Source of the DNA: a virus
Lineage: Duplodnaviria; Caudoviricetes
Reading direction: 5' to 3' (one strand)
IMG/VR virus record: IMGVR_UViG_3300033076_001181
Location: 1-64,000 of that record
Length of the DNA: 64,000 nt
The translations under genes and the position numbers were made by a program. This document shows, one piece after another, positions 1-64,000 of this stretch. Under the pieces are notes generated by a model. It did no database searches and was not told where the DNA came from. It was given only the letters and a program-made list of their open reading frames with translations. The stretch's first letter is position 1; each line of letters opens with the position of its first letter.

Positions 1-116
1 TTGTTAATACATTTTAGTATTTCATTATCATTAGATAAAAACCAATCACCTACTTTAATCTCTGAATCATCTACAACCAGTAGATAGTTGTATGTTTTAA
101 TAAGTTCTTTTTTCAT
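1..116 (-). CDS. hypothetical protein (runs off the left edge)
   Basis: ATG at 116 just downstream of the promoter at 134-165; reads MKKELIKTYNYLLVVDDSEIKVGDWFL, open to position 1. Confidence 0.6.
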   Translation of the reverse strand, partial: MKKELIKTYNYLLVVDDSEIKVGDWFLSNDNEILKCIN

Positions 117-133
117 AACCTTTATTTATATTG

Positions 134-165
134 TAAATATACGATTGAAATCTTAGAGAGCCAAA
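134..165 (-). promoter_or_regulatory. Bacteroidota-type host-sigma (early) promoter
   Basis: minus strand TTTG-N20-TATATTTA, intergenic, upstream of ATG at 116. Confidence 0.75.
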
Positions 166-166
166 C

Positions 167-277
167 TTATTTTTGTCTATCTTTAGGTTGCCAGAACATT
201 ACATACACTATTCCTCCTACCATGAGAGTGAGTAGTGTACAAGTTATTACTTCAGCTATTACGTTAAGTGTTTCCAT
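167..277 (-). CDS. small membrane protein, 36 aa (below ORF-track cutoff)
   Basis: METLNVIAEVITCTLLTLMVGGIVYVMFWQPKDRQK; abuts the stop of the upstream gene. Confidence 0.5.
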   Translation of the reverse strand: METLNVIAEVITCTLLTLMVGGIVYVMFWQPKDRQK

Positions 278-579
278 TATTTATCTCCTCCAAATGTTTC
301 GTTGTAGTATTGTTTTGGTTTATTTACTGCAATCATCCCTATTTCTGCTGCTCCGCACCTATAAGCATGTTCAATCTCCTCCTTATGCATTGCTTTTAAT
401 TTTTCAATAATTGGTAAAATTGTATGAATTGTGTATCCAGCACTCAGTTGGACATTGTTCAATTTTAATATAATTTCAATTTGCTCAATCAAAAAATCAA
501 TACTAGTTTGTTTTTTATCTTCTTTATCTACCCATACAGATGTAAGTGGTGATACTTGTTTAAGTACTTGTTTACTCAT
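277..579 (-). CDS. hypothetical phage protein
   Basis: 100-aa ORF in a coupled gene run; C-terminal EEIEHAY...QYYNETF motif of a type common in Bacteroidota phages. Confidence 0.6.
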   Translation of the reverse strand: MSKQVLKQVSPLTSVWVDKEDKKQTSIDFLIEQIEIILKLNNVQLSAGYTIHTILPIIEKLKAMHKEEIEHAYRCGAAEIGMIAVNKPKQYYNETFGGDK

Positions 580-848
580 TGTCTTTTATGTTTTGGGTTT
601 TTACAATCACCTTTATGACTACCCCACTTTGAATTACCAAAACCTACTACAATATATTCACAACTGTCTAGTGTGTATATTCTATAGTTTTGGTCATAGA
701 ATCGTGATGTTGAGTCTAATACTAATCTATTTGTAGTTGGTTGAGTAGTAATATTATTGTTTGGATTTTGTGATACACAAGATATTATTCCTATTGTTAA
801 TAATATTATTGCAAATATTTCTGGAAATTCAATTTTCATTTGTTTCAT
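576..848 (-). CDS. membrane-anchored protein, DUF5052-like
   Basis: N-terminal hydrophobic segment; YTLDSCEYIVV and HKGDCKNPKH motifs. Confidence 0.5.
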   Translation of the reverse strand: MKQMKIEFPEIFAIILLTIGIISCVSQNPNNNITTQPTTNRLVLDSTSRFYDQNYRIYTLDSCEYIVVGFGNSKWGSHKGDCKNPKHKRQ

Positions 849-1125
849 ATTTAGTATGTGGATAAAAGTCTACACAAAACACATTTACTTTTTCTATTTC
901 GGTTCCACCATTATAGTCATCTACTTCATATTCAAAATGACCTTCATATTCAGTTGGCCATTTGCTATCGTATGGGTGCCAATCTAATTTTTTAACTTTT
1001 GGATCCCGACCTACACCATAGTAATCATCTAAACCAACTATTAAGTCTGTCCAAGTATGAGCTGTTACTACTGGTTTATGATGTACTTGAGCTACGTATA
1101 TTACTTTAATCCTCGTCACCATCAA
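829..1125 (-). CDS. hypothetical protein
   Basis: 98-aa ORF overlapping neighbours in a coupled run. Confidence 0.55.
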   Translation of the reverse strand: MMVTRIKVIYVAQVHHKPVVTAHTWTDLIVGLDDYYGVGRDPKVKKLDWHPYDSKWPTEYEGHFEYEVDDYNGGTEIEKVNVFCVDFYPHTKYETNEN

Positions 1126-1474
1126 ATTGTTTGAATATTTTATTATTTGCTATTCTATAAACATCAAAGAAATCATTTCTTTCTTCATTGTTTAGTCCTA
1201 ATAACCTGCTACCCACTGTATTTAAATTAACATCTGGTTCGTTATGGTTTATTTCTAACCAAGCTATAACAAAACATGATTCAGGAGACTTAAAACAGTC
1301 TTCATGAATGTTAATATTATCTTTAGTATAATATCCATCTTTATGAATATAACCTTTATCTAACATCTCCTGTTCAGTTCCATAGTAACTATTTTTATAC
1401 CACTTAATGATTTCATAGTTTCCTGAGTTAGATATTTGGTCTCTACATTCAATATCATTTATTCTGATTCTCAT
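1106..1474 (-). CDS. hypothetical protein
   Basis: 122-aa ORF, ATGA-type overlap with upstream gene. Confidence 0.6.
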   Translation of the reverse strand: MRIRINDIECRDQISNSGNYEIIKWYKNSYYGTEQEMLDKGYIHKDGYYTKDNINIHEDCFKSPESCFVIAWLEINHNEPDVNLNTVGSRLLGLNNEERNDFFDVYRIANNKIFKQFDGDED

Positions 1475-1719
1475 AATGCTAAGCTCTGTTTAATTAAGTC
1501 ATCATAATGGTTATACATGTGTTCTAACATGGCTAATAACTCTTTATCTTGTGAATTAATATGATCAAGTATTTGTTGAGCCATACTACCTCGATATTTA
1601 AGTAATACTGATACTCGATCAATCATTTTATTACGTTCCTCTTCACTATCGCATTTACCTAAAGCGATAGCGTGTTCATATTTATTTTCCATTTTTAGGA
1701 GTAGTTTTAGTCCAACCAT
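1471..1719 (-). CDS. hypothetical protein
   Basis: ORF in coupled run; true start may be the internal MENKYE. Confidence 0.5.
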   Translation of the reverse strand: MVGLKLLLKMENKYEHAIALGKCDSEEERNKMIDRVSVLLKYRGSMAQQILDHINSQDKELLAMLEHMYNHYDDLIKQSLAL

Positions 1720-1882
1720 CTAACCAAACTCTTTGGTCTTCATCTTTCATAGGTGCGTCTTGCAACCATTCATAAAACTCATCAGCGATTTCTAAAATAC
1801 TACCATTGTATTTGACTTTTCTCGCTTCAATAGCCATCTGTAATGCTATTTGTCTGTTGGTATAAAATTTAATGTTGCTCAT
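1682..1882 (-). CDS. hypothetical protein
   Basis: 66-aa ORF in coupled run. Confidence 0.5.
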   Translation of the reverse strand: MSNIKFYTNRQIALQMAIEARKVKYNGSILEIADEFYEWLQDAPMKDEDQRVWLDGWTKTTPKNGK

Positions 1883-2840
1883 CTTGTAGGTGGTTTATTA
1901 TTTCTTGTTCAAGTGCTTCTCTAGCTAGAGTAACACTAACTGTATTATTAATAGTTACTTCATTATCATATGTTGATGGGTAAGTAAGACGTGGAACAGC
2001 AATTAATTCATTCACTGGTTCAGGCATTGATTCTGATTTCAACCCCATGTCTTTATATTTACACTCTTCAGGAGCCATATTTTCATTTGTTAAAGTAGAT
2101 TTTAACTCAGTAAATATTATCTCCATAATAAATTTAGGTAAATCAGCCTCGTATGAATCAATTCGAGTATCAACTTCATTCCAAAATGACAATTCATGTT
2201 CATCTTTAATGTTCTTAAATGTGGCTACTTTTTGACCTGTTTTCTTACTCATAGTGTAAACAAGAATACCTCGTCTTGTGTATCTATAATAAGGCCAATC
2301 ATCATCAGTACTAGCTGTACACCATTTAGTTCCGGCTCCATATTTTAAAGATGCTTCTCTAGATAATGGTCTTAAAACCAACCACTCTTCATCTTCATAT
2401 ACTTTATGGATTTGTTTAGCTAATTCCTTATTAACCGACTTTAACTCGGCTATTGACATTTGCCTTAACATATCCTCAATACCTTTATATGATGTCAGAT
2501 CTTTATTCTCAATCAAACCACGTTCAACATAGTCTGTAAATTTAGGCATCATTTCTCTTATTTGATAAGGAATAAAATCAAGTAGAGTTGCCATGTACCT
2601 TAAATCATAACTAGACATGTCTCTTAATTGTTTTTCAGGTATATTATATGTCTTATGTAAATGAAACATAAGTTCTTCATTATCAACTTTTTCTTTATAA
2701 TGAGCTTTAGTTAGATTAATTACTAACTCAGCATACTTATTTTTAGGATATACCTGTTTAATTACATCAATATATGATGATCCTAATTGTTGATTGTGTT
2801 GTTTTAAAACTTCTATTTTATTCATAACTTTCTCTATCAA
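1869..2840 (-). CDS. conserved phage protein with a PcfJ-like domain
   Basis: 323 aa; SLKYGAGTKWCTAS...ILVY...SFWNEVD motif recurring in large phages; function unknown. Confidence 0.55.
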   Translation of the reverse strand: MIEKVMNKIEVLKQHNQQLGSSYIDVIKQVYPKNKYAELVINLTKAHYKEKVDNEELMFHLHKTYNIPEKQLRDMSSYDLRYMATLLDFIPYQIREMMPKFTDYVERGLIENKDLTSYKGIEDMLRQMSIAELKSVNKELAKQIHKVYEDEEWLVLRPLSREASLKYGAGTKWCTASTDDDWPYYRYTRRGILVYTMSKKTGQKVATFKNIKDEHELSFWNEVDTRIDSYEADLPKFIMEIIFTELKSTLTNENMAPEECKYKDMGLKSESMPEPVNELIAVPRLTYPSTYDNEVTINNTVSVTLAREALEQEIINHLQDEQH

Positions 2841-3912
2841 TATTAATTACATATGGAAATCTTGGAACACCATCTGGTGTTAAATTAAAATACTTAACTG
2901 TTGCTGATTTGCCAATCAATTCTTGTCTTTTCTTCCAAAGCTCTTTACATTCGTCCCAACTATACTTAGGTGATGAATTGAATATATGACCTGTCTTACT
3001 TCTAAATACAAATGAACCTACCATTCCTGTTTTATTACCTTCACCTTCAACTACATCCAAAATAGTATATTCTTCATCAATAAATGATTTATGTTTAAGT
3101 AATGATTTAGAACGTTTTGATTCATATTCTTTATCTAAACGAATCATTTGACCTTCATAACCCGTAGTAACATACATTTCATATAATGCTAAAAGATCTA
3201 CTTCATGTCCACATCTAGTTGTTTCTACTTTCACACAACATTTAGGTAATAACATATCTGCTAAAGCAAATGCTCTATCTGTAAAGATACCTGAATGACT
3301 TGGTAAATCATAAATGTGATACTGAATTGATTCAGCACTTTTTCTCAAATCATCACTTGTTGGTTTAGTTTTTTTAACTAATGAACAAATAGCATTAAAG
3401 TCATTTGCAAACTTATCAGCATACAACTCACCATCAAAAATCAAATCAGGATTAGTTTCAAATAATGGTTTCATTGCTTCATAGATATGAGGTGCTGAAA
3501 CTATTTTCTTACCATTTCGACTCCACATACCATCTGCTCTAACAATACATCTAATACCATCTAGTTTAGGTTGACTAAATACTGGATAAGTAATTTTGTC
3601 CTTATAATCTTCAAATTTATGAGCTAGCATTGGATTGAAGAACTTAGGTGTGTCAATATCATCTATTGATTCATAACTACCTAATTCTAATTTCTTAGTC
3701 CACATCGCTTGAGCTTCAGCTAGTGCTTGTTGTTCAGGTGTGGTTTCGTTTTTCTTACCTAAATTCTTACCTGAACAGCATGTCCATTCGGAAGTTGTTT
3801 TAACTCCATCTGTGTAACCAGATATTGTTCTAAAACAATTGTTTTCTACTTCAACAGTCCATTCATTTACTTTACCGTTAACTGCTCTTTTAAATAATGT
3901 GTTTAATTTCAT
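2818..3912 (-). CDS. lig: ATP-dependent DNA ligase
   Basis: motif I PKLDGIRC, FDGELY, YHIYD, EGQMIR, LLKHK, C-terminal OB fold ending GVPRFP. Confidence 0.95.
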   Translation of the reverse strand: MKLNTLFKRAVNGKVNEWTVEVENNCFRTISGYTDGVKTTSEWTCCSGKNLGKKNETTPEQQALAEAQAMWTKKLELGSYESIDDIDTPKFFNPMLAHKFEDYKDKITYPVFSQPKLDGIRCIVRADGMWSRNGKKIVSAPHIYEAMKPLFETNPDLIFDGELYADKFANDFNAICSLVKKTKPTSDDLRKSAESIQYHIYDLPSHSGIFTDRAFALADMLLPKCCVKVETTRCGHEVDLLALYEMYVTTGYEGQMIRLDKEYESKRSKSLLKHKSFIDEEYTILDVVEGEGNKTGMVGSFVFRSKTGHIFNSSPKYSWDECKELWKKRQELIGKSATVKYFNLTPDGVPRFPYVINIDRESYE

Positions 3913-3916
3913 GATC

Positions 3917-3948
3917 TAAATATAACAAAAAGTGGCCCGTAGGCCAAA
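3917..3948 (-). promoter_or_regulatory. early promoter fused with GGCC hairpin
   Basis: TTTG-N20-TATATTTA; TGGCC-TACG-GGCCA hairpin at 3933-3946 followed by a T-rich tract. Confidence 0.8.
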
Positions 3949-3973
3949 CATTTTGTTGATATTTTTGTTAAAA

Positions 3974-4684
3974 TTAAACTTGAGTGACTACCCAAGATTT
4001 TGTAGTTTCTAAATATTGAATATTTGGGTCAGTATAGTCATTAGTATTAACAGTTATAGTTCCAGATGTTGAGACATTTAAAAACACATCATTCCCATAA
4101 GTACAATCTGATGCAAATGATGCTTCTATAAAACTGGAACATCCATTAAACACATTTGATCCTATAGAGATAACATAATTCGCTATTATTGTGGCTACAA
4201 GTGAGTCTTGGAATGCTCCATCTTCTATGGTTCTTATAGTATTATTATTCACATCTATTACTCTTTCAATAGTTGTAGTACCTGAGAATTGGTCTGTGAA
4301 GAATGTAATATTTTCTGCTCCTCCAATAGTTACTATATTATTATCTACATTTATATATGTAAATGTTTTAGAGAATATATTATTCCATCCTGATATTTGT
4401 GTTACATCAAATCCTAACTCAATTGAAGCTGCTCCTATATCTAGAAATTGGAATGTAATTAAATTATTGGGGATAACAGGTTCTGGGGTGGATGAAGGTA
4501 AAGACCCACCCCCAACTCCATTCATAAACATATTTTGTTGATGCATCTGCTGTAAATTCAGCATTTGTGCTTCAAACAAATATTGCTCATGAAGATATTT
4601 TGATTTCATCTCCATAACATTTAAACCTTTATTATCTGGTCTAAATTGAAACTGTTGCCATGTACCTGGGTGACCTATTATCAT
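3974..4684 (-). CDS. probable virion/surface protein with BspA-type leucine-rich repeats
   Basis: IRTIEDGAFQDS and ISIGSNVFNGCSSF repeats; Gly/Ser/Pro linker; preceded by ATATTTAT motif. Confidence 0.55.
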   Translation of the reverse strand: MIIGHPGTWQQFQFRPDNKGLNVMEMKSKYLHEQYLFEAQMLNLQQMHQQNMFMNGVGGGSLPSSTPEPVIPNNLITFQFLDIGAASIELGFDVTQISGWNNIFSKTFTYINVDNNIVTIGGAENITFFTDQFSGTTTIERVIDVNNNTIRTIEDGAFQDSLVATIIANYVISIGSNVFNGCSSFIEASFASDCTYGNDVFLNVSTSGTITVNTNDYTDPNIQYLETTKSWVVTQV

Positions 4685-4694
4685 TGCTTTTATT

Positions 4695-4702
4695 ATAAAT
4701 AT
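4695..4702 (-). promoter_or_regulatory. putative late promoter motif ATATTTAT
   Basis: intergenic, 10 nt upstream of the ATG at 4684. Confidence 0.55.
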
Positions 4703-5383
4703 TTATTTATATTTTCTTCTATATTTCCATACCTTTCTATCTTCTAAATCAGACTCAGCTAACTTTTGAATTCTCATATCTGATCTAAAGCGCCATAACG
4801 CCTCAGCTGATAAACCATATATTTGAATAAATGTTTGATATCGCTTATATTCAGCGTCTGTCATTTTATTGAATGTTGTCCCGAAGTCATCTGTTACCAT
4901 GTAATAGCGAGATAAATCCATTAAATAAACAACGTCAGTATCTGGGTATGTGGTGTAAATTAATGTAGGGCCAAGTGCCCATTTCCACAAACTATCTTGT
5001 AATGAAGTGTATTCTATACTTAAACTATCTTTATCTGTCTCAATGTAAACTACCTTTTCATTGTATTTGGTAATTGTATCTACTTGCGTTTTGATAACTA
5101 TCTCTTGTTTTAAAATAGTATCAATTTGAGTTTGAATAATTACTTTTTGTTTAGTAATTGTATCATGTTGTGTCTTGATAGTGGCTTTAAGAGCATTAAG
5201 CTCAGCCTCCATTTCCTTATATTTTTTATTTATAAGGTCAGCTTGCTCAGTAGTCATAACTACTACTTTAGTTACACCATCTTCATCAATTGTTGTGTAA
5301 GGATATTTTTTAATCTCCGATTGGGACAGTAAGTTCCCAAGATTGCTTATCACGAGCAGCGCGAGCAGAATCAGCTTTTTCAT
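4703..5383 (-). CDS. secreted coiled-coil protein
   Basis: signal peptide MKKLILLALLVIS; three 14-aa repeats TQxDTIxKxxVxIx; no lipobox Cys. Confidence 0.6.
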   Translation of the reverse strand: MKKLILLALLVISNLGNLLSQSEIKKYPYTTIDEDGVTKVVVMTTEQADLINKKYKEMEAELNALKATIKTQHDTITKQKVIIQTQIDTILKQEIVIKTQVDTITKYNEKVVYIETDKDSLSIEYTSLQDSLWKWALGPTLIYTTYPDTDVVYLMDLSRYYMVTDDFGTTFNKMTDAEYKRYQTFIQIYGLSAEALWRFRSDMRIQKLAESDLEDRKVWKYRRKYK

Positions 5384-5606
5384 AGGTTTCGACAGCGGTT
5401 TCCAAAACTTCTACTTTCTCATTCAACTGCTTGTTTTCATGAGTTAGTGTCTCGTTTTGTTTTGTTAATGTTGTGTTTTTTTCTTCCAACGTAACGTTTT
5501 CATTCACAACGTCAACATGACCACTTCCCGCCATACCGATATTGAGCACAACCAATGCTACAACCGATATCAAAACCCCGAATAATAGTAATCTTTGTTT
5601 ATTCAC
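5310..5606 (-). CDS. membrane-anchored coiled-coil protein (inner-spanin-like architecture)
   Basis: N-terminal TM helix then heptad repeats TLEEKNTTLTKQNETLTHENKQLNEKV. Confidence 0.5.
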   Translation of the reverse strand: MNKQRLLLFGVLISVVALVVLNIGMAGSGHVDVVNENVTLEEKNTTLTKQNETLTHENKQLNEKVEVLETAVETYEKADSARAARDKQSWELTVPIGD

Positions 5607-5896
5607 TTTCTACTACCTTTACTCATTATGATTATCTCTCTCAAGTCTTTGAGTGCTTGAGTATTATTGTCTAATGCGCTTTGAACTTTACCAGCATCTG
5701 TTTTAATGTAGCCGTTTAGTTCTTTTTGTAAATCATCTACTTTTTTCTTTAACTCATCTTCAGAAGCGAGTTGGCGTTTAAGCATATACCATAGTACAGC
5801 ACCTAAACCCAATACAATAACACCAAGTGCACCATATTGAGTTAGGGTTTCAAATACTCCAAATGATTGGGCTTGTAAGAATATACTTAATATCAT
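5603..5896 (-). CDS. single-pass membrane protein, holin-like
   Basis: TM segment YGALGVIVLGLGAVLWYML then a charged coiled coil; paralogue of 5893-6180. Confidence 0.5.
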   Translation of the reverse strand: MILSIFLQAQSFGVFETLTQYGALGVIVLGLGAVLWYMLKRQLASEDELKKKVDDLQKELNGYIKTDAGKVQSALDNNTQALKDLREIIIMSKGSRK

Positions 5897-6180
5897 TGTT
5901 TTTTAGCTCTAGGTTTCTTAGCAGGTGACATTTTTGCTACAACTGCTTGCTCCTGGATTGCTGATGCTCTATTAGCGTCTGCTTGTTCAAAGTTTTGTCT
6001 TTCAAGTTCTTCCATCTTACGTTTCATTCGATCTTGTTCATCTAAATTACGTTTGAATAAGAACCAAGCAACAAAACCTAAACCTAACACTGCTAAACCT
6101 AAAGCACCATAATCAGCTAACTGATTAAATACTCCAAAGTCTACTGGCTTACCTACTGATGTTGATAATGTATCTTTCAT
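5893..6180 (-). CDS. single-pass membrane protein, holin-like
   Basis: TM segment YGALGLAVLGLGFVAWFLF, basic tail; first gene after the late motif at 6195. Confidence 0.5.
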   Translation of the reverse strand: MKDTLSTSVGKPVDFGVFNQLADYGALGLAVLGLGFVAWFLFKRNLDEQDRMKRKMEELERQNFEQADANRASAIQEQAVVAKMSPAKKPRAKKQ

Positions 6181-6194
6181 ATAATTAATTTGTT

Positions 6195-6202
6195 ATAAAT
6201 AT
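6195..6202 (-). promoter_or_regulatory. putative late promoter motif ATATTTAT
   Basis: 24-nt intergenic gap, 14 nt upstream of ATG at 6180. Confidence 0.55.
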
Positions 6203-6204
6203 TA

Positions 6205-6918
6205 TTAAATTTCACCTAGTTTAAACTTTTCATCCTCATATATTAAATATTGACGTTCGTCAATTGCATCAATAAAGTAATATCTACCACCAGTTGCTTT
6301 ACCTTCAATATCAATTTTACGTACTTGAGTATGACCTGCAATTTGAATATAATCAGTTTTTAAGAATGTTTCTTTATTACCTGATAGTAAACTAGCTGGT
6401 CGAATCCAAATTGGCGTTTGTGTTTTATTATCACCATAGGGATTAAATCCATAGAACATAAAATGGTTAGGTTGATGTTCCCAAATAGCATTTACATACT
6501 CAGCTATAGTACCTGGGTCTGTACCTGGCTCATATTTTTCTTGCTCAACTAACCAATTATAACCTATGCCAGCATGTGAACATAAGATATTATCTAATTG
6601 ATAACACATTTGTAAATGGTGTTTATTCTCCTCTAACAACTGTCTAATAGCAGGAGCAGCACCATGTTGGTAACCTGAATATGTTTCACCACCTGGGTAG
6701 TAATGGTAGTCATGATTGCCAACCAACATAATTACTTCACATTGATTACTTTCTTTAAACTCAATAATTTCTTTAAAATTGAATTGCTGTTCAGCACTTC
6801 CAATATCAAAACTATCAAAGTAATCACCTATAAAGATAACTCGGTCTGGTGTTTCTTTCGCTACTATGTCTTTCCATAAACTACGACCATGTGTGTCGCC
6901 TAAAAATATTGTTTTCAT
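6205..6918 (-). CDS. calcineurin-like metallophosphoesterase
   Basis: GDTHG, GDYFD, GNHD, SHAG, GHTQ motifs. Confidence 0.9.
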   Translation of the reverse strand: MKTIFLGDTHGRSLWKDIVAKETPDRVIFIGDYFDSFDIGSAEQQFNFKEIIEFKESNQCEVIMLVGNHDYHYYPGGETYSGYQHGAAPAIRQLLEENKHHLQMCYQLDNILCSHAGIGYNWLVEQEKYEPGTDPGTIAEYVNAIWEHQPNHFMFYGFNPYGDNKTQTPIWIRPASLLSGNKETFLKTDYIQIAGHTQVRKIDIEGKATGGRYYFIDAIDERQYLIYEDEKFKLGEI

Positions 6919-7568
6919 ATTAATCTTTTTTCGTGATGATCTTTTGGTAATGATAACTTAGCAATTGGCTGGTGCCTCATTATTGTTAATATATTTTCTA
7001 AACTGATGGGTTCCAAACTATTTCCATCTACTCCAACATCCATTGCTTTACCATCAGCTACTCTAATTTGGTTAGGTAAATGAACGTGTCCGTGTAAGTG
7101 AATTACTCCATCATTCATTCCATTCCAACTTGCAATTGGATAGTGCATACAAATGAAACGTTGGCGTTCTTTTTTCTTACCTACTACCCACCAACTAACT
7201 TCTAAGTCTAAGTATTGGTTTACTGAACTGAAGATAGATTGGATGTTGTCTTTATTTTTTTCAATGTGCCCATCATGGTTACCAAGTACTAAATGTATGT
7301 TTTGACATATAATTCTATCTCTGAATTGTTTAATACTCTCAAACCCACCAAACGACCAATCACCTAAGTGAATTAAAATATCATCTTGAGCCACTCTTTG
7401 GTTAATCCAAAATACTAACTCTTCATTCATTCTTTCTAATGAACTAAAATCACGAGTCACACTATCAGCATCTGTCCAACGTGTAGTTGCTCTACAAATA
7501 TTTGAATGGTTATAGTGAGTATCACTTGTGAACCATACTCTTTGACCTTGTTTTAATTCAATTTTCAT
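6915..7568 (-). CDS. calcineurin-like metallophosphoesterase
   Basis: SDTHY, GDWSF, GNHD, MHYP, HGHVH motifs. Confidence 0.9.
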   Translation of the reverse strand: MKIELKQGQRVWFTSDTHYNHSNICRATTRWTDADSVTRDFSSLERMNEELVFWINQRVAQDDILIHLGDWSFGGFESIKQFRDRIICQNIHLVLGNHDGHIEKNKDNIQSIFSSVNQYLDLEVSWWVVGKKKERQRFICMHYPIASWNGMNDGVIHLHGHVHLPNQIRVADGKAMDVGVDGNSLEPISLENILTIMRHQPIAKLSLPKDHHEKRLI

Positions 7569-7574
7569 AATGAT

Positions 7575-7606
7575 TAAATATAATAAGAAAAGGCCCGAAG
7601 GCCAAA
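7575..7606 (-). promoter_or_regulatory. early promoter fused with GGCC hairpin
   Basis: TTTG-N20-TATATTTA; GGCC-TTCG-GGCC at 7592-7603 then TTTTCTT. Confidence 0.8.
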
Positions 7607-7608
7607 TC

Positions 7609-8730
7609 TTAGTGTGAATCTCCTACATCATGTTTCTCTCCATATATCAAATAATCAGGATTAATTACTTTAGCAATTTTGTTCCTTTCGCCTGATATAT
7701 GTTTGATTACAATGCCTTCATGTGGTACTTTAGTACCTTCAATAAAGTTGTTGAATGTAAATACATCTTGAATTTCTTGAGACCAATGCCCATTATATAA
7801 CTCAGGTACATGAGGTAATCTTAATATCCCAACAATGTTCCATGTAGCATAAGCATGTTTGTATTCACCGTTAACTGATATATCAAAGGCAGCAAAATTT
7901 AATTCATTCAACCCATAGTCATAGTTCTTTTGAATACCAGGACCATAAATCTCACCATATAAAATGATTCCAGATCCAATTTCTTTAGGTGAATGGCATT
8001 TAACATATTGCCATAATTTATTTTTGATATCATATTTGTCAGCAACTGTTCTCCAAACATCAGTATCATAAAAACCTTGAGTATCAGATCCTTTCTCCAC
8101 ATTATGTGAACCATAAACATATTCATATTCAATCCATTCATCAGCTAAATGTAAAAACTTCTTACATTTATCCCAAAATGATAATTTACGTTTCTTAACA
8201 ATACCATAACGAGCATTTGTACCATGTAACTTACGAGTGATTTGAACATAGTCATCTGCACTAAACATCCCAGATACATTCTTAATGTTAGGGAATTTAT
8301 AGTATACTGTAAAGTTAGGATTTTGATGATATTTAACTTTACGACCTGATGCTAATTGTACTTGTACAGCTGGTGGTTCGTATTTGAAGATACTCAACGA
8401 ATCCATCAGATCCTTACCTTCTGGGTTGTAACCAACTGGTAAAAACTGGTTAGGAATCACTAAACACTCGGAATATACTCCCCTCAGCTTCACAGTACGT
8501 ACACGTTGACCTTTACGTAAATAATTAGTCACATTCATTGCATCTGAAAGCCCTTGGGGTATAACAGCATCTGTTGTAGCAATGGCTACTAAATCGTCTA
8601 CTTTATGTTCCCCTTTCTTGAAAATACAATTCCATCCACCAATGACACCTTGCTCGATGTTATCGGCTCCTGGGATCGGTTTGATTTCGTTTATGCGTGC
8701 TACATAGCACACTGAGTTATTATTTTCCAT
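7609..8730 (-). CDS. RNA ligase, Rnl2/DRB0094-like
   Basis: N-terminal OB/tRNA-binding-like domain; nucleotidyltransferase motifs KLHGTN, GEIYG, FAAFDI, EGIVIK, KVIN..YL. Confidence 0.88.
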   Translation of the reverse strand: MENNNSVCYVARINEIKPIPGADNIEQGVIGGWNCIFKKGEHKVDDLVAIATTDAVIPQGLSDAMNVTNYLRKGQRVRTVKLRGVYSECLVIPNQFLPVGYNPEGKDLMDSLSIFKYEPPAVQVQLASGRKVKYHQNPNFTVYYKFPNIKNVSGMFSADDYVQITRKLHGTNARYGIVKKRKLSFWDKCKKFLHLADEWIEYEYVYGSHNVEKGSDTQGFYDTDVWRTVADKYDIKNKLWQYVKCHSPKEIGSGIILYGEIYGPGIQKNYDYGLNELNFAAFDISVNGEYKHAYATWNIVGILRLPHVPELYNGHWSQEIQDVFTFNNFIEGTKVPHEGIVIKHISGERNKIAKVINPDYLIYGEKHDVGDSH

Positions 8731-8732
8731 AT

Positions 8733-9131
8733 TTACAATTTTATATCAAAACGATTTTTCATTTGTTCTATTTTTTCTTCAGGCACACCATTAATGTTTT
8801 TACTACCATGTCTATTTTCAACTATAAGACAAACTACTTGATAACCAAACTCTTCTGCCATTTTAAAGTAAGGTTCTAATTCCCACTCTCTAGTAAATGT
8901 GTTAGATACAATGATTTTATCTACACTTATCTGCTCACCACTATGAGTCATCCATGCTCGAGTTTGTGATTGACAATAGTTATGAGCATTTTCTATTTGT
9001 GATGCATCATATTTATATTCTCCTTTTACAAAAAAATATTGGTCTGCTTCAATATGGATACCACCTAATGATTTAGCGAATGTACTCTTACCCGCTCCAG
9101 GTAATCCTCTTAATAATATTAATTGTTTCAT
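8733..9131 (-). CDS. P-loop kinase (AAA_33 / polynucleotide-kinase-like)
   Basis: Walker A GLPGAGKST, SNTF, lid ENRH...VP.E.I..MK.RF. Confidence 0.85.
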   Translation of the reverse strand: MKQLILLRGLPGAGKSTFAKSLGGIHIEADQYFFVKGEYKYDASQIENAHNYCQSQTRAWMTHSGEQISVDKIIVSNTFTREWELEPYFKMAEEFGYQVVCLIVENRHGSKNINGVPEEKIEQMKNRFDIKL

Positions 9132-9712
9132 GGTATGTATAAAATTGTTGGGTTATCTTTATGAATTTCAATTTCTGGATATTCTAAATGAAACGCCTGA
9201 GTGTCAAATGGTTTTGTAATCAAATGGCATCCATTTTTAGTTGGAATGATATGTAAACATTTTGGTCCGTTAGGTGATAATTTATGATCAATCATAGCCA
9301 TCATAAGTGGGCTTGGTGTGTTCATACCATCACAATCTAGAATAAATGTCTTATTATCTTTTGACTCACAATTATGTCTTCCAATGACAGTTTCAAGACT
9401 TGATTTAATACCTTCATATTGACTATTAGCAATCAATTCAGCATTATGTCTTAAACATTCTAAAGCAATCTTACTAAACTTTCTTCTATTTAAGTGAATA
9501 TAAGCTCTAGCATTAAACATCTCACATATTTGAACAATCTCAGATCCGTTTTTATCAAACTTTTCCTCACTCGAAATCATATATGAGCGAATGATTCTAT
9601 TATTTGAACCTAATTCAGGATTTTCTTTTTTACGTTGTATGATCTGAATGAAGTAGAAGTAATCGTCTTCGAACTTCATTAATGATCTTATTTGTTCAAA
9701 ATTATCTATCAT
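9128..9712 (-). CDS. conserved phage protein, possibly a divergent AEP/primase-like fold
   Basis: ILDCD and TKNGCHLI resemble AEP motifs I and II; weak. Confidence 0.4.
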   Translation of the reverse strand: MIDNFEQIRSLMKFEDDYFYFIQIIQRKKENPELGSNNRIIRSYMISSEEKFDKNGSEIVQICEMFNARAYIHLNRRKFSKIALECLRHNAELIANSQYEGIKSSLETVIGRHNCESKDNKTFILDCDGMNTPSPLMMAMIDHKLSPNGPKCLHIIPTKNGCHLITKPFDTQAFHLEYPEIEIHKDNPTILYIP

Positions 9713-10059
9713 CGTGTTAATTTGTGAATTTTAATATTTACTCTACGTTTCAAACAATTCCATTGTAACATAAAACCACCTTTACCTTCACCATTAGTGT
9801 TATTAAACTCTTTACATTTATTAAAACTGCGAGTGAATTTACTCTTATATTCCTTTACAATATTAAAGAATTTATTTTTATGACCGAAATGATTACTCAC
9901 CCACTCACCACCAGGTATACCTTTATTACCTTGCCATGTCACCAAACGTGTTTTAGTTTCATTATAAATGTCATATAAGAAAACATCTACAGTTTGAGTA
10001 GCAACATCTGGTTCCAACCATAACTCAGTTTCATTGTGTAATTTCAATTTTTCAATCAT
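9709..10059 (-). CDS. hypothetical protein
   Basis: 116-aa ORF directly after promoter at 10086. Confidence 0.6.
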   Translation of the reverse strand: MIEKLKLHNETELWLEPDVATQTVDVFLYDIYNETKTRLVTWQGNKGIPGGEWVSNHFGHKNKFFNIVKEYKSKFTRSFNKCKEFNNTNGEGKGGFMLQWNCLKRRVNIKIHKLTR

Positions 10060-10085
10060 AACTTATTATTTATTTTAATTATGAT

Positions 10086-10117
10086 TAAATATAACAAAGA
10101 ATGGCCCTAAGGCCAAA
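10086..10117 (-). promoter_or_regulatory. early promoter fused with GGCC hairpin
   Basis: TTTG-N20-TATATTTA; TGGCC-TTAG-GGCCA at 10102-10115. Confidence 0.8.
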
Positions 10118-10143
10118 CTTTACATAAGATATTTTACACTCTC

Positions 10144-10734
10144 TTATTTTATATCAGCACTTTCAATTAAAGTGTAAGTGAATGAGTTACCATGTATAGC
10201 AGCTGCTTTTCTCATAATTTCCATAAATGCTTCAAAATCTTTGGCTCTCTTGAATACTTGACATCCTTCAGACCAGTTCTCAACATAAGTTGAGTCAGCA
10301 CCTGCTTTATGAATATTAATACCAAATACACCTTCTTGAATCTTGGTTTCATCATATTTCATATCACGGTTTGGGTCACGGTATACTTTAACATTTGATT
10401 TTTGTCTTAATGCTTCATATTTACCTTGATGTAAACCTAACATATGTGAACCACGGTATTGTCCTTCAACTAAACGAGCAACACCAGCTGCATTATGATA
10501 CTCCATTACTCCTTTTTTACCTGGGTCAGTAGTGATAATCCATTCTTTGTAAACCCAATTACCATTTTCTTTATATGATACAGTAATACGATCATCAAAT
10601 GCGTTTGTAACTGCTTGACCAGTGTCTGAGTTTCTTACTCCAACAATATTAACGTCAAAGTCTTTTGCACCTTCAAACCAAACATATCCTTTGGCTTTAA
10701 CAGCAGCTTCAATTTTTTCTTTAGTGTAATTCAT
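10144..10734 (-). CDS. putative endolysin, YkuD/L,D-transpeptidase-like
   Basis: GINIH...NWSEGCQVF (His...S-x-G-C catalytic arrangement); no signal peptide; late operon. Confidence 0.65.
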   Translation of the reverse strand: MNYTKEKIEAAVKAKGYVWFEGAKDFDVNIVGVRNSDTGQAVTNAFDDRITVSYKENGNWVYKEWIITTDPGKKGVMEYHNAAGVARLVEGQYRGSHMLGLHQGKYEALRQKSNVKVYRDPNRDMKYDETKIQEGVFGINIHKAGADSTYVENWSEGCQVFKRAKDFEAFMEIMRKAAAIHGNSFTYTLIESADIK

Positions 10735-10739
10735 GTGTG

Positions 10740-11351
10740 TTATGCTTTTAAGTGATTAGATAAAACTCCACCCAATGAGATAGAGGTACGTATTAGTTCT
10801 TCAATTTCTTTTAATTTTAATCTATGTTTTTCTTTAGTGTAATCAATACCCAAAATAGCTATAAACTTACCTTCAAAATTCTTAATAGCAAACAAGTATT
10901 GAGATTTGGTTCCATACTCAGCTGCAAAGTATTTTAAACCATATGTTGAGATAGTCTCATCTTCAAAATCAGGAATGGTGACAGCTCCTTCATTTAATAA
11001 CTCATTAAAACTCTTACTAAATAAGGCAACTGGGATGTTTTTAAGTGTTAATTGGAGTGATTGAGCACTAGGAGTAACTGTCTCATAGAATATAGAGAAC
11101 TTAGCTATTGATTTTCCTGTAGGATAAAAGTGACCGCCGTTATGGAATTGACTTAACCATACACGATCGGCCTCATAATCATCTTTTATCTGATCTAATT
11201 TAGTAGTAACCAACTCACCTACTTCAAGTGCTTCAGTTACCATATCAGTTTTCTTTTTACCTAGTTTATTATCTAAGTACCATTTACTTGTTAGAACTAT
11301 AATAGGGCCAATTATGCCCCCTATTATAGCTACCCAAATTGTCTCTCCCAT
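10740..11351 (-). CDS. TM + GAF-like domain protein, T4-holin-like architecture
   Basis: one N-terminal TM helix; ADRVWLSQFHNG...KSQYLFAIKNFEGKFIAILGIDY is GAF-like; directly upstream of putative endolysin. Confidence 0.55.
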   Translation of the reverse strand: MGETIWVAIIGGIIGPIIVLTSKWYLDNKLGKKKTDMVTEALEVGELVTTKLDQIKDDYEADRVWLSQFHNGGHFYPTGKSIAKFSIFYETVTPSAQSLQLTLKNIPVALFSKSFNELLNEGAVTIPDFEDETISTYGLKYFAAEYGTKSQYLFAIKNFEGKFIAILGIDYTKEKHRLKLKEIEELIRTSISLGGVLSNHLKA

Positions 11352-11375
11352 TCTTTAATTATAGATGATTTATCT

Positions 11376-11383
11376 ATAAATAT
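11376..11383 (-). promoter_or_regulatory. putative late promoter motif ATATTTAT
   Basis: 24 nt upstream of ATG at 11351; overlaps an 8-bp inverted repeat. Confidence 0.55.
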
Positions 11384-11598
11384 TAGAATGGTAGTTCATC
11401 GTCATCTTCTTTTTTAAAAAATTCATCCAAAAACCATTTTGGGTATAATAAAACTACACCCTCATATTTTGGGTTACTTACTTGGCGGGTGTTGATTGGA
11501 ATACGTCTACGTTTAGCTGTTTCATTAACTTCCCCACCCAGTTTTTTACCAGCTGCTTTCCCTAAATAGTCATATAATGACATTAATGTATTATCCAT
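11383..11598 (-). CDS. hypothetical protein
   Basis: SLYDYLGKAAG...NPKYEGVVLLYP motif; acidic tail. Confidence 0.6.
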   Translation of the reverse strand: MDNTLMSLYDYLGKAAGKKLGGEVNETAKRRRIPINTRQVSNPKYEGVVLLYPKWFLDEFFKKEDDDELPF

Positions 11599-11842
11599 TT
11601 AGCACCTCCTCTAATGTTTTCCAATGTACTTCATGTCCTTCATCTCCAAAGACACCTGTTGCCATTGCTAAGTGAATTACTCCATTTTCATCTTTCCCAA
11701 TTGCTACTGATCCAAGACCTTCACAAATGTAATAAGGATTAATTGTTCCGGGTTTCATATCAGCAGCGATTGCTTCAATATCAAAATCCCATCCCATGTT
11801 TGGGTCATTCATTTCAACCCATTGTTTACTAAAATCTGCCAT
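11591..11842 (-). CDS. hypothetical protein
   Basis: 83-aa ORF in coupled run. Confidence 0.6.
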   Translation of the reverse strand: MADFSKQWVEMNDPNMGWDFDIEAIAADMKPGTINPYYICEGLGSVAIGKDENGVIHLAMATGVFGDEGHEVHWKTLEEVLNG

Positions 11843-11845
11843 AAC

Positions 11846-12349
11846 TTATTTATTTAATGATAATAATTTTTCTTCTTGAAGCCAATTTCTTTGGTAATCT
11901 TTTTTAACTGCTTCTTTAGCGTAGTGATTTATAATTGGTCTTCCAGTATTATAAGCACCTGCTGCTTTCTTCCAACTCTTATATCGCTTATAATTTTGAG
12001 CGAGTATTTTCATACTTAAATTAACATTAAATTCGATACTATCTCTTAATTCAGATTTAGTCACCTTACGTTCTGCGAAATAAGAAGCATACCTATACAT
12101 TATTTGCATTGGCCCCATAGCTCCCTTTTTAGATACTCGAGATGGATTATAGGTTGAGTCTTGTGGTCCACGATATGTAGTTTCTAAATGAGCTATATTA
12201 AACGCTACATGTTTAGGTACATTATACATTCCTGAGTATAACATAATTGCTCTATACATCCTTAAAGCAGCGTTTGGTTTCTCAATAGGTTTATAGATTG
12301 TTCCACTCATGAGTGTCACACAACCAATGGCTATTAATAACTTTTTCAT
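11846..12349 (-). CDS. lytic transglycosylase (SLT domain) with signal peptide
   Basis: catalytic LETTY, GAMGPMQIM, AAGAYNTG motifs; N-terminal hydrophobic leader. Confidence 0.85.
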   Translation of the reverse strand: MKKLLIAIGCVTLMSGTIYKPIEKPNAALRMYRAIMLYSGMYNVPKHVAFNIAHLETTYRGPQDSTYNPSRVSKKGAMGPMQIMYRYASYFAERKVTKSELRDSIEFNVNLSMKILAQNYKRYKSWKKAAGAYNTGRPIINHYAKEAVKKDYQRNWLQEEKLLSLNK

Positions 12350-12353
12350 ATCC

Positions 12354-12385
12354 TAAATATAATAAAGAAAGGCCCGAAGGCCTAA
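12354..12385 (-). promoter_or_regulatory. early promoter fused with GGCC hairpin
   Basis: TTAG-N20-TATATTTA; AGGCC-TTCG-GGCCT at 12370-12383 then TTCTTT. Confidence 0.78.
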
Positions 12386-12408
12386 CTTATTTTATATTTG
12401 GGTTGAAA

Positions 12409-12861
12409 TTAATCTAATGTACCTACAGCTCCACGAATATCAGAAGCAGCTGATTTATTGAGGGCGTCAATTTTTTCATTACTTGGGATAAATTTATCAC
12501 CATTAATACTTAACTTAGCATCTCCATATATTCGAATAAAACGATCTTTCCAATCTTCAAATGACTCAGGACGTAATACCTCAATCCATGCTCCCCCAGT
12601 TATATCATAAGGTAATTTTTTACCTTTAATATCATCAAATGATAGAGTAGAAACCATCATCTCACCTTCTTCATTTAAACCAATTTGAATATCATTTCCT
12701 TTCTCATCTTGAAAACTAGTTGACATACGATCTATTTTTTCACCTTTAGTGAAATTATTTATCTTATCATCTTCTCTATATTGTTTGGTTGAAAATGTCT
12801 CATCAACGTTCTCATTTAGATGTTCACGACGCCATTGGTATACATTAAAGTCTTTAGCCAT
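12409..12861 (-). CDS. hypothetical late protein, possible internal virion protein
   Basis: acidic 150 aa, leader FNVYQWRREHLNE; preceded by ATATTTAT and followed by hairpin. Confidence 0.55.
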   Translation of the reverse strand: MAKDFNVYQWRREHLNENVDETFSTKQYREDDKINNFTKGEKIDRMSTSFQDEKGNDIQIGLNEEGEMMVSTLSFDDIKGKKLPYDITGGAWIEVLRPESFEDWKDRFIRIYGDAKLSINGDKFIPSNEKIDALNKSAASDIRGAVGTLD

Positions 12862-12863
12862 TT

Positions 12864-13319
12864 TTATTTTTTATTATAAATATCATTATTCTTTTCCTTT
12901 GCATCAAGTAATCCTCTACCATGTACTTTCATTCGCTCCCAATATCTATCTTTAACAAGTTGATGTATTGGTAGTGGTTTACCTTCATCATCAATGCGAA
13001 CAAAGACGATTTTAGTGTGGGTAACTGTCTCTTGGGCACCTGTATAGACATTATGTTTTCTGACGTCTATCTCCACTGTAACTGAGGTATTTCCGAACTC
13101 AACTACTTGACCATATATCTTTAAAATTGCTCCTACTTTAACAGGTCGTTTAAAGATTAACTCATCAATTTTTAAAGTAACAACTCGTTGTGTGTCACAG
13201 ATTTGAGATACATACGAAGCAGCAGCATCGTCAATTAAAGACATAATAGTGCCACCAAACATATTGTCATGGACACCAATGTCTCCTTTTTTACAAATGT
13301 AAGTAGTAATTAACTCCAT
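12864..13319 (-). CDS. acyl-CoA thioesterase (HotDog fold, YciA-like)
   Basis: NMFGGTIMSLIDDAA, VVTLKIDELIFKRPV, GNTSVTV, IVFVRID. Confidence 0.88.
   Translation of the reverse strand: MELITTYICKKGDIGVHDNMFGGTIMSLIDDAAASYVSQICDTQRVVTLKIDELIFKRPVKVGAILKIYGQVVEFGNTSVTVEIDVRKHNVYTGAQETVTHTKIVFVRIDDEGKPLPIHQLVKDRYWERMKVHGRGLLDAKEKNNDIYNKK
12876..12883 (-). promoter_or_regulatory. putative late promoter motif ATATTTAT
   Basis: 14 nt upstream of ATG at 12861 (within the end of the upstream gene). Confidence 0.5.
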
Positions 13320-13528
13320 TATAGACTAATTGTACAGTCAACAATTTCTACACTTCTATTAGCCATTGCTCCACAATGTTCAATACTGTGTTTTACTAAC
13401 TCTGCTTTTTGAAGTGTTTCACAAATGCAAATAAGCTCATTTGTTTGTTTACTTCTAACTTGATAATTCCCTTTCATAACTGATTTAAATATGTTTCTAT
13501 AAATTGATGAATATTCATCTATTGACAT
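13319..13528 (-). CDS. hypothetical protein
   Basis: 69-aa ORF immediately after promoter at 13533. Confidence 0.55.
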   Translation of the reverse strand: MSIDEYSSIYRNIFKSVMKGNYQVRSKQTNELICICETLQKAELVKHSIEHCGAMANRSVEIVDCTISL

Positions 13529-13532
13529 GACT

Positions 13533-13564
13533 GTAATATAATAAAAATAGGCCCTAAGGCCTAA
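13533..13564 (-). promoter_or_regulatory. early promoter fused with GGCC hairpin
   Basis: TTAG-N20-TATATTAC; TAGGCC-TTAG-GGCCTA at 13548-13563 then TTTTT. Confidence 0.78.
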
Positions 13565-13566
13565 TT

Positions 13567-13830
13567 TTATTTTTCAAATTTTGCACTAAACTTTCCTGGT
13601 TTTTCAGGATGTGCTCCAATTTTTATTTTGCCTATCATTTTGCCTAATGCCTCTATTTGTTTAGCATCTGGTTTTACTCTAAAGATAATAAAATTATCTT
13701 CTTTATGTGCTCCAATTCCTTTTGTTATTGGGTCAGCGTTAATTGCTTTTAAAGCCATGTCTATATCATTAGACGCGAATTCAGCTATTATGGCTTCTTT
13801 AATAAGTTGTTTTAGTTCAGATCTTTTCAT
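13567..13830 (-). CDS. hypothetical late protein with MKRSELKQLIKE leader
   Basis: leader shared with 49277-49489; ATATTTAT at 13835-13842. Confidence 0.6.
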   Translation of the reverse strand: MKRSELKQLIKEAIIAEFASNDIDMALKAINADPITKGIGAHKEDNFIIFRVKPDAKQIEALGKMIGKIKIGAHPEKPGKFSAKFEK

Positions 13831-13834
13831 GTTA

Positions 13835-13842
13835 ATAAATAT
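13835..13842 (-). promoter_or_regulatory. putative late promoter motif ATATTTAT
   Basis: 4 nt upstream of ATG at 13830, right after the thyA stop. Confidence 0.55.
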
Positions 13843-13844
13843 TA

Positions 13845-14882
13845 TTAATTTGATAAAGGTGCTTTAATTGCTGGATGTGATTGATAGTTCTCTAAGATAA
13901 TATCATTAACCGATGAACAATGGATACCATCTCTAACTGATACTTTTGGTAGTGGGTAAGGTTCTCTATTAATCTGTTCTTTGGCTTGTTCAATATGATT
14001 TGAATACAAGTGAACATCACCTAAGTTTCCTATAAGTTGATCAGGAACCATGTTTACTTCATCAGCAATCATTGTTAATAGTAATCCGTAACTAGCAATG
14101 TTGAATGGTAAGCCTAAGAATGTATCTACTGAGCGTTGATTCCACATTAAAGAGATTGCTCTGGTTGGGATGTTTTGATTCTTTAAGGCTTCATGAGTTG
14201 CTTCCACTAAATCATAAGATTGTGGTTTTGGATTAAGAAGTTTACATCTCTCTTCCAAACTCAACTCTCTTGTATAAACTTGAAAACTATAATGACAAGG
14301 AGGTAACACCATTTCATCTAATTCACCTACATTCCAAGCATTAACCATTAGTCGTCTTGAGTCTGGATTTGTTTTAAGGTCGTTGATTAGAATTGCTATT
14401 TGGTCAATGACTGTTTGGTCAGCTTCACCAAAGATATTTTCATAACTACCATCTGTTGATAGATACATTTTATTTTTAGTCCAACTTCTCCATTGCTTAC
14501 CGTAAATTGGTCCTAAATCCCAAGTAGATTCATGAAATGAACTATCACCTGCTAATGCAAATTTTTTCATTTCATCTAAACTATACGGTTCTGAGCATGT
14601 AGTTTTGTAATGTTTATACCAATCTCCATCCCATATAGTACAGTTGTTTTTCCAAAGAAATCTTATATCAGTATCACCTCTTAAAAACCATAGTAGTTCA
14701 GTTACAATCTGCTTCCAAGCCATTTTCTTGGTTGTGAGTAAAGGAAAGCCTTCACTCATATTGTGACGAATCTGCCAACCAAAGACTGATTTGGTCCCCG
14801 TGCCGGTTCGATCTTTCTTTTCTACTCCATTTCCTAGAATATACTCTAGGAGCATTTGGTATTCTTTATCTAGGTTGTTCAT
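13845..14882 (-). CDS. thyA: thymidylate synthase
   Basis: DRTGTGT, FPLLTTKK, LGPIYGKQWR, SRRL, LPPCH, QRSVD.FLGLPFN, DVHLYSNH. Confidence 0.97.
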   Translation of the reverse strand: MNNLDKEYQMLLEYILGNGVEKKDRTGTGTKSVFGWQIRHNMSEGFPLLTTKKMAWKQIVTELLWFLRGDTDIRFLWKNNCTIWDGDWYKHYKTTCSEPYSLDEMKKFALAGDSSFHESTWDLGPIYGKQWRSWTKNKMYLSTDGSYENIFGEADQTVIDQIAILINDLKTNPDSRRLMVNAWNVGELDEMVLPPCHYSFQVYTRELSLEERCKLLNPKPQSYDLVEATHEALKNQNIPTRAISLMWNQRSVDTFLGLPFNIASYGLLLTMIADEVNMVPDQLIGNLGDVHLYSNHIEQAKEQINREPYPLPKVSVRDGIHCSSVNDIILENYQSHPAIKAPLSN

Positions 14883-14887
14883 ATTAG

Positions 14888-15421
14888 TTAATCTTTCACA
14901 ATCATTTTCTTTTCCCTTGACCCATCACTATAAACATAGATGTAGAATCTATTTGGTTCTGGAGTAGCTTCCCTACCAGTTTCATCAATTACTTTGATTA
15001 GTTTTTTACTGATTGATAGTTCTTCAACACCTACTACATCAGAGCAATCAGTCCATGAAACACCGTAGAACCCACTACCTCCAATCTGAAAAACATGAAA
15101 TCCATGTTGAGTAGAGTCAAGTGTTTCAGTGAATGTTGTGTCAAATACACAACCACACATACCTACCGCATGAACAGTGTAAGTAATAGGTACTCCAATT
15201 GGTACAATAAACTGATAATTTCCATTATATGGACCTTGTGATGACACGTCTGGTTGTGGTGAAATACTGATAACAGGTAAGCCGTTTTGCATTGTAGCAA
15301 ATCCACCACAAATTGTGTCATAAGTTGAACTCACTGAAATGGTTTGGTTAAAGTCTATGACTTGTGAATAACCGATTAAGGTTGTTAAGCTCATTAGAGC
15401 AATTAAAAATAGTTTTTTCAT
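14888..15421 (-). CDS. secreted protein with T9SS-type C-terminal sorting domain
   Basis: signal peptide MKKLFLIALMSL; C-terminus VGVEEL...KLIKVIDETGRE...FYIYVYSDGSREKKMIVK. Confidence 0.7.
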   Translation of the reverse strand: MKKLFLIALMSLTTLIGYSQVIDFNQTISVSSTYDTICGGFATMQNGLPVISISPQPDVSSQGPYNGNYQFIVPIGVPITYTVHAVGMCGCVFDTTFTETLDSTQHGFHVFQIGGSGFYGVSWTDCSDVVGVEELSISKKLIKVIDETGREATPEPNRFYIYVYSDGSREKKMIVKD

Positions 15422-15444
15422 ATTATTTGTTTTTGTTTTTGTTT

Positions 15445-15813
15445 TTAGAATAATAATGCTCCAACAATAGCCCCTTCAACAAAACTACTACCATTATCTA
15501 CAACTACAGTTTTAGTTTGGGTTACTGGCGGAGTATTAGCTCCAATATTCATTTTGGTTTCATTTGGTGGTGTACCATCATTATTAGTGCTCAAACTAGG
15601 GACAATTCGTGCAGTTACATTTGCATCTTCATCATCTGCAATTAAGATACTAGAATGTATTGGGCAGGAGAAAATTAATTTTTGATCAATATTAACGAAA
15701 TTTCCATTACCATTGTAGTATGCGTCTGTAATTTTGAAAATTACATTTCCTTGAATTACTGTGTAATCCGAATATGTGCGTCCATATGGGCACGTTTTTT
15801 GTTTTTTACTCAT
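15445..15813 (-). CDS. hypothetical protein
   Basis: 122-aa ORF after promoter at 15831; ends FVEGAIVGALLF. Confidence 0.55.
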   Translation of the reverse strand: MSKKQKTCPYGRTYSDYTVIQGNVIFKITDAYYNGNGNFVNIDQKLIFSCPIHSSILIADDEDANVTARIVPSLSTNNDGTPPNETKMNIGANTPPVTQTKTVVVDNGSSFVEGAIVGALLF

Positions 15814-15830
15814 TGTATTTATTTTTTATT

Positions 15831-15861
15831 TAAATATACGATTAAATTTTGGGAAGCCAAA
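15831..15861 (-). promoter_or_regulatory. early promoter
   Basis: TTTG-N19-TATATTTA, intergenic. Confidence 0.72.
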
Positions 15862-15878
15862 CAATATATTATTTGTTT

Positions 15879-16142
15879 TTATTCTAAACTTAAATTATTT
15901 TCTGACATGAGTCCACGAAGTAAGTCTCGTACTTTTTGAGCCATATCTATTTCAGTCTCACTTGCTTCACCTTGCTCAATCATACTTCCTCCGTACTTAA
16001 CAACCTCACGTAGTTCATTATCTAATGACCGTACAACATCTTTCCAATCTCTGGCTTGCATTGCTAGTTTAGCTTCATGAGCTTCTTCGTAACTATCAAA
16101 TTCTAGAATTATCTTTCCCATAACGTTCTCTAAATGCTTCAT
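15879..16142 (-). CDS. hypothetical protein
   Basis: IILEFDSYEEAHEAKLAMQARDWK..V..LDNELR motif common in phage small proteins. Confidence 0.6.
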   Translation of the reverse strand: MKHLENVMGKIILEFDSYEEAHEAKLAMQARDWKDVVRSLDNELREVVKYGGSMIEQGEASETEIDMAQKVRDLLRGLMSENNLSLE

Positions 16143-16383
16143 TATTTTTTAATTCATGTTTAAACCACTCATAATCAGGAATATCTTCATATCCAACAAA
16201 ATGTTTAGTATATTGTTCATATAATTTCCATTCAATAGGTGGATTATTTAATTCCTCAATTATAGGTCTAATATCATCAGCCCATTTCTTTTTCCACTCC
16301 TCAAATGTAAAAGTTGATGTTGGATTACTTTTAAGAAAATTTTTGTATTGTGTTTCTAGTGTTGCCATAATTAATCCCACCAA
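16096..16383 (-). CDS. hypothetical protein
   Basis: likely start MATLETQY; internal quasi-repeat TFEEWKKK / DYEWFKHE. Confidence 0.55.
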   Translation of the reverse strand: MVGLIMATLETQYKNFLKSNPTSTFTFEEWKKKWADDIRPIIEELNNPPIEWKLYEQYTKHFVGYEDIPDYEWFKHELKNNEAFRERYGKDNSRI

Positions 16384-16895
16384 TAATCAATATGATCAGC
16401 TAAGTATTTATAAGCTTCTCGTTTATCTTTTTTATATTGTTTTTCAGCTTTAATCATTCCAGCTCTAAACTCTTCACGATACTGCTTTTCATCTTCAGGT
16501 GTTTTAACACCCTCATGATCAATAAACATTTCTTCAGTGTCTGTTCCTTCAATTGGAACAAATCTTAAAACACCCTCACCCCACTTAACATCTAATTCTC
16601 GCATCATAGGACACTCATAAAATTCCCAAGAGTCTCTAGTTTTATGAAGCATATCAATTGCTGTTTGAATTTCCTCAGCTGTTTCTTTAGTTCTAACTAT
16701 ATGTGTTCTATCTGATAAGAAGAAATCGCGTTTATGTTCTAATTTCTTAATTAGAATCTCATTAAAATAATGATGATCCCAATCTCTGTCTCTCCAAATA
16801 ACTGGGAACCATCTTAACACATTGCGGCATTGTCTAAAAAATATTTTAATTCTATACATAACTTTTAAAATAAATCGTTTAATTCTTTTGGGCAT
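16371..16895 (-). CDS. hypothetical protein
   Basis: WFPVIWRDRDWDH...WWD phage-type motif. Confidence 0.6.
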   Translation of the reverse strand: MPKRIKRFILKVMYRIKIFFRQCRNVLRWFPVIWRDRDWDHHYFNEILIKKLEHKRDFFLSDRTHIVRTKETAEEIQTAIDMLHKTRDSWEFYECPMMRELDVKWGEGVLRFVPIEGTDTEEMFIDHEGVKTPEDEKQYREEFRAGMIKAEKQYKKDKREAYKYLADHIDYWWD

Positions 16896-16943
16896 TCATC
16901 AACAATATAACGTTTGATAAATTTTCTCCAAGCCTGTTTTATT

Positions 16944-17291
16944 TTATCTAACATTCCTCATTACTGTTGCAGTTCCACCAATTATAAATGTTACTCCAAT
17001 TGGAATCATAAATGGGCGAGTACCTTGTTTAAAGTATGGATCATAATACCATCCACCACCTTGTTTAGCATGTTTCCAAGCCTCATTACCCTCAAATTGA
17101 TGGGCAATAATAATAGCTGTTCCAGCCACTACAGCAGCAAACCCACCCCATCTCATAACATCAGCATCTGAGACATAGTTGCCTCTCATAGCTGAGCTCA
17201 TTCTATCAAAAGCAGCATTGCGTTGCTGTCTTGTTTGTGCTTGACTAGACAATGCTAGTAAACACATTAACATAACCATTATTTTTTTCAT
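16944..17291 (-). CDS. secreted/membrane protein
   Basis: signal peptide ending SSQA; two further hydrophobic segments. Confidence 0.55.
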   Translation of the reverse strand: MKKIMVMLMCLLALSSQAQTRQQRNAAFDRMSSAMRGNYVSDADVMRWGGFAAVVAGTAIIIAHQFEGNEAWKHAKQGGGWYYDPYFKQGTRPFMIPIGVTFIIGGTATVMRNVR

Positions 17292-17292
17292 A

Positions 17293-17445
17293 TTACTTTA
17301 TTGTTTCAACTTTATCATAAGCCGCACATTTAGGATGTTTAGCTACACATCCCGTTGCTAATATCATTACAATAGCTACACCTAGTATAATACCTGTAAT
17401 AACTGCTATTGTCAATTGTTGGATTTCTTTTTTTTGCTCTATCAT
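17293..17445 (-). CDS. small lipoprotein, 50 aa (below ORF-track cutoff)
   Basis: hydrophobic leader with lipobox-like LATGC followed by VAKHPKCAAY. Confidence 0.55.
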   Translation of the reverse strand: MIEQKKEIQQLTIAVITGIILGVAIVMILATGCVAKHPKCAAYDKVETIK

Positions 17446-17975
17446 ATTATTTGATCTATTACTTTATATTCTAAAGCATCATTAGCATCAAAATACCAAT
17501 CATACTTCCCTCTTTTAACCTTATCTAATTGTTTTTTAGTGAGTGATGTTTTACTAAAAATATAATCATCATACATATCTAAAATACGTTCTGTCTCCTC
17601 TAAATTCTCTTTTAATGTAGTTACCTTTTCATAGTCCCCAAACACACTTAAACATTCATGGTACATAAATGAAGTTAATTTGTGAGCAAATCGTTTATGA
17701 CCTGATAATAAAATAGGTAGAGCCATTGACATAATAGCGCCGTAACCGCAAGTATAAACTGGGGTAATTGATGATTCAATAGCTCCTATGATTGCAAAAC
17801 CATCATACATTGAACCACCTAAACTGTTAATTTTTAGTTGGATTGGAACTCGATCTTCAACTGGTCCATGATCATCCTCATTAATGTCATTTATATGTTG
17901 AATGATGTTTTGAGCTGACTCTTCATTTATCTCTCCACTAAGAACTAAGTTCCGGTATACTCTCTTCTTGTTCAT
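17442..17975 (-). CDS. clpP: ClpP-like protease
   Basis: LSGEINEESA, INSLGGSMYDG, MSMA (Ser), MYHE (His), A.DALEYKVIDQI; start moved to MNKKRVY. Confidence 0.85.
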   Translation of the reverse strand: MNKKRVYRNLVLSGEINEESAQNIIQHINDINEDDHGPVEDRVPIQLKINSLGGSMYDGFAIIGAIESSITPVYTCGYGAIMSMALPILLSGHKRFAHKLTSFMYHECLSVFGDYEKVTTLKENLEETERILDMYDDYIFSKTSLTKKQLDKVKRGKYDWYFDANDALEYKVIDQII

Positions 17976-18180
17976 AAATTTCCTCCCATTCGGGTTCTTT
18001 AATTGTTTCACATAACAGAAAATGAGACTCAGTTTTTAAAACATGATCCGCATCTAATCCTTCCTTCCATAAATGAAGTAAATCTCTTTTCAATTCACCT
18101 TCCTTACTAAAAAAATAACTTGCAGGAATAGCTCTTAAAACAACATACACTTCACCATTGTAAAAATATAACTGTTTCAT
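17938..18180 (-). CDS. hypothetical protein
   Basis: 80-aa ORF in coupled run. Confidence 0.55.
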   Translation of the reverse strand: MKQLYFYNGEVYVVLRAIPASYFFSKEGELKRDLLHLWKEGLDADHVLKTESHFLLCETIKEPEWEEIYEQEESIPELSS

Positions 18181-18329
18181 TTTTTAATTGAAATATAATC
18201 TCCTCTATACCATCCAAACACTTCATCATCAAATTCAATTCTACGTTCAAATTGATCTAAATCAACTTCCATTTCATGATGATCACTTTCATTTGGAAAC
18301 CGTACCCATAACTTTTTACTCTTCGCCAT
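18177..18329 (-). CDS. small hypothetical protein, 50 aa
   Basis: MAKSKKLWVRFPNE...; ATGA overlap with downstream gene. Confidence 0.5.
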   Translation of the reverse strand: MAKSKKLWVRFPNESDHHEMEVDLDQFERRIEFDDEVFGWYRGDYISIKK

Positions 18330-18447
18330 ATTTGAATTTTTCTCGTTTGTATGTTTTAGCAGATGGTTTGCATCTTTGTATCATTTTTCTTCTAATGATT
18401 TGAGCTACATGGCGCTCACTTAATCCGTTTAATGTTTTCTTTTCCAT
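18316..18447 (-). CDS. small basic protein, 43 aa
   Basis: MEKKTLNGLSERHVAQIIRRKMIQR...; first ORF after promoter at 18466. Confidence 0.5.
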   Translation of the reverse strand: MEKKTLNGLSERHVAQIIRRKMIQRCKPSAKTYKREKFKYGEE

Positions 18448-18465
18448 TGTGTTATTAATTATATA

Positions 18466-18497
18466 TAAATATAATATCTAACTCATGGAGAGCCAAA
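18466..18497 (-). promoter_or_regulatory. early promoter
   Basis: TTTG-N20-TATATTTA, intergenic. Confidence 0.75.
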
Positions 18498-18499
18498 CA

Positions 18500-18670
18500 T
18501 TATCTATTAAACTTTAATCTAAAATGAGCCATTTCATAAAAATCAATTGAGCGTTTTGATCTATCTTGATTCTTATATTGATACTCTTCAACTAACCCCA
18601 TTAATTCATGATAAGTTCCAGCTTGATGTGCTTGATATAAAATTTCTTCAATTCTTTCTTCGTTACTCAT
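18500..18670 (-). CDS. small hypothetical protein, 56 aa
   Basis: MSNEERIEEILYQAH...; fills gap between 18663 gene and promoter. Confidence 0.5.
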   Translation of the reverse strand: MSNEERIEEILYQAHQAGTYHELMGLVEEYQYKNQDRSKRSIDFYEMAHFRLKFNR

Positions 18671-18878
18671 TATAATTAATTAATTTTGATTTAAAGTGTA
18701 TTAATGTATTAAAGTGACGTAAATAATGCCTCAATGTTTTAATATTTATTTTTTTCACTTTCCAATAGTCAATAAAGTTTTTTACTATTTGTCTAGCTGA
18801 TTCTATATGCTCAGGTGTAGTACAAGAATGAATTGTCTTGTTTATTTTAGAGATATGTTGATCAAATAGCTTGAGCAT
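18663..18878 (-). CDS. hypothetical protein
   Basis: 71-aa ORF in run. Confidence 0.5.
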   Translation of the reverse strand: MLKLFDQHISKINKTIHSCTTPEHIESARQIVKNFIDYWKVKKINIKTLRHYLRHFNTLIHFKSKLINYNE

Positions 18879-18891
18879 GTATATACATACT

Positions 18892-19233
18892 CTACTTTCC
18901 TAACTGTTTCCTAACTCTTTCATCTTCTAGGAAATGCATTTCACCAGGTCGCAATTGTGGTTTAGGTTTTATATCATTTAGGTAAACATATCCTTTTTTA
19001 GTTTTATCTTTTAACCTCTTATTTGACTCATAATAATAAACTGGTCCATGATATTCCTTATATTCACCTTTACCTTCTTCATTAAGATATAAAATACGTC
19101 TTGGACCATTATAACTCCTAAAACGATTGCAAGTCACTCTAATCCAAAATCCATCTTCATAACCAATCTCAGTTGATAATTGAGTTGGAAAGTCATAAAC
19201 TAATTTTTCTGTTTGTCCTCTTTTTTCAGCCAT
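18892..19233 (-). CDS. hypothetical protein
   Basis: 113 aa; RVTCNRFRSYNGPRRI...EYHGPVY motif. Confidence 0.6.
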   Translation of the reverse strand: MAEKRGQTEKLVYDFPTQLSTEIGYEDGFWIRVTCNRFRSYNGPRRILYLNEEGKGEYKEYHGPVYYYESNKRLKDKTKKGYVYLNDIKPKPQLRPGEMHFLEDERVRKQLGK

Positions 19234-19234
19234 A

Positions 19235-19573
19235 TTATTTCCAAAATAGTTGTACTAATAAAATTAAAACACTTAAACCTAAACAAATTGCTGTTTTAGT
19301 ATTAATTGGTTCATTAAACCAAAGCATTGACATAAATGTAAAAACAATTGTCCCAACTGCAAAACCTATTAGGCGAGAAGGCCAAAGTTGTCCTTCAAAA
19401 TGAGTCACCATATGTTGAACTGATGCCATGAACAAGTATGAAATAGGTAAACCTAATAATACCATCCACCATGGATTTTCTTTCATCCAATCAAACTTCC
19501 ATCTGCCTTGCAGTTGGACAAATGTTAAAAACTGAGCTATTATTCCTAATAGCATTCCTATAATTAAATTCAT
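19235..19573 (-). CDS. small 4-TM membrane protein, SMR/DMT-like
   Basis: four hydrophobic helices; WFNEPINTKTAICLGL resembles SMR/EamA loop. Confidence 0.6.
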   Translation of the reverse strand: MNLIIGMLLGIIAQFLTFVQLQGRWKFDWMKENPWWMVLLGLPISYLFMASVQHMVTHFEGQLWPSRLIGFAVGTIVFTFMSMLWFNEPINTKTAICLGLSVLILLVQLFWK

Positions 19574-19797
19574 ATATAATCTTTCATTACTTGACAGTCT
19601 GCGATTCTACAGATATGTACAAATTGTTCTTCATAACCTAATACTTTAGCCTCATCAAAATCATCTGAGAATGCTACTCTTCTTCCTCCATCTAATAACC
19701 CAACCCATACCTGTAATTTATCATTCAGGACAATGTATGGTTTGTAATCAGGGTCAATTAGAGGTTGTTTTTTCTTTTTCTTAGATGTAGGAGTCAT
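19570..19797 (-). CDS. hypothetical protein
   Basis: 75-aa ORF in run. Confidence 0.55.
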   Translation of the reverse strand: MTPTSKKKKKQPLIDPDYKPYIVLNDKLQVWVGLLDGGRRVAFSDDFDEAKVLGYEEQFVHICRIADCQVMKDYI

Positions 19798-20014
19798 AAG
19801 CTGGTATTACATTTAGGTCTTCCAACTTAACCCATACTCTCATTTTCCATAAGTCAAGAGTATGACCATCTAATTTTTCAGTTTCTTTCTCAGTTTCAAG
19901 AGCTAAAATCAATAGACACTCATCCAGTTTCTCAACTGCTTCATTAACTTGTTTTGATTTAATGAGTTGAAGTGCTTGCTTCCATGTGTTAGTAATCTTT
20001 CCTACTTTCTTCAT
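19781..20014 (-). CDS. hypothetical helical protein
   Basis: 77-aa ORF in run. Confidence 0.55.
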   Translation of the reverse strand: MKKVGKITNTWKQALQLIKSKQVNEAVEKLDECLLILALETEKETEKLDGHTLDLWKMRVWVKLEDLNVIPAYDSYI

Positions 20015-20019
20015 AACCT

Positions 20020-20322
20020 TTATTTATTTACTTGTTTAATATGTTTACAAACGCGATCTTTTGATCTCCAATAACCTTGACAATTACAAATCCATTTAAC
20101 ACCTACTTTCTGAACTTGGTAAAATCCCTTACCATCAGAACTAGGCACTTCAAATATATTAGGATCTGGTTTTGGTAATGCAATATCCTTTTCCCAAGTC
20201 ACTTGATCCAATGTTGTACCAATTGGTACTTCAATCCATGCTGGAACTATATAACTTTTGTTAGGAAAATTCGCTATTGCTGGGGCAAATGGTGACTTAA
20301 CATGATACATTTGTTTTTCCAT
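20020..20322 (-). CDS. SWIM-type zinc finger protein
   Basis: CNCQGY...CKH; start moved to MEKQMY, downstream of promoter. Confidence 0.7.
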   Translation of the reverse strand: MEKQMYHVKSPFAPAIANFPNKSYIVPAWIEVPIGTTLDQVTWEKDIALPKPDPNIFEVPSSDGKGFYQVQKVGVKWICNCQGYWRSKDRVCKHIKQVNK

Positions 20323-20337
20323 AATCTTAATTATGGC

Positions 20338-20369
20338 TAAATATAACAAATAAGAAACAAAAAGCCAAA
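20338..20369 (-). promoter_or_regulatory. early promoter
   Basis: TTTG-N20-TATATTTA. Confidence 0.75.
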
Positions 20370-20373
20370 CTTC

Positions 20374-20622
20374 TTATGAGGGAAGTTTGACTTGTTTTGT
20401 CCTTTCTAGTTGAAGTTGTTTATCTAGAGTTAAGAGTATACATAAATCCTCTAATCCACTCCAGTTCAACTCAGCTAATAATACTAGGTATTCATCAGGT
20501 ATACTTTCAAAGTATTCCCAAATATTATCCTTCATGCTCATCTTCATAACGTAACGCTGGGTGGTTCGCTGTTCTGATGAATTTTTCTTTTTTAACTGGG
20601 CGTTGTTTCTTTTTACGACCAT
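20374..20622 (-). CDS. hypothetical protein (start uncertain)
   Basis: C-terminal half WEYFESIPDEYL...LCILLTLD looks coding. Confidence 0.45.
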   Translation of the reverse strand: MVVKRNNAQLKKKNSSEQRTTQRYVMKMSMKDNIWEYFESIPDEYLVLLAELNWSGLEDLCILLTLDKQLQLERTKQVKLPS

Positions 20623-20690
20623 TTTCAGCTGCTAGAATATAATCTTTTAAGCTGTTGTAATTTTGTAATACACTGTTTTTACTCATAACT

Positions 20691-20834
20691 TTAACCTTGT
20701 CCTCGATTTACTTTTTTATATAACTTACTTGATTTTAATTTGCTGTATTTGCATTTTGAGTGAATACCAGGGCGTTTTTTTCTTGGTTTTTTAATAAACG
20801 CCTTTGTCGTGTTTGTTTTTGCTTTTGCTGCCAT
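20691..20834 (-). CDS. small very basic protein ending in RGQG, 47 aa
   Basis: MAAKAKTNTTKAFIKKPRKKRPGIHSKCKYSKLKSSKLYKKVNRGQG. Confidence 0.6.
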   Translation of the reverse strand: MAAKAKTNTTKAFIKKPRKKRPGIHSKCKYSKLKSSKLYKKVNRGQG

Positions 20835-21144
20835 GTGTGTTTTCTTTTTCTTTTAGTGTGTTTATTGCTTCTACTATTTTAGAACATTCTTCATATAACT
20901 CTTGTTCCACATAGTACTTTAGGTTCTCTTGTAATGTCTCAGCGAAGTATTTTCTATCCAAAGTAATATCAAATGTTGATTGTTCTTCTAAACAATTAAC
21001 TGATAATACATGAACATGTTTTTTACGACCATTCAAATTAGATAAAATAGCTTCTACAACTGCTTTGGCAATTGTGAAATCTTTTCTTTCAATCATTTCT
21101 TGAAATTCTTCACTATTGTTTAAGTTGATTTCTGTTGCCATCAT
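20791..21144 (-). CDS. hypothetical protein with UvrB/UvrC-like helical motif
   Basis: LKYYVEQELYEECSKIVEAI. Confidence 0.55.
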   Translation of the reverse strand: MMATEINLNNSEEFQEMIERKDFTIAKAVVEAILSNLNGRKKHVHVLSVNCLEEQSTFDITLDRKYFAETLQENLKYYVEQELYEECSKIVEAINTLKEKENTHGSKSKNKHDKGVY

Positions 21145-21302
21145 TAAAATAAATTTAAAAATTTTGGGTCAATTTCTTTACCCTTTAATTTACTCATCTT
21201 CTCATCATTAGCCAACATTTTTGTAGCTAATTTATCAAGATGTTTTGACTTGATAATATCATAGTCATTAATTACTTCTTGATGTTTCTTACTCCTCTTC
21301 AT
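21144..21302 (-). CDS. small hypothetical protein, 52 aa
   Basis: MKRSKKHQEVINDYDIIKSKHLDKLATKML...; ATATTTAT at 21311-21318. Confidence 0.5.
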   Translation of the reverse strand: MKRSKKHQEVINDYDIIKSKHLDKLATKMLANDEKMSKLKGKEIDPKFLNLF

Positions 21303-21321
21303 TTTTGTTTATAAATATTGT

Positions 21322-21963
21322 CTAAAGTCTACTAATAAATTCTGAACCGTCATTTTTAGGTTCTGGTTTGTCTAATCCTAACTCAATCAATCTCTGTTTA
21401 GTGTAGTCATCTAATTCCCAATCAACTTGACTGTTATAAGTTGGTTTATGATCTTCTAATCCCTCAATTTGTTTGTCTCCAAACACATCTCCAATCATTA
21501 AAAAGTAACAATTGTAACATAACATCTCAATATTACCAGGTCCATAATGTTGTTTATTACCATCCTTGAAGTTCATGATAAGTGGGATTTTATAATCAGA
21601 AACTCGCCTTTCATGGAAGCCGCAATTAGCACATTCTTCCTTTAAGTAACCCTCTGTTATCAACCTATACTTCAACTTTTGTGGGTTGAAATGAGAGGCA
21701 TCTACTCTACCTTCAATTACATCTAGTATGGCTGGTTCTTTTTTGTTATGGTGAGATACTGATAAGAATTTAGGAATACCTTTACCTGACTGATTTTTAT
21801 GTAAGTCAAATAAAGATACTCCATTTTCATCCTTATACATCTTCATATACATCTTCAGATGTACATAAGAGCAATTTAAATACCTAGCCGCCGCACGAAC
21901 AGACCTTGTTTTGTCCATCGCACTCAAAATCATTTCTTTTGTTAGCGGTTTTGCTTTAGCCAT
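21322..21963 (-). CDS. HTH + degenerate HNH/zinc-binding protein
   Basis: N-terminal SVRAAARYLNCSY helix-turn-helix; CANCG...FKDGN...NIEMLCYNCY. Confidence 0.65.
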   Translation of the reverse strand: MAKAKPLTKEMILSAMDKTRSVRAAARYLNCSYVHLKMYMKMYKDENGVSLFDLHKNQSGKGIPKFLSVSHHNKKEPAILDVIEGRVDASHFNPQKLKYRLITEGYLKEECANCGFHERRVSDYKIPLIMNFKDGNKQHYGPGNIEMLCYNCYFLMIGDVFGDKQIEGLEDHKPTYNSQVDWELDDYTKQRLIELGLDKPEPKNDGSEFISRL

Positions 21964-22328
21964 TAGTCCTCGTCTTCAGTGTAATCTTCTTCTTCAATAT
22001 CATCATTTTCCTCATCCCAATCATTCTCATCATCCAAACCATCATTTAATGTTTCATCCCATTCATCAATAAAAGCTACACTATCTAAAACAGTTGGTAT
22101 TGGATCTGGTTTTGCTTTTTTACCTGTTTCTAACTCAACCATTTTATCATAATCAGCTCTATCTACAGCATATGTTTCAATCCATGTATGATCACCTTCT
22201 CCCATTTGTACTGTCACTGCTACTTTTTTCTCAGCGGTTGAATGTTGGGTACATGTTTGTGTATGAGGTAAAATTGCAATTCGTCTTGGATCAATTTCTA
22301 CTCCACATGTAATACATTGTCTACTCAT
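21963..22328 (-). CDS. DksA/TraR-type zinc-finger protein with acidic tail
   Basis: CITCGVEIDPRRIAILPHTQTCTQH matches CxxCGxxIxxxRxxxxPxxxxCxxC/H. Confidence 0.7.
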   Translation of the reverse strand: MSRQCITCGVEIDPRRIAILPHTQTCTQHSTAEKKVAVTVQMGEGDHTWIETYAVDRADYDKMVELETGKKAKPDPIPTVLDSVAFIDEWDETLNDGLDDENDWDEENDDIEEEDYTEDED

Positions 22329-22711
22329 TTCTCTTTACTATTTGATTTATTTATTTTCTCTATTAAGTTCCAAAGGTCTGTTGGTGATTTAAGAAGGAAT
22401 CGTTTCTTTTCCTTACCAGGAAATGTTACATCTAACCCCAATAACTTCCCATCAGCATCAAATCTATCATATACATACCATAATATTAGATTAGCTATGT
22501 CTTCAGAATATTTCATGAATATTAGATTCTCAATTACTTTATAGTAATTTTCTTCATAATTCCATAAATCGATTTTTACCTCTTCATGTAGGAAATTTGT
22601 TTTCAACCAGCAGTGTTCTAATAGAACTATAGTCTCAATGAATGTTTCTTTTTCATTAGACTGGCGATCACGTTTAGCGATCTTTAGTTTACCAAAATTA
22701 TCTAAACTCAT
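22325..22711 (-). CDS. hypothetical protein
   Basis: 128-aa ORF in run. Confidence 0.6.
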   Translation of the reverse strand: MSLDNFGKLKIAKRDRQSNEKETFIETIVLLEHCWLKTNFLHEEVKIDLWNYEENYYKVIENLIFMKYSEDIANLILWYVYDRFDADGKLLGLDVTFPGKEKKRFLLKSPTDLWNLIEKINKSNSKEK

Positions 22712-22881
22712 TTTTTAATACCTACTGAATAAAGTTTTAGAAATTCTTCTATGTTTAATGATTTCATTGAGGCAAAGTGAGTCACAGCTATACCTATAGT
22801 ACCGGCAGTACATGTCCCAATTGGTTCTCTAAACGCATCATTGTTAGCGTAGAAATAGTAATCTTTATATTCGTAATCCAT
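22708..22881 (-). CDS. small hypothetical protein, 57 aa
   Basis: MDYEYKDYYFYANND...; first ORF after promoter, ATGA overlap downstream. Confidence 0.5.
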   Translation of the reverse strand: MDYEYKDYYFYANNDAFREPIGTCTAGTIGIAVTHFASMKSLNIEEFLKLYSVGIKK

Positions 22882-22897
22882 AACCTTTTATTTGAAC

Positions 22898-22929
22898 TAA
22901 ATATAATAAAGAAAATTTAATAAGCCAAA
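22898..22929 (-). promoter_or_regulatory. early promoter
   Basis: TTTG-N20-TATATTTA. Confidence 0.75.
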
Positions 22930-23844
22930 CTATATTTTAATAAGAGTGTTTTGATATTCATCCATTGAATTAATAGTGATTTTTAAATTACCTAATTCAA
23001 ATGAACCTATTTCTCCATTTTCTTTAATGATATCATTTAGCTGTTGAATAATTTGGAAATCATCTTGAGTGAATAAATTTCCATTTATCTCAACAATTAT
23101 GTTATCTCCTCCATCAAACCATGGTTCTAGAATTTGATCTAATTGAGGATTAGAGTTATTTATTTTAATAGATTTTTTATAAACAACATTATGTATAGAG
23201 TTTCTAAAACCCCATTTTTTAACAAAATTTATATTTGATTGTTGTTCTATAACTTGATAATCTGTTGTAGTACGAGATGTTTTACTTACAAAGTGATATA
23301 CATGAGCTGAGCTTACTTTATGTTCGAAACCAGCTAATTTATATCTTAGATGTAAATCATCATCCTCACAGAACATTTTAAAAGTGTATCCATCTATTCC
23401 TATATAATCTTCTTTCATACATCCAAAGAATAATTGTGAACCTCCATCAATTAATTCTTCTTCAATATTAAATTCATTAAATCTTTTACTATTAAAATTA
23501 TTAATATCACTTCCACAATCTAATAAAACTTTACCTGGGTATGTATCAGGAAAAATAGGTGGTTCTACTCTAGTGTATGTAGTTATTCTATTTTTAGCAA
23601 TATGTTTATCCATGGTTTCAATAAATCCAGGTTTAATAACCATATCATTATGAAGTAAAATAATTTTTTCACCATTAGCTTTAGCTACAGCATTATTATA
23701 ATTTATTCCTAAAGTTACATTATCGTTTTCTTCAACAATTATTTCAATTTCATTTTCATTAGGATAAATTTCTCTAATATTATTTATAATATTTTGGGTA
23801 TAATTTTTATTTTTTGTTGTTGTGGGTATTACTAATGATATCAT
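22930..23844 (-). CDS. glycosyltransferase family 2
   Basis: ISLVIPT, NYNNAVAKANGEKIILLHNDM, CEDDDL, VYHFVSKT. Confidence 0.88.
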   Translation of the reverse strand: MISLVIPTTTKNKNYTQNIINNIREIYPNENEIEIIVEENDNVTLGINYNNAVAKANGEKIILLHNDMVIKPGFIETMDKHIAKNRITTYTRVEPPIFPDTYPGKVLLDCGSDINNFNSKRFNEFNIEEELIDGGSQLFFGCMKEDYIGIDGYTFKMFCEDDDLHLRYKLAGFEHKVSSAHVYHFVSKTSRTTTDYQVIEQQSNINFVKKWGFRNSIHNVVYKKSIKINNSNPQLDQILEPWFDGGDNIIVEINGNLFTQDDFQIIQQLNDIIKENGEIGSFELGNLKITINSMDEYQNTLIKI

Positions 23845-23856
23845 TTTTATTTTATT

Positions 23857-24540
23857 TTAATATTCATACTGGTTTTTATCTGAGTGTAATTCAATTAAAT
23901 CAAGATTATTTTTTAACCATTTTACCTTAATATTATTTTTTAGACAATCATTCATAAAAAAATTAATATTGTTTTCTATAAATGTATTATAATCTAATTT
24001 AAATTTCAAATTAGAATTAGAAAAATAATTATAAACTATAAGTGATTCTGGGGGTATTTGTAAATTTTGTTCTATTTGGAAATTAAAACATTGTATCATA
24101 TTTTCTATATTTCCATATAAAAATAAATCAACTGGGAAATCAAAGCTAGTATGTGTATATTCTAATTCATAGTATAATGGTCTAACATTAGGTTTACATA
24201 TAGCTAAAAATGTTAATGGTTTTTGTTTTAAAATATTTAATAATAAATGAATGTCATTTGGTTTTAAATCACTTCTAATTTTTAATACCTCAGTAACATT
24301 TTTAGATTTTAAATACTCTAAACCAATATATGTACTTAATGCTTGATAATTAACATTTAAATATCCTGCGAATAAAGGTTTAGAAGATTGAATTACATCT
24401 ATATTTTTAGATTTTATATACTTTATATTTTCTTGAGGTTCATCATCCCAAGTTGAAAATACAACATTAGGTATATCTATGTAGCAATCTATTATTTCTC
24501 TACAATAGTTAGTTGGGCCTTGTATAACTATACCTTGCAT
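23857..24540 (-). CDS. WavE-like polysaccharide synthesis protein
   Basis: GIVIQGP, VVFSTW, NYQALSTYIGL, VLKIRSD, DLFLYG. Confidence 0.7.
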   Translation of the reverse strand: MQGIVIQGPTNYCREIIDCYIDIPNVVFSTWDDEPQENIKYIKSKNIDVIQSSKPLFAGYLNVNYQALSTYIGLEYLKSKNVTEVLKIRSDLKPNDIHLLLNILKQKPLTFLAICKPNVRPLYYELEYTHTSFDFPVDLFLYGNIENMIQCFNFQIEQNLQIPPESLIVYNYFSNSNLKFKLDYNTFIENNINFFMNDCLKNNIKVKWLKNNLDLIELHSDKNQYEY

Positions 24541-24546
24541 ATACTG

Positions 24547-25419
24547 TTATTTAAAGATATTATATAAAAATTCATTCATAGCGTGAGTATTTTTTTGTTC
24601 TAAAATTTTATATAAACTATCATTTCTAGTTGAAATTGTATTAGTTCTTTTTAATGGATGGAGATAATTATGTCCTTTTATTATATTAGAAATTAAATAT
24701 TGAGGTATATTTTTTAATTGGAAAAATTGTTGAGCACAGTAATCTTCTCTAACAAAATTCATTTCTGGGGAGATGAATGGAGTGGGGAGATTTTTAGATA
24801 AAGCTAATAAACTTCCATCTATTTTAACAATTGGAAGTTTTTTAATATTGATTTCCCCTCCAGATGAGTTAAATTCATTTAATTTATCTTGGGTTATAGT
24901 ATCAAAATATCTAAAAGGAAAATATTCTTTCATAAATGATGGGTTATTCATGTCAACTTCTTCCCAAGATTTAAAATTTTCATGTTCTACTATATTCCAT
25001 GTTTTATCCCAACATTTTCTAGAAGATAAACTTAATATATGAGGTTCATCAATATTAAGATTAGATAATATATAAAAATATTCTTCTGGGATTAGACAAT
25101 CACTTTCACCCCAAATATTGTATTTAAAATCATTTGAATATATTTCTCTTCTCCAATCACCTATATTATAAAAAGGATCATTATCTGTTTTATAAATAAT
25201 CTCCGCATCATTTAATACAGGATGATTTATAAATTCGTTAAACATATCCTTAGATTCACCTATAATAGGTTTTTCTATATACGTTTGAGAATTTAAACAA
25301 AATTTTAATTTTACTGGGAGTGATGAAAATTGAATAGCATTTTGGAGTGAGTCTAATGTTTCGTTTAACATTTTAGACTCATACCACATTATATGATGTT
25401 GGTATAGAATTTTATCCAT
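24547..25419 (-). CDS. glycosyltransferase-like hypothetical protein
   Basis: WGESDCL DxD-like motif, REDY, GHNY..P; located inside glycosylation island. Confidence 0.45.
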   Translation of the reverse strand: MDKILYQHHIMWYESKMLNETLDSLQNAIQFSSLPVKLKFCLNSQTYIEKPIIGESKDMFNEFINHPVLNDAEIIYKTDNDPFYNIGDWRREIYSNDFKYNIWGESDCLIPEEYFYILSNLNIDEPHILSLSSRKCWDKTWNIVEHENFKSWEEVDMNNPSFMKEYFPFRYFDTITQDKLNEFNSSGGEINIKKLPIVKIDGSLLALSKNLPTPFISPEMNFVREDYCAQQFFQLKNIPQYLISNIIKGHNYLHPLKRTNTISTRNDSLYKILEQKNTHAMNEFLYNIFK

Positions 25420-26281
25420 ATTGAGTTATATTATCTATTTCTATTGAATTATGTTCTATTTGATTGGTTCCTTGTTTATTAACATATGGTACCATATCTT
25501 CAACTCTTATTATATTAAAATGAGATTTTACTATATTTATAGAATTGTTTGGATCAGGGAATATACCCATAGATAATAAAAAAGAAGTTCCAATAACCAT
25601 CTCAGGTACTATTCCTATATACCCCCCAGGCAAATACTGAGGAGATCCTATTTCTGGAGGATTCGGATATGAGGTATATAATGTTCTTGAAGAAGAATTA
25701 TATGAATATAGTTGAATAATTTTTAAAAGTTCCTCTTTAGATATAATATTTTCTTCTTCAGTAAACATATATGCTCCTGAGATTAAAGGAATTTGATGAT
25801 TTTGGAGTCTATATAACGTTAATTTAAAAGTATCTAATATGTTTTTAGTTAATCCACCTATTACTTTATCACTAGGGTGAAATTTATATAGATAGTCTGG
25901 TCTAAAATGTAAGTTAACACAATTATATTTATCAGGATTATTAATTACTTCATTGAAAAAAGGTGATAAATTTCCAAACCATTGATCTGTTCTAAGTTTA
26001 ATCACATATTTAGTGTTTACTTTTTCTAATCCTTTTAATGTAGTATATGTTTGATAATATATGTTTTGATTATTATATTCTTTAAAACAAATATGAAATT
26101 TATTTTCTATTAATGTAAAATTTTTATCTTTTAAATATTCTAATAGTTCTTTATCATCAGTATCCCAATAAGAAATAATAATATTATCAGTATATGTTGT
26201 ATAATTATTTAATAGACCATAGATAAAGTTTTTGTGAAGAGGACCTTGAAATACTAAAGTGAAGTCATTATAAGGTTTCAT
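25412..26281 (-). CDS. WavE-like polysaccharide synthesis protein
   Basis: LVFQGP, IIISYW, NIYYQTYTTLKGL, VIKLRTD, SDKVIGG. Confidence 0.7.
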   Translation of the reverse strand: MKPYNDFTLVFQGPLHKNFIYGLLNNYTTYTDNIIISYWDTDDKELLEYLKDKNFTLIENKFHICFKEYNNQNIYYQTYTTLKGLEKVNTKYVIKLRTDQWFGNLSPFFNEVINNPDKYNCVNLHFRPDYLYKFHPSDKVIGGLTKNILDTFKLTLYRLQNHQIPLISGAYMFTEEENIISKEELLKIIQLYSYNSSSRTLYTSYPNPPEIGSPQYLPGGYIGIVPEMVIGTSFLLSMGIFPDPNNSINIVKSHFNIIRVEDMVPYVNKQGTNQIEHNSIEIDNITQYG

Positions 26282-26946
26282 ATATTGTTAAAATTAGGAT
26301 TATAAAATTGAATATTAATTTCATTTCCTCTTCCATTTAAATTTGGGTCGTTTGGAGTTATTGATGTTACTTCAAAATCTTTTTCAGAAAGCCACTGTAT
26401 TACTTCTTTTAATGTGTGTTGACTTTTATATAATGCTACTTCTGAGTTTTGAGCTGTCTCAATAACTCCTTTTTTAACTATATTCAAATATTTACCCAAA
26501 CCTATTAAGACATTTAAATCTTGACCTTGAGCATCGCAATGAAGCCAATCAATATATTTTATATCATTTTCTTCAATAAATTTTTCTAAAGTAATGACTT
26601 CAACTTCAATTTTATGAGTTACTTTAAAATCTTCTCTTCCAGGCCATGTTTGATTTAAGTTTTCATTAAACTCTAATAAAGAACTACACCCCCAATCTGC
26701 CTGTCCTGCTACATTAAAAGTAGATATTCCATTAAAATCACTCACAGCTTTAGATATTATGTGATAATTAGGTAAATTAAATGTTTTATCTTTAAGTATT
26801 TTACTTAATTCAGGTGTTGGTTCAAACGCATATACTTCATCCCCTCCTAAAGCAAATGGGATTGAATTCTCTCCACTATTAGCTCCAATGTCAAAAATTA
26901 TTCTTTTTTTCATATTATTTATTTTGATATTTTTCAATATAATCAC
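26278..26946 (-). CDS. FkbM-family SAM methyltransferase
   Basis: FDIGANSG, YAFEP, WLHCDAQGQDLNVL; likely start MKKRIIF. Confidence 0.88.
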   Translation of the reverse strand: MIILKNIKINNMKKRIIFDIGANSGENSIPFALGGDEVYAFEPTPELSKILKDKTFNLPNYHIISKAVSDFNGISTFNVAGQADWGCSSLLEFNENLNQTWPGREDFKVTHKIEVEVITLEKFIEENDIKYIDWLHCDAQGQDLNVLIGLGKYLNIVKKGVIETAQNSEVALYKSQHTLKEVIQWLSEKDFEVTSITPNDPNLNGRGNEINIQFYNPNFNNI

Positions 26947-27358
26947 TACAAATTCCTAAACAATCAATAATATTATCATTATTAATCTCTGGCATGACTG
27001 CTATACTATTTTTAATAGGTTGTTTACCGGGATATGCCCAAATATATTTTTTAGATGTAAGTGTTACTGTGTCAGTTTCATGCCAAAAATAATTTATATC
27101 ATAATCATGTTTATTAAGAAAACTTAATGCTTCTATATTTTTACAATGAACCCAAAGTTTATGACTTCTATCATCAATCCAATCTATACTAATTTCATAT
27201 TGAGGTTTGTCATGACCTAAAAAAAACTTACCATTAATAAACCAAATATCAATTTCAACATTATATCCTAAACAAATTGTATCATCAATATATGATGGAT
27301 TATTTTCTGATTCAATAATCCGTCCATTAATATTACCTCTATGTGAAATTAAAATCAT
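26915..27358 (-). CDS. GDPD/PLC-like phosphodiesterase domain protein
   Basis: ISHRGN, VEIDIW, LGHD, LWVHCKN, GICSD. Confidence 0.7.
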   Translation of the reverse strand: MILISHRGNINGRIIESENNPSYIDDTICLGYNVEIDIWFINGKFFLGHDKPQYEISIDWIDDRSHKLWVHCKNIEALSFLNKHDYDINYFWHETDTVTLTSKKYIWAYPGKQPIKNSIAVMPEINNDNIIDCLGICSDYIEKYQNK

Positions 27359-28707
27359 TTGTAATTCTCTAAGTAATTTTTTAAATCTTCAGGTGTTCCT
27401 AATCCCCACATTCCTTTAACATTAAATGTTCTAATTTCTTTAGTAGCTTTTATAGCTTGATTAAACACAGGACAAACATAAAACTCATTATTCACTCTAA
27501 TGTTTTTTTTAATCATTTCCTCGGCATATTTAACAAAATCTGATCCATGTTTCCAATAATAATATCCAACTGTGGCTATATCTGAAATTGGATTTTTCTC
27601 TGCTACTTCAGTAACTAATCCTTTTTCATTTATTTTAGCAAATGACCATTTTGGATGAGTAGCAGTAAATGTGACTATACCTCCATCAGCATTAGTTTCA
27701 TTCATCTTATACATAAATTCATTTGAATCCCATTCTACAAACTGGTCTGAGTTAGCGAAAAATAATGGATTATCATTATTAATGTATTCTTTAGCTAATA
27801 ATGCAGTACATGCTGCTCCTTCAGTTAAACCATCTGTTTCTACTATTTTACATCCAGGAGTTAATAAATTTAATAATGTATCTAAATTATATTTTTCTCG
27901 ATGTGCTTTTTGTACAACATATATATAATTAGCGTCTAGATTCAAATTTTCAATTACAACTTGAATCATTGGTTTATTCTTAACTTCAATAAGTGGTTTA
28001 GGAAATGTATACCCAGCTTGTTCAAATCTAGAACCAGCACCAGCCATTGGAATCAAAACATTAAGTTTTTCATCTTTCCATTTAGGTGTCATGTTTACTT
28101 TTTCTTTATTTAAATGTTTATATATATTAATATAATTAATTTCTTTTGGAGAACCAACTCTCATTACATTAGCTTTACTTCTATTTGCTGCTAATAATCC
28201 ATAGGGTGAATCTTCAACAATCAATGTTTCTTCAGGTAAACATCCCATCATACTCATTGCTTTCCAATACATTTCAGGATGTGGTTTACTATTCTTAACA
28301 TCTTCATTTGATAAGATTAAATCAAAACGATCAATGATATTAAATTTAGATAACACTGTTAGTACTGTTTTACGAATACTATTTGAACATACTGCTAATT
28401 TATATCCATTATTAACTAACATATCCATACAAGCCTGTAATTGGGGATTTGGTTGTAAATTAGATAATGCTTCTAAAGTATATTTTTGTTTGTCATCCCA
28501 AATTTGTTTATGATTTTTAATAGGTAAACCTTTTCTTTTAGTTAACATATCTAGTTTTTGATTTGTTTTTAAACCATCATAAACTGATAAATGTTCATCC
28601 CAAGATATAGAATATTTTTCACCTAATGCTTTGTTTAAAGCATCATAATGGATTTGTTTCGCCTCCACTAGTACACCATCTAAATCAAATATAATTAATT
28701 TTATCAT
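27355..28707 (-). CDS. HAD phosphatase fused to NTP-sugar nucleotidyltransferase
   Basis: N-terminal FDLDGVL...KPHP...VEDS; C-terminal NVLIPMAGAGSRF...PKPLI, EFYV.PVFN, LGTPEDL. Confidence 0.88.
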   Translation of the reverse strand: MIKLIIFDLDGVLVEAKQIHYDALNKALGEKYSISWDEHLSVYDGLKTNQKLDMLTKRKGLPIKNHKQIWDDKQKYTLEALSNLQPNPQLQACMDMLVNNGYKLAVCSNSIRKTVLTVLSKFNIIDRFDLILSNEDVKNSKPHPEMYWKAMSMMGCLPEETLIVEDSPYGLLAANRSKANVMRVGSPKEINYINIYKHLNKEKVNMTPKWKDEKLNVLIPMAGAGSRFEQAGYTFPKPLIEVKNKPMIQVVIENLNLDANYIYVVQKAHREKYNLDTLLNLLTPGCKIVETDGLTEGAACTALLAKEYINNDNPLFFANSDQFVEWDSNEFMYKMNETNADGGIVTFTATHPKWSFAKINEKGLVTEVAEKNPISDIATVGYYYWKHGSDFVKYAEEMIKKNIRVNNEFYVCPVFNQAIKATKEIRTFNVKGMWGLGTPEDLKNYLENYK

Positions 28708-29317
28708 AGTAATTATTTTGTTTTTCTTGTCTTTCTATTGTTTTAGGATGATATAAAGCATATCCTTCATCCATAGGTAGGTAAGCGAATTCTTTATGCC
28801 CATCTAATCTTTCATGAACCTTATTTACCCATTTAATATCAGAATTATTTTTATATATTCTAGTTTGATAATCAGGCCAATTAACCCAGTTATTTTCATT
28901 TACATACCATCCCCATTTTTGTATATGTTCTTGAGTTAAACCTTCAACTGTATTAACTCTAGGTACAACATATAATTCAACAGCTGAATTATGTTCTAAT
29001 ATAGCTGGTAGATCTTCTATAAGATTAGGATGAGGGTATTCATCCGCATCAATTTGAAAGATATAATCTCCAGAACACATTGCTGTCAATTCATTTTTCC
29101 AATTGGAGAAATGTCCTTGAAATGTACTTTCCTTTAGAGTGATTATATCCTTAGATGACCAATAATAGAGCTCATTTTTTAACTCCTCTGATGCCTTTGG
29201 ATAGTCTAGTAAAACACAAATTTCATCTTTAGGACGTTTATGTTGATGGAGAAAGTTAAGTAAACGACTTACTTCCTCCAACTCATTACATACTGTGATA
29301 GCATAACTAATTTTCAT
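28685..29317 (-). CDS. glycosyltransferase family 2
   Basis: ISYAITVCNE, YIFQIDADE, WPDYQTR, VHE, LYHPK. Confidence 0.85.
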   Translation of the reverse strand: MKISYAITVCNELEEVSRLLNFLHQHKRPKDEICVLLDYPKASEELKNELYYWSSKDIITLKESTFQGHFSNWKNELTAMCSGDYIFQIDADEYPHPNLIEDLPAILEHNSAVELYVVPRVNTVEGLTQEHIQKWGWYVNENNWVNWPDYQTRIYKNNSDIKWVNKVHERLDGHKEFAYLPMDEGYALYHPKTIERQEKQNNYYDKINYI

Positions 29318-29322
29318 ATAAC

Positions 29323-29354
29323 CTAATATAATAAAATTATCCTATCAAGCCAAT
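29323..29354 (-). promoter_or_regulatory. early promoter (variant)
   Basis: ATTGGC...TATATTAG with 20-nt spacer; heads the 29317-22930 operon. Confidence 0.65.
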
Positions 29355-29792
29355 ATATTCTAGAGCATCTATAAATTCTCTCTCATCAAAATGTTGAATA
29401 GTAGTCATATCCATTCTATACTCATAGAATTTGCCTGGTTGTTTTGGGATTGGGTATTTTTCTTTTTCTTCTTCAGTTACAGGAACTGCTTTAACAGCTG
29501 ACCATTTCCACTCCTTGGCATTAGTACCATTGGCGAATACCATTCCTTGCTTAGGTTCATTAATAGTTTGTGGTAACCATATTAACCCTGTTGATTCATC
29601 TTTCCAAGCTAAATCTCTATACAATTCAGGCAATGAAGACATTTGTTCAGTATAGAACTCACTTCCTTCTTTCATTAAACTATTAGTCCAATATCCACAA
29701 GATAAAGACATCCAGTTAGTTATTTCAGGTGTGACCTGTGTTTCATAACACAAGTCACCTCCTGATTTAGGGCACATTATAATTTTATCCAT
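29337..29792 (-). CDS. hypothetical protein
   Basis: 151 aa; CPKSG...SCGYW, WLPQTIN...GMVF motif. Confidence 0.6.
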   Translation of the reverse strand: MDKIIMCPKSGGDLCYETQVTPEITNWMSLSCGYWTNSLMKEGSEFYTEQMSSLPELYRDLAWKDESTGLIWLPQTINEPKQGMVFANGTNAKEWKWSAVKAVPVTEEEKEKYPIPKQPGKFYEYRMDMTTIQHFDEREFIDALEYIGLIG

Positions 29793-31095
29793 TGTTTTCT
29801 ACTTTTTGTAATTTAGGTAATTCAATTTTCTTTAATTTAGGTAACTGTAATTGTACTTGTTTTGGAAACTCAGGAATATATTTAGTGAATAATTCATCTG
29901 TTTTATCCTTCATTTTATCCCAACTAAATTCATTTTTACTTCTATATGCTTGACGTTTTCCACCATCAACATATTTTTTATAATCAGTAAATATATCCAT
30001 CATGGAATTCGCAGCTTGTTGATGATCAACTGAAAACCATTGTGATTCTTTTAGTAACCATCCATTTGCCGCACTTGGGTGAACATTTGTTAATTGACCA
30101 GGCAACATAGTAGTGAATTCAGATTTTAAGAAATCAGTATGACCACTCCAATTAGTTGTTATAATTGGTTTTTTAGTTAGACTAAATTCAAGTAATGGTC
30201 TACCATATCCTTCACCTTTAGTTAAATTAATCATTGCTTTAACTTTAGAATGATTATATAACTCATTCATTTCAACGTCTGTGAATTCACCATGTAATAG
30301 ATAAACATTAGGTAAATCTTTACTATTAACTGATTTAGCAATTAATTTAATTTTCTTTAAAATATCATCTCTATCAACATATGAAGATCCCATTTGAGAT
30401 GTTTTTAAAATTAATGCTGGTTTGTCTTTCTTATTCTTAAATACTTCAAAGAACATTTTAATTAATAGACCAACATTTTTTCTATCTTCACCCACATCTC
30501 CATTAATCCAATGACCAACAAACAAGAAAGCAAATTTTTCTTTAATATTAGTTAATTCAGAGAATGAATCTACTTTATCTAATACTTTATAAATTTCAGT
30601 ATCAGCACCTTCAAATAACACTTCAATTGGTTTTTCAACTTTAACTTCTCCTATTACTTGATTAGTACGTTGATCTACTTTTTGTAATGCTGTGTCTAAA
30701 AATACTTTTTTAGAATGCTCAGATGAAGTTAATGTTAAATTCATTCTATTTACTCCCTCAATCCAATCTCCAGGTGCTAATGTTGTTTCAATACCTGCTG
30801 TCACACCAATATTATATTTTCCAACTGGTTGGAATTCACTTGGGATAGTAATCTGCATCCAAATATCAGGTTGTGAGTTGAGTTGAGGTTGAGTCCAAAT
30901 ATGTTTATTTAAAAATTCCCATTCTGGGTTTTCATTGATGAATCCCCAAGGTGTATTACCCCACATTTGAGGAATGATTTTAACATCATATTTATCTAAT
31001 TGAATAATTGCTCTAACTAAATCTCGAGAGCGCGCTCCATAACCACTATAAGTGTCAATAGGGCAGGAGATAAAAAATAACGGTTTGTTTTCCAT
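29785..31095 (-). CDS. glycosyltransferase, GT4-like (GT-B fold)
   Basis: SGYGARSRD, FLFVGHW, RKNVGLL, KGEGYGRPLLEF, TTNWSGH. Confidence 0.85.
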   Translation of the reverse strand: MENKPLFFISCPIDTYSGYGARSRDLVRAIIQLDKYDVKIIPQMWGNTPWGFINENPEWEFLNKHIWTQPQLNSQPDIWMQITIPSEFQPVGKYNIGVTAGIETTLAPGDWIEGVNRMNLTLTSSEHSKKVFLDTALQKVDQRTNQVIGEVKVEKPIEVLFEGADTEIYKVLDKVDSFSELTNIKEKFAFLFVGHWINGDVGEDRKNVGLLIKMFFEVFKNKKDKPALILKTSQMGSSYVDRDDILKKIKLIAKSVNSKDLPNVYLLHGEFTDVEMNELYNHSKVKAMINLTKGEGYGRPLLEFSLTKKPIITTNWSGHTDFLKSEFTTMLPGQLTNVHPSAANGWLLKESQWFSVDHQQAANSMMDIFTDYKKYVDGGKRQAYRSKNEFSWDKMKDKTDELFTKYIPEFPKQVQLQLPKLKKIELPKLQKVENNG

Positions 31096-31101
31096 AACTG
31101 T

Positions 31102-32538
31102 TTAGTATACTAATTTGTGAGGTACTACTTTATCTTTAACTTCATTTGTGTTTATAAATTCATATTTTTCTCTTGGCTTCCAAGTCTTAAATAATTTATC
31201 TAAAGTAGTGATTACTTTTTTACCCATATTTGAACCTGTGAAACCTGCTTCATCTGATAAAGCCCACTCACGTCCTTTAAGGCCTAATGTTTTTCTTTCT
31301 TCTTTAGACAACTTATAAACATTCATAATTTGTTCAGCTGCTTCTTCTGCATTACATCTATCATCCCAAATATAAGGTGTTAGTGGTGAACCTTGAATTG
31401 ATCTATTAGTTGGGTATACTGGAAACGCCCATTCACCATGGTCTTTGATTTTACCAGTATGGTTAGAAGGAAACTCAGCATTAAAATCAATCCATTTGCC
31501 TTTTTTGCTAAAACGCATTTGATCTTGCATTCCACCAGTCACATTAGCAATAATTGGATTGCCTACTAAAATAGCTTCAGTTAAACTTAATCCCCAACCT
31601 TCATTATTAGTTAATAAAATTTGAGCATCAGTAGCATTATAAAGCATGTTCATTACATCTGGTGTTCCATACTTATCAGAGTAGATAATATTATATTTAG
31701 TATCACTACCAAATAACATTTCTTGTACTGCTGCTAAATCTGTTCCATTGTCATCTACTACTTGAGTATGTAAAACAAAAGCACATTTTCTTGCTTGTTC
31801 TTCAGTTAATGAATCAATAAAGATTTTGTAAGCAAACATTGTATCTGGAATTTGTTTGCGGCGAATATTTCTTGAATTAAAGAATAAAGCAAAATCAATA
31901 TCTTTACCTTTAAACAAATCTTTTTTAAATGCTTTTAACTGTTCATCATTTTGATTAAGTGGTTTAAAAATATTTTCATTTAGACCATGAGGTACATATT
32001 CAATGATTTTATTTTTAGCTTTATCACCTAATACTAATTCATTGATATTTTTAGTCTGTTTTGAAATAGCTAATAAAGCATCACATGATTCATAATATGG
32101 TCTATTATACATTGGTGCTGGGTAGTCGTCCCAAATATTCAAGTATATAATAGGCATTTTTCTTCTAATCTCATTTTCAATTTGGAATAACCAAATGAAA
32201 TATCTTGGATCAGTAATCAAGAAAATAGCGTCTGGTTTTTCAACGCTTATTAGTTGCCTAATCATACGAGCATCACCATATCCATTGCTTGGGTATAAAA
32301 TAACTGAACTGTCAGTTAACCCAGTGTTAGTGTTGGTATCTACGCTTAGATCTAAACGTTTGCCTGCTTCTGGGTGATTAATTGCTCCACCCACATTTAC
32401 CCAGTTAAAATGTTGAGCAGTGTTAATTACTAATTCTCGAGCGACTGTTGCTACACCTGAGTGTACTCTAATGTCGTCACAAATCAGTAAGATTTTTTTC
32501 CTCTCATTTTGAGGAAGATAACCAAAACTTTGATTCAT
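31102..32538 (-). CDS. glycosyltransferase, GT4-like (GT-B fold)
   Basis: ILLICDD...SGVA, YVPHGL, RNIRRKQ, NEGWGLSLTEA, NVTGGMQDQ. Confidence 0.85.
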   Translation of the reverse strand: MNQSFGYLPQNERKKILLICDDIRVHSGVATVARELVINTAQHFNWVNVGGAINHPEAGKRLDLSVDTNTNTGLTDSSVILYPSNGYGDARMIRQLISVEKPDAIFLITDPRYFIWLFQIENEIRRKMPIIYLNIWDDYPAPMYNRPYYESCDALLAISKQTKNINELVLGDKAKNKIIEYVPHGLNENIFKPLNQNDEQLKAFKKDLFKGKDIDFALFFNSRNIRRKQIPDTMFAYKIFIDSLTEEQARKCAFVLHTQVVDDNGTDLAAVQEMLFGSDTKYNIIYSDKYGTPDVMNMLYNATDAQILLTNNEGWGLSLTEAILVGNPIIANVTGGMQDQMRFSKKGKWIDFNAEFPSNHTGKIKDHGEWAFPVYPTNRSIQGSPLTPYIWDDRCNAEEAAEQIMNVYKLSKEERKTLGLKGREWALSDEAGFTGSNMGKKVITTLDKLFKTWKPREKYEFINTNEVKDKVVPHKLVY

Positions 32539-32547
32539 AAAACTTTT

Positions 32548-32733
32548 TTATCGATTTAAATTATTGTGATTGTGAACTGATTTTCTAAATTCATTATCTG
32601 TAAGATATAAATGAATTGTGCGATCAACAAGCTTCTGTAAAGAAAATTTTTGTTTAACGCATTCCAGTTTAAAGTCTTCAAACAAGTCGCTTTGTACTTT
32701 TACGCTTGTTAATGTCATATCCTTTTTACTCAT
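32548..32733 (-). CDS. ribbon-helix-helix-like small DNA-binding protein
   Basis: LTSVKVQSDLFEDFKLECVKQKFSLQKLVDRTIHLY; ATATTTAT at 32748-32755. Confidence 0.55.
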   Translation of the reverse strand: MSKKDMTLTSVKVQSDLFEDFKLECVKQKFSLQKLVDRTIHLYLTDNEFRKSVHNHNNLNR

Positions 32734-32767
32734 AGCTTTTATTTGTATATAAATATATATGAGTTTA

Positions 32768-33703
32768 CTATTTGTTACAAAGTTCTTTATTATTGTTAAA
32801 AGGACAGTACTGACAATTTTTGTTTGGTGTTATAGGATGTTGAGTATCTTTAAACGAACCATCATAGTTAAAACATTGTTCTATAAAGTTAGCCATTGAA
32901 CTCATTGCCTTATTCATTTTAATTTTTCCACTTGGTGGAGCAAATTCTTGAATTCGACTTTGTGGAAATTCACTTTCCTCCCATATTTTTCTCTTTAGAA
33001 TAACAAACTCAACATCAATATTTTCTTCAGGTACCTTATATTGTTTACTATAATAGTTTTTGTAAAATATTAATTGAAACTGCTTACCTTCATCTTTTTT
33101 AACATCGGCATTCCATCCTCGAGTAGATGTTTTAAAATCGATGATCTTATGTTTATCTGTGTTTTCATTATACAAGACTAAATCAAGATAACCTTTATAC
33201 AATATACTTGGATATTGAGGATTAGGATTAATTACAATTGGTAATTCACATCCTACTAAATGCCACCCACGTTTACTGAAGTATGAGCCTCGATTTTTCT
33301 TAAAATAATTTAATATGTTAAGACCATCTTCATAAAACTCTCTCATTTCAGCAGCGTCACTAAAATGAACATTTTTATTTTTCTTATACTCTTCTAGATA
33401 TACTTCTCTGAATTTATCTTCAAATTGAGATTCAATATCAGTTCTATCAGCTGCTGCTCCACTTTCTTCATACATTACAGTGATATAACTCTGAAGTACT
33501 TCATGAACCGCGGTTCCAAATACAGTATGGATTGTAGGTTGATATTCATTCAATCCTTGTTTATATAACAACTCCCATTTGTGGGGACAGTCATTATATA
33601 TAGAGAACTGACTATAAGATATAGTCTTTTGGGAAGCATAATTAATCTCTTGAGGAGTATGATTCCGAATCGCTCTTACTATGAACGGTGTTCTTTTACT
33701 CAC
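32768..33703 (-). CDS. PD-(D/E)XK nuclease (RecB/AddB/Cas4-like exonuclease)
   Basis: ISYSQF..Y..CP, FGTAVH, KGYLDL, IIDFKTS, QL..Y, C-terminal CQYCPF...C. Confidence 0.88.
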   Translation of the reverse strand: MSKRTPFIVRAIRNHTPQEINYASQKTISYSQFSIYNDCPHKWELLYKQGLNEYQPTIHTVFGTAVHEVLQSYITVMYEESGAAADRTDIESQFEDKFREVYLEEYKKNKNVHFSDAAEMREFYEDGLNILNYFKKNRGSYFSKRGWHLVGCELPIVINPNPQYPSILYKGYLDLVLYNENTDKHKIIDFKTSTRGWNADVKKDEGKQFQLIFYKNYYSKQYKVPEENIDVEFVILKRKIWEESEFPQSRIQEFAPPSGKIKMNKAMSSMANFIEQCFNYDGSFKDTQHPITPNKNCQYCPFNNNKELCNK

Positions 33704-33918
33704 TTGTTTCCTACTTTATGGGGATCAGTTACTTCTTGAATGAACTGTTGTTTTAATTTTTCTAGATACAAGATAGCATCCATATGCTCTTGTTTAGCAT
33801 GTTCAATCCATTCTAGCAAAGACAAATCTTGTCTATCTAAATCAGTACCATACTTTTTCTTACCTGCAACACTTCGATCTTCGAATTGTTTGATTATTGA
33901 TGCAACTATACTATCCAT
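33700..33918 (-). CDS. small MazG-like (nucleotide pyrophosphatase-fold) protein
   Basis: GKKKYGTDLDR.DL...WIEHAKQEHMDAILYLEK helical EEXXD-type motif. Confidence 0.5.
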   Translation of the reverse strand: MDSIVASIIKQFEDRSVAGKKKYGTDLDRQDLSLLEWIEHAKQEHMDAILYLEKLKQQFIQEVTDPHKVGNK

Positions 33919-34333
33919 TTTTTAATAACTTTTTTTGTTCTTTTTCTTCAACACCTAACTGATTTAGAATGTTTTTAACACCATTTTCTCTTAAAATATC
34001 AATATATTCTTCTGCTTCACCTAATGAACATTCATAGTATGAAGCAATATGCTTAAGCAATTTTTCTTGCCTTTTAGCTCTAGAGGATTTAATATATTTT
34101 AGAAACATTTTCTTTTTAGGTATCATATATAAATATATATTATATATTTTTTCCTTATCAGTAACTTGAAATACTTGTACTAAATTTACAAATTCAATAT
34201 AATCAGGATTCATACTGAGGAAGCGATGAATCATATATGGTTCAAATGATTTTTTGTCTTCCTCAGTGAATGAATTCCAGGGTTGTTTTTCGTAAGTAAT
34301 TTGATTAAGCCAATCAAAGATTTTCATACTCAC
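33911..34333 (-). CDS. clamp loader small subunit (T4 gp62-like)
   Basis: IFDWLNQIT, YMIHRFLSM, KKKMFLKYIK; next to clamp loader ATPase. Confidence 0.75.
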   Translation of the reverse strand: MSMKIFDWLNQITYEKQPWNSFTEEDKKSFEPYMIHRFLSMNPDYIEFVNLVQVFQVTDKEKIYNIYLYMIPKKKMFLKYIKSSRAKRQEKLLKHIASYYECSLGEAEEYIDILRENGVKNILNQLGVEEKEQKKLLKNG

Positions 34334-34553
34334 TTCTAAATTCTTTAGGTAACATTTCTACTAATACTTTACCTGTCTTTACATCGTAGAAACAAGGAAT
34401 TGGCATAATAGCGTCTTCAGCTGTACCAGCTAAGAACTTAGATACCTTACGCAAAATAACACCCTCAGCGAAGATATGATTACCTTCTGGTGATGTGATA
34501 GCCACTGTTTGGCTTGGATCAACTTTAACGTTGAGCTGTTGTTGGTTTTCCAT
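34314..34553 (-). CDS. hypothetical protein
   Basis: 79 aa between clamp loader subunits; LRKVSKF...IMPIP.FYD. Confidence 0.6.
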   Translation of the reverse strand: MENQQQLNVKVDPSQTVAITSPEGNHIFAEGVILRKVSKFLAGTAEDAIMPIPCFYDVKTGKVLVEMLPKEFRSEYENL

Positions 34554-34554
34554 A

Positions 34555-35490
34555 TTAATTGTTTATTATTTTTAAAACTGATGCTAATAATGCCATAACA
34601 TTGATTTCTTTGTCTAGGCGAAAATTAGCGTGGTACATATAATTTTCTATTTCAATCACGATCAACGCTTTAGCTAGATCATTCTTGCCATATTCATCTA
34701 GTGTGTCATATAGAAATCTATAAACATCTTCAAAATCATCCAAATTACTATCAGCAAGTATTTGTCTGATGTTTTTGAAACTGGTTTTAGATGGTGATTT
34801 AAGTTCTTTTAGTAATTCATCTTTATAACCACCTGTTAATACTGTTTTATCTACTTTAAGGTATAGATCATTTGCCCCACCATCAATTGTATTTACTTGA
34901 CAAGTGTTTAATATTTTTCTAACATCAGGATAATGTTTATTAACTATTAAAACTAGATCTTCTAGTTCATAATTAATGTTTTCTTTCTCTAAAATGTTAG
35001 CAGTATGTTTAGCTACTTCTTTTTTAGATGGAGGAGTAATCTTTAATACTTGACAACGTGATTGAAGGGGATCGATAATTCGTTCAAGGTAATTACATGT
35101 TAAAATAAATCGTGTTGTACGAGAGAATGTCTCAATAATGTTTCGTAGTGAGGCTTGAGCTTGAATAGTTAAAAAATCTGCTTCGTCTAAAATAATAATC
35201 TTAATTGGTTTGAATGAAGCACTTGAAGCAAAACCTTGAACTTTTTCTCTAATAGTATCAATCCCCCTTTCATCACTTGCGTTTATATAAAGGTAATCAC
35301 AATCAAAATTATTTACAATTAATTTAGCTAATGTAGTTTTACCTGTACCAGGTGTACCATACAATAGTAAATTCTGTAAATCATTATTGTTGATATATTT
35401 TTCAACAATTTGTTTTAATTGCTCATTACCGACATACTCATCTAATGTTTTAGAGCGATATTTTTCTACAAATAAACTATTTTCTTTCAT
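34555..35490 (-). CDS. clamp loader large subunit (T4 gp44/RFC-like)
   Basis: EKYRSKTLDE, GTPGTGKTT, INASDERGID, LDEAD, SRC; start moved to MKENSL. Confidence 0.95.
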   Translation of the reverse strand: MKENSLFVEKYRSKTLDEYVGNEQLKQIVEKYINNNDLQNLLLYGTPGTGKTTLAKLIVNNFDCDYLYINASDERGIDTIREKVQGFASSASFKPIKIIILDEADFLTIQAQASLRNIIETFSRTTRFILTCNYLERIIDPLQSRCQVLKITPPSKKEVAKHTANILEKENINYELEDLVLIVNKHYPDVRKILNTCQVNTIDGGANDLYLKVDKTVLTGGYKDELLKELKSPSKTSFKNIRQILADSNLDDFEDVYRFLYDTLDEYGKNDLAKALIVIEIENYMYHANFRLDKEINVMALLASVLKIINN

Positions 35491-35495
35491 ATAAC

Positions 35496-35527
35496 TTAAT
35501 ATAATAAAAAATGGCCTAAAGGCCAAA
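35496..35527 (-). promoter_or_regulatory. early promoter fused with GGCC hairpin
   Basis: TTTG-N20-TATATTAA; TGGCC-TTTA-GGCCA at 35512-35525 then TTTTTT. Confidence 0.8.
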
Positions 35528-35534
35528 TTTTAAT

Positions 35535-35795
35535 TTAATAATCTCCATACATGTTAAACTTCTTTGGTGGTGGAGGTGGTGCTTTTTCAACCACCTTACT
35601 ATCAATAGCATATAACTCACCTTTTATAGGTGATAATCTGAAGTCACATGGTTGTTGAACTTCTTGAAAATAACCCTCTAATGCATCTGTTAATGAAGGG
35701 TATACATAAGTAGGATCACTAAGCAATGCCCACCTATCTGAAGGTGGGACACGCTTAGCAATCAACACGACTTCTTCCTTAACTTCGGTAGCCAT
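35535..35795 (-). CDS. hypothetical protein
   Basis: 86 aa, coupled to groEL stop; IAKRVPPSDRW motif. Confidence 0.6.
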   Translation of the reverse strand: MATEVKEEVVLIAKRVPPSDRWALLSDPTYVYPSLTDALEGYFQEVQQPCDFRLSPIKGELYAIDSKVVEKAPPPPPKKFNMYGDY

Positions 35796-37411
35796 TAGAA
35801 CATACCTCCCATTCCGCCCATCATATCATCCTGCTTTTTATCTTCAGGCTTGTCTACGACTGTGCATTCGGTTAATAAAATTGTTCCTGCTACTGAAGCG
35901 GCGTTTTCGATCGCGGTCCTCGTGACTTTCGTTGGATCAATAATACCAGCTTCTTTCATGTTTACCATCTTATCAGAAGTGATATTGTAACCTTTCCAAT
36001 TGTCTTTGCCTGTTAATTTATTAATTAACCCAAATGACTCTTGGTCAGTATAACCGGCGTTAGATAAAATCTTCATAAATGGTGACGCACATGCTTTATA
36101 AACAATGTTTCCACCTGTTGTATGACGATTTACAATTGCTTCACGAGCATAAATTAAAGCAGCACCACCACCTGGAACAATACCTTCTTCAATTGCAGCT
36201 TTAGTTGCTTGAAGTGCATCGTCTACGCGATCTTTCTTTTCTTTAACTTCTGTTTCGGTATTACCACCTACGTGAATAATTGCTACTCCTCCGATAAATT
36301 TCGCCAGTCTTTCTTGGAGTTTTTCTTTTTCAAAGGGCGAATTTGCTTTTTCGATTTGTTGCTGTAGCTCTTCAATACGTGTTTCAATTCGTTCAGGTTG
36401 TCCTTTTCCATCAATAATGGTTGTTTGATCTTTTGTTACTGTTACAACTCGGGCTTCACCAAACCATTTTGAATCAAAACGATCTAATTTCATACCCTTA
36501 TCAGTACTAAATACCTCACCACCTGTTAAAAGTGCGATATCTTCTAAAATCAATTTTCTACGATCACCAAAGTCAGGAGCTTTAACTGCTGCTACTTTAA
36601 GTGTACCTCTCATTTTATTTACAATCAATGTTGCTAATGCTTCACCTTCAATATCCTCAGCAATGATAAACAATGGTCTACCTTGAGATGATACTGCCTC
36701 TAGCAATGGTAGCAATTCTTTAATCGCTGTAAATTTCTTATCTGCGATAAGGATAAGTGGATTTTCTAATGTACAAGACATTGAGTTGTTGTCTGTTACA
36801 AAGAAATGTGATTTGTAACCACGATCAAATTGCATACCTTCTACTGTTTCAAGATAAGTATCGCCTGACTTTGATTCCTCAATATAAACAACTCCCTCAC
36901 GACCTACTTTTTGCATTGCAGTTGCAATCAATTTTCCTACTTCAGGATCGTTATTTGCAGAAATTGTAGCTACTTGTTCCAATTGATCTTCAGAACTGAT
37001 GTCTTGTGAAATGCTTTTACGTAATTCTGTTACTACATCTTTAACTGCAGCATCAATTTCACGCTTAATAGTTACAGCGTTAACTCCATTGTTTAATGAT
37101 GTTAAACCTTCTTTAACCATGTTTTGAGCCAACAATGTTGAAGTAGTTGTACCATCACCTGCACCATCAGCAGTTTTAATAGCTGCTTGTTTAACCATTT
37201 GTACACCCAATTCTTCAATTGGATCTTCAAGTGAGATACTTTTTGCTACTGTTACTCCATCTTTTGTTGATTGTGGGTAACCACCTTGATTTGCTATAAC
37301 CACATTACGACCATTTGGACCTAATGTAGACGTAACTGCGTTTGCTAATTTGTCAATACCAGTTACGAGTTTTTTCCTTGCTTCAGGACCGAATTCGATA
37401 ATTTTACTCAT
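35795..37411 (-). CDS. groEL: chaperonin GroEL
   Basis: TLGPNGRNV, TKDGVTVAK, GDGTTT, EGMQFDRGY, GIVPGGG, C-terminal GGM repeats. Confidence 0.98.
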   Translation of the reverse strand: MSKIIEFGPEARKKLVTGIDKLANAVTSTLGPNGRNVVIANQGGYPQSTKDGVTVAKSISLEDPIEELGVQMVKQAAIKTADGAGDGTTTSTLLAQNMVKEGLTSLNNGVNAVTIKREIDAAVKDVVTELRKSISQDISSEDQLEQVATISANNDPEVGKLIATAMQKVGREGVVYIEESKSGDTYLETVEGMQFDRGYKSHFFVTDNNSMSCTLENPLILIADKKFTAIKELLPLLEAVSSQGRPLFIIAEDIEGEALATLIVNKMRGTLKVAAVKAPDFGDRRKLILEDIALLTGGEVFSTDKGMKLDRFDSKWFGEARVVTVTKDQTTIIDGKGQPERIETRIEELQQQIEKANSPFEKEKLQERLAKFIGGVAIIHVGGNTETEVKEKKDRVDDALQATKAAIEEGIVPGGGAALIYAREAIVNRHTTGGNIVYKACASPFMKILSNAGYTDQESFGLINKLTGKDNWKGYNITSDKMVNMKEAGIIDPTKVTRTAIENAASVAGTILLTECTVVDKPEDKKQDDMMGGMGGMF

Positions 37412-37412
37412 A

Positions 37413-37715
37413 TTATTCTTCTATTGTTTCAATAATTCCTAAGATTTGATTTTCTGGGCACACCCAATATTCTTGGCCTTCCAATTCTACTTTAGTAGGA
37501 CCCATTGTGGGTAGCATTACTTCCATACCTACTTCCAATGTTGTAGGAATAAGTTCACCTGTCACTGATGGTTGTCCTGGGCCTACAGATACAACTGTTC
37601 CAATTAGGGCTTTTTCTTTACCTAGATCAGGTACGATGATGCCCCCATACATCGTTTCTTCTTCTTCACGGGGTTTAACTATAACCGCGTTAAATGTTGC
37701 TTTTAACTGTTTCAT
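37413..37715 (-). CDS. groES: co-chaperonin GroES
   Basis: VIVKP, GGIIVPD..KEK, GTVVSVGPG, ILGII. Confidence 0.95.
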   Translation of the reverse strand: MKQLKATFNAVIVKPREEEETMYGGIIVPDLGKEKALIGTVVSVGPGQPSVTGELIPTTLEVGMEVMLPTMGPTKVELEGQEYWVCPENQILGIIETIEE

Positions 37716-38029
37716 ATATTTACCATTTGTTTGATTTCATTTCTTACTGATTCCCAAGCTTCAATATATTCTTTAATAGAATTAAATACTGGGCGTTCTT
37801 CTACTTTTAATTTTGCAATAGAATTCAAAGCTGAAGCAATATCAGAGTGGAATGTTAAGGTTTTGACTGTTTCTTTTGTTCTTGTTTTGCGACCTCGTCC
37901 CTTAGTATTAGTACCAGGCATAACTGTTTGATAAACAGTATAACTGTTAGTATCTTTACCAATAAAATAGGGCTCAAGGATTGGATCCTTAATCATCGTC
38001 ATTGAAGACGGCATTTGATTTTCACTCAT
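37712..38029 (-). CDS. hypothetical protein
   Basis: 105 aa, first gene of groES/EL operon. Confidence 0.6.
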   Translation of the reverse strand: MSENQMPSSMTMIKDPILEPYFIGKDTNSYTVYQTVMPGTNTKGRGRKTRTKETVKTLTFHSDIASALNSIAKLKVEERPVFNSIKEYIEAWESVRNEIKQMVNI

Positions 38030-38047
38030 AACTTATTTATTTATAAC

Positions 38048-38079
38048 TAAATATAACAATTTTTCACTAAAAAGCCAAA
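38048..38079 (-). promoter_or_regulatory. early promoter of groES/EL operon
   Basis: TTTG-N20-TATATTTA; an ATATTTAT motif lies just upstream at 38089-38096. Confidence 0.75.
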
Positions 38080-38102
38080 TTGTTTGTAATAAATATACAA
38101 AC

Positions 38103-38828
38103 TTATTGTTCTTTTGCCACAATATAGTAAACACTTGTGAAATTCTTGTGATTAAATGATAATTTCATTAAACCATTACTATTTACATGAATACGACCAC
38201 TCTCCATATCTTTATTAGCAACTAATACTTCTTTCAATAGAACTGAACTATAGACTAGTTTAAATTGAACTCCACTGTTGTTTTCTAGATTTTGAATGGA
38301 GTAAGTGACTTTATTAGCGTATTCGATGTCTCCTCCGAAAGTAAATTCTAAGCCAAGTAAACCCGGTGTTACAACAACGCTTTCGCTATTTGATAATGCG
38401 TTTTTAGCTTTAATCAATGCTGTTACTACTTCATCAGTCAATTCAGTATCAATATCATATTCTTCAGGCCCAGTGTATGTTCCTGATTTTGGTATTGTGA
38501 ATAAATCAGATAAAGCGTAATCTAGATTAAATTGTTCATCTGAGATTAATAATTTAGTAATGATTGATTTTGTTTTAGTATAGTCTAATACTAGATCACC
38601 ACTTGTAATAGATAATAATTTATCTAGTTGTGATGTATTACTAATTCCAATTTCTGATTCAGGTAATGGGAAATTAGAATGAACAACACTTCCTATCAAT
38701 TCACGAGTTGGAGCTGTGAAGTTAATAGTTAGTTGTTTATCTTTGTTGATAGACCACTTAACATTTTCAATTAGACCATTTAAATGGTACTTTTCAATAA
38801 CTGATTGTAGTTGTAATTTTGATATCAT
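38103..38828 (-). CDS. DNA sliding clamp (T4 gp45-like)
   Basis: about 240 aa, beta-rich, replication context beside PolB and clamp loader; start moved to MISKLQL. Confidence 0.7.
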   Translation of the reverse strand: MISKLQLQSVIEKYHLNGLIENVKWSINKDKQLTINFTAPTRELIGSVVHSNFPLPESEIGISNTSQLDKLLSITSGDLVLDYTKTKSIITKLLISDEQFNLDYALSDLFTIPKSGTYTGPEEYDIDTELTDEVVTALIKAKNALSNSESVVVTPGLLGLEFTFGGDIEYANKVTYSIQNLENNSGVQFKLVYSSVLLKEVLVANKDMESGRIHVNSNGLMKLSFNHKNFTSVYYIVAKEQ

Positions 38829-38833
38829 ATAAC

Positions 38834-38865
38834 CTAATATAATAAAACCTTTATTTAGAGCCAAA
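38834..38865 (-). promoter_or_regulatory. early promoter
   Basis: TTTG-N20-TATATTAG. Confidence 0.75.
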
Positions 38866-38866
38866 T

Positions 38867-39514
38867 TTATTCTATTCCAGCACCTATTTTCTTTCCTATT
38901 TTTTTATAGGCTAAAACAACATTTTCTAAATCTTCATTTTCTCCATTATCTACTTTATATAAAGTATCAAGCAATTTAGATATATCTATAAATAAATCTT
39001 CAAATTCATCACTATGAGTTACATACTTATTGTTTTGTTTAAACATGTTCCATAACTGTTGCCCTACTTCAAGATAAAATTTTGCTATACTATTTAATTT
39101 CCATTTTTCATCTTGAAAATCTTCTCTATAATTTGGTGAGTTAAAATCAGCTAAATTACTAATAAATGTTTTAAGATATGTTTTATGTTCTTTTTCTAAT
39201 TTTTTTATATCACGAAGTATTTCAAAATCTTCACCGGTAACTTTAATTGGTTGAACAAACTGAAATGGAACAGTAACTTCACCTTTACCTATTTTTACAG
39301 TATATTTTTTATTTTTACTATCAATATCTGTGATAACTCCTTGACCATGTTTTATTACAGTCACATCTGATCCTATATCTATGCCCCTATCTAATGGGTT
39401 ATCTTTATTTACATCTATATTTAGTGAATTTAGAAAAGATTCAAATTCATTTTCACTCAACTGTTTAGGTTGAGTTTTAGCAATTTCTTTAAGTAAGTCA
39501 ACTAGTTTAATCAT
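38867..39514 (-). CDS. hypothetical late protein with MIKLVDLLKE leader and SH3/KOW-like segment
   Basis: IGSDVTV..HGQGVITDID...YTVKIG; ATATTTAT at 39519-39526. Confidence 0.55.
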   Translation of the reverse strand: MIKLVDLLKEIAKTQPKQLSENEFESFLNSLNIDVNKDNPLDRGIDIGSDVTVIKHGQGVITDIDSKNKKYTVKIGKGEVTVPFQFVQPIKVTGEDFEILRDIKKLEKEHKTYLKTFISNLADFNSPNYREDFQDEKWKLNSIAKFYLEVGQQLWNMFKQNNKYVTHSDEFEDLFIDISKLLDTLYKVDNGENEDLENVVLAYKKIGKKIGAGIE

Positions 39515-39528
39515 GAATATAAATATGA

Positions 39529-42117
39529 TTAAAAACTAAAAAATTTATTAACATTAGCGTTTAGTGGTGGAAATTCCCACTTAAGATCTTTATAAAGTTC
39601 CTTTAATTTGTTTAATAATAATGATTCAAAGATCTCATCTATATCAATATATGTTTTAACAAATTTTTCTATTTCATCAGGAACCTTAGCATTTGGTAAA
39701 CCAACTGTTTCTAATTTATATGGGTTGGCTTTTAAGTTAATGATAAAAATCTTATCACCTTCAATAATAGATTCATATTGTTTATCTAATTTTTTAAACC
39801 TTAATAAATCATTATAGCGAACAGCTGCTTTAGTATTAGATGGTGCTTTCAATTTAAATGTACTAAACATTTCACCTGCTCTAGGAGTGTTTCTATATGA
39901 GGCAATTTGTTTTACTCCTGTTGGTTTACCTAGTTCTCGTGGGTCTAATGTTTTAACTAACTTATAGAAGTTAATAATTGAATTGTCTAATTCATGTTTT
40001 GGCTTACCAAATAAAATATCTTTAATAAATTGTTCACCAAACGATTTGAATCGTTTATTCATATTAGACTTCATCAACTCTAGACCTTTCATGTCTAGTT
40101 CTTCAACAGCAACACCTTCCTTATTAGTAACATACATTGCGTATCTTCTCTTACCTGTAACTAAGATACCAGTAGCAATTACTTCTTGTTTTAACTGAAA
40201 GTAATGTTTAGAAGCATCAATGTTAAATAAATTCTTACACATTGTGTTAAGATTATTATTTGCTTCATCTTGTATCTCAATTGCCATTTCTAGAATGTAC
40301 TTGTCTTTCTCTTCTTTAGTGGCGTTAGGATATCTATGTCTTAATAAATCACCTAATTCAATATACATAGAGTCAGTATCACTAATACAAATGTATTGTT
40401 TGTCTTCTGATTTTAGCTCAGTATTTAGTTTATCATTAGTGAATATGATTGATTCTTGAGTCAATCTTTGACCTGTGTTTGTAATAGCAGCACTACAAAT
40501 TAATTGACCATCAGTATATCTCCATCCACTTTTAGCGAATGTACCATACATAGCGTTTTGCAAGATCTTAAATGCATGTTGGAACAAATCATATAATTTA
40601 TAGTTAGCCCAATCTTCTTCTTTACCTGCTTTCTTCTTTAGACCTCTATAATGTTCTCGTTTTTCAAACCAACCTTCTAAAATCTTAGCAACTACACTTT
40701 GTTCATCTGTTCTAAACATTGCCCCAGAAGCAGATATAGTGAATTTATTATCTTCAATAATCTTAATAAGTTCACCTATAGTAATCTTAGCCTGTGATGT
40801 TGTATAGTTCTTTTTATTTACTTTTTCAACAACAATTACTTCTTTAGGGTCACGTTCTTTAAGTTTTTCTAAACTATGGTTTTGTTCATAGGTTGGTCTA
40901 TGATCAACTTTAATTCTACCAACTAATGTTTCAATACCTAAATTAAGTGATTTAATAATTGAAGGATATAGTGAAGTAAAGTCTAAGTCAATAACATCAA
41001 AGTACAAACCAGGTATTGGTTCTAATAGATAACCACCAGCATATGTTTCCTTAAATGATTTTAATGCTTGATTATGAGTTGTTGGTTTATTAGGTGAAAT
41101 AATACCTTCACGTTTAAGATGCTTTAGAATAGCTCCTTCATTCATAACTGTATTCCAATAAATTGATTCATATGGAATATTACAGATATGAGAAATCATA
41201 ATTGTTAAGTTGATAAACTTAAGTTTATCTTCTAACGCTTCAATAATTTCAACGTCTCGTAAGTTATAGTCAATAAAAGTATCTATATCATCTCTGAATA
41301 GTGTATTTAAGTTACCTTCATATTCAATCTTACCTAAACCAACATATTTAGCTCCAATATCACCTAATTTATATGATGGTTCTTCTTTCATGATGTACTT
41401 TTTATGTAACAACATGTAATCTAAACAATTCACACCTCCAATAGTGATTTGTGATTCACCATTAAATTCTCGTTGTGATACTTTCTTAAGTGGGGATAAA
41501 CGGGCGGTCTCTGCTTCACCGACAACATTCATAAGTCTATGGTAAATGTACGGTATATCGAAGTAATCTGAGTTATAACCGACTAATATTGTTGGGTCTA
41601 GTTCCTCAAATTTAGATAAGAATTTACCTATTAACTCACGTTCATTTTTACAAGGAATGATATGTTTGCTGTTCTGATTCGTTTCTTGGATTTGTCCTGA
41701 TGGGTCAACTACAAAACATATTTTTTGTTTAGTAGTCACGTCTATTAGAGCAATAGATGTGATTGGCATAGGAGCTTGTTGAATATAGTAAGGTGTTAAT
41801 GCACCTCCCATTTCAATCTCAATATCTATATAAACTATATTATGCCAAGCAGGAACAGTATCTTCTTCTTTATAATATAACTCTCGAAGTATTAGTAGAT
41901 TTTTATCAATATCCTTTTCTAACAAGTCAGGATCATTTTTATCTAATTTTTTAGTAGGTATAGCCCAACCGCCAGTTAGAACTGGTCTAGCACCTTCTTG
42001 ATATTCATTTACACGTTTCCAATAAGTTGGTTGGAATTGGAACTCTAACCAGCCTTGTTTATCATCTCGTAAATGATAAGTGTAAGTTGAGAAATCATAA
42101 TAAATACTTTGATACAT
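39529..42117 (-). CDS. DNA polymerase family B (T4 gp43-like)
   Basis: exonuclease DIEIE, GYNS..FD, YNLRDV; polymerase DFTSLYPS, KILQNAMYG, SDTDS, KRRY. Confidence 0.97.
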   Translation of the reverse strand: MYQSIYYDFSTYTYHLRDDKQGWLEFQFQPTYWKRVNEYQEGARPVLTGGWAIPTKKLDKNDPDLLEKDIDKNLLILRELYYKEEDTVPAWHNIVYIDIEIEMGGALTPYYIQQAPMPITSIALIDVTTKQKICFVVDPSGQIQETNQNSKHIIPCKNERELIGKFLSKFEELDPTILVGYNSDYFDIPYIYHRLMNVVGEAETARLSPLKKVSQREFNGESQITIGGVNCLDYMLLHKKYIMKEEPSYKLGDIGAKYVGLGKIEYEGNLNTLFRDDIDTFIDYNLRDVEIIEALEDKLKFINLTIMISHICNIPYESIYWNTVMNEGAILKHLKREGIISPNKPTTHNQALKSFKETYAGGYLLEPIPGLYFDVIDLDFTSLYPSIIKSLNLGIETLVGRIKVDHRPTYEQNHSLEKLKERDPKEVIVVEKVNKKNYTTSQAKITIGELIKIIEDNKFTISASGAMFRTDEQSVVAKILEGWFEKREHYRGLKKKAGKEEDWANYKLYDLFQHAFKILQNAMYGTFAKSGWRYTDGQLICSAAITNTGQRLTQESIIFTNDKLNTELKSEDKQYICISDTDSMYIELGDLLRHRYPNATKEEKDKYILEMAIEIQDEANNNLNTMCKNLFNIDASKHYFQLKQEVIATGILVTGKRRYAMYVTNKEGVAVEELDMKGLELMKSNMNKRFKSFGEQFIKDILFGKPKHELDNSIINFYKLVKTLDPRELGKPTGVKQIASYRNTPRAGEMFSTFKLKAPSNTKAAVRYNDLLRFKKLDKQYESIIEGDKIFIINLKANPYKLETVGLPNAKVPDEIEKFVKTYIDIDEIFESLLLNKLKELYKDLKWEFPPLNANVNKFFSF

Positions 42118-42137
42118 AACCTTTTTAATTTTAATTT

Positions 42138-42488
42138 TTAACCACTTACTAACTGCACTTCAACATAATTGTCATCCACATATCCATCCTCTACATAATA
42201 TAATTTAACTGTTGTTCTTCCAGAAACTGGACTAAGTCTAGCTGGGAGTAATGATTTTAAATTATTTATTAATTCTACATATGGATTACTATAATTAGGA
42301 GACACATACACTATTCCTGGGTCAGTATTAGGAATAGATTTTTGATTAGGATTTAAATTTATTAAATCTGAGTATCTATTACTATTATTAGGTGATATAT
42401 ATACTTTTCCAGGGTTAGTATTGGGGATAGATTTTTGATTAGGATTACTATCAATTAATTTTTTATATCTATCCCCAAATGTAGCCAT
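42138..42488 (-). CDS. tandem-repeat protein, probable virion component
   Basis: two 31-aa repeats; C-terminal YVEDGYVDDNYV; ATATTTAT at 42500-42507. Confidence 0.55.
   Translation of the reverse strand: MATFGDRYKKLIDSNPNQKSIPNTNPGKVYISPNNSNRYSDLINLNPNQKSIPNTDPGIVYVSPNYSNPYVELINNLKSLLPARLSPVSGRTTVKLYYVEDGYVDDNYVEVQLVSG
42301..42470. repeat. 93-bp tandem repeat, about two copies
   Basis: atagatttttgattaggatt at 42334 and 42427 (93 bp apart), in frame. Confidence 0.8.
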
Positions 42489-42507
42489 TTATTTTATTGA
42501 TAAATAT

Positions 42508-42996
42508 TTATTTATCAAGGAACTGCTTTAAATTAGGACGAAAGTAATTTATGTTTTTCATTACTTTACGATCCCGAGTTCTATAAACAATCCAATAGTC
42601 ACCTACTTTTTCATAATGACATGGTTCACCTTGTTCTTGTTCACGTACTTTAACTGTTTCTTTAGCTTCAGCTTCGTCTTTACAAGCTTTAGACATATTA
42701 CTTGCTTGAACTTCTGCGTACGCGGGTTGAATTTTGTCTTTTAATCCGTGCAGCATGGCTCCGTTTCCTAGCGACACATATGTAATATCGCACAAGGCGT
42801 CTAAGACCTCTACTATGTTTCCTGTTTCGCATGCATGTTTATATTCTTCTAGTTCTTCTAATATAAAATTGTAAACAAATTCCCATTCTTTTTTAGCTGG
42901 GATTGTTGGTTCATAATTGTTTGGTTTACCCATTGTAGCGTTAAATGTTTCTACTTCGCTAATAAATGGGACATAATTTTCTTTAGATTGAGACAT
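42508..42996 (-). CDS. MazG-like / PRA-PH nucleoside triphosphate pyrophosphohydrolase
   Basis: FILEELEEY, VEVLDALCDI.YV, EVQASNMSK, DRKVMK. Confidence 0.8.
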   Translation of the reverse strand: MSQSKENYVPFISEVETFNATMGKPNNYEPTIPAKKEWEFVYNFILEELEEYKHACETGNIVEVLDALCDITYVSLGNGAMLHGLKDKIQPAYAEVQASNMSKACKDEAEAKETVKVREQEQGEPCHYEKVGDYWIVYRTRDRKVMKNINYFRPNLKQFLDK

Positions 42997-42998
42997 GA

Positions 42999-43121
42999 CT
43001 ATTGACTATTATTTATTATTTCTTTAAGTTTTAACATATAATCATAATATGGATCTTCACCATGAACATGAACTAAACGCTCATAAATCCATTCCAAATG
43101 ATTTCTATCAGATTGAGACAT
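42999..43121 (-). CDS. small hypothetical protein, 40 aa
   Basis: MSQSDRNHLEWIYERLVHVHGEDPYYDYMLKLKEIINNSQ between folE and mazG-like gene. Confidence 0.5.
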   Translation of the reverse strand: MSQSDRNHLEWIYERLVHVHGEDPYYDYMLKLKEIINNSQ

Positions 43122-43803
43122 GACCATTATTTATTTTAAGTGAATCAAAAAATTCTTTACGTGCTAAGTTATCATTTTCCATAAACACACCTGATGCTTT
43201 AGTAGTAACCATAGCAGCACCTTGATGTTTAATACCACGACAACTTACACAGTTGTGAGTTGCAACTACAGTAACAATAACACCATGGTTGCCTTCACAA
43301 ACCTTATTTACTGCTTGATGAATAGCTGCTGTTAATTGTTCTTGGATAGCACCTCTACGACCAAAATGTTCTACAATACGATTTAGTTTTGATAAACCAA
43401 TTACTCGGCCTTCTTTACCTGCAATGTAACCAATATGTACTACACCTCGAATTGTTTGGTGATGATGCGAACACATTGAAGTTAATTGAATATTACGCTC
43501 AATAATTACTCCATCATAACCATCTGACGGAAATGAAGTAATATCAGTAAATCCATTGTAACGACCAGCCCACAAATCATTAACATATGCTTTAGCTACA
43601 CGACGAGGTGTATCAGCAGAGTTAGGATCGTTTTGCCAATCACATTTTAGTGCTGTTAGGAAATTACCAAAATGTACTGTTGCTTCTTCAATCATTTGTT
43701 GCTTTTCTTCATCTGTCAATGGACGATCTAAAGCTGAACCGTTTGCGAGACCATTCTTAACGCATTCGATATCATTGTGAAATTTTTTTCTATTATTTTC
43801 CAT
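43108..43803 (-). CDS. folE: GTP cyclohydrolase I
   Basis: DTPRRVAK, SMCSHH, VIGLSKLNR, IQEQLT, HNCVSCRG. Confidence 0.95.
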   Translation of the reverse strand: MENNRKKFHNDIECVKNGLANGSALDRPLTDEEKQQMIEEATVHFGNFLTALKCDWQNDPNSADTPRRVAKAYVNDLWAGRYNGFTDITSFPSDGYDGVIIERNIQLTSMCSHHHQTIRGVVHIGYIAGKEGRVIGLSKLNRIVEHFGRRGAIQEQLTAAIHQAVNKVCEGNHGVIVTVVATHNCVSCRGIKHQGAAMVTTKASGVFMENDNLARKEFFDSLKINNGHVSI

Positions 43804-43808
43804 ATAAC

Positions 43809-43840
43809 CTAATATAATAAATTATTTTTAAATTGCCAAT
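43809..43840 (-). promoter_or_regulatory. early promoter (variant)
   Basis: ATTGGC...TATATTAG with 20-nt spacer upstream of folE. Confidence 0.65.
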
Positions 43841-44337
43841 ATATATGGCAAACTTCTTTTTTGATGATGTTCATCATCCATTCCATATCCAACTACCCAC
43901 TCATCAGTTATTTCAAATCCATAAATTGAACCTACTGGTAAGTCAATTTCATTGATTGCTCGTTTAATTAGAGTAACTATTTGAACTGATGCAGCTCCTT
44001 CATAAATGAAATGTTTACGCAATGTATCCATTGTAACTCCTGAGTCATAGATGTCATCTATAAGGTAGACATGGTTATCTTGCATCTCTAATGACTCACG
44101 AAGTTTAATTTCTAAATCACCTCGTTCTTGACCCTCATATGACTTTACTTTTATAAAGTCACATTTTGGATCAAGTGAGGATAACTTTTTAACTAATTCA
44201 CTATAAAACATAAAACCACCATTCAATACACAAATTAGAATAATTGGTCGTTTTTCTGATTTATGACGATTAAAAATTTGGGTTGCGATTTCATCAATTC
44301 GCTTTTCAATTTGGTTTTGATTAAATAATACTTTCAT
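43828..44337 (-). CDS. hpt: hypoxanthine/guanine phosphoribosyltransferase
   Basis: ICVLNGGFMF, KSYEG, PRPP motif LIDDIYDSGVT, WVVGYGMD. Confidence 0.88.
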   Translation of the reverse strand: MKVLFNQNQIEKRIDEIATQIFNRHKSEKRPIILICVLNGGFMFYSELVKKLSSLDPKCDFIKVKSYEGQERGDLEIKLRESLEMQDNHVYLIDDIYDSGVTMDTLRKHFIYEGAASVQIVTLIKRAINEIDLPVGSIYGFEITDEWVVGYGMDDEHHQKRSLPYILAI

Positions 44338-44596
44338 ATAACTCTTTGATTGGATGTAACCCTGGGTATGATTTCTGTTTGCCTTTATAAGACATTATTA
44401 CATGTGGATAAAAATCTACTGCAAATTCGTCTTCTAATTCAGTTGCCTCATTAAGCTTAACTAATTTAAATTTTAATTTGTTAGCAATTTCTTCTACCAT
44501 AGGCATGGCTACTTTGCAGCCACCGCACCAATCGGCGTAAAAGAGTACTATAGTATTCTCTTTTTGTAGTGTTTCAGTTAATAGTTGTTTATTCAT
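44321..44596 (-). CDS. thioredoxin
   Basis: FYADWCGGCK, cis-Pro FYP. Confidence 0.85.
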   Translation of the reverse strand: MNKQLLTETLQKENTIVLFYADWCGGCKVAMPMVEEIANKLKFKLVKLNEATELEDEFAVDFYPHVIMSYKGKQKSYPGLHPIKELYESII

Positions 44597-45378
44597 TATA
44601 CTTCTCGTTTTGTATCAAATGCTATTATATGTTCTCTACCTGTGAAATTATAACCATTATCTCTACAAAAATCCATCACCATCGGATACACTCTAATTAA
44701 TTCATCTCTTGTATCACCAGGAGGCATTAACCATGTTTTACGTTTTGGAATATCCATTTCAACTCTAAACGCTTCAATCTCATTCCATGCTTCAGGCATT
44801 TCAATAGGATTACAAACTGGTTTGTAATGATAGTCACCATGGTATTCAATCATTTTCTTAATCGCGTCTTTATTAAGGCGGTATTTGTTATGTTGGTCCA
44901 CCATTTTTTGGTCTGCTTTCTTACCTTGCGGTGTATCAGTCCCAATTGCAGGCACACTATTACTGAACTTAGGAGACAAAGATACCAAACCGATTGGAAA
45001 GTCAGTTTCAATAAAATGAGAACCTTCTGTTTCAATTGTAATAAATAAGCCACGTTTTTCAGCTAAATGAGTTAATTCGTTTACTAGATCAGGATGCATA
45101 GTAGGTGAACCACCTGTTAACATCATTTCTCTAATATATGGGTTATTGTCATACATAGCAATAATATCATTGAATGTGTATTTTCCTTTTTCAGGATGAA
45201 TACTAGTATACCATGAATCACACCACCCACCTTCACCAAACCAACATCTATGAGTACATCCTGTAGTTCTAATAACTACTGTAGGCATTCCAGCTCTACT
45301 ACCTTCTGATTGTACAGCTGTATATAGCTCTATAATTGGAAGTGTTTTATTATAATCTTCTATTCTACCTGGTTTCAT
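44596..45378 (-). CDS. queE: 7-carboxy-7-deazaguanine synthase (radical SAM)
   Basis: ELYTAVQSEG, RTTGCTHRC...WCDS, LTGGSP, ITIETEG, SLSPK. Confidence 0.92.
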   Translation of the reverse strand: MKPGRIEDYNKTLPIIELYTAVQSEGSRAGMPTVVIRTTGCTHRCWFGEGGWCDSWYTSIHPEKGKYTFNDIIAMYDNNPYIREMMLTGGSPTMHPDLVNELTHLAEKRGLFITIETEGSHFIETDFPIGLVSLSPKFSNSVPAIGTDTPQGKKADQKMVDQHNKYRLNKDAIKKMIEYHGDYHYKPVCNPIEMPEAWNEIEAFRVEMDIPKRKTWLMPPGDTRDELIRVYPMVMDFCRDNGYNFTGREHIIAFDTKREV

Positions 45379-45863
45379 ATTTCCTCGTAAATTGAACTGT
45401 TATTATCATTTTCAAAACACTCTACTTTAATACATTTACAACGACCAGCATCAGTTTTAGATAAAACATCATTAAAATGTTCATATACCATTCTAGCAGC
45501 ACTTTCTGCTCCAATTTTATCCATGATAACTAACTTACATAGCCCTTCCATCTGCATTGTTTGGAACAAATCCAAATATGGATCATCTTTTTCAATCAAC
45601 ATTGTATGATCCCATTTATCATCCATCCAAGCTTTCAAACCATTACCTTGAGGTGCAGGTTTAAATCCACCATAGTCAACAATCCAATTCATATCATCCA
45701 ATTGTTTTTCAACATCTGGTTCAACACTTGCAAACCATACTTTAAATTTTAAAGCATAACCATGTAATAATTGACAGTGTGAGTGTTGTGCTTTCCATTG
45801 TCTGATTGCTACTGAATAGTTTTCAAATAATTTAGTTGATATATATCTTGTTTTAGTTTCCAT
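45375..45863 (-). CDS. queD: 6-carboxy-5,6,7,8-tetrahydropterin synthase
   Basis: HCQLLHGY, WIVDYG, WDHTML, GAES.A, VECFEN. Confidence 0.9.
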   Translation of the reverse strand: METKTRYISTKLFENYSVAIRQWKAQHSHCQLLHGYALKFKVWFASVEPDVEKQLDDMNWIVDYGGFKPAPQGNGLKAWMDDKWDHTMLIEKDDPYLDLFQTMQMEGLCKLVIMDKIGAESAARMVYEHFNDVLSKTDAGRCKCIKVECFENDNNSSIYEEI

Positions 45864-46107
45864 AATTTAGCCAGTCTATAATTTGATTAAATGATTTAAG
45901 TCCTGTAAAACGTCTTACTTCTTGTCCATTTTCTACTAATATAACAGTAGGAACACTACGAACATTTGCTGCTGTTAAAATAGCTGGGTCAACATAGTCA
46001 ATGTTTTGTTTACGAACAGGTATTTGTTTGGCAACATCTTCCATAATTGGACCTAATGTTTGACATGGGTTGCACCAATTTGCTGTGTAATAATATAATT
46101 CTTTCAT
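45853..46107 (-). CDS. thioredoxin
   Basis: TANWCNPCQTL, VRSVPT. Confidence 0.88.
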   Translation of the reverse strand: MKELYYYTANWCNPCQTLGPIMEDVAKQIPVRKQNIDYVDPAILTAANVRSVPTVILVENGQEVRRFTGLKSFNQIIDWLNYGN

Positions 46108-46259
46108 ACTAATTCCTCCAATATACCCAAACCTTCACTAGCTACTAACACAGTAGCTGCTGCTGGGATATTAATGAATAATAATAAATAACCTACAATT
46201 CTCAAAGCTGATTTAGCAAAGCTTATCTGTTGGTGTTTTTTAGGATTCGGATGTTCCAT
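46104..46259 (-). CDS. small membrane protein, 51 aa
   Basis: MEHPNPKKHQQISFAKSALRIVGYLLLFINIPAAATVLVASEGLGILEELV; ATGA overlap. Confidence 0.55.
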   Translation of the reverse strand: MEHPNPKKHQQISFAKSALRIVGYLLLFINIPAAATVLVASEGLGILEELV

Positions 46260-46410
46260 TGTTTTCAGTTTGTTGAGTTTCCATTTGTTGTTTTAACATA
46301 GCCATAAACTTACGTTCCATAACTAATTGATTTTTAGCGATAACAGCATTACGCTTAGCCATTCGCTTGTTGTGAGCCTTTTTACCCCCACGTTTTCTTG
46401 ATACTGGCAT
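46240..46410 (-). CDS. small basic protein, 56 aa
   Basis: MPVSRKRGGKKAHNKRMAKR... Confidence 0.5.
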   Translation of the reverse strand: MPVSRKRGGKKAHNKRMAKRNAVIAKNQLVMERKFMAMLKQQMETQQTENNGTSES

Positions 46411-46414
46411 AATT

Positions 46415-47299
46415 TTATTTATTGTGATTATTTAAAATTGTTTCTACATGTTTAACTACTGTCTCCCAACTTACAGGACCACTTTCATCAGCATAACTGC
46501 AAGGGTCTGGTTTTCCAAGTTTCATAAACGCTTCAACTCGTTCTACAGACGATGCTGATTTATAATCTGAGTACCATTTACCTCTTACTCCTGGGAATTC
46601 AGCTGTTTCTGGTTTGTTATTATGTGGCCAAAAGATTGGCTTATAAGATGTATTAGTGCGTGCATATACCTTGTTAAAATCAAGACCTAAGCACTCGCAA
46701 CAACTGTCACCATCTTGTAAGATAGAGTATTTATCTCCATTTAAATACGGTGTATAGTGATATACTTTTTCAGCTCCCCAATTACCTGCTTTGAATGCTT
46801 CAAAATCGATATCTCTAAATTCTTGACGACAATCAGGATAGATAGCATGATCACCAGCATGAATACCCATTGCAATAGCACATTCAGTATTCTTTTGTTC
46901 AGCAATTGATAATGCAACTGCTTGAATAATAGAACTAAATATTTTATTACGATTTGGTACTACTGTTGCTTTCATATTTTCTTCAGCATAGTGTCCTTCA
47001 GGTACTTCATCACCTCCAGTTACTAGAGCTGAGTTTAATAGTTGTTGTAAACCATCTAATTTGATTACTTGATGTTTTACTTTAGGAAATTTTTCATCCC
47101 ATACTGGTTTATCAGTTTTTGTTAAATTATTTTCATTAATATATTTAACTAAATCTTTAGCACGCTCTAATTCTACATTATGTTTTTGTCCATAATCAAA
47201 TGATAATGCTGTAACTTCATAGCCATTGGCAAGTAGATGAAGCAATAGTGTGGAGCTATCCATTCCTCCACTTAGTGATAATACTGCTTGTTTATTCAT
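46415..47299 (-). CDS. queC: 7-cyano-7-deazaguanine synthase
   Basis: SLSGGMDS, SFDYGQKH..E, VPNRN, GIHAGDHAIYPDCR. Confidence 0.93.
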   Translation of the reverse strand: MNKQAVLSLSGGMDSSTLLLHLLANGYEVTALSFDYGQKHNVELERAKDLVKYINENNLTKTDKPVWDEKFPKVKHQVIKLDGLQQLLNSALVTGGDEVPEGHYAEENMKATVVPNRNKIFSSIIQAVALSIAEQKNTECAIAMGIHAGDHAIYPDCRQEFRDIDFEAFKAGNWGAEKVYHYTPYLNGDKYSILQDGDSCCECLGLDFNKVYARTNTSYKPIFWPHNNKPETAEFPGVRGKWYSDYKSASSVERVEAFMKLGKPDPCSYADESGPVSWETVVKHVETILNNHNK

Positions 47300-47549
47300 A
47301 TTTTTTATATAATTTAGTAATCATTTCAACTTCTTCATTACTCATTTGATAAAACTTTGAAGATAAGTTAATCAACATACCATGAAATTCATTTTCTAAT
47401 GATGATGTAGTTGGTGGGATATCATAACCTTCTGGTTTGTCATCTATGTAAGCATCTTCTTTTAACCATTCAACCATTAATTTTTTATCACGATGGCCCA
47501 TTTCATTATAGACCTCCTCTAAATCTAAATCAATTCTAATATAACTCAT
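47292..47549 (-). CDS. hypothetical protein
   Basis: 85-aa ORF between DpdA-like gene and queC. Confidence 0.6.
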   Translation of the reverse strand: MSYIRIDLDLEEVYNEMGHRDKKLMVEWLKEDAYIDDKPEGYDIPPTTSSLENEFHGMLINLSSKFYQMSNEEVEMITKLYKKYE

Positions 47550-47554
47550 AACTC

Positions 47555-48352
47555 TTATTGTTTTATACCGTTAATTTTTTTAAATGTAAATAAATTGTGA
47601 TAAATTAATGGAAAATGAGGAGCCAAATCATCATAAGTCATATTCATTGTTTCATCAATTTTAATTTTAGGTTTAGTTAATAGACCATTTTTAGTGTATT
47701 CTAAACCTTCAATGCCAGCCATTATAGGATTTGATGTATCAATTGTTTCTACAAATGGCATATAGTGATAGAAATTAAATTCTTGTGGTGCGGCGCATCC
47801 TAACAAATGTACTCTGTCATTAGTTTCAATAACTTTATCTTTAAACAACTTACTAATTACAGCTACACGACCCATTGAAGCAGCAATTGCTGTAATTGGA
47901 TGTGGAAAATGTTCTTGATAGTAATTAGCACCATATGAGAATGCAATCTTTTTATATCCTAACATCTTATATTTAGTATAACACTCAGCTGCTTCTTCAA
48001 TACTTTTAGCTTGAACAACTGCTACTTTAGTTGTATAGTAAGGCAATTTAATTCTAGCCCATTCAGCAGCATTTTCTAAAGATGCTTCCATATCCTGCCA
48101 TACATCAGGAACAATAAATTCATTTGGTTCAAAATATTCAACCCAATGTAATAAACGATCTGTATCATAAGCATGTCCTAGTTCATGTAAACTATTATCC
48201 ATGATGATATAACGATCATTTTCTTTAGCCCATTTAAAATAATTTAAATAGTCCTCATTCTGATCTAGCAAATGAGGTAAACAATAATCATAGTGATTAA
48301 ATGTTGGAGAGCTCTTAATTAGAGCAACTGGAACTTCGTGTGATACTTTCAT
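47555..48352 (-). CDS. divergent guanine transglycosylase (TGT/DpdA fold), probable DNA 7-deazaguanine inserter
   Basis: ordered TGT-like motifs IMDNS, PDV, VAVVQ, IAFSYG, VHLLG, IDTSNP; no tRNA-TGT zinc domain; beside queC. Confidence 0.72.
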   Translation of the reverse strand: MKVSHEVPVALIKSSPTFNHYDYCLPHLLDQNEDYLNYFKWAKENDRYIIMDNSLHELGHAYDTDRLLHWVEYFEPNEFIVPDVWQDMEASLENAAEWARIKLPYYTTKVAVVQAKSIEEAAECYTKYKMLGYKKIAFSYGANYYQEHFPHPITAIAASMGRVAVISKLFKDKVIETNDRVHLLGCAAPQEFNFYHYMPFVETIDTSNPIMAGIEGLEYTKNGLLTKPKIKIDETMNMTYDDLAPHFPLIYHNLFTFKKINGIKQ

Positions 48353-48398
48353 AACTGATTTAATATAAATATGCTTTTACTTATTGCAAAACTAATTC

Positions 48399-48923
48399 TT
48401 AGAATGGTTCTTTTAAAGTATTTTGTCGTTCAATCCATTTAGGATATTGTTTGATAATTTCTTCAACAGTACCTTCAGCTACTTCATAAACAAATTGCTT
48501 GACCTGTTCTTTACGCCCACTGAAATGATATTGGAGACTATATAATAAACTATCCATTCTATCTTTTTCATCACGTTCAAAATCTTTTCTTAGATTATCA
48601 AATCGTCTTTTATAGTCTCTATAAATTTCCATTTCAGCATCTTTTTTGAACTCATGTGATTTATCACTATTGCGGACTTCAACAATTTCTTCAGCCATCC
48701 ACCAATATTCATAATTTAGATATTGGGCGTACGGTGAATAATCAAAGTCACCATTTTTTAGTTTCTCATCAATACGAGCTCTATCCTTTAATGATTTATG
48801 AGTTGGATATCGTCTATGCCAATAATAAACATTAAACTTAGCCATTTTAGGTGGTTTAGGAGGAGCTGGATCACATGTACTTAGTGGGTGATACTCTCTT
48901 AAAACTTCTTCAATTGTAACCAT
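48399..48923 (-). CDS. hypothetical protein
   Basis: 174 aa; KLKNGDFDYSPY motif. Confidence 0.6.
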   Translation of the reverse strand: MVTIEEVLREYHPLSTCDPAPPKPPKMAKFNVYYWHRRYPTHKSLKDRARIDEKLKNGDFDYSPYAQYLNYEYWWMAEEIVEVRNSDKSHEFKKDAEMEIYRDYKRRFDNLRKDFERDEKDRMDSLLYSLQYHFSGRKEQVKQFVYEVAEGTVEEIIKQYPKWIERQNTLKEPF

Positions 48924-49213
48924 TATGCTTCTACTGTTTGTAATACTTCTTCTACTAATTCTAAAACCAAATCATCTATTTCAGTCATTTCTCTGAAACG
49001 CTCTATATTAAATGATGGTTCAGCTATCATCCCACTTGGGAATACAATGTCTGGGTTGTGAATTTCTTCTAGATGCAAACCAACACCATGTTTATACTCT
49101 TCAATTCCTCTAATAACATATGCGTTACCTTTTAGAGGTCGATTGGGAACAGATTCTAATGTGCGTGGCTCCCAAATATCATTTATACATTCTACTATTG
49201 CGCCTACTTTCAT
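48923..49213 (-). CDS. hypothetical protein
   Basis: MKVGAIVECIND...YVIR...LEEI.NP...SFNIERF; start moved downstream of promoter. Confidence 0.6.
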   Translation of the reverse strand: MKVGAIVECINDIWEPRTLESVPNRPLKGNAYVIRGIEEYKHGVGLHLEEIHNPDIVFPSGMIAEPSFNIERFREMTEIDDLVLELVEEVLQTVEA

Positions 49214-49218
49214 ATGGT

Positions 49219-49250
49219 TAAATATAACAAAGAATGGCCCGAAGGCCAAA
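49219..49250 (-). promoter_or_regulatory. early promoter fused with GGCC hairpin
   Basis: TTTG-N20-TATATTTA; TGGCC-TTCG-GGCCA at 49235-49248; heads the deazaguanine operon. Confidence 0.8.
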
Positions 49251-49276
49251 CTTTAAGTACAATATGTTATGATATT

Positions 49277-49489
49277 TTATTTATCTTCATGGATTGGATT
49301 ATCAGGAAATAGAATATCCATGACTGCGTGAACATCAAATTTAACTCCTAATTGTTGAAGTGCCTTTAATGTATCCATGATACCGTTTTGATATTGTGAG
49401 GGAGTATTTGTATCTTTACCTGGGTAATCAAATCCCAATTCTTTTAGTACTTCTTCTTTGATGATCTGTTTTAGTTCTGAGCGTTTCAT
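49277..49489 (-). CDS. hypothetical late protein with MKRSELKQIIKE leader
   Basis: leader shared with 13567-13830; ATATTTAT at 49508-49515. Confidence 0.6.
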   Translation of the reverse strand: MKRSELKQIIKEEVLKELGFDYPGKDTNTPSQYQNGIMDTLKALQQLGVKFDVHAVMDILFPDNPIHEDK

Positions 49490-49516
49490 TTTTAGCAATA
49501 ATTTATTATAAATATA

Positions 49517-51238
49517 TTATCCCTCACAACTCACACAATCAGATAGTCGTTGTAAATTATCTCCTCTTAATACTGATTCAGTACGTAGGTAGTATAATGT
49601 TTTAACTCCTGTCTTATGAGCTTCCTTATGTACTTGACTAATCCACTTTGGTGTGTCATTTGGATCAAAACATAAGTTTAATGAAATTGCTTGATCAACA
49701 TATTCTTGTCTAATAGCATTTTGTCTTACAATTTCTAACTGGTTGATTTCTTTAAATGTTAAGAACACTTCTTTTTCTTCATCAGTTAAAATATAAGACG
49801 GAACATTGATTACTGATCCTTGATCTTTAAGTATTTGATCCCAAACACTATCAATGTTGTATCCTTTTGACTCAAGTAATTGTTCTAATACTTTATTACG
49901 TTTAATGAATACACCTTTTGCTGTTTTCAAATTATAAACGTTAGCAGGTATAGGTTCAATTGATGGGGACACACCTCCTGAGATATGAGCGTTTGATACT
50001 GTAGGTGCGATTGCTAAGTGATGAGTATGTCTCATACCTGTACCTTTACACCATTCTGGTTCACCATATAATTCTGCTTGATCACGAGATGCTTTTAGAG
50101 CGCCTTTTTCAATAAAGTCAAACATCATTCTAGTGTAAGCACTCGCTTGAATACCTACAAACGGTAAATTCTTTTGTTGTAAGAATGTATGCCAACCTAA
50201 AACACCAATTCCAATTGCTCTACCTTTAGTAGCTGAACGAACTGTGTTTTCCATGAATTTGATGTTTTTAGCTCTATCAATAAATTCTTGTAATACACCT
50301 TCTAGGAACCAACAAGTTATTTCAGGTAATGTCATTCCATTTTCAAATGTATAATCTTTCCATTCATCCCAACGAGCTAAATTTAAAGACGACAAACAAC
50401 AAATAAATGAGTGTAATTCGTCTGTATATAAGGCAATCTCAGAACAGATGTTAGTCATTGATACATGTAAGTTATTTTTCTTATATGCTTCAGGATTAGC
50501 ATTGTTAATGTTATCTTCAAACATTAAATAGGGTTCACCTGTTTCTAAACGTGTCTTAAGAATTTCACCCCACAATTTTAATGACTTAGGATCTTTATTA
50601 TCCAAATCATTCATAAACTTATCATCAATAACAATACATTGATGTAAATTCAAACATTGACGATTAACATCACCTTTTGGTCTACGAATTTGTAAAAACT
50701 CTTCAATATCTGGGTGATGGATACTTAAGTTAACTGATGCTGCTCCTCTACGAACACTACCTTGGTTAGTAGCTAAAATAGTAGAATCATAAATTTTACA
50801 CCATGGAACTACACCTTCTGATACTCCATTGTCTTTAATTGCTTTACCTCGGCCTCTAATGCGAGATACACCAATACCTACTCCACCACCTTGAGATGAT
50901 AGTCTCATTAATTCAGAGTTAGCATCCGCAATACCTTCAATACTATCACCAACATCAATACCAAAACATGAAATAGGCATTCCACGTTCTGTACCTAGGT
51001 TTGATAATACAGGTGATGCTAAGCATAACCAGTTTTTAACTATTGCTTCATAAAAGAATGGTTGTAAATCTTTTCGTCTTAAACGACGTGCTGCTGATTT
51101 ACTTACTCTCTTATAAGCATCAAATACATCTTCATCAGGTAGTAAATATCCCTTAGATATCATACTAACTGCTATTTCATCCATCCATTCAGGATAGTGT
51201 TTTCCTTTAATCCAATTTGTTGTGTCTACTGCGCTCAT
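49517..51238 (-). CDS. nrdA: ribonucleotide reductase class I alpha subunit (no ATP cone)
   Basis: ASPVLSN, ISCF, GGGVG, RRGAAS, TNICSEI, CCLSSLN, IAPTVS, KTLYY, C-terminal CVSCEG. Confidence 0.95.
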   Translation of the reverse strand: MSAVDTTNWIKGKHYPEWMDEIAVSMISKGYLLPDEDVFDAYKRVSKSAARRLRRKDLQPFFYEAIVKNWLCLASPVLSNLGTERGMPISCFGIDVGDSIEGIADANSELMRLSSQGGGVGIGVSRIRGRGKAIKDNGVSEGVVPWCKIYDSTILATNQGSVRRGAASVNLSIHHPDIEEFLQIRRPKGDVNRQCLNLHQCIVIDDKFMNDLDNKDPKSLKLWGEILKTRLETGEPYLMFEDNINNANPEAYKKNNLHVSMTNICSEIALYTDELHSFICCLSSLNLARWDEWKDYTFENGMTLPEITCWFLEGVLQEFIDRAKNIKFMENTVRSATKGRAIGIGVLGWHTFLQQKNLPFVGIQASAYTRMMFDFIEKGALKASRDQAELYGEPEWCKGTGMRHTHHLAIAPTVSNAHISGGVSPSIEPIPANVYNLKTAKGVFIKRNKVLEQLLESKGYNIDSVWDQILKDQGSVINVPSYILTDEEKEVFLTFKEINQLEIVRQNAIRQEYVDQAISLNLCFDPNDTPKWISQVHKEAHKTGVKTLYYLRTESVLRGDNLQRLSDCVSCEG

Positions 51239-51247
51239 TTTTATTTT

Positions 51248-52198
51248 TTATAAATCATCCCAATCTGCTGTTGATTTTGAATAACTTGTTACTCGTCCAG
51301 CAAAGAAATCTTGATGTGTTTTACCTGATGTTAAATGACCAAACCACTCAATTTGTTTTAACAAACCTGGGTCAATATCATTATATATTGCATTATAACC
51401 TAATTCTGCCATTTTCTCGTTAGCACGTGCTTTAATGAAATTCTTTAATTGACTAGTATTCAACCCATCAATATCTCCCATTTCAAATGCTTTATCAATA
51501 AAATCAAATTCTAATTGTACTGATAATTGACATGCTTCAGCTACTTTATTTCTTAATTCAGCTGTATTTAGTTCAGGTTGTTCTTCAAGTAGTGTTTTGA
51601 ATAACCAACATCCTGCTTTAGAATGTAATGATTCATCTCTAACACTCCATTCAACAATTTGACCTGTTCCTTTCATTAAGTTTCTCAATTGGAAACTCAT
51701 TAATATAGCAAACGAACTAAACAAATTTACACCCTCAGTGAATGCTGAGAATATAGCTAATGATAATGCTCTTTCCTCTATTGTTTCGCCTGGTGTTTCA
51801 ACTAAGCGATCAATTTTAGCTTTTGATACTTCGTCCTCTAAGAATGCTTTAAAATTATCTAAACCTAATTCTTCATTTAAACGAGCATATGCCTCAGCAT
51901 GTATTGATTCAAAATCAGCAAATACACGAGCCATTGCTTGTATTTCAGGCTTTGGAAACCATACTGATACTTTAGTTGACCAATAATCGTTTACATGTAC
52001 TTCTGTTTGAGCAAATGACTTTAATATGTTTCCAATTAAATTCTTTTCTGGCTCTGTTAATTTTAATTTCCAATCGTTCAAATCTGAAGCGAGTGGAACT
52101 TCGTCTGCTAGCCAATGTGCTCTATGTTGATCTTTGTAAAAATCAAAAGCTGTTTGGTACTCAAACGGTTTATAGTAATTTCTAACGTCTGTAATCAT
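51248..52198 (-). CDS. nrdB: ribonucleotide reductase class I beta subunit
   Basis: HW...EV, FAQTE, ESIHAEAY, FTEGV, RDESLH, DFF. Confidence 0.95.
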   Translation of the reverse strand: MITDVRNYYKPFEYQTAFDFYKDQHRAHWLADEVPLASDLNDWKLKLTEPEKNLIGNILKSFAQTEVHVNDYWSTKVSVWFPKPEIQAMARVFADFESIHAEAYARLNEELGLDNFKAFLEDEVSKAKIDRLVETPGETIEERALSLAIFSAFTEGVNLFSSFAILMSFQLRNLMKGTGQIVEWSVRDESLHSKAGCWLFKTLLEEQPELNTAELRNKVAEACQLSVQLEFDFIDKAFEMGDIDGLNTSQLKNFIKARANEKMAELGYNAIYNDIDPGLLKQIEWFGHLTSGKTHQDFFAGRVTSYSKSTADWDDL

Positions 52199-52213
52199 AA
52201 TTGTAATATAATG

Positions 52214-53578
52214 TTAAGATTGTAATTCGAAGAACGCTTTTTGAAGAGTCTTTCGTTCTTGGACGTTTACGTCACTAAAGTCATTAACTGGTTTGGATGG
52301 GTTTTGTAATTCGTCATTTTCATCATAATCATCAAAGATTTCGAAATGACCTGTTGATGTATCGACTTTGGCTCCAAATGTCATTCCATCACCACCATAT
52401 CTGTTTTTCATGATGTGGAATCGGCCTGTACCAGCTACTTTGTCTTCTTTCTTACGAGATAATGATATAGATATGTCTGTAATCATAATTTTGTCATAGC
52501 TGCCTGCGGCTTTGTCACCTTCAATAATATCGTCTTTAGCACCTGACCTATTAACTTGAGACACACTCCAAATTGGAATTTTCATCTCACGAGCTAAGCC
52601 TTTTGTGCTCAAATAAATATCATCAATTTCTTCTTTCCTCTCAGAATTTGTTCTTTTAGAGCGAAGTAAGTCTACATAATCTATAATAATAAGATCTGGT
52701 TTGAAGTCTTGTTCAATACACTTTTTAATATGTGCCTCTAATGTAGACATTGATGCTTTACCTGGTGAGTATTCCTTAATAATCAAATTGCCTGGTAAAT
52801 CAACAATAGTGTCTTGTACTCTGTCTTTAAAATCTCGAATTGTATTTACAGGCACTCCTGTAAAACAAGCATCATATCTTAAACCAACATAATCTTCACC
52901 TAACTCTAATGTATAGTGAATAACATTAAAACCTAATTTAACAGCGTGTGCTCCTAAGGCAATTAATGTCCATGATTTACCACCTCCAGGATTACCAAAT
53001 ATTAAACCAAAATCACCTGGTCCAATACCACCTTGAAATAGGTTATTAAATAGATCCCAAGGTGTAGGAATTGCTACACGATGTTCTTCTCTATATCGAG
53101 TTTCAATATCTTTAGTATATTCTAGACCAACATTTTTATCTTGACCTGCTTTTAGAGCGTTATCAACTAAATGTCTAATAGAATCATAGTCACCTGCTTT
53201 TAACAGATCAACTGATGTTAATAATGCTTTCTTTAATTGTTGATTCTTACAGAAATTAGAAAATTCTTGTTCTACATAAGCCAAATCATCCTCTGATGCT
53301 GTATAAGCGTCTCGTAGTTGTTCCTTGATGGCAAGTTGTAAAACTTCATTTTCAATTTTTTTTACCTCAACTTTAAGAATATCCATACTAGGAACAGTAT
53401 GATATTTCTCATAGTATTTAAGGATCTCATTTATAATCCATTTATGGGCTGAGTTATCAAAGTATTCATCACTTAAAACATCATGGATGTTGATTAAGAA
53501 TTCTTTACGAGTAAGTAAAGAGGACAAAACTTTGATCTGGAAGTGTGTTCCATATTGAGCTAGTGTGCTTAATGTCAT
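52214..53578 (-). CDS. replicative DNA helicase (DnaB/T4 gp41-like)
   Basis: GNPGGGKS, YTLEL, IIIDYVDL, WSVSQVNR, KNRYG. Confidence 0.93.
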   Translation of the reverse strand: MTLSTLAQYGTHFQIKVLSSLLTRKEFLINIHDVLSDEYFDNSAHKWIINEILKYYEKYHTVPSMDILKVEVKKIENEVLQLAIKEQLRDAYTASEDDLAYVEQEFSNFCKNQQLKKALLTSVDLLKAGDYDSIRHLVDNALKAGQDKNVGLEYTKDIETRYREEHRVAIPTPWDLFNNLFQGGIGPGDFGLIFGNPGGGKSWTLIALGAHAVKLGFNVIHYTLELGEDYVGLRYDACFTGVPVNTIRDFKDRVQDTIVDLPGNLIIKEYSPGKASMSTLEAHIKKCIEQDFKPDLIIIDYVDLLRSKRTNSERKEEIDDIYLSTKGLAREMKIPIWSVSQVNRSGAKDDIIEGDKAAGSYDKIMITDISISLSRKKEDKVAGTGRFHIMKNRYGGDGMTFGAKVDTSTGHFEIFDDYDENDELQNPSKPVNDFSDVNVQERKTLQKAFFELQS

Positions 53579-53587
53579 AACTTTTAT

Positions 53588-54631
53588 TTATTTAAAACTA
53601 CTTAATGTTCTGAATGTATCTCTAATCCAAAAATCTACATTTTTTAATGTGTGGCCTAAGCCATCTTCATGGTACATTTTTAAGAAATCAGAAGCGTTTA
53701 GTTTAGTTACAGTTTCTTCTGTTAACTGTTGTATCAACATCTTCTCATCCTCATCTACTAACGGGCTACCTAAATCCATTATCTTAAAGTTCCTCTGTAA
53801 CATCTCGTAATCAAATATTACTCTCGAGTAGATAATGTTTTCTTTATACTTCCCTTCACAAATATTGTGCAGATCTTCTAAAGACATCTCTTTGTCTTGA
53901 AGTTCTGGAAAAAGTTTAAATAATTTTTTAGGTCCTAAACCTTTTAACCCAGGCACTTTATCTGAATTATCTCCCATCAGTATCTTATACAAGATAAAAT
54001 TCTGTGGAGGTAAGCCAAATTTTTCTTTTACTAGTTTAGGTGTGTAATACTCTTTAGCAATTGGACTATAAACAGTAACATTGTCATTTACTAATTGTAG
54101 AAAATCTTTATCCGCAGAAACAATTGTAACATCCGAGTTATAGGAGGCCACTAAGTGTTGGGTTAAATGCGCTATAATATCATCTGCCTCGACTTTATCG
54201 AGTGATATGAGATGTACGGGTAAACACTTTAAATAATGTATTAAACGCGCTATTTGATTCACCTTCGAGTCTTGTTCTTCATCTAAATCATCAAAGGCAG
54301 AATGATTTGTCATTCTAGCTAAATTTCGTCCTGATTTATATTCGGGGAGTAAGTTCTTCCTGTTTTGGGAAGAACCTATTCCATCGAATACTACATAAAC
54401 TGAAGTGGGTTTAATATTGTTAATTAGGGCACCTAACGAGCGCAAGAATCCACCTAATCCACCAACATGAACTCCACCTTGGTTTACGAAATTTAAAACC
54501 GCGAAATTTCTTAAGAACATGTTTAATCCATCAATAATGAGAACATTACTATGTTTATTAAATGTTCCACCTTTAGGAGTATCATTTTGTTGGATATTAT
54601 CCAATAATTTTAAAATTTCGCTATGCTTCAT
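53588..54631 (-). CDS. 5'-3' exonuclease / RNase H (FEN-like)
   Basis: IIDGLN, VVFDG, YKSGR, VEADD, SADKDFLQL, GDNSDKVPGLKGLGPK. Confidence 0.93.
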   Translation of the reverse strand: MKHSEILKLLDNIQQNDTPKGGTFNKHSNVLIIDGLNMFLRNFAVLNFVNQGGVHVGGLGGFLRSLGALINNIKPTSVYVVFDGIGSSQNRKNLLPEYKSGRNLARMTNHSAFDDLDEEQDSKVNQIARLIHYLKCLPVHLISLDKVEADDIIAHLTQHLVASYNSDVTIVSADKDFLQLVNDNVTVYSPIAKEYYTPKLVKEKFGLPPQNFILYKILMGDNSDKVPGLKGLGPKKLFKLFPELQDKEMSLEDLHNICEGKYKENIIYSRVIFDYEMLQRNFKIMDLGSPLVDEDEKMLIQQLTEETVTKLNASDFLKMYHEDGLGHTLKNVDFWIRDTFRTLSSFK

Positions 54632-55707
54632 TCTTCATCAATTAATGTGATTGCTTCTTTACTTTCTTCCCACTCACTCATATCTTCAATTAAGCCAATG
54701 TCCTCAACACTACCTAAAATATGAACCCATTCGTTGGCATATTTTTTCTTGTAGTCGTTAATTTCTTTCTCATTAATAAATCCATGAATTGTAGCGATAA
54801 CTGTACTTTTTGTTTGTAATCCTGTAACGTGATTTTTATCTACTGATACTTTAGTACGGACTGCAAATTCAACTTCCTTAGCGTTTTTAGTTGCTTTCAT
54901 TTTACTTGTACCACTATTAGTAATATTACCAAATGTAATTACAATTGAAGCGTCTAAAAACATTGTTTCACCATTTTTCATTTTCATTTTAGGCTGAGAC
55001 ATAATTGTTTCAGCTGGTGCAACCCAAATCTTGTTAATTGCGACCATTGAATTTGTATATGGTGATGATTCTTTTCTTGATAATGGGAATCGTTGATTAA
55101 TAAAATTACCAAATTGTTGTGACATTGCTCCCGCATTCCACATTGGATTATTTTTATTTGCTTCAACACTCATTTTACAAGGTATAGAACCAATTGAATC
55201 CCAAAAGAAACATAAATCATATGGTAAATTACCTTTACGTTGCTCATCTAACAAATCAGCAATAAACTCAGCTACATCTTCAATTGTATTGAGTGAACCT
55301 CTGTCTGCGTATAGGAAGAAACCTTTATAATCTGTTACTTCTCCTGTTTCTTGATCTACAATGTCTTCTACTTGGAAACCCATTTGTTTAGCATGTTCCC
55401 AAGACCATTTCATCTCTGTAATAATGAACACAGGCAAAATGCCCATTTTCTGGGCATTAATTGCCAACTCAAGTAAAGCTGTTGTTTTACCGGTGTTACT
55501 GTGTCCTCTTAATAAGGTGATATGACCCATAGGTGCTCCTGGAATCGAAACCGAGTCCTGAAGTGCTTTCGAAAATGGGATCCACTTTTGTTCTTTAAAT
55601 TTAACATTGCCTGTTAGCAACTTTTTTTCCTTGAACTTCTCTAAATTGAAGTTCGATTTCATTTCAGCTGAAACAGCTGTTGTAAGTGAATCTTTTTTCT
55701 TGGCCAT
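54628..55707 (-). CDS. RecA/UvsX-like recombinase
   Basis: RGHSNTGKTT, IITEMK, FFWDSIG; replication context. Confidence 0.8.
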   Translation of the reverse strand: MAKKKDSLTTAVSAEMKSNFNLEKFKEKKLLTGNVKFKEQKWIPFSKALQDSVSIPGAPMGHITLLRGHSNTGKTTALLELAINAQKMGILPVFIITEMKWSWEHAKQMGFQVEDIVDQETGEVTDYKGFFLYADRGSLNTIEDVAEFIADLLDEQRKGNLPYDLCFFWDSIGSIPCKMSVEANKNNPMWNAGAMSQQFGNFINQRFPLSRKESSPYTNSMVAINKIWVAPAETIMSQPKMKMKNGETMFLDASIVITFGNITNSGTSKMKATKNAKEVEFAVRTKVSVDKNHVTGLQTKSTVIATIHGFINEKEINDYKKKYANEWVHILGSVEDIGLIEDMSEWEESKEAITLIDEE

Positions 55708-55720
55708 AACTTATTATTTA

Positions 55721-56581
55721 TTAGTTTTCATCTTCATCCTCAGCAAACAAAGCATCAAATTTATCTGCTTTAGTTGTTTTTGCTTTAGGTTGTAATGAAT
55801 AGTTTTTCTTAGGTGCTGGTGCTTCTTCTTCCTCATCTTGTTCCCAAGGTAAATCACCTTTTGATACTGGTGTTTCTTCTACATCTGTATCTTCTGATTC
55901 ATCTTCTTCAATATCTGGATTTAAGAATTTAGCTAGAATATTTTTAACTTCATCAAATGTTAATTGTTTTTGAAGTGCCAATACATCAGGTTGTTCAGTC
56001 AACCATGTTTTAATAGTTGCCTTATCAGCACCTAGTGGTGATGTTTTAGGTTTAATACGAATTGATGATTTCAATCCTTGACGACCACCAATATCACCCA
56101 TTACAGCTTCAACTGTAAAATCACGACCTTCATTGATGTCTGTGAAGTCTCCATAATCTTCATCCTCAGCAATACCTAATAGCTGTAGATAAATTTCTTT
56201 ACCAAATTCCCACAAACGAACACCTTTTTCTTCTTCACCACGAACAACTACAGGAACAAATACTCGCATTTTAGGATCTAACTTTTTAGCTAGTTTCCAA
56301 TTTTCTTTGTCATTACTGTTACGAAGTTGTTTAGCGAACTCAACGATTGGATCTTTTTCACCCCAATTGGTTAAAGCATATACTGGGAATCTTGATAATC
56401 CATAGTGTACATACACTTCTTGAAATGGATTGTCTTTGTTGATTGCTGAAGGTACAATTCGGATTTGATACTTACCTTCTGACTTTGGCTTCCAATAATA
56501 CTTGGAATAGTCAATTTTTTCCTTTTTCTGTCCGGACGACTGTAGAGAATTCAATCTCTGTTTAATTGCATTAATGTCCAT
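55721..56581 (-). CDS. single-stranded DNA-binding protein (T4 gp32-like)
   Basis: YWKP, IRIVP, DPIVEFA, VRLWEFG, acidic C-terminal tail ending FDALFAEDEDEN. Confidence 0.85.
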   Translation of the reverse strand: MDINAIKQRLNSLQSSGQKKEKIDYSKYYWKPKSEGKYQIRIVPSAINKDNPFQEVYVHYGLSRFPVYALTNWGEKDPIVEFAKQLRNSNDKENWKLAKKLDPKMRVFVPVVVRGEEEKGVRLWEFGKEIYLQLLGIAEDEDYGDFTDINEGRDFTVEAVMGDIGGRQGLKSSIRIKPKTSPLGADKATIKTWLTEQPDVLALQKQLTFDEVKNILAKFLNPDIEEDESEDTDVEETPVSKGDLPWEQDEEEEAPAPKKNYSLQPKAKTTKADKFDALFAEDEDEN

Positions 56582-56609
56582 AATTTAACTTGGTTTTATT
56601 TATTTGTTA

Positions 56610-56641
56610 TTAATATACTACATTTTTCTTACAGGGCCAAA
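56610..56641 (-). promoter_or_regulatory. early promoter
   Basis: TTTG-N20-TATATTAA upstream of ssb. Confidence 0.75.
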
Positions 56642-56711
56642 TTATACTGCCTCTTTTTATTAGTAGTGTTTTTCCTTAACTTGTTCTAACCTAATGACAC
56701 CGTTGTGTCTA

Positions 56712-57155
56712 TTATAGCTCTATAATCTTAAACACCTTGGTGTTTAATTGTTTTAACTCATTATGTTGAGTTAATAAAATACTGTTTCTATAGTGTTGCC
56801 AATCTACTCTATAATTTATATCAACTACTCCTCTGTTTAATGATTTGATTAATTCATTTAGAGCGTTTATAGTATAAAGTGTATTGGTTTCTTTTTTACG
56901 ATGAACTAAAATTGTGTTCTCAGGTATTTCATTAATATTACCTTGATCGACATTGTAAGTGACAACATATTCGTTTGTGCTTTTTACAAATAACACAAAC
57001 ATTTTATTATACATGATAGTGTAAGACCTAGAAATATCTTCTACGAGAATGTCTAATCCATCAACACTTGTAAATGTGCAAAATAACTTGTTGTTCAAAT
57101 CTTTAATATTGTCAATATTCAGATCATACATATCATAATTTGGTTTAAAAGTCAT
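56712..57155 (-). CDS. conserved hypothetical protein
   Basis: LFCTF...YNVD...ENTILVHRKKETNTLYTINALN motif. Confidence 0.65.
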   Translation of the reverse strand: MTFKPNYDMYDLNIDNIKDLNNKLFCTFTSVDGLDILVEDISRSYTIMYNKMFVLFVKSTNEYVVTYNVDQGNINEIPENTILVHRKKETNTLYTINALNELIKSLNRGVVDINYRVDWQHYRNSILLTQHNELKQLNTKVFKIIEL

Positions 57156-58422
57156 AATTCCTCCCTCTGTTAATCTTTATCGCTAATTTAAATTCTTTAA
57201 ATATATTTTTTATTTGTTCTAATTCTTGTTCCTCATCCTCATCCCAGTCTAACAAGAAGGAATCATATGTGTATAATACTATTTTAGTATTTTTATTTGC
57301 TAATATTTTATGTATTTTAAGTAATATCTGAATGTTAGTAGATGTTTCTAGGTTTTGTAAGATATAATTGAAAAGTTTCTGTGGATTCATATTCTCCAAC
57401 TTATCCTTCTCAAATCTATAACCTGATATAGGAGCGTCAAGGTATCCTTGTTCTTGAAATAACTTCCAGTTATTAGCAGTATATTCAGCTACTTTTTGGA
57501 AAAATTCTAGATGTTGATATTCTTTAAAAACACCCCCATTAAATTGTTTGAATGTTAACTCTTTTGCTGTCTTATAATCTACATTATATAAAGCAGCAAA
57601 CTCAGAATGAATATCAGAGTTACTAAATTCATAACCCACCAATTGTCCAGCAAGGGTTGGATGATATGCTGAGATATCAATTTCAATAAATTCATTGTTT
57701 GATGATATAAAGCTTGATCGAGAATGATTATCCTTCTTCAAAGCAGCGAAGTTAATGCTATTAAATGCATTAGACGGTCTTCTCGTTGTAGTGTTAAGGT
57801 TATATTGAGTAAAAATTCGATCATTATAAATCGAATAACTTTCATTGTTTGGTTCATAATACTTATAAAACTTATCTTTATTTATTTTAATACCATTTTT
57901 TTCTATACCAAAAAATGCTAAAGCTCCTTTATTATAGAATTTAACATAATCAGGTTTAGGTTCTAAAATTACTTGTTGTAATTTATTATAAATATTCTCA
58001 CATACCTCATAATGCTTAGAAACAGGTATTATCTTGTTAATATCCTGCTTATTAGTATGTAATCGATAGAATATATCAAATACAGGTTCAAGTGTTGTAT
58101 CTACGTTTTTAAGCGATGATATATCAACTACTTTATTTAATTGAAAATAATATAAGAATGATTTTTTATCTCTAACATATACTATGTCTGTATGTTGGAG
58201 TATTTTTTCTATATATGTTTTTCCGATAGACATAGTTTCACTATGATCTATACATAACATATATCCTTTAGAGTCATAAGTTGGTCTTATATAGACTAAA
58301 CATATATCATTTAAAGCAGGATGAATATGGTTATGATAAGGAATAACTTCAACAAAGACTTCTTTAAAATCTTCATTGACAAATTCTCTTAATTGTTCTT
58401 TAGTCTCTATTAGCCAAAACAT
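57145..58422 (-). CDS. small family A DNA polymerase-like protein
   Basis: TTRRPS, motif A IDISAYHP, motif B AKELTFKQFNGG, NYILQNLET, motif C YTYDSFLLD. Confidence 0.75.
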   Translation of the reverse strand: MFWLIETKEQLREFVNEDFKEVFVEVIPYHNHIHPALNDICLVYIRPTYDSKGYMLCIDHSETMSIGKTYIEKILQHTDIVYVRDKKSFLYYFQLNKVVDISSLKNVDTTLEPVFDIFYRLHTNKQDINKIIPVSKHYEVCENIYNKLQQVILEPKPDYVKFYNKGALAFFGIEKNGIKINKDKFYKYYEPNNESYSIYNDRIFTQYNLNTTTRRPSNAFNSINFAALKKDNHSRSSFISSNNEFIEIDISAYHPTLAGQLVGYEFSNSDIHSEFAALYNVDYKTAKELTFKQFNGGVFKEYQHLEFFQKVAEYTANNWKLFQEQGYLDAPISGYRFEKDKLENMNPQKLFNYILQNLETSTNIQILLKIHKILANKNTKIVLYTYDSFLLDWDEDEEQELEQIKNIFKEFKLAIKINRGRNYDF

Positions 58423-58437
58423 AACCTTTATTTTCTA

Positions 58438-58468
58438 GTAATATAACTAAGCTTTTTAGTAAGCCAAG
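58438..58468 (-). promoter_or_regulatory. early promoter (variant)
   Basis: CTTGGC...TATATTAC at the boundary between tail genes and replication genes. Confidence 0.6.
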
Positions 58469-58762
58469 TTATACTTTTGAAAATGTAGAGGCGCTATTTA
58501 TTGGATTAGCATTTTGAAGCATTTCAATAGAATAAGTATCTAAAGCATCTATTAATTGAGAATAAGGATCTGTTATAGAGACATCATATGTTAAAGTATT
58601 TTTGTCTATGTTTCTATAACATATGTTTCCACTGTCTCCAATATTGATAATTAGTTCTAATCCATCAGCATATACTAATTGGGGGACCATTGCTAATAAT
58701 GGTGAATCGTAAATTAAATTTGTTTGTGGGTTTTGAAAATACCCTGTTACTTGTACTGCCAT
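58469..58762 (-). CDS. small tail-associated protein
   Basis: 97 aa directly downstream of tail-fibre genes. Confidence 0.55.
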   Translation of the reverse strand: MAVQVTGYFQNPQTNLIYDSPLLAMVPQLVYADGLELIINIGDSGNICYRNIDKNTLTYDVSITDPYSQLIDALDTYSIEMLQNANPINSASTFSKV

Positions 58763-58772
58763 AATTTTATTC

Positions 58773-60434
58773 TTAATAATCTACTTCTATATATATTTTA
58801 ACTACTCCTAATTGTATTGCAGTTGCTGTTGTTAATGCTGCATTACTTGCTAATACGTTAGCTGTTAAACCCGTTCCAGCTGCGGGTACGTTAGTGGTAG
58901 TTGTTCCACTAAATTCGGTTCCAGTGTTTATATCTATAATTCTATATCCTATTGTCCCACTGTTAGGAGCATTAAATATAAAGATATCATATCCTTTGTT
59001 TGATGAGATAGTTAATCCAGTTGATACTTTTGTAGCAGATGTACCTCTTGTTAAGAATGATATAGCACCATTATCAGCTGCATCTACACAGAATCCAACT
59101 GTATTATTTAATGCTGATGGATCTGCTGATATGACTGTTGTTGCAGTTGCCATACCTGCAAAGAATCTTCCTCCGTTAGTCCAAACATCAAACCCACATC
59201 TAGTATAGAAGAAAAATCCACCTTGTCCTGTTGCTGCTCCTCTGAAGAAAATAGCATCCGCATTTCTTTGTCCTAAAACTTGGTTTGTTGTTGTTACAAC
59301 ATTTGCATATCTTGCTCTTCTTATTGATTGATATATAGTACCTGTACCGTTAATGGTAGGGGAAGTTACACTTGAGAATGTACCAGCACCTGTTCCAGAT
59401 GTGCCTTGCCAAACACCATTTGTAGCTGTTGTTTGAGTCCAAAGATATATATCATTTTGCCATAGTGAAGATTGAAGCGCATAATCTAATCCACTAGGAC
59501 CTTTTACTTTAGGAACAATTCTACTAGCTATATCTTTTGAATATAAAGCCATAACACCTGCCGCGGGGGTTGAGGGGTCAGTTTGTGCTATTAAATTTAA
59601 ATTTCCATTAGCTGATATTTCAACATTGGCTGCTCCTGCAAATCCTCCTGCTCCATCATTATATTGAACTTCATTAGCATTACCACCTGGGGTTCCTCCT
59701 CCACCTCCTCCAGTAGTAGTAATCACATTACCACTACTATCTACAGCTAATGTAGCTGCTGCTGTTCCTGGGAAAGCTCCAGAACCTGTATAGTTAGGTA
59801 TTTGGATTTGACCAGTTTGTAAGTCAATTTGCATTTTAAATGCATCACTACCAGCATTTGTACCTCTTAGTATTCTGAACTTGTTTTGGTAATTATCTAT
59901 CATTGATGCTGAGGAGTATAGCCCTCCAGAAGCCATTAATAGAATTTGTCCTCCTTCTCCTACTCCTCCGTTTGGTGGTAAACCTACTGTTAAAGTATTT
60001 TCACCTCCACCTAAACTTGAACTACCTACTGTTAAACTGTTTACTATTAAAACATCTTGGTTTAATGTATTAACATATGATGCTGTTGCTACAGACATTG
60101 AACTAGTTTGAGTGTTTGTTATAAAACTGCCTGTTTGGCTATTTAAAACAAAACTACTTGTAGCACTATTTAAGACATAGTTGGGTGCTAACGAAGCAGT
60201 AGCAGCGTACGATGCGCTTACTACAGAACCTAATAAGGTTTGTGCTGTACTAGCATACGATGCTGTAGTAGCATATGATGCACTCACAACAGAACCTAAT
60301 AAGGTTTGTGCTACAGAAGCATATGAAGCTGATACAGCGTTTGTAACAGAACCTGACACTGTAGCTGCGAATAGAGCATATGATGCTGTTTCAGCGTTTA
60401 TATTTAATCCGTTTATTTGAGATATATTAGCCAT
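58773..60434 (-). CDS. tail fibre / virion structural protein
   Basis: Ser/Ala/Thr/Gly-rich; SASYA repeats; QYNDGAGGFAG motif; beta-rich C-terminal domain. Confidence 0.7.
   Translation of the reverse strand: MANISQINGLNINAETASYALFAATVSGSVTNAVSASYASVAQTLLGSVVSASYATTASYASTAQTLLGSVVSASYAATASLAPNYVLNSATSSFVLNSQTGSFITNTQTSSMSVATASYVNTLNQDVLIVNSLTVGSSSLGGGENTLTVGLPPNGGVGEGGQILLMASGGLYSSASMIDNYQNKFRILRGTNAGSDAFKMQIDLQTGQIQIPNYTGSGAFPGTAAATLAVDSSGNVITTTGGGGGGTPGGNANEVQYNDGAGGFAGAANVEISANGNLNLIAQTDPSTPAAGVMALYSKDIASRIVPKVKGPSGLDYALQSSLWQNDIYLWTQTTATNGVWQGTSGTGAGTFSSVTSPTINGTGTIYQSIRRARYANVVTTTNQVLGQRNADAIFFRGAATGQGGFFFYTRCGFDVWTNGGRFFAGMATATTVISADPSALNNTVGFCVDAADNGAISFLTRGTSATKVSTGLTISSNKGYDIFIFNAPNSGTIGYRIIDINTGTEFSGTTTTNVPAAGTGLTANVLASNAALTTATAIQLGVVKIYIEVDY
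60223..60312. repeat. 24-bp exact direct repeat, 66 bp apart
   Basis: acagaacctaataaggtttgtgct at 60223 and 60289, encoding AQTLLGSV in a 22-aa SASYA repeat. Confidence 0.8.
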
Positions 60435-60443
60435 AAATTATTT

Positions 60444-62186
60444 TTATATTCTATACCAATCATTAGATGGTCTAAATTTTAATATCCATTGTCCTGCTGT
60501 AACTGAATTTTCATAGTAGCAGTGTCCTACTACTCTTACAAATCCAGATGTTGGAATAGATGTTGACATGTTTCCACTAGTGGCTCCTTCTTTTATATAT
60601 ACTGGTAGTCCATGGTTTGCTGATTGAATAGTATCTAGTGTAACGTCTCCTTCTAGTAATATCATTTCATTATCTAGATATATACCTAGCATTTTTGTAG
60701 GTGATTGTGTTCCTTGATCTACAGCATACCATACTCCATCTGTATCTAACCATATTAAATTTCCAGGAACACATGATCCATGAATTTTACCACTATATCT
60801 AAAGGCTTGGCCTGAGTAGTCTAAAACATGCTCAGAAAGTAATTCTCCTTCAGCATCTATTCTACTTTCTTGTTTATGGTAAATATTTGAAGTACTTAAA
60901 TAATCATTACTCCATTGTAAAGCTGTGTTTCCTCCAGGTGTTGTTAGTGCGGGTGTAGCAAAATTTACAACAACTTGATTAGAACTATTAAATAGTTGAC
61001 GTGTTGATGTGTCTATAGATTTTATATTACTACTATCAGTTGTAATAAAACTTCCAGTAACTATTAATCCATTTGTAAATCTACCACTTCCACTTACATC
61101 AAATTGATATTGAGGAGTTAATGTATTGATACCTACTTCACCACTAGCTGATATATAAACCCTAGTATAATCATCTGTTGTTCCGCCAGTGTATAGATAT
61201 AAACTAGCATCAATTCCAGGAGCATGCCCTATATTACCAATATGCATATGCTCACCAGCACCAATAATATAAGTATCATTAGGTCCACCAACATAATCTT
61301 GATTATAGGTACTACTATTAATACCCATATCAATAAAGTAAGCAAATGTTTCTCCTAAATCATTTTGAGCTACAATATCAGAAGAAGCAGACACTCCACT
61401 ATTAACATTTTTAAATACACTTTGAACGAAGCCATTTAAATCAGCTTCAGTTTCAATCATATTAAAAGTATTATTATTAGGAGGTAAAATTCTTAACGCG
61501 GCTGGGTTATTAATGTCTCCAATTGTTTCTGTGTTAATACCAATCACACCAGTATTGATATCATGGATATACATCCTAGCGTTAGCTGCCGCATCCGTTC
61601 CTCCATTAAATATGATTACTTCTTTTCCAGTAGAAGCATTTCCTATAAGTAAATTTTCACCTGTAGAATAAACATAAGCATCTCTAGCATTCCCTACTAA
61701 TCCTGTATTAGTATATCCTGATCCGTTAATACCCATGTCGATAAAATCAACACTTTCATTTCCTGTATCAGCTGTTGCTACTACGTCTGAGGACGCTTGA
61801 GATCCAGTGTTGAAGTTTATAATATTTAATTGAGAGTAACTATTAATATTACTATGTCCTGATATTAAATTATATGAGGTTGTAGTCCCTTGATATACAG
61901 CAAATGCTTCTTCATTTCCAGTATGGACAGAAGCTGTAGCTCCTAATATAATTTGGTTTGGAGCAACTTGATATAATGAACTTGTTGTTTGGGATGAAGA
62001 ACCAGACCATAAAGGAATGTATTTATTTGTCCCTCCAGCTAATCTAGGAAATTCTTTTACAGCATTTCCCGAACCACTTCCGTAAAACAATTTTCCATCA
62101 ACTACATTGATAGCTAATTCACCTTGCACTAATGATGAAGGTGTTACTCCTGAGCCTGTACTATTTTTTGTTATTATTGTAGCCAT
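60444..62186 (-). CDS. tail fibre / virion structural protein
   Basis: N-terminal PSSLVQGELAIN..DGKLFYG; GEVGINT.TP repeats; duplicated SSDxVA...FIDMGIN module; ATATTTAT at 62195-62202. Confidence 0.75.
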   Translation of the reverse strand: MATIITKNSTGSGVTPSSLVQGELAINVVDGKLFYGSGSGNAVKEFPRLAGGTNKYIPLWSGSSSQTTSSLYQVAPNQIILGATASVHTGNEEAFAVYQGTTTSYNLISGHSNINSYSQLNIINFNTGSQASSDVVATADTGNESVDFIDMGINGSGYTNTGLVGNARDAYVYSTGENLLIGNASTGKEVIIFNGGTDAAANARMYIHDINTGVIGINTETIGDINNPAALRILPPNNNTFNMIETEADLNGFVQSVFKNVNSGVSASSDIVAQNDLGETFAYFIDMGINSSTYNQDYVGGPNDTYIIGAGEHMHIGNIGHAPGIDASLYLYTGGTTDDYTRVYISASGEVGINTLTPQYQFDVSGSGRFTNGLIVTGSFITTDSSNIKSIDTSTRQLFNSSNQVVVNFATPALTTPGGNTALQWSNDYLSTSNIYHKQESRIDAEGELLSEHVLDYSGQAFRYSGKIHGSCVPGNLIWLDTDGVWYAVDQGTQSPTKMLGIYLDNEMILLEGDVTLDTIQSANHGLPVYIKEGATSGNMSTSIPTSGFVRVVGHCYYENSVTAGQWILKFRPSNDWYRI

Positions 62187-62201
62187 TATCTTATATAAAT
62201 A

Positions 62202-64000
62202 TTAAAAAGTACCTCCATCTATTACACCAGTTACTGTTAGATCTCCTGTTATTCTAGAACTACCGCTTACATCTAATCTATAAGCTGGTGATGTGGTTCC
62301 TACACCTAAATTACCGCCTGCATTAAAATAGGAATTGGCGTTAGCACTTGCTCCTAAAAATAATCTGTTTGCAGTTCCACTTTGAACAGCATTTGTGATA
62401 TATATATTACCTGTTACACTTTGGTTACCAACTAATGTTAATACTGAAGTGGTTGGAGTAGTGGTTCCTATTAAGACTTTTCCATCAGGAGCTACTATGA
62501 ATGGAGTAGAGTCTGGATTCGCTGAGTCTTCTACTACTATAGCATTACCATTTCCAGTCTGGGTGATTCGTAAAGCGGCGCTGGACGTTAAAGATGAGCT
62601 AACCTCTATTATAGCTCCATTTTCTTGAGTACTTGAAGAAACATGAAGTAAGGCTGAGGGGGTAGTTGTACCTATACCAACATTTCCACTTCCAGAAATG
62701 ACCATTCTAACTTTTTTACCTGTGGCGGTATCATTAGTTATGAAGTAATGTCCTTTATCTAAATAGTTATTTACATAAAGAGCATCATTTCTACTTGCAT
62801 ATAATGCTGTAGATGCTCTATCTAATCCGATCCAATAAGAAGTATTGATACTATATGCATTAGTTCTATCAGACAGTACTAATAAAGGTAATTTAATAGA
62901 TGTATCAGCTGCTGCTACTAAATTAGCATTTGCTGCTGTTCCACCATCAAAAAACATTATTGTATCAGTAGCAGTAGATGAAGAAGCTACAATAGCATAT
63001 TGTGGTGATGATGTTCCTATACCTACTTTACCTGTTGCGTCTATAACAAACGGTGTAGCATCTGGGTTTGTGCTATCTTCTACTGTTAATGCATTTCCGG
63101 TTCCGGTTTGAGTTATGCGTAAAACAGCATCTGATGAGGCAGTATCTATAATAAATGATCCGCTTACTACTTGATTACCAATAAATGTATTAGAACCAGT
63201 AGTTGCTAAACTTGCTGATTTAGATACAAATATAGGATCTGTTTCTCGGTAAAATGAAGCTGTTAACGCTTGTGAAGCACTTTGAGCCCAACTTGCTGTT
63301 CCAAATAATGAACCTGTGAATCCTAATGTAGCATTTAAACTACCTGTTAACCCATATGAACCGGTTAATTGATTAGAATTTATCCATAATCCATCATTAT
63401 TACTTCCACTTCTAACTAATAGTTGTCCTGCTGTGAGTGAAGCAGTATTTATTCTAACATTATGTAATTCGTCTATTTCATAACCATTATCTACTTTAAC
63501 AAAGATTTTGCCTTGGTTTTGTTGTTTATAAACTACATATCCTAATATTATAGTGTGATTAGGAGCTTGAGGTTTAATATTTGTTACTGCTCCAGGAGTT
63601 GTAGGAGATAAATATAATACGTCTCCATCATTCCAAGTTTCACCTTGTAATGTTCCGGTAGTATCTATATCACGAACAAGGCCAAAAGTAGTTATAAATC
63701 CTTCTTGATTAACTGCTATATTTTCTGTGACTAAGCCTAATGTATCAACTGAATTAGTGTCATTATTTGCTTGAGCTAATACTATTGCTAGTCGTTGACC
63801 TTGGGCTCCTCCTTCATCAAATCTACGTATGCGTACTGCTTTATATTGACTTTCTAATAAATCAGCGCCAGTTTTATTAACAACACGTATAACTTGTTCT
63901 TGACCGATTTGTAAAGTAACATTTCCTCCTTTTAAACCTAAGTCTAAAGTACCATCAGTATCATTCCATCTTAAACGACTTGCAGCCCCAGATCCTGAAA
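62202..64000 (-). CDS. long tail fibre protein (5' end beyond the window)
   Basis: frame stays open from 63998 to the stop at 62202; RLRWNDTDGTLDLGL, KVDNGYEIDELHNV, GNVGIGTTTP repeats, ends IDGGTF; ORF track shows only an internal Met start at 62957. Confidence 0.8.
   Translation of the reverse strand, partial: SGSGAASRLRWNDTDGTLDLGLKGGNVTLQIGQEQVIRVVNKTGADLLESQYKAVRIRRFDEGGAQGQRLAIVLAQANNDTNSVDTLGLVTENIAVNQEGFITTFGLVRDIDTTGTLQGETWNDGDVLYLSPTTPGAVTNIKPQAPNHTIILGYVVYKQQNQGKIFVKVDNGYEIDELHNVRINTASLTAGQLLVRSGSNNDGLWINSNQLTGSYGLTGSLNATLGFTGSLFGTASWAQSASQALTASFYRETDPIFVSKSASLATTGSNTFIGNQVVSGSFIIDTASSDAVLRITQTGTGNALTVEDSTNPDATPFVIDATGKVGIGTSSPQYAIVASSSTATDTIMFFDGGTAANANLVAAADTSIKLPLLVLSDRTNAYSINTSYWIGLDRASTALYASRNDALYVNNYLDKGHYFITNDTATGKKVRMVISGSGNVGIGTTTPSALLHVSSSTQENGAIIEVSSSLTSSAALRITQTGNGNAIVVEDSANPDSTPFIVAPDGKVLIGTTTPTTSVLTLVGNQSVTGNIYITNAVQSGTANRLFLGASANANSYFNAGGNLGVGTTSPAYRLDVSGSSRITGDLTVTGVIDGGTF

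Follow-up and report, generated by a model that had tools for sequence, protein, structure and literature searches.

How phages with a DpdA3-type DNA-modification system come to replace every guanine in their DNA is the question that this locus raises. CP220, phiST, and immuto, the DpdA3 phages that have been tested, show 100% replacement, and the DNA of immuto and phiST, the two characterised Bacteroidota phages of this kind, contains no detectable dG (PMC10516641). In CP220 the base is dADG, at 100%. No modification resulted when DpdA3 was expressed in E. coli, and further, unknown enzymes may be needed according to the authors, whose published pathway includes no phosphoribosyltransferase (PRTase), pyrophosphatase, or kinase (PMC10516641). 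Here, we analysed a 64,000-nucleotide stretch (referred to as “the window”) of a 78-kb metagenomic viral contig, ~47% complete, in which an earlier note made from the sequence alone had described a purine PRTase and a MazG-like enzyme built into a 7-deazaguanine operon. The genes concerned are the following.

39529..42117, minus strand: family B DNA polymerase, PolB (PF00136 and PF03104)
42138..42488, minus strand: conserved 116-aa ORF in the interval between pyrophosphatase and PolB (homologues in loci L006 and L007)
42508..42996, minus strand: all-alpha MazG/PRA-PH-type NTP pyrophosphohydrolase, 162 aa (PF01503, E = 2.5e-9; phrog_671, E = 4e-28)
43108..43803, minus strand: GTP cyclohydrolase I (FolE), step 1 of the preQ0 pathway (PF01227, E = 1e-41)
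43828..44337, minus strand: Hpt-family (6-oxopurine) PRTase, 169 aa (PF00156, E = 7e-20)
44321..44596, minus strand: thioredoxin (PF00085, E = 3e-14)
44596..45378, minus strand: QueE, radical SAM, CDG synthase (PF04055; 83% nucleotide match to immuto queE)
45375..45863, minus strand: QueD, CPH4 synthase (PF01242, E = 3e-12)
45853..46107, minus strand: second thioredoxin (PF00085, E = 8e-13)
46415..47299, minus strand: QueC, 294 aa (PF06508, E = 4e-37, residues 4-220)
47555..48352, minus strand: DpdA3-family TGT-like protein, 265 aa (phrog_19058, E = 1e-39; homology to immuto DpdA3)
49517..52198, minus strand: class I ribonucleotide reductase (RNR), large subunit at 49517-51238 (PF02867, E = 5e-95) and small subunit at 51248-52198 (PF00268, E = 2e-64)

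Read along the minus strand, RNR precedes DpdA3 and the que genes, and the order then runs DpdA3-QueC-Trx-QueD-QueE-Trx-PRTase-FolE-MazG-like-(116 aa)-PolB, with the polymerase at the far end; helicase, exonuclease, and recombinase genes are also encoded in the region. The PRTase ORF is full length and contains the motif LIDDIYDSGVT, as the earlier note had claimed, and it occupies the slot between queE and folE, with the correction that a thioredoxin gene intervenes between queE and the PRTase. The two genes share 17 nt at the start of the PRTase, and many related loci have a thioredoxin gene at this place as well. The MazG/PRA-PH-type gene does follow folE, and its protein passes the PF01503 cut-off (37.9 bits against 21.3). 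The 116-aa ORF has no match in Pfam or PHROG; its homologues in L006 and L007 are 48-51% identical and in the same position. QueC extends ~70 C-terminal residues beyond the Pfam match. A scan for promoters and terminators gave the same counts as in shuffled sequence.

By homology, the window carries a DpdA3-type 7-deazaguanine DNA-modification cluster. Its DpdA3 is 35% identical to that of immuto (E = 2e-58) and 32-33% identical to the Campylobacter phage homologues, and the invariant motifs DNS, HLLG, and DTSNP are common to the window, CP220, and immuto proteins. What the window shares with the described DpdA3 system (PMC10516641), apart from DpdA3 itself (35% and 33% identity), is the placement of FolE, QueD, QueE, and QueC beside replication genes. 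The order queD-queE-(x)-PRTase-folE-NTP-PPase is identical in immuto, although the immuto and phiST PRTases are of the Gpt type and that of the window is of the Hpt type. The phage probably replaces its DNA guanine with a 7-deazaguanine base. No QueF, DpdN, or phrog_2107 kinase turned up in the 78-kb contig, where searches for QueF and for thymidylate-kinase/AAA_28 kinases yielded nothing beyond cross-hits to FolE and to the clamp loader, so that the replacing base is probably preQ0 or an ADG-like base and not formyl-preQ1. A 174-aa ORF upstream of DpdA3 (48399-48923), considered as a kinase of the immuto/CP220 type, has no similarity to these kinases and no Pfam or PHROG match.

The PRTase matches 57 PDB sequences at E ≤ 1e-3, the best being 1hgx (E = 2.4e-23, residues 2-166), and it is ~30-35% identical over the full length to bacterial and protozoan HG(X)PRTs (e.g., 1hgx, 1g9s, and 5knr), with all of the catalytic motifs; unlike these, it is encoded by a phage and has a fixed place next to folE within a cluster for DNA modification. 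The PRPP-binding motif, defined as a hydrophobic run and two acidic residues followed by x-x-D-(S/T)-G-x-T, is VYLIDDIYDSGVT (residues 90-102). The roles of base-contacting residues in HGPRTs are well established structurally, and we mapped the corresponding positions by alignment to 1hgx across 48 distinct phage homologues. D94, D95, D98, and G100 are invariant, T102 is present in 47/48, and the flexible-loop S66-Y67 is kept in 48/48. The stacking aromatic W147 is found in 44 copies and D154, the Asp for the exocyclic C2 group, in 45; the basic residue at the O6 site, R126, is Arg in 34/48 and Lys in 14/48, so that most phage copies differ here from the HG(X)PRTs, which have Lys. The Asp-Asp ribose pair is also retained, as are an Asp and an Arg in the C-terminal motif, and the Asp matching the residue that contacts purine N7 is invariant. 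From these residues, we infer a working phosphoribosyltransferase with a 6-oxopurine as its putative substrate. Residues at the Watson-Crick face cannot separate guanine from a 7-deazaguanine as that substrate.

Across viral genomes, the PRTase keeps to one place. Related loci were recovered with an alignment-based search, which was needed because the window DpdA3 gave no match as a single-sequence pattern query, and QueE, FolE, and PRTase were called in them by BLASTP at E ≤ 1e-5 to window or immuto proteins rather than by Pfam. A 6-oxopurine PRTase fills the queE-folE slot in 110/110 DpdA3-anchored loci that span it (45/45 in the window clade and 65/65 in the immuto clade) and directly adjoins folE in 109 of them, among phages whose PolB identity falls as low as 39%. 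In loci anchored on the PRTase instead, it lies immediately 5′ of folE in 12/12, and DpdA3 is present in every one that reaches that position; the 160 loci recovered through DpdA3 contain it by design. IMG/VR contains more than 572 DpdA3 loci. The co-occurrence of hpt with que-dpdA clusters that the earlier note asked about is therefore strongly positive, far beyond chance, and the PRTase is a conserved accessory gene of these DpdA3 clusters. As the note had observed, the PRTase and the pyrophosphatase lie outside the canonical set; both are stably linked to the que/dpdA cluster. Gene order further ties the PRTase to FolE rather than to DpdA3, because it remains by folE in both clades despite the differing position of dpdA3. 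It is not essential to DpdA3 systems, since neither CP220 nor Bacillus BSP7-like phages, which have DpdA3-like genes, carry one. In BSP7, the slot is occupied by a Cys-rich ORF that looks HNH-like by eye and has no Pfam match. In the literature, we found no paper connecting a PRTase with the phage deazaguanine DNA pathway.

Two kinds of PRTase fill the slot: the Hpt type and an unrelated-looking, 131-aa Gpt type with which it has only the PRPP motif in common. Because two different 6-oxopurine PRTase families occupy the same slot, selection, as read from these sequences, acts on PRTase activity and not on one gene lineage. The association with FolE also takes another form, in which a Gpt-like domain with the motifs RGG, VDDIxDSGxT, and WxVFPWE is fused to the FolE N terminus in Vibrio VpKK5-like, Pseudomonas, Stenotrophomonas, Sphingomonas, and Variovorax phages. 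NP1 and PaMx25 are among the phages with this fusion. The fused domain goes undetected by Pfam at E ≤ 0.01, and its occurrence in Queuovirinae-like phages has apparently been unnoticed before. The search found no Escherichia phage with the fusion; iggy, which we expected to carry it, has an unfused FolE of 207 aa. The DpdA of VpKK5 is 45% identical to that of iggy, which makes motif-specific dPreQ0 after replication (PMC10484667). Because of this resemblance to a post-replicative DpdA, a PRTase domain appears compatible with base exchange in DNA, an argument from DpdA homology, since iggy itself lacks the fusion.

The pyrophosphatase is 79% identical to immuto gp63, and its acidic metal-binding motifs (EExxE ... 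ExxD; E47, E48, E51, D66, and D70) are ≥90% conserved across 45 diverse relatives. At E ≤ 0.1, no PDB chain matches the sequence. AF2 predicts a helical bundle (pLDDT, 95.5), for which all 37 significant fold matches in the PDB, at probability 1.00, are to DR2231, a MazG-like NTP pyrophosphohydrolase of Deinococcus radiodurans (2yeu and 5hva; TM, 0.61-0.76) that is 16-19% identical in sequence and lacks the extra C-terminal beta-hairpin region of the phage protein (residues ~124-140). DR2231 hydrolyses dUTP, and its structures were solved with dUMPNPP and dUMP. Furthermore, a DCD-like or classical dUTPase gene replaces the MazG-like gene in 9/34 and 2/72 loci, and the two are mutually exclusive in the four complete or near-complete genomes checked. 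The wider family (<40% identity) is common in phages without que genes; a search of it for domain fusions that might hint at a substrate returned only tandem PRA-PH repeats. On the model and these replacements, the most likely role of the enzyme is house-cleaning within the replication module as a pyrophosphatase of the dUTPase class, not as a dGTPase, and the proposal in the earlier note that MazG removes dGTP finds no support in them. There is a formal similarity to the MazZ/DatZ/PurZ module of Z-genome phages, in that one module combines a pyrophosphatase with a base-changing enzyme and a phage-encoded polymerase (PMC8342488, PMC8065100). However, the base-changing enzyme here is a TGT homologue rather than a nucleotide synthetase, and sequence and fold comparison give no sign of (d)GTP specificity in the window pyrophosphatase.

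We tentatively favour the reading that the PRTase recycles guanine into GTP for FolE. DpdA3 would exchange each DNA guanine for a 7-deazaguanine base and so release free guanine, which the PRTase would convert with PRPP to GMP; kinases would raise GMP to GTP, and FolE would return that GTP to preQ0 synthesis. By our own arithmetic, a genome of ~160 kb with 31% GC has ~50,000 G positions, each of which would otherwise cost one dGTP and one GTP, and with the loop, full substitution of the genome would need half as much guanine. It would also clear guanine, a possible competitor of preQ0 in TGT-type exchange reactions. In support, GMP, which the PRTase would make, is a precursor of GTP, the substrate of FolE. 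Several points weigh the other way: a host usually has an Hpt or Gpt of its own; all other phage systems known to us reach complete base replacement before replication; CP220 and BSP7-like phages lack the PRTase; and FolE is unfused in the partial modifier iggy.

The strongest alternative places the replacement of all guanine before replication, with the PRTase, the phrog_2107 or dNMP kinase, RNR/thioredoxin, and the pyrophosphatase as the enzymes missing from the failed reconstitutions, an account that we regard as rather unlikely. The PRTase could phosphoribosylate a finished 7-deazaguanine base, which kinase, RNR/thioredoxin, and polymerase would then carry into DNA; alternatively, DpdA3 could exchange the base on dGMP or dGTP, with the PRTase recycling the guanine. 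In either version an NTP pyrophosphatase would lower dGTP, and the two taken together are less probable than guanine recycling. Complete replacement in CP220, phiST, and immuto together with the inactivity of DpdA3 in E. coli (PMC10516641) favours such a route, and a modified-dGTP route has already been proposed for Campylobacter phages (PMC6884629). A purine-type PRTase in FolE/QueD/QueE clusters is, moreover, the mark of the pathways to the nucleosides tubercidin and toyocamycin, in which TubE is a proven CDG-PRPP transferase and hence a precedent (PMC6112128). Like the window, the TubE/ToyH clusters encode this PRTase with FolE, QueD, and QueE (and QueC), but they have no TGT/DpdA and yield free nucleosides (PMC6112128), whereas the window and its relatives always have DpdA3; similar in cluster content, the two would be alike in function only if the phage PRTase accepts a 7-deazaguanine.

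The gene order of the window (RNR, DpdA3, que, Trx, PRTase, FolE, NTP-PPase, PolB) also suits the nucleotide-level route. Among relatives, all 69 immuto-clade loci have a P-loop kinase (phrog_2107) within the cluster, CP220 has one adjoining DpdA3, and phiST has the order PRTase, dNMP kinase, x, RNR; these kinases fit the nucleotide route as well as GMP phosphorylation and to that extent count against the loop. DpdN is PurN-like, and the substrate of PurN is a phosphoribosylated amine, which we count for the nucleotide route. Against it, DpdA3 is kept in every cluster and has no role in the first version; the invariant N7-contacting Asp would occupy the place of a 7-substituent; the PRTase is tied or fused to the first enzyme, FolE, rather than to the last, QueC or QueF; and CP220, which was searched, has no PRTase. 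In addition, no dGTP-removing enzyme was identified, because the pyrophosphatase looks dUTPase-like and swaps with classical dUTPase; a search for HD-domain dNTPases added only an HD-like gene in two complete relatives, where the match is weak and below threshold and the gene is far removed from the cluster. Phosphoribosylation of preQ0, the form in which the earlier note had raised this route, accordingly keeps the TubE precedent but conflicts with the constant presence of DpdA3 and of the N7 Asp, and its MazG-dGTP step is unsupported.

Less probable still, and in our view quite unlikely, the PRTase and pyrophosphatase could do no more than increase purine salvage and keep the dNTP pool clean, their proximity to the que genes reflecting early-gene clustering. 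RNR, thioredoxins, PolB, helicase, exonuclease, and recombinase in the same region would fit this, as would the frequency of MazG-like genes in phages without que genes and the position of the phiST PRTase, ~15-20 kb from DpdA3 inside a nucleotide-metabolism module. However, one precise slot in all 110 loci, despite two PRTase families, a moved dpdA3, and PolB divergence to 39%, and FolE fusions in unrelated phage lineages are hard to reconcile with generic clustering. A tblastn search with the window Hpt-type PRTase, also counted against this reading, matched 18 of 50,697 phage records; most of these are fragments without annotation or look bacterial, and 11 list no host. Very improbable is a regulator or sensor that binds PRPP, GMP, or (p)ppGpp and tunes FolE, for which the PRTase fold of PyrR and PurR, the N-terminal FolE fusions in several lineages, and the failure of Pfam to recognise the fused domain could be cited, since in free-standing and fused forms alike the catalytic PRPP motif is complete and the residues that bind the base are kept.

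For the question of how DpdA3 phages reach 100% replacement, this analysis offers concrete, linked candidates, namely, the 6-oxopurine PRTase (universal in the slot), the P-loop kinase (in many lineages), and the NTP pyrophosphatase slot, and phage immuto on Flavobacterium sp. LMO8 is a culturable system in which to test them. Either answer would help the enzymatic production of fully 7-deaza-substituted, restriction-resistant DNA. If the nucleotide-level pathway is true, it would add a new type of pathway to DNA hypermodification: with a PRTase that acts on deazaguanines, a new pre-replicative route and a phage counterpart of TubE, and with base exchange by DpdA3 on dGMP or dGTP, a class of substrate new to TGT-fold enzymes. 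If instead the PRTase recycles guanine, the phage would close a metabolic loop around its own DNA-modification reaction.

The source contig of the window is a 78-kb IMG/VR viral sequence, estimated to be ~47% complete, and the window, at ~31% GC, carries nearly all of its ORFs of at least 100 aa on the minus strand. The gene order 5′ to 3′ along that strand is RNR small and large subunits, three small ORFs, a 265-aa TGT-like protein (DpdA3), an 85-aa ORF, QueC, two small ORFs, a thioredoxin, QueD, QueE, a thioredoxin, a phosphoribosyltransferase (PRTase), FolE, a PRA-PH/MazG-like protein, a 116-aa ORF, and PolB, with GroES and GroEL further on. The features discussed here are as follows.

48399-48923, minus strand, 174-aa ORF just upstream of DpdA3, recurring at the same position in related loci
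47555-48352, minus strand, DpdA3, 265 aa
46415-47299, minus strand, QueC, 294 aa; the Pfam QueC match stops at residue 220, with ~70 unassigned C-terminal residues beyond
45853-46107, minus strand, second thioredoxin within the que cluster
44321-44596, minus strand, thioredoxin between queE and the PRTase, overlapping the PRTase start by 17 nt
43828-44337, minus strand, Hpt-family PRTase, 169 aa
43108-43803, minus strand, FolE
42508-42996, minus strand, MazG-like protein
42138-42488, minus strand, 116-aa ORF just upstream of PolB, recurring at the same position in related loci

The PRTase, with its LIDDIYDSGVT motif, and the MazG-like gene lie exactly where the earlier note had placed them, to which we add the thioredoxin between queE and the PRTase. 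Both thioredoxin positions are kept in many relatives, and neither the 174-aa nor the 116-aa ORF of the window had a Pfam or PHROG match. Two glycosyltransferase group 1 genes and the GroES/GroEL pair (29785-32538 and 35795-37715) are also phage encoded.

Linkage of the PRTase to the cluster was assessed in three independent samples, anchored on the PRTase (in IMG/VR), on the window's DpdA3, and on the DpdA3 of phage immuto, with genes in related loci assigned by BLASTP matches (E ≤ 1e-5) to proteins of the window or of immuto. The co-occurrence with que/dpdA clusters that the earlier note had proposed to look for was found in all three. In the PRTase-anchored scan, the PRTase was immediately 5′ of folE in the same gene order in 12/12 loci, even where PolB was 39 to 53% and the PRTase 41 to 46% identical. 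Among the best 80 of >572 DpdA3 relatives, it was a direct neighbor of folE in all 45 loci that reached folE (Hpt-type upstream in 35; a 131-aa Gpt-type upstream in 5 and downstream in 5). With immuto DpdA3, all 65 loci spanning queE to folE contained a PRTase, directly beside folE in 52 Gpt-type and 12 Hpt-type cases and two genes away in one Gpt-type case. In the clades found with the window's and with immuto's DpdA3 alike (the window clade and the immuto clade), the thioredoxin/Hpt-type PRTase pair is often closely preceded by a gene for a 133-aa 4HBT thioesterase (L054:13645-14043; equivalents in L057, L077, L085, and L177-L196). The DpdA3-type modification system itself is already known; its clusters include the PRTase as a genuine and conserved accessory that has apparently gone unreported. 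Our literature search found no paper linking a PRTase to phage deazaguanine DNA, and the papers on phages iggy and immuto do not mention one.

Hpt-type and Gpt-type PRTases shared only the PRPP motif in pairwise comparison, and alignment of the latter revealed RGG, VDDIxDTG, and WIVxPWE, which we take to be the motifs of E. coli Gpt. At this fixed position, one enzyme family has displaced another, which speaks for selection acting on the activity itself. FolE is ~300 aa in Vibrio (VpKK5-like), Pseudomonas (PaMx25, NP1, Baskent_P4_1, and others), Stenotrophomonas, Sphingomonas, Variovorax, and Xanthomonas phages, and its N-terminal ~115 residues are a Gpt-like PRTase domain with the catalytic PRPP motif intact. 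The fusion occurs in ~35 phage records besides the following two.

L020:5998-6900, Gpt-like domain-FolE fusion, VpKK5 gp32, ~300 aa
L019:5971-6864, Gpt-like domain-FolE fusion, Pseudomonas phage Baskent_P4_1, ~300 aa

Database records name the fusion proteins GTP cyclohydrolase only. The FolE of phage iggy is unfused (207 aa). VpKK5 DpdA is 45% identical to iggy DpdA, with which dPreQ0 is made post-replication in a GA-motif-specific manner (PMC10484667), and the PRTase domain is therefore compatible with a base-exchange system. The queE-folE slot of Bacillus phage BSP7 (L203:2770-3270, BSP7_052) holds no PRTase and instead a Cys-rich ORF without a Pfam match, HNH-like by eye, which suggests a mobile-element insertion at this junction.

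Along its full length, the window PRTase aligned with hypoxanthine-guanine(-xanthine) PRTases of known structure (best E, 2.4e-23), and residue roles were mapped by alignment to these structures and scored for conservation in 48 distinct phage Hpt-type sequences. Invariant or nearly so were the flexible-loop Ser-Tyr, the Asp-Asp pair, the Asp at the HGPRT purine N7-contact position, the PRPP-loop Gly and Thr, the stacking Trp, and the C-terminal Asp and Arg; the basic O6-site residue was Arg in 34 and Lys in 14. Because these catalytic and base-contact positions are so conserved, the phage enzyme is, as judged from sequence, a catalytically competent 6-oxopurine PRTase. Guanine and 7-deazaguanines are inseparable by these residues because their Watson-Crick faces are identical. 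The kept N7-contact Asp would be a requirement of a normal purine substrate, and it stands where room would be needed for a 7-cyano or 7-carboxy group.

The window's DpdA3 is 32 to 33% identical to its Campylobacter phage homologues and has the invariant DNS, HLLG, and DTSNP motifs in common with them. In the DpdA3 phages CP220, phiST, and immuto, all dG is replaced by a 7-deazaguanine (Cui et al. 2023, PMC10516641). Since a search of the incomplete 78-kb contig found no QueF, the end base of the window phage is predicted to be preQ0 or an ADG-like base; with the 294-aa QueC also considered, the product may be preQ0, an amide, or another derivative.

Our preferred reading, though at slightly less than an even chance, is that the PRTase recycles guanine in a loop back to FolE, one of two models in the earlier note. 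Guanine freed from DNA by DpdA3 would be converted to GMP by the PRTase and then to GTP by kinases, and FolE would re-use this GTP for preQ0 synthesis; GTP, the substrate of FolE, is downstream of the PRTase product GMP. The PRTase appears tied to FolE more than to DpdA3, because it keeps its place next to folE whereas the position of dpdA3 differs between the two clades, and because it is fused to FolE elsewhere. Free guanine can compete in TGT-type exchange reactions, as is established for tRNA TGTs. By our arithmetic, a ~160-kb genome at 31% GC has ~50,000 G positions, each of which otherwise costs one dGTP and one GTP.

It is less likely, in our estimate, that the PRTase instead serves a nucleotide-level, pre-replicative route to 7-deazaguanine DNA. 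Several points fit such a route: elsewhere, complete base replacement is typical of pre-replicative pathways, DpdA3 is not known to act on DNA, and a modified-dGTP route was proposed earlier for Campylobacter phages. TubE, a proven CDG-specific purine-type PRTase, is encoded in a FolE/QueD/QueE cluster (PMC6112128). Kinase genes also fit it: the phrog_2107 P-loop kinase lies between dpdN and queF in 69/69 immuto-clade loci, and in CP220 it and an HD-kinase fusion adjoin DpdA3. A complete genome related to the window phage encodes this kinase at another site, and a P-loop ORF directly precedes the DpdA3-like gene in BSP7. However, DpdA3 is present in every case, CP220 and BSP7 are without any PRTase, and no dGTP-removing enzyme is evident.

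L001:3885-4409, P-loop kinase (AAA_28, phrog_2107; annotated thymidylate kinase), immuto gp68
L003:12819-13361 and L003:10868-11899, P-loop kinase and HD-kinase fusion flanking DpdA3, CP220 gp057 and gp055
L021:1501-1992, P-loop kinase accompanying DpdA3
L203:4336-4899, P-loop ORF directly upstream of the DpdA3-like gene, BSP7_056

A P-loop kinase thus accompanies DpdA3 in unrelated phage lineages. The Cellulophaga phage phiST also has a Gpt-type PRTase, and after it come a dNMP kinase (phrog_139, E 1.5e-34), a gene of unknown function, and the gene for the RNR large subunit. The four-gene module (L018:8989-13085, gp064-gp067) is ~15 to 20 kb from DpdA3 in a phage with 100% 7-deazaguanine replacement, and the phiST pathway paper does not discuss it. 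A conserved ~250-aa protein with HD-like motifs and subthreshold Pfam HD matches (L201:1318-2094 in a complete relative and L200:1294-2031 in immuto; 50% mutual identity), encoded far from the cluster, could be a nucleotide phosphohydrolase.

The MazG-like protein is, by its sequence features, a bona fide all-alpha NTP pyrophosphatase, with a PF01503 match over cutoff, at least 90% conservation of E47, E48, E51, D66, and D70 among 45 diverse relatives, and an AF2 model of pLDDT 95.5. It is unusually well conserved (79 to 94% identity across loci with PolB only 39 to 53% identical to the window's), and its gene lies between folE and dpdA3 in 69/72 immuto-clade loci; like the PRTase, it is thus stably linked to the cluster. 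All 37 significant PDB fold matches were DR2231 chains; this MazG-like enzyme from Deinococcus was crystallized with dUMPNPP and dUMP, and PMC5122711 cites it as able to cleave dUTP. The MazG-like slot holds a DCD/dUTPase-superfamily protein or classical dUTPase in 9/34 window-clade and 2/72 immuto-clade loci, and 4/4 complete or near-complete genomes checked had one gene or the other, never both.

L054:16256-16750, L057:16602-17102, L012:1339-1833, and L041:12855-13304, 165-aa DCD-like protein or classical dUTPase in the folE-PolB slot, no MazG-like gene

The activities that both folds are known to have in common are hydrolysis of dUTP and of dCTP. The wider MazG-like family (phrog_671; 2,868 representatives at E ≤ 1e-3) occurs in many phages without que genes, at <40% identity. 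Given the DR2231 matches, the slot swaps, and a family common without que genes, the protein is probably a house-cleaning enzyme of the dUTPase class that belongs to the replication module, and an activity directed at (d)GTP or a deaza-NTP is unlikely. The dGTP removal that the earlier note had assigned to MazG is thus not borne out, and its interpretation is supported in part, with the PRTase an accessory of DpdA3-type clusters. With this PRTase, how complete replacement is reached becomes directly testable in a culturable phage.
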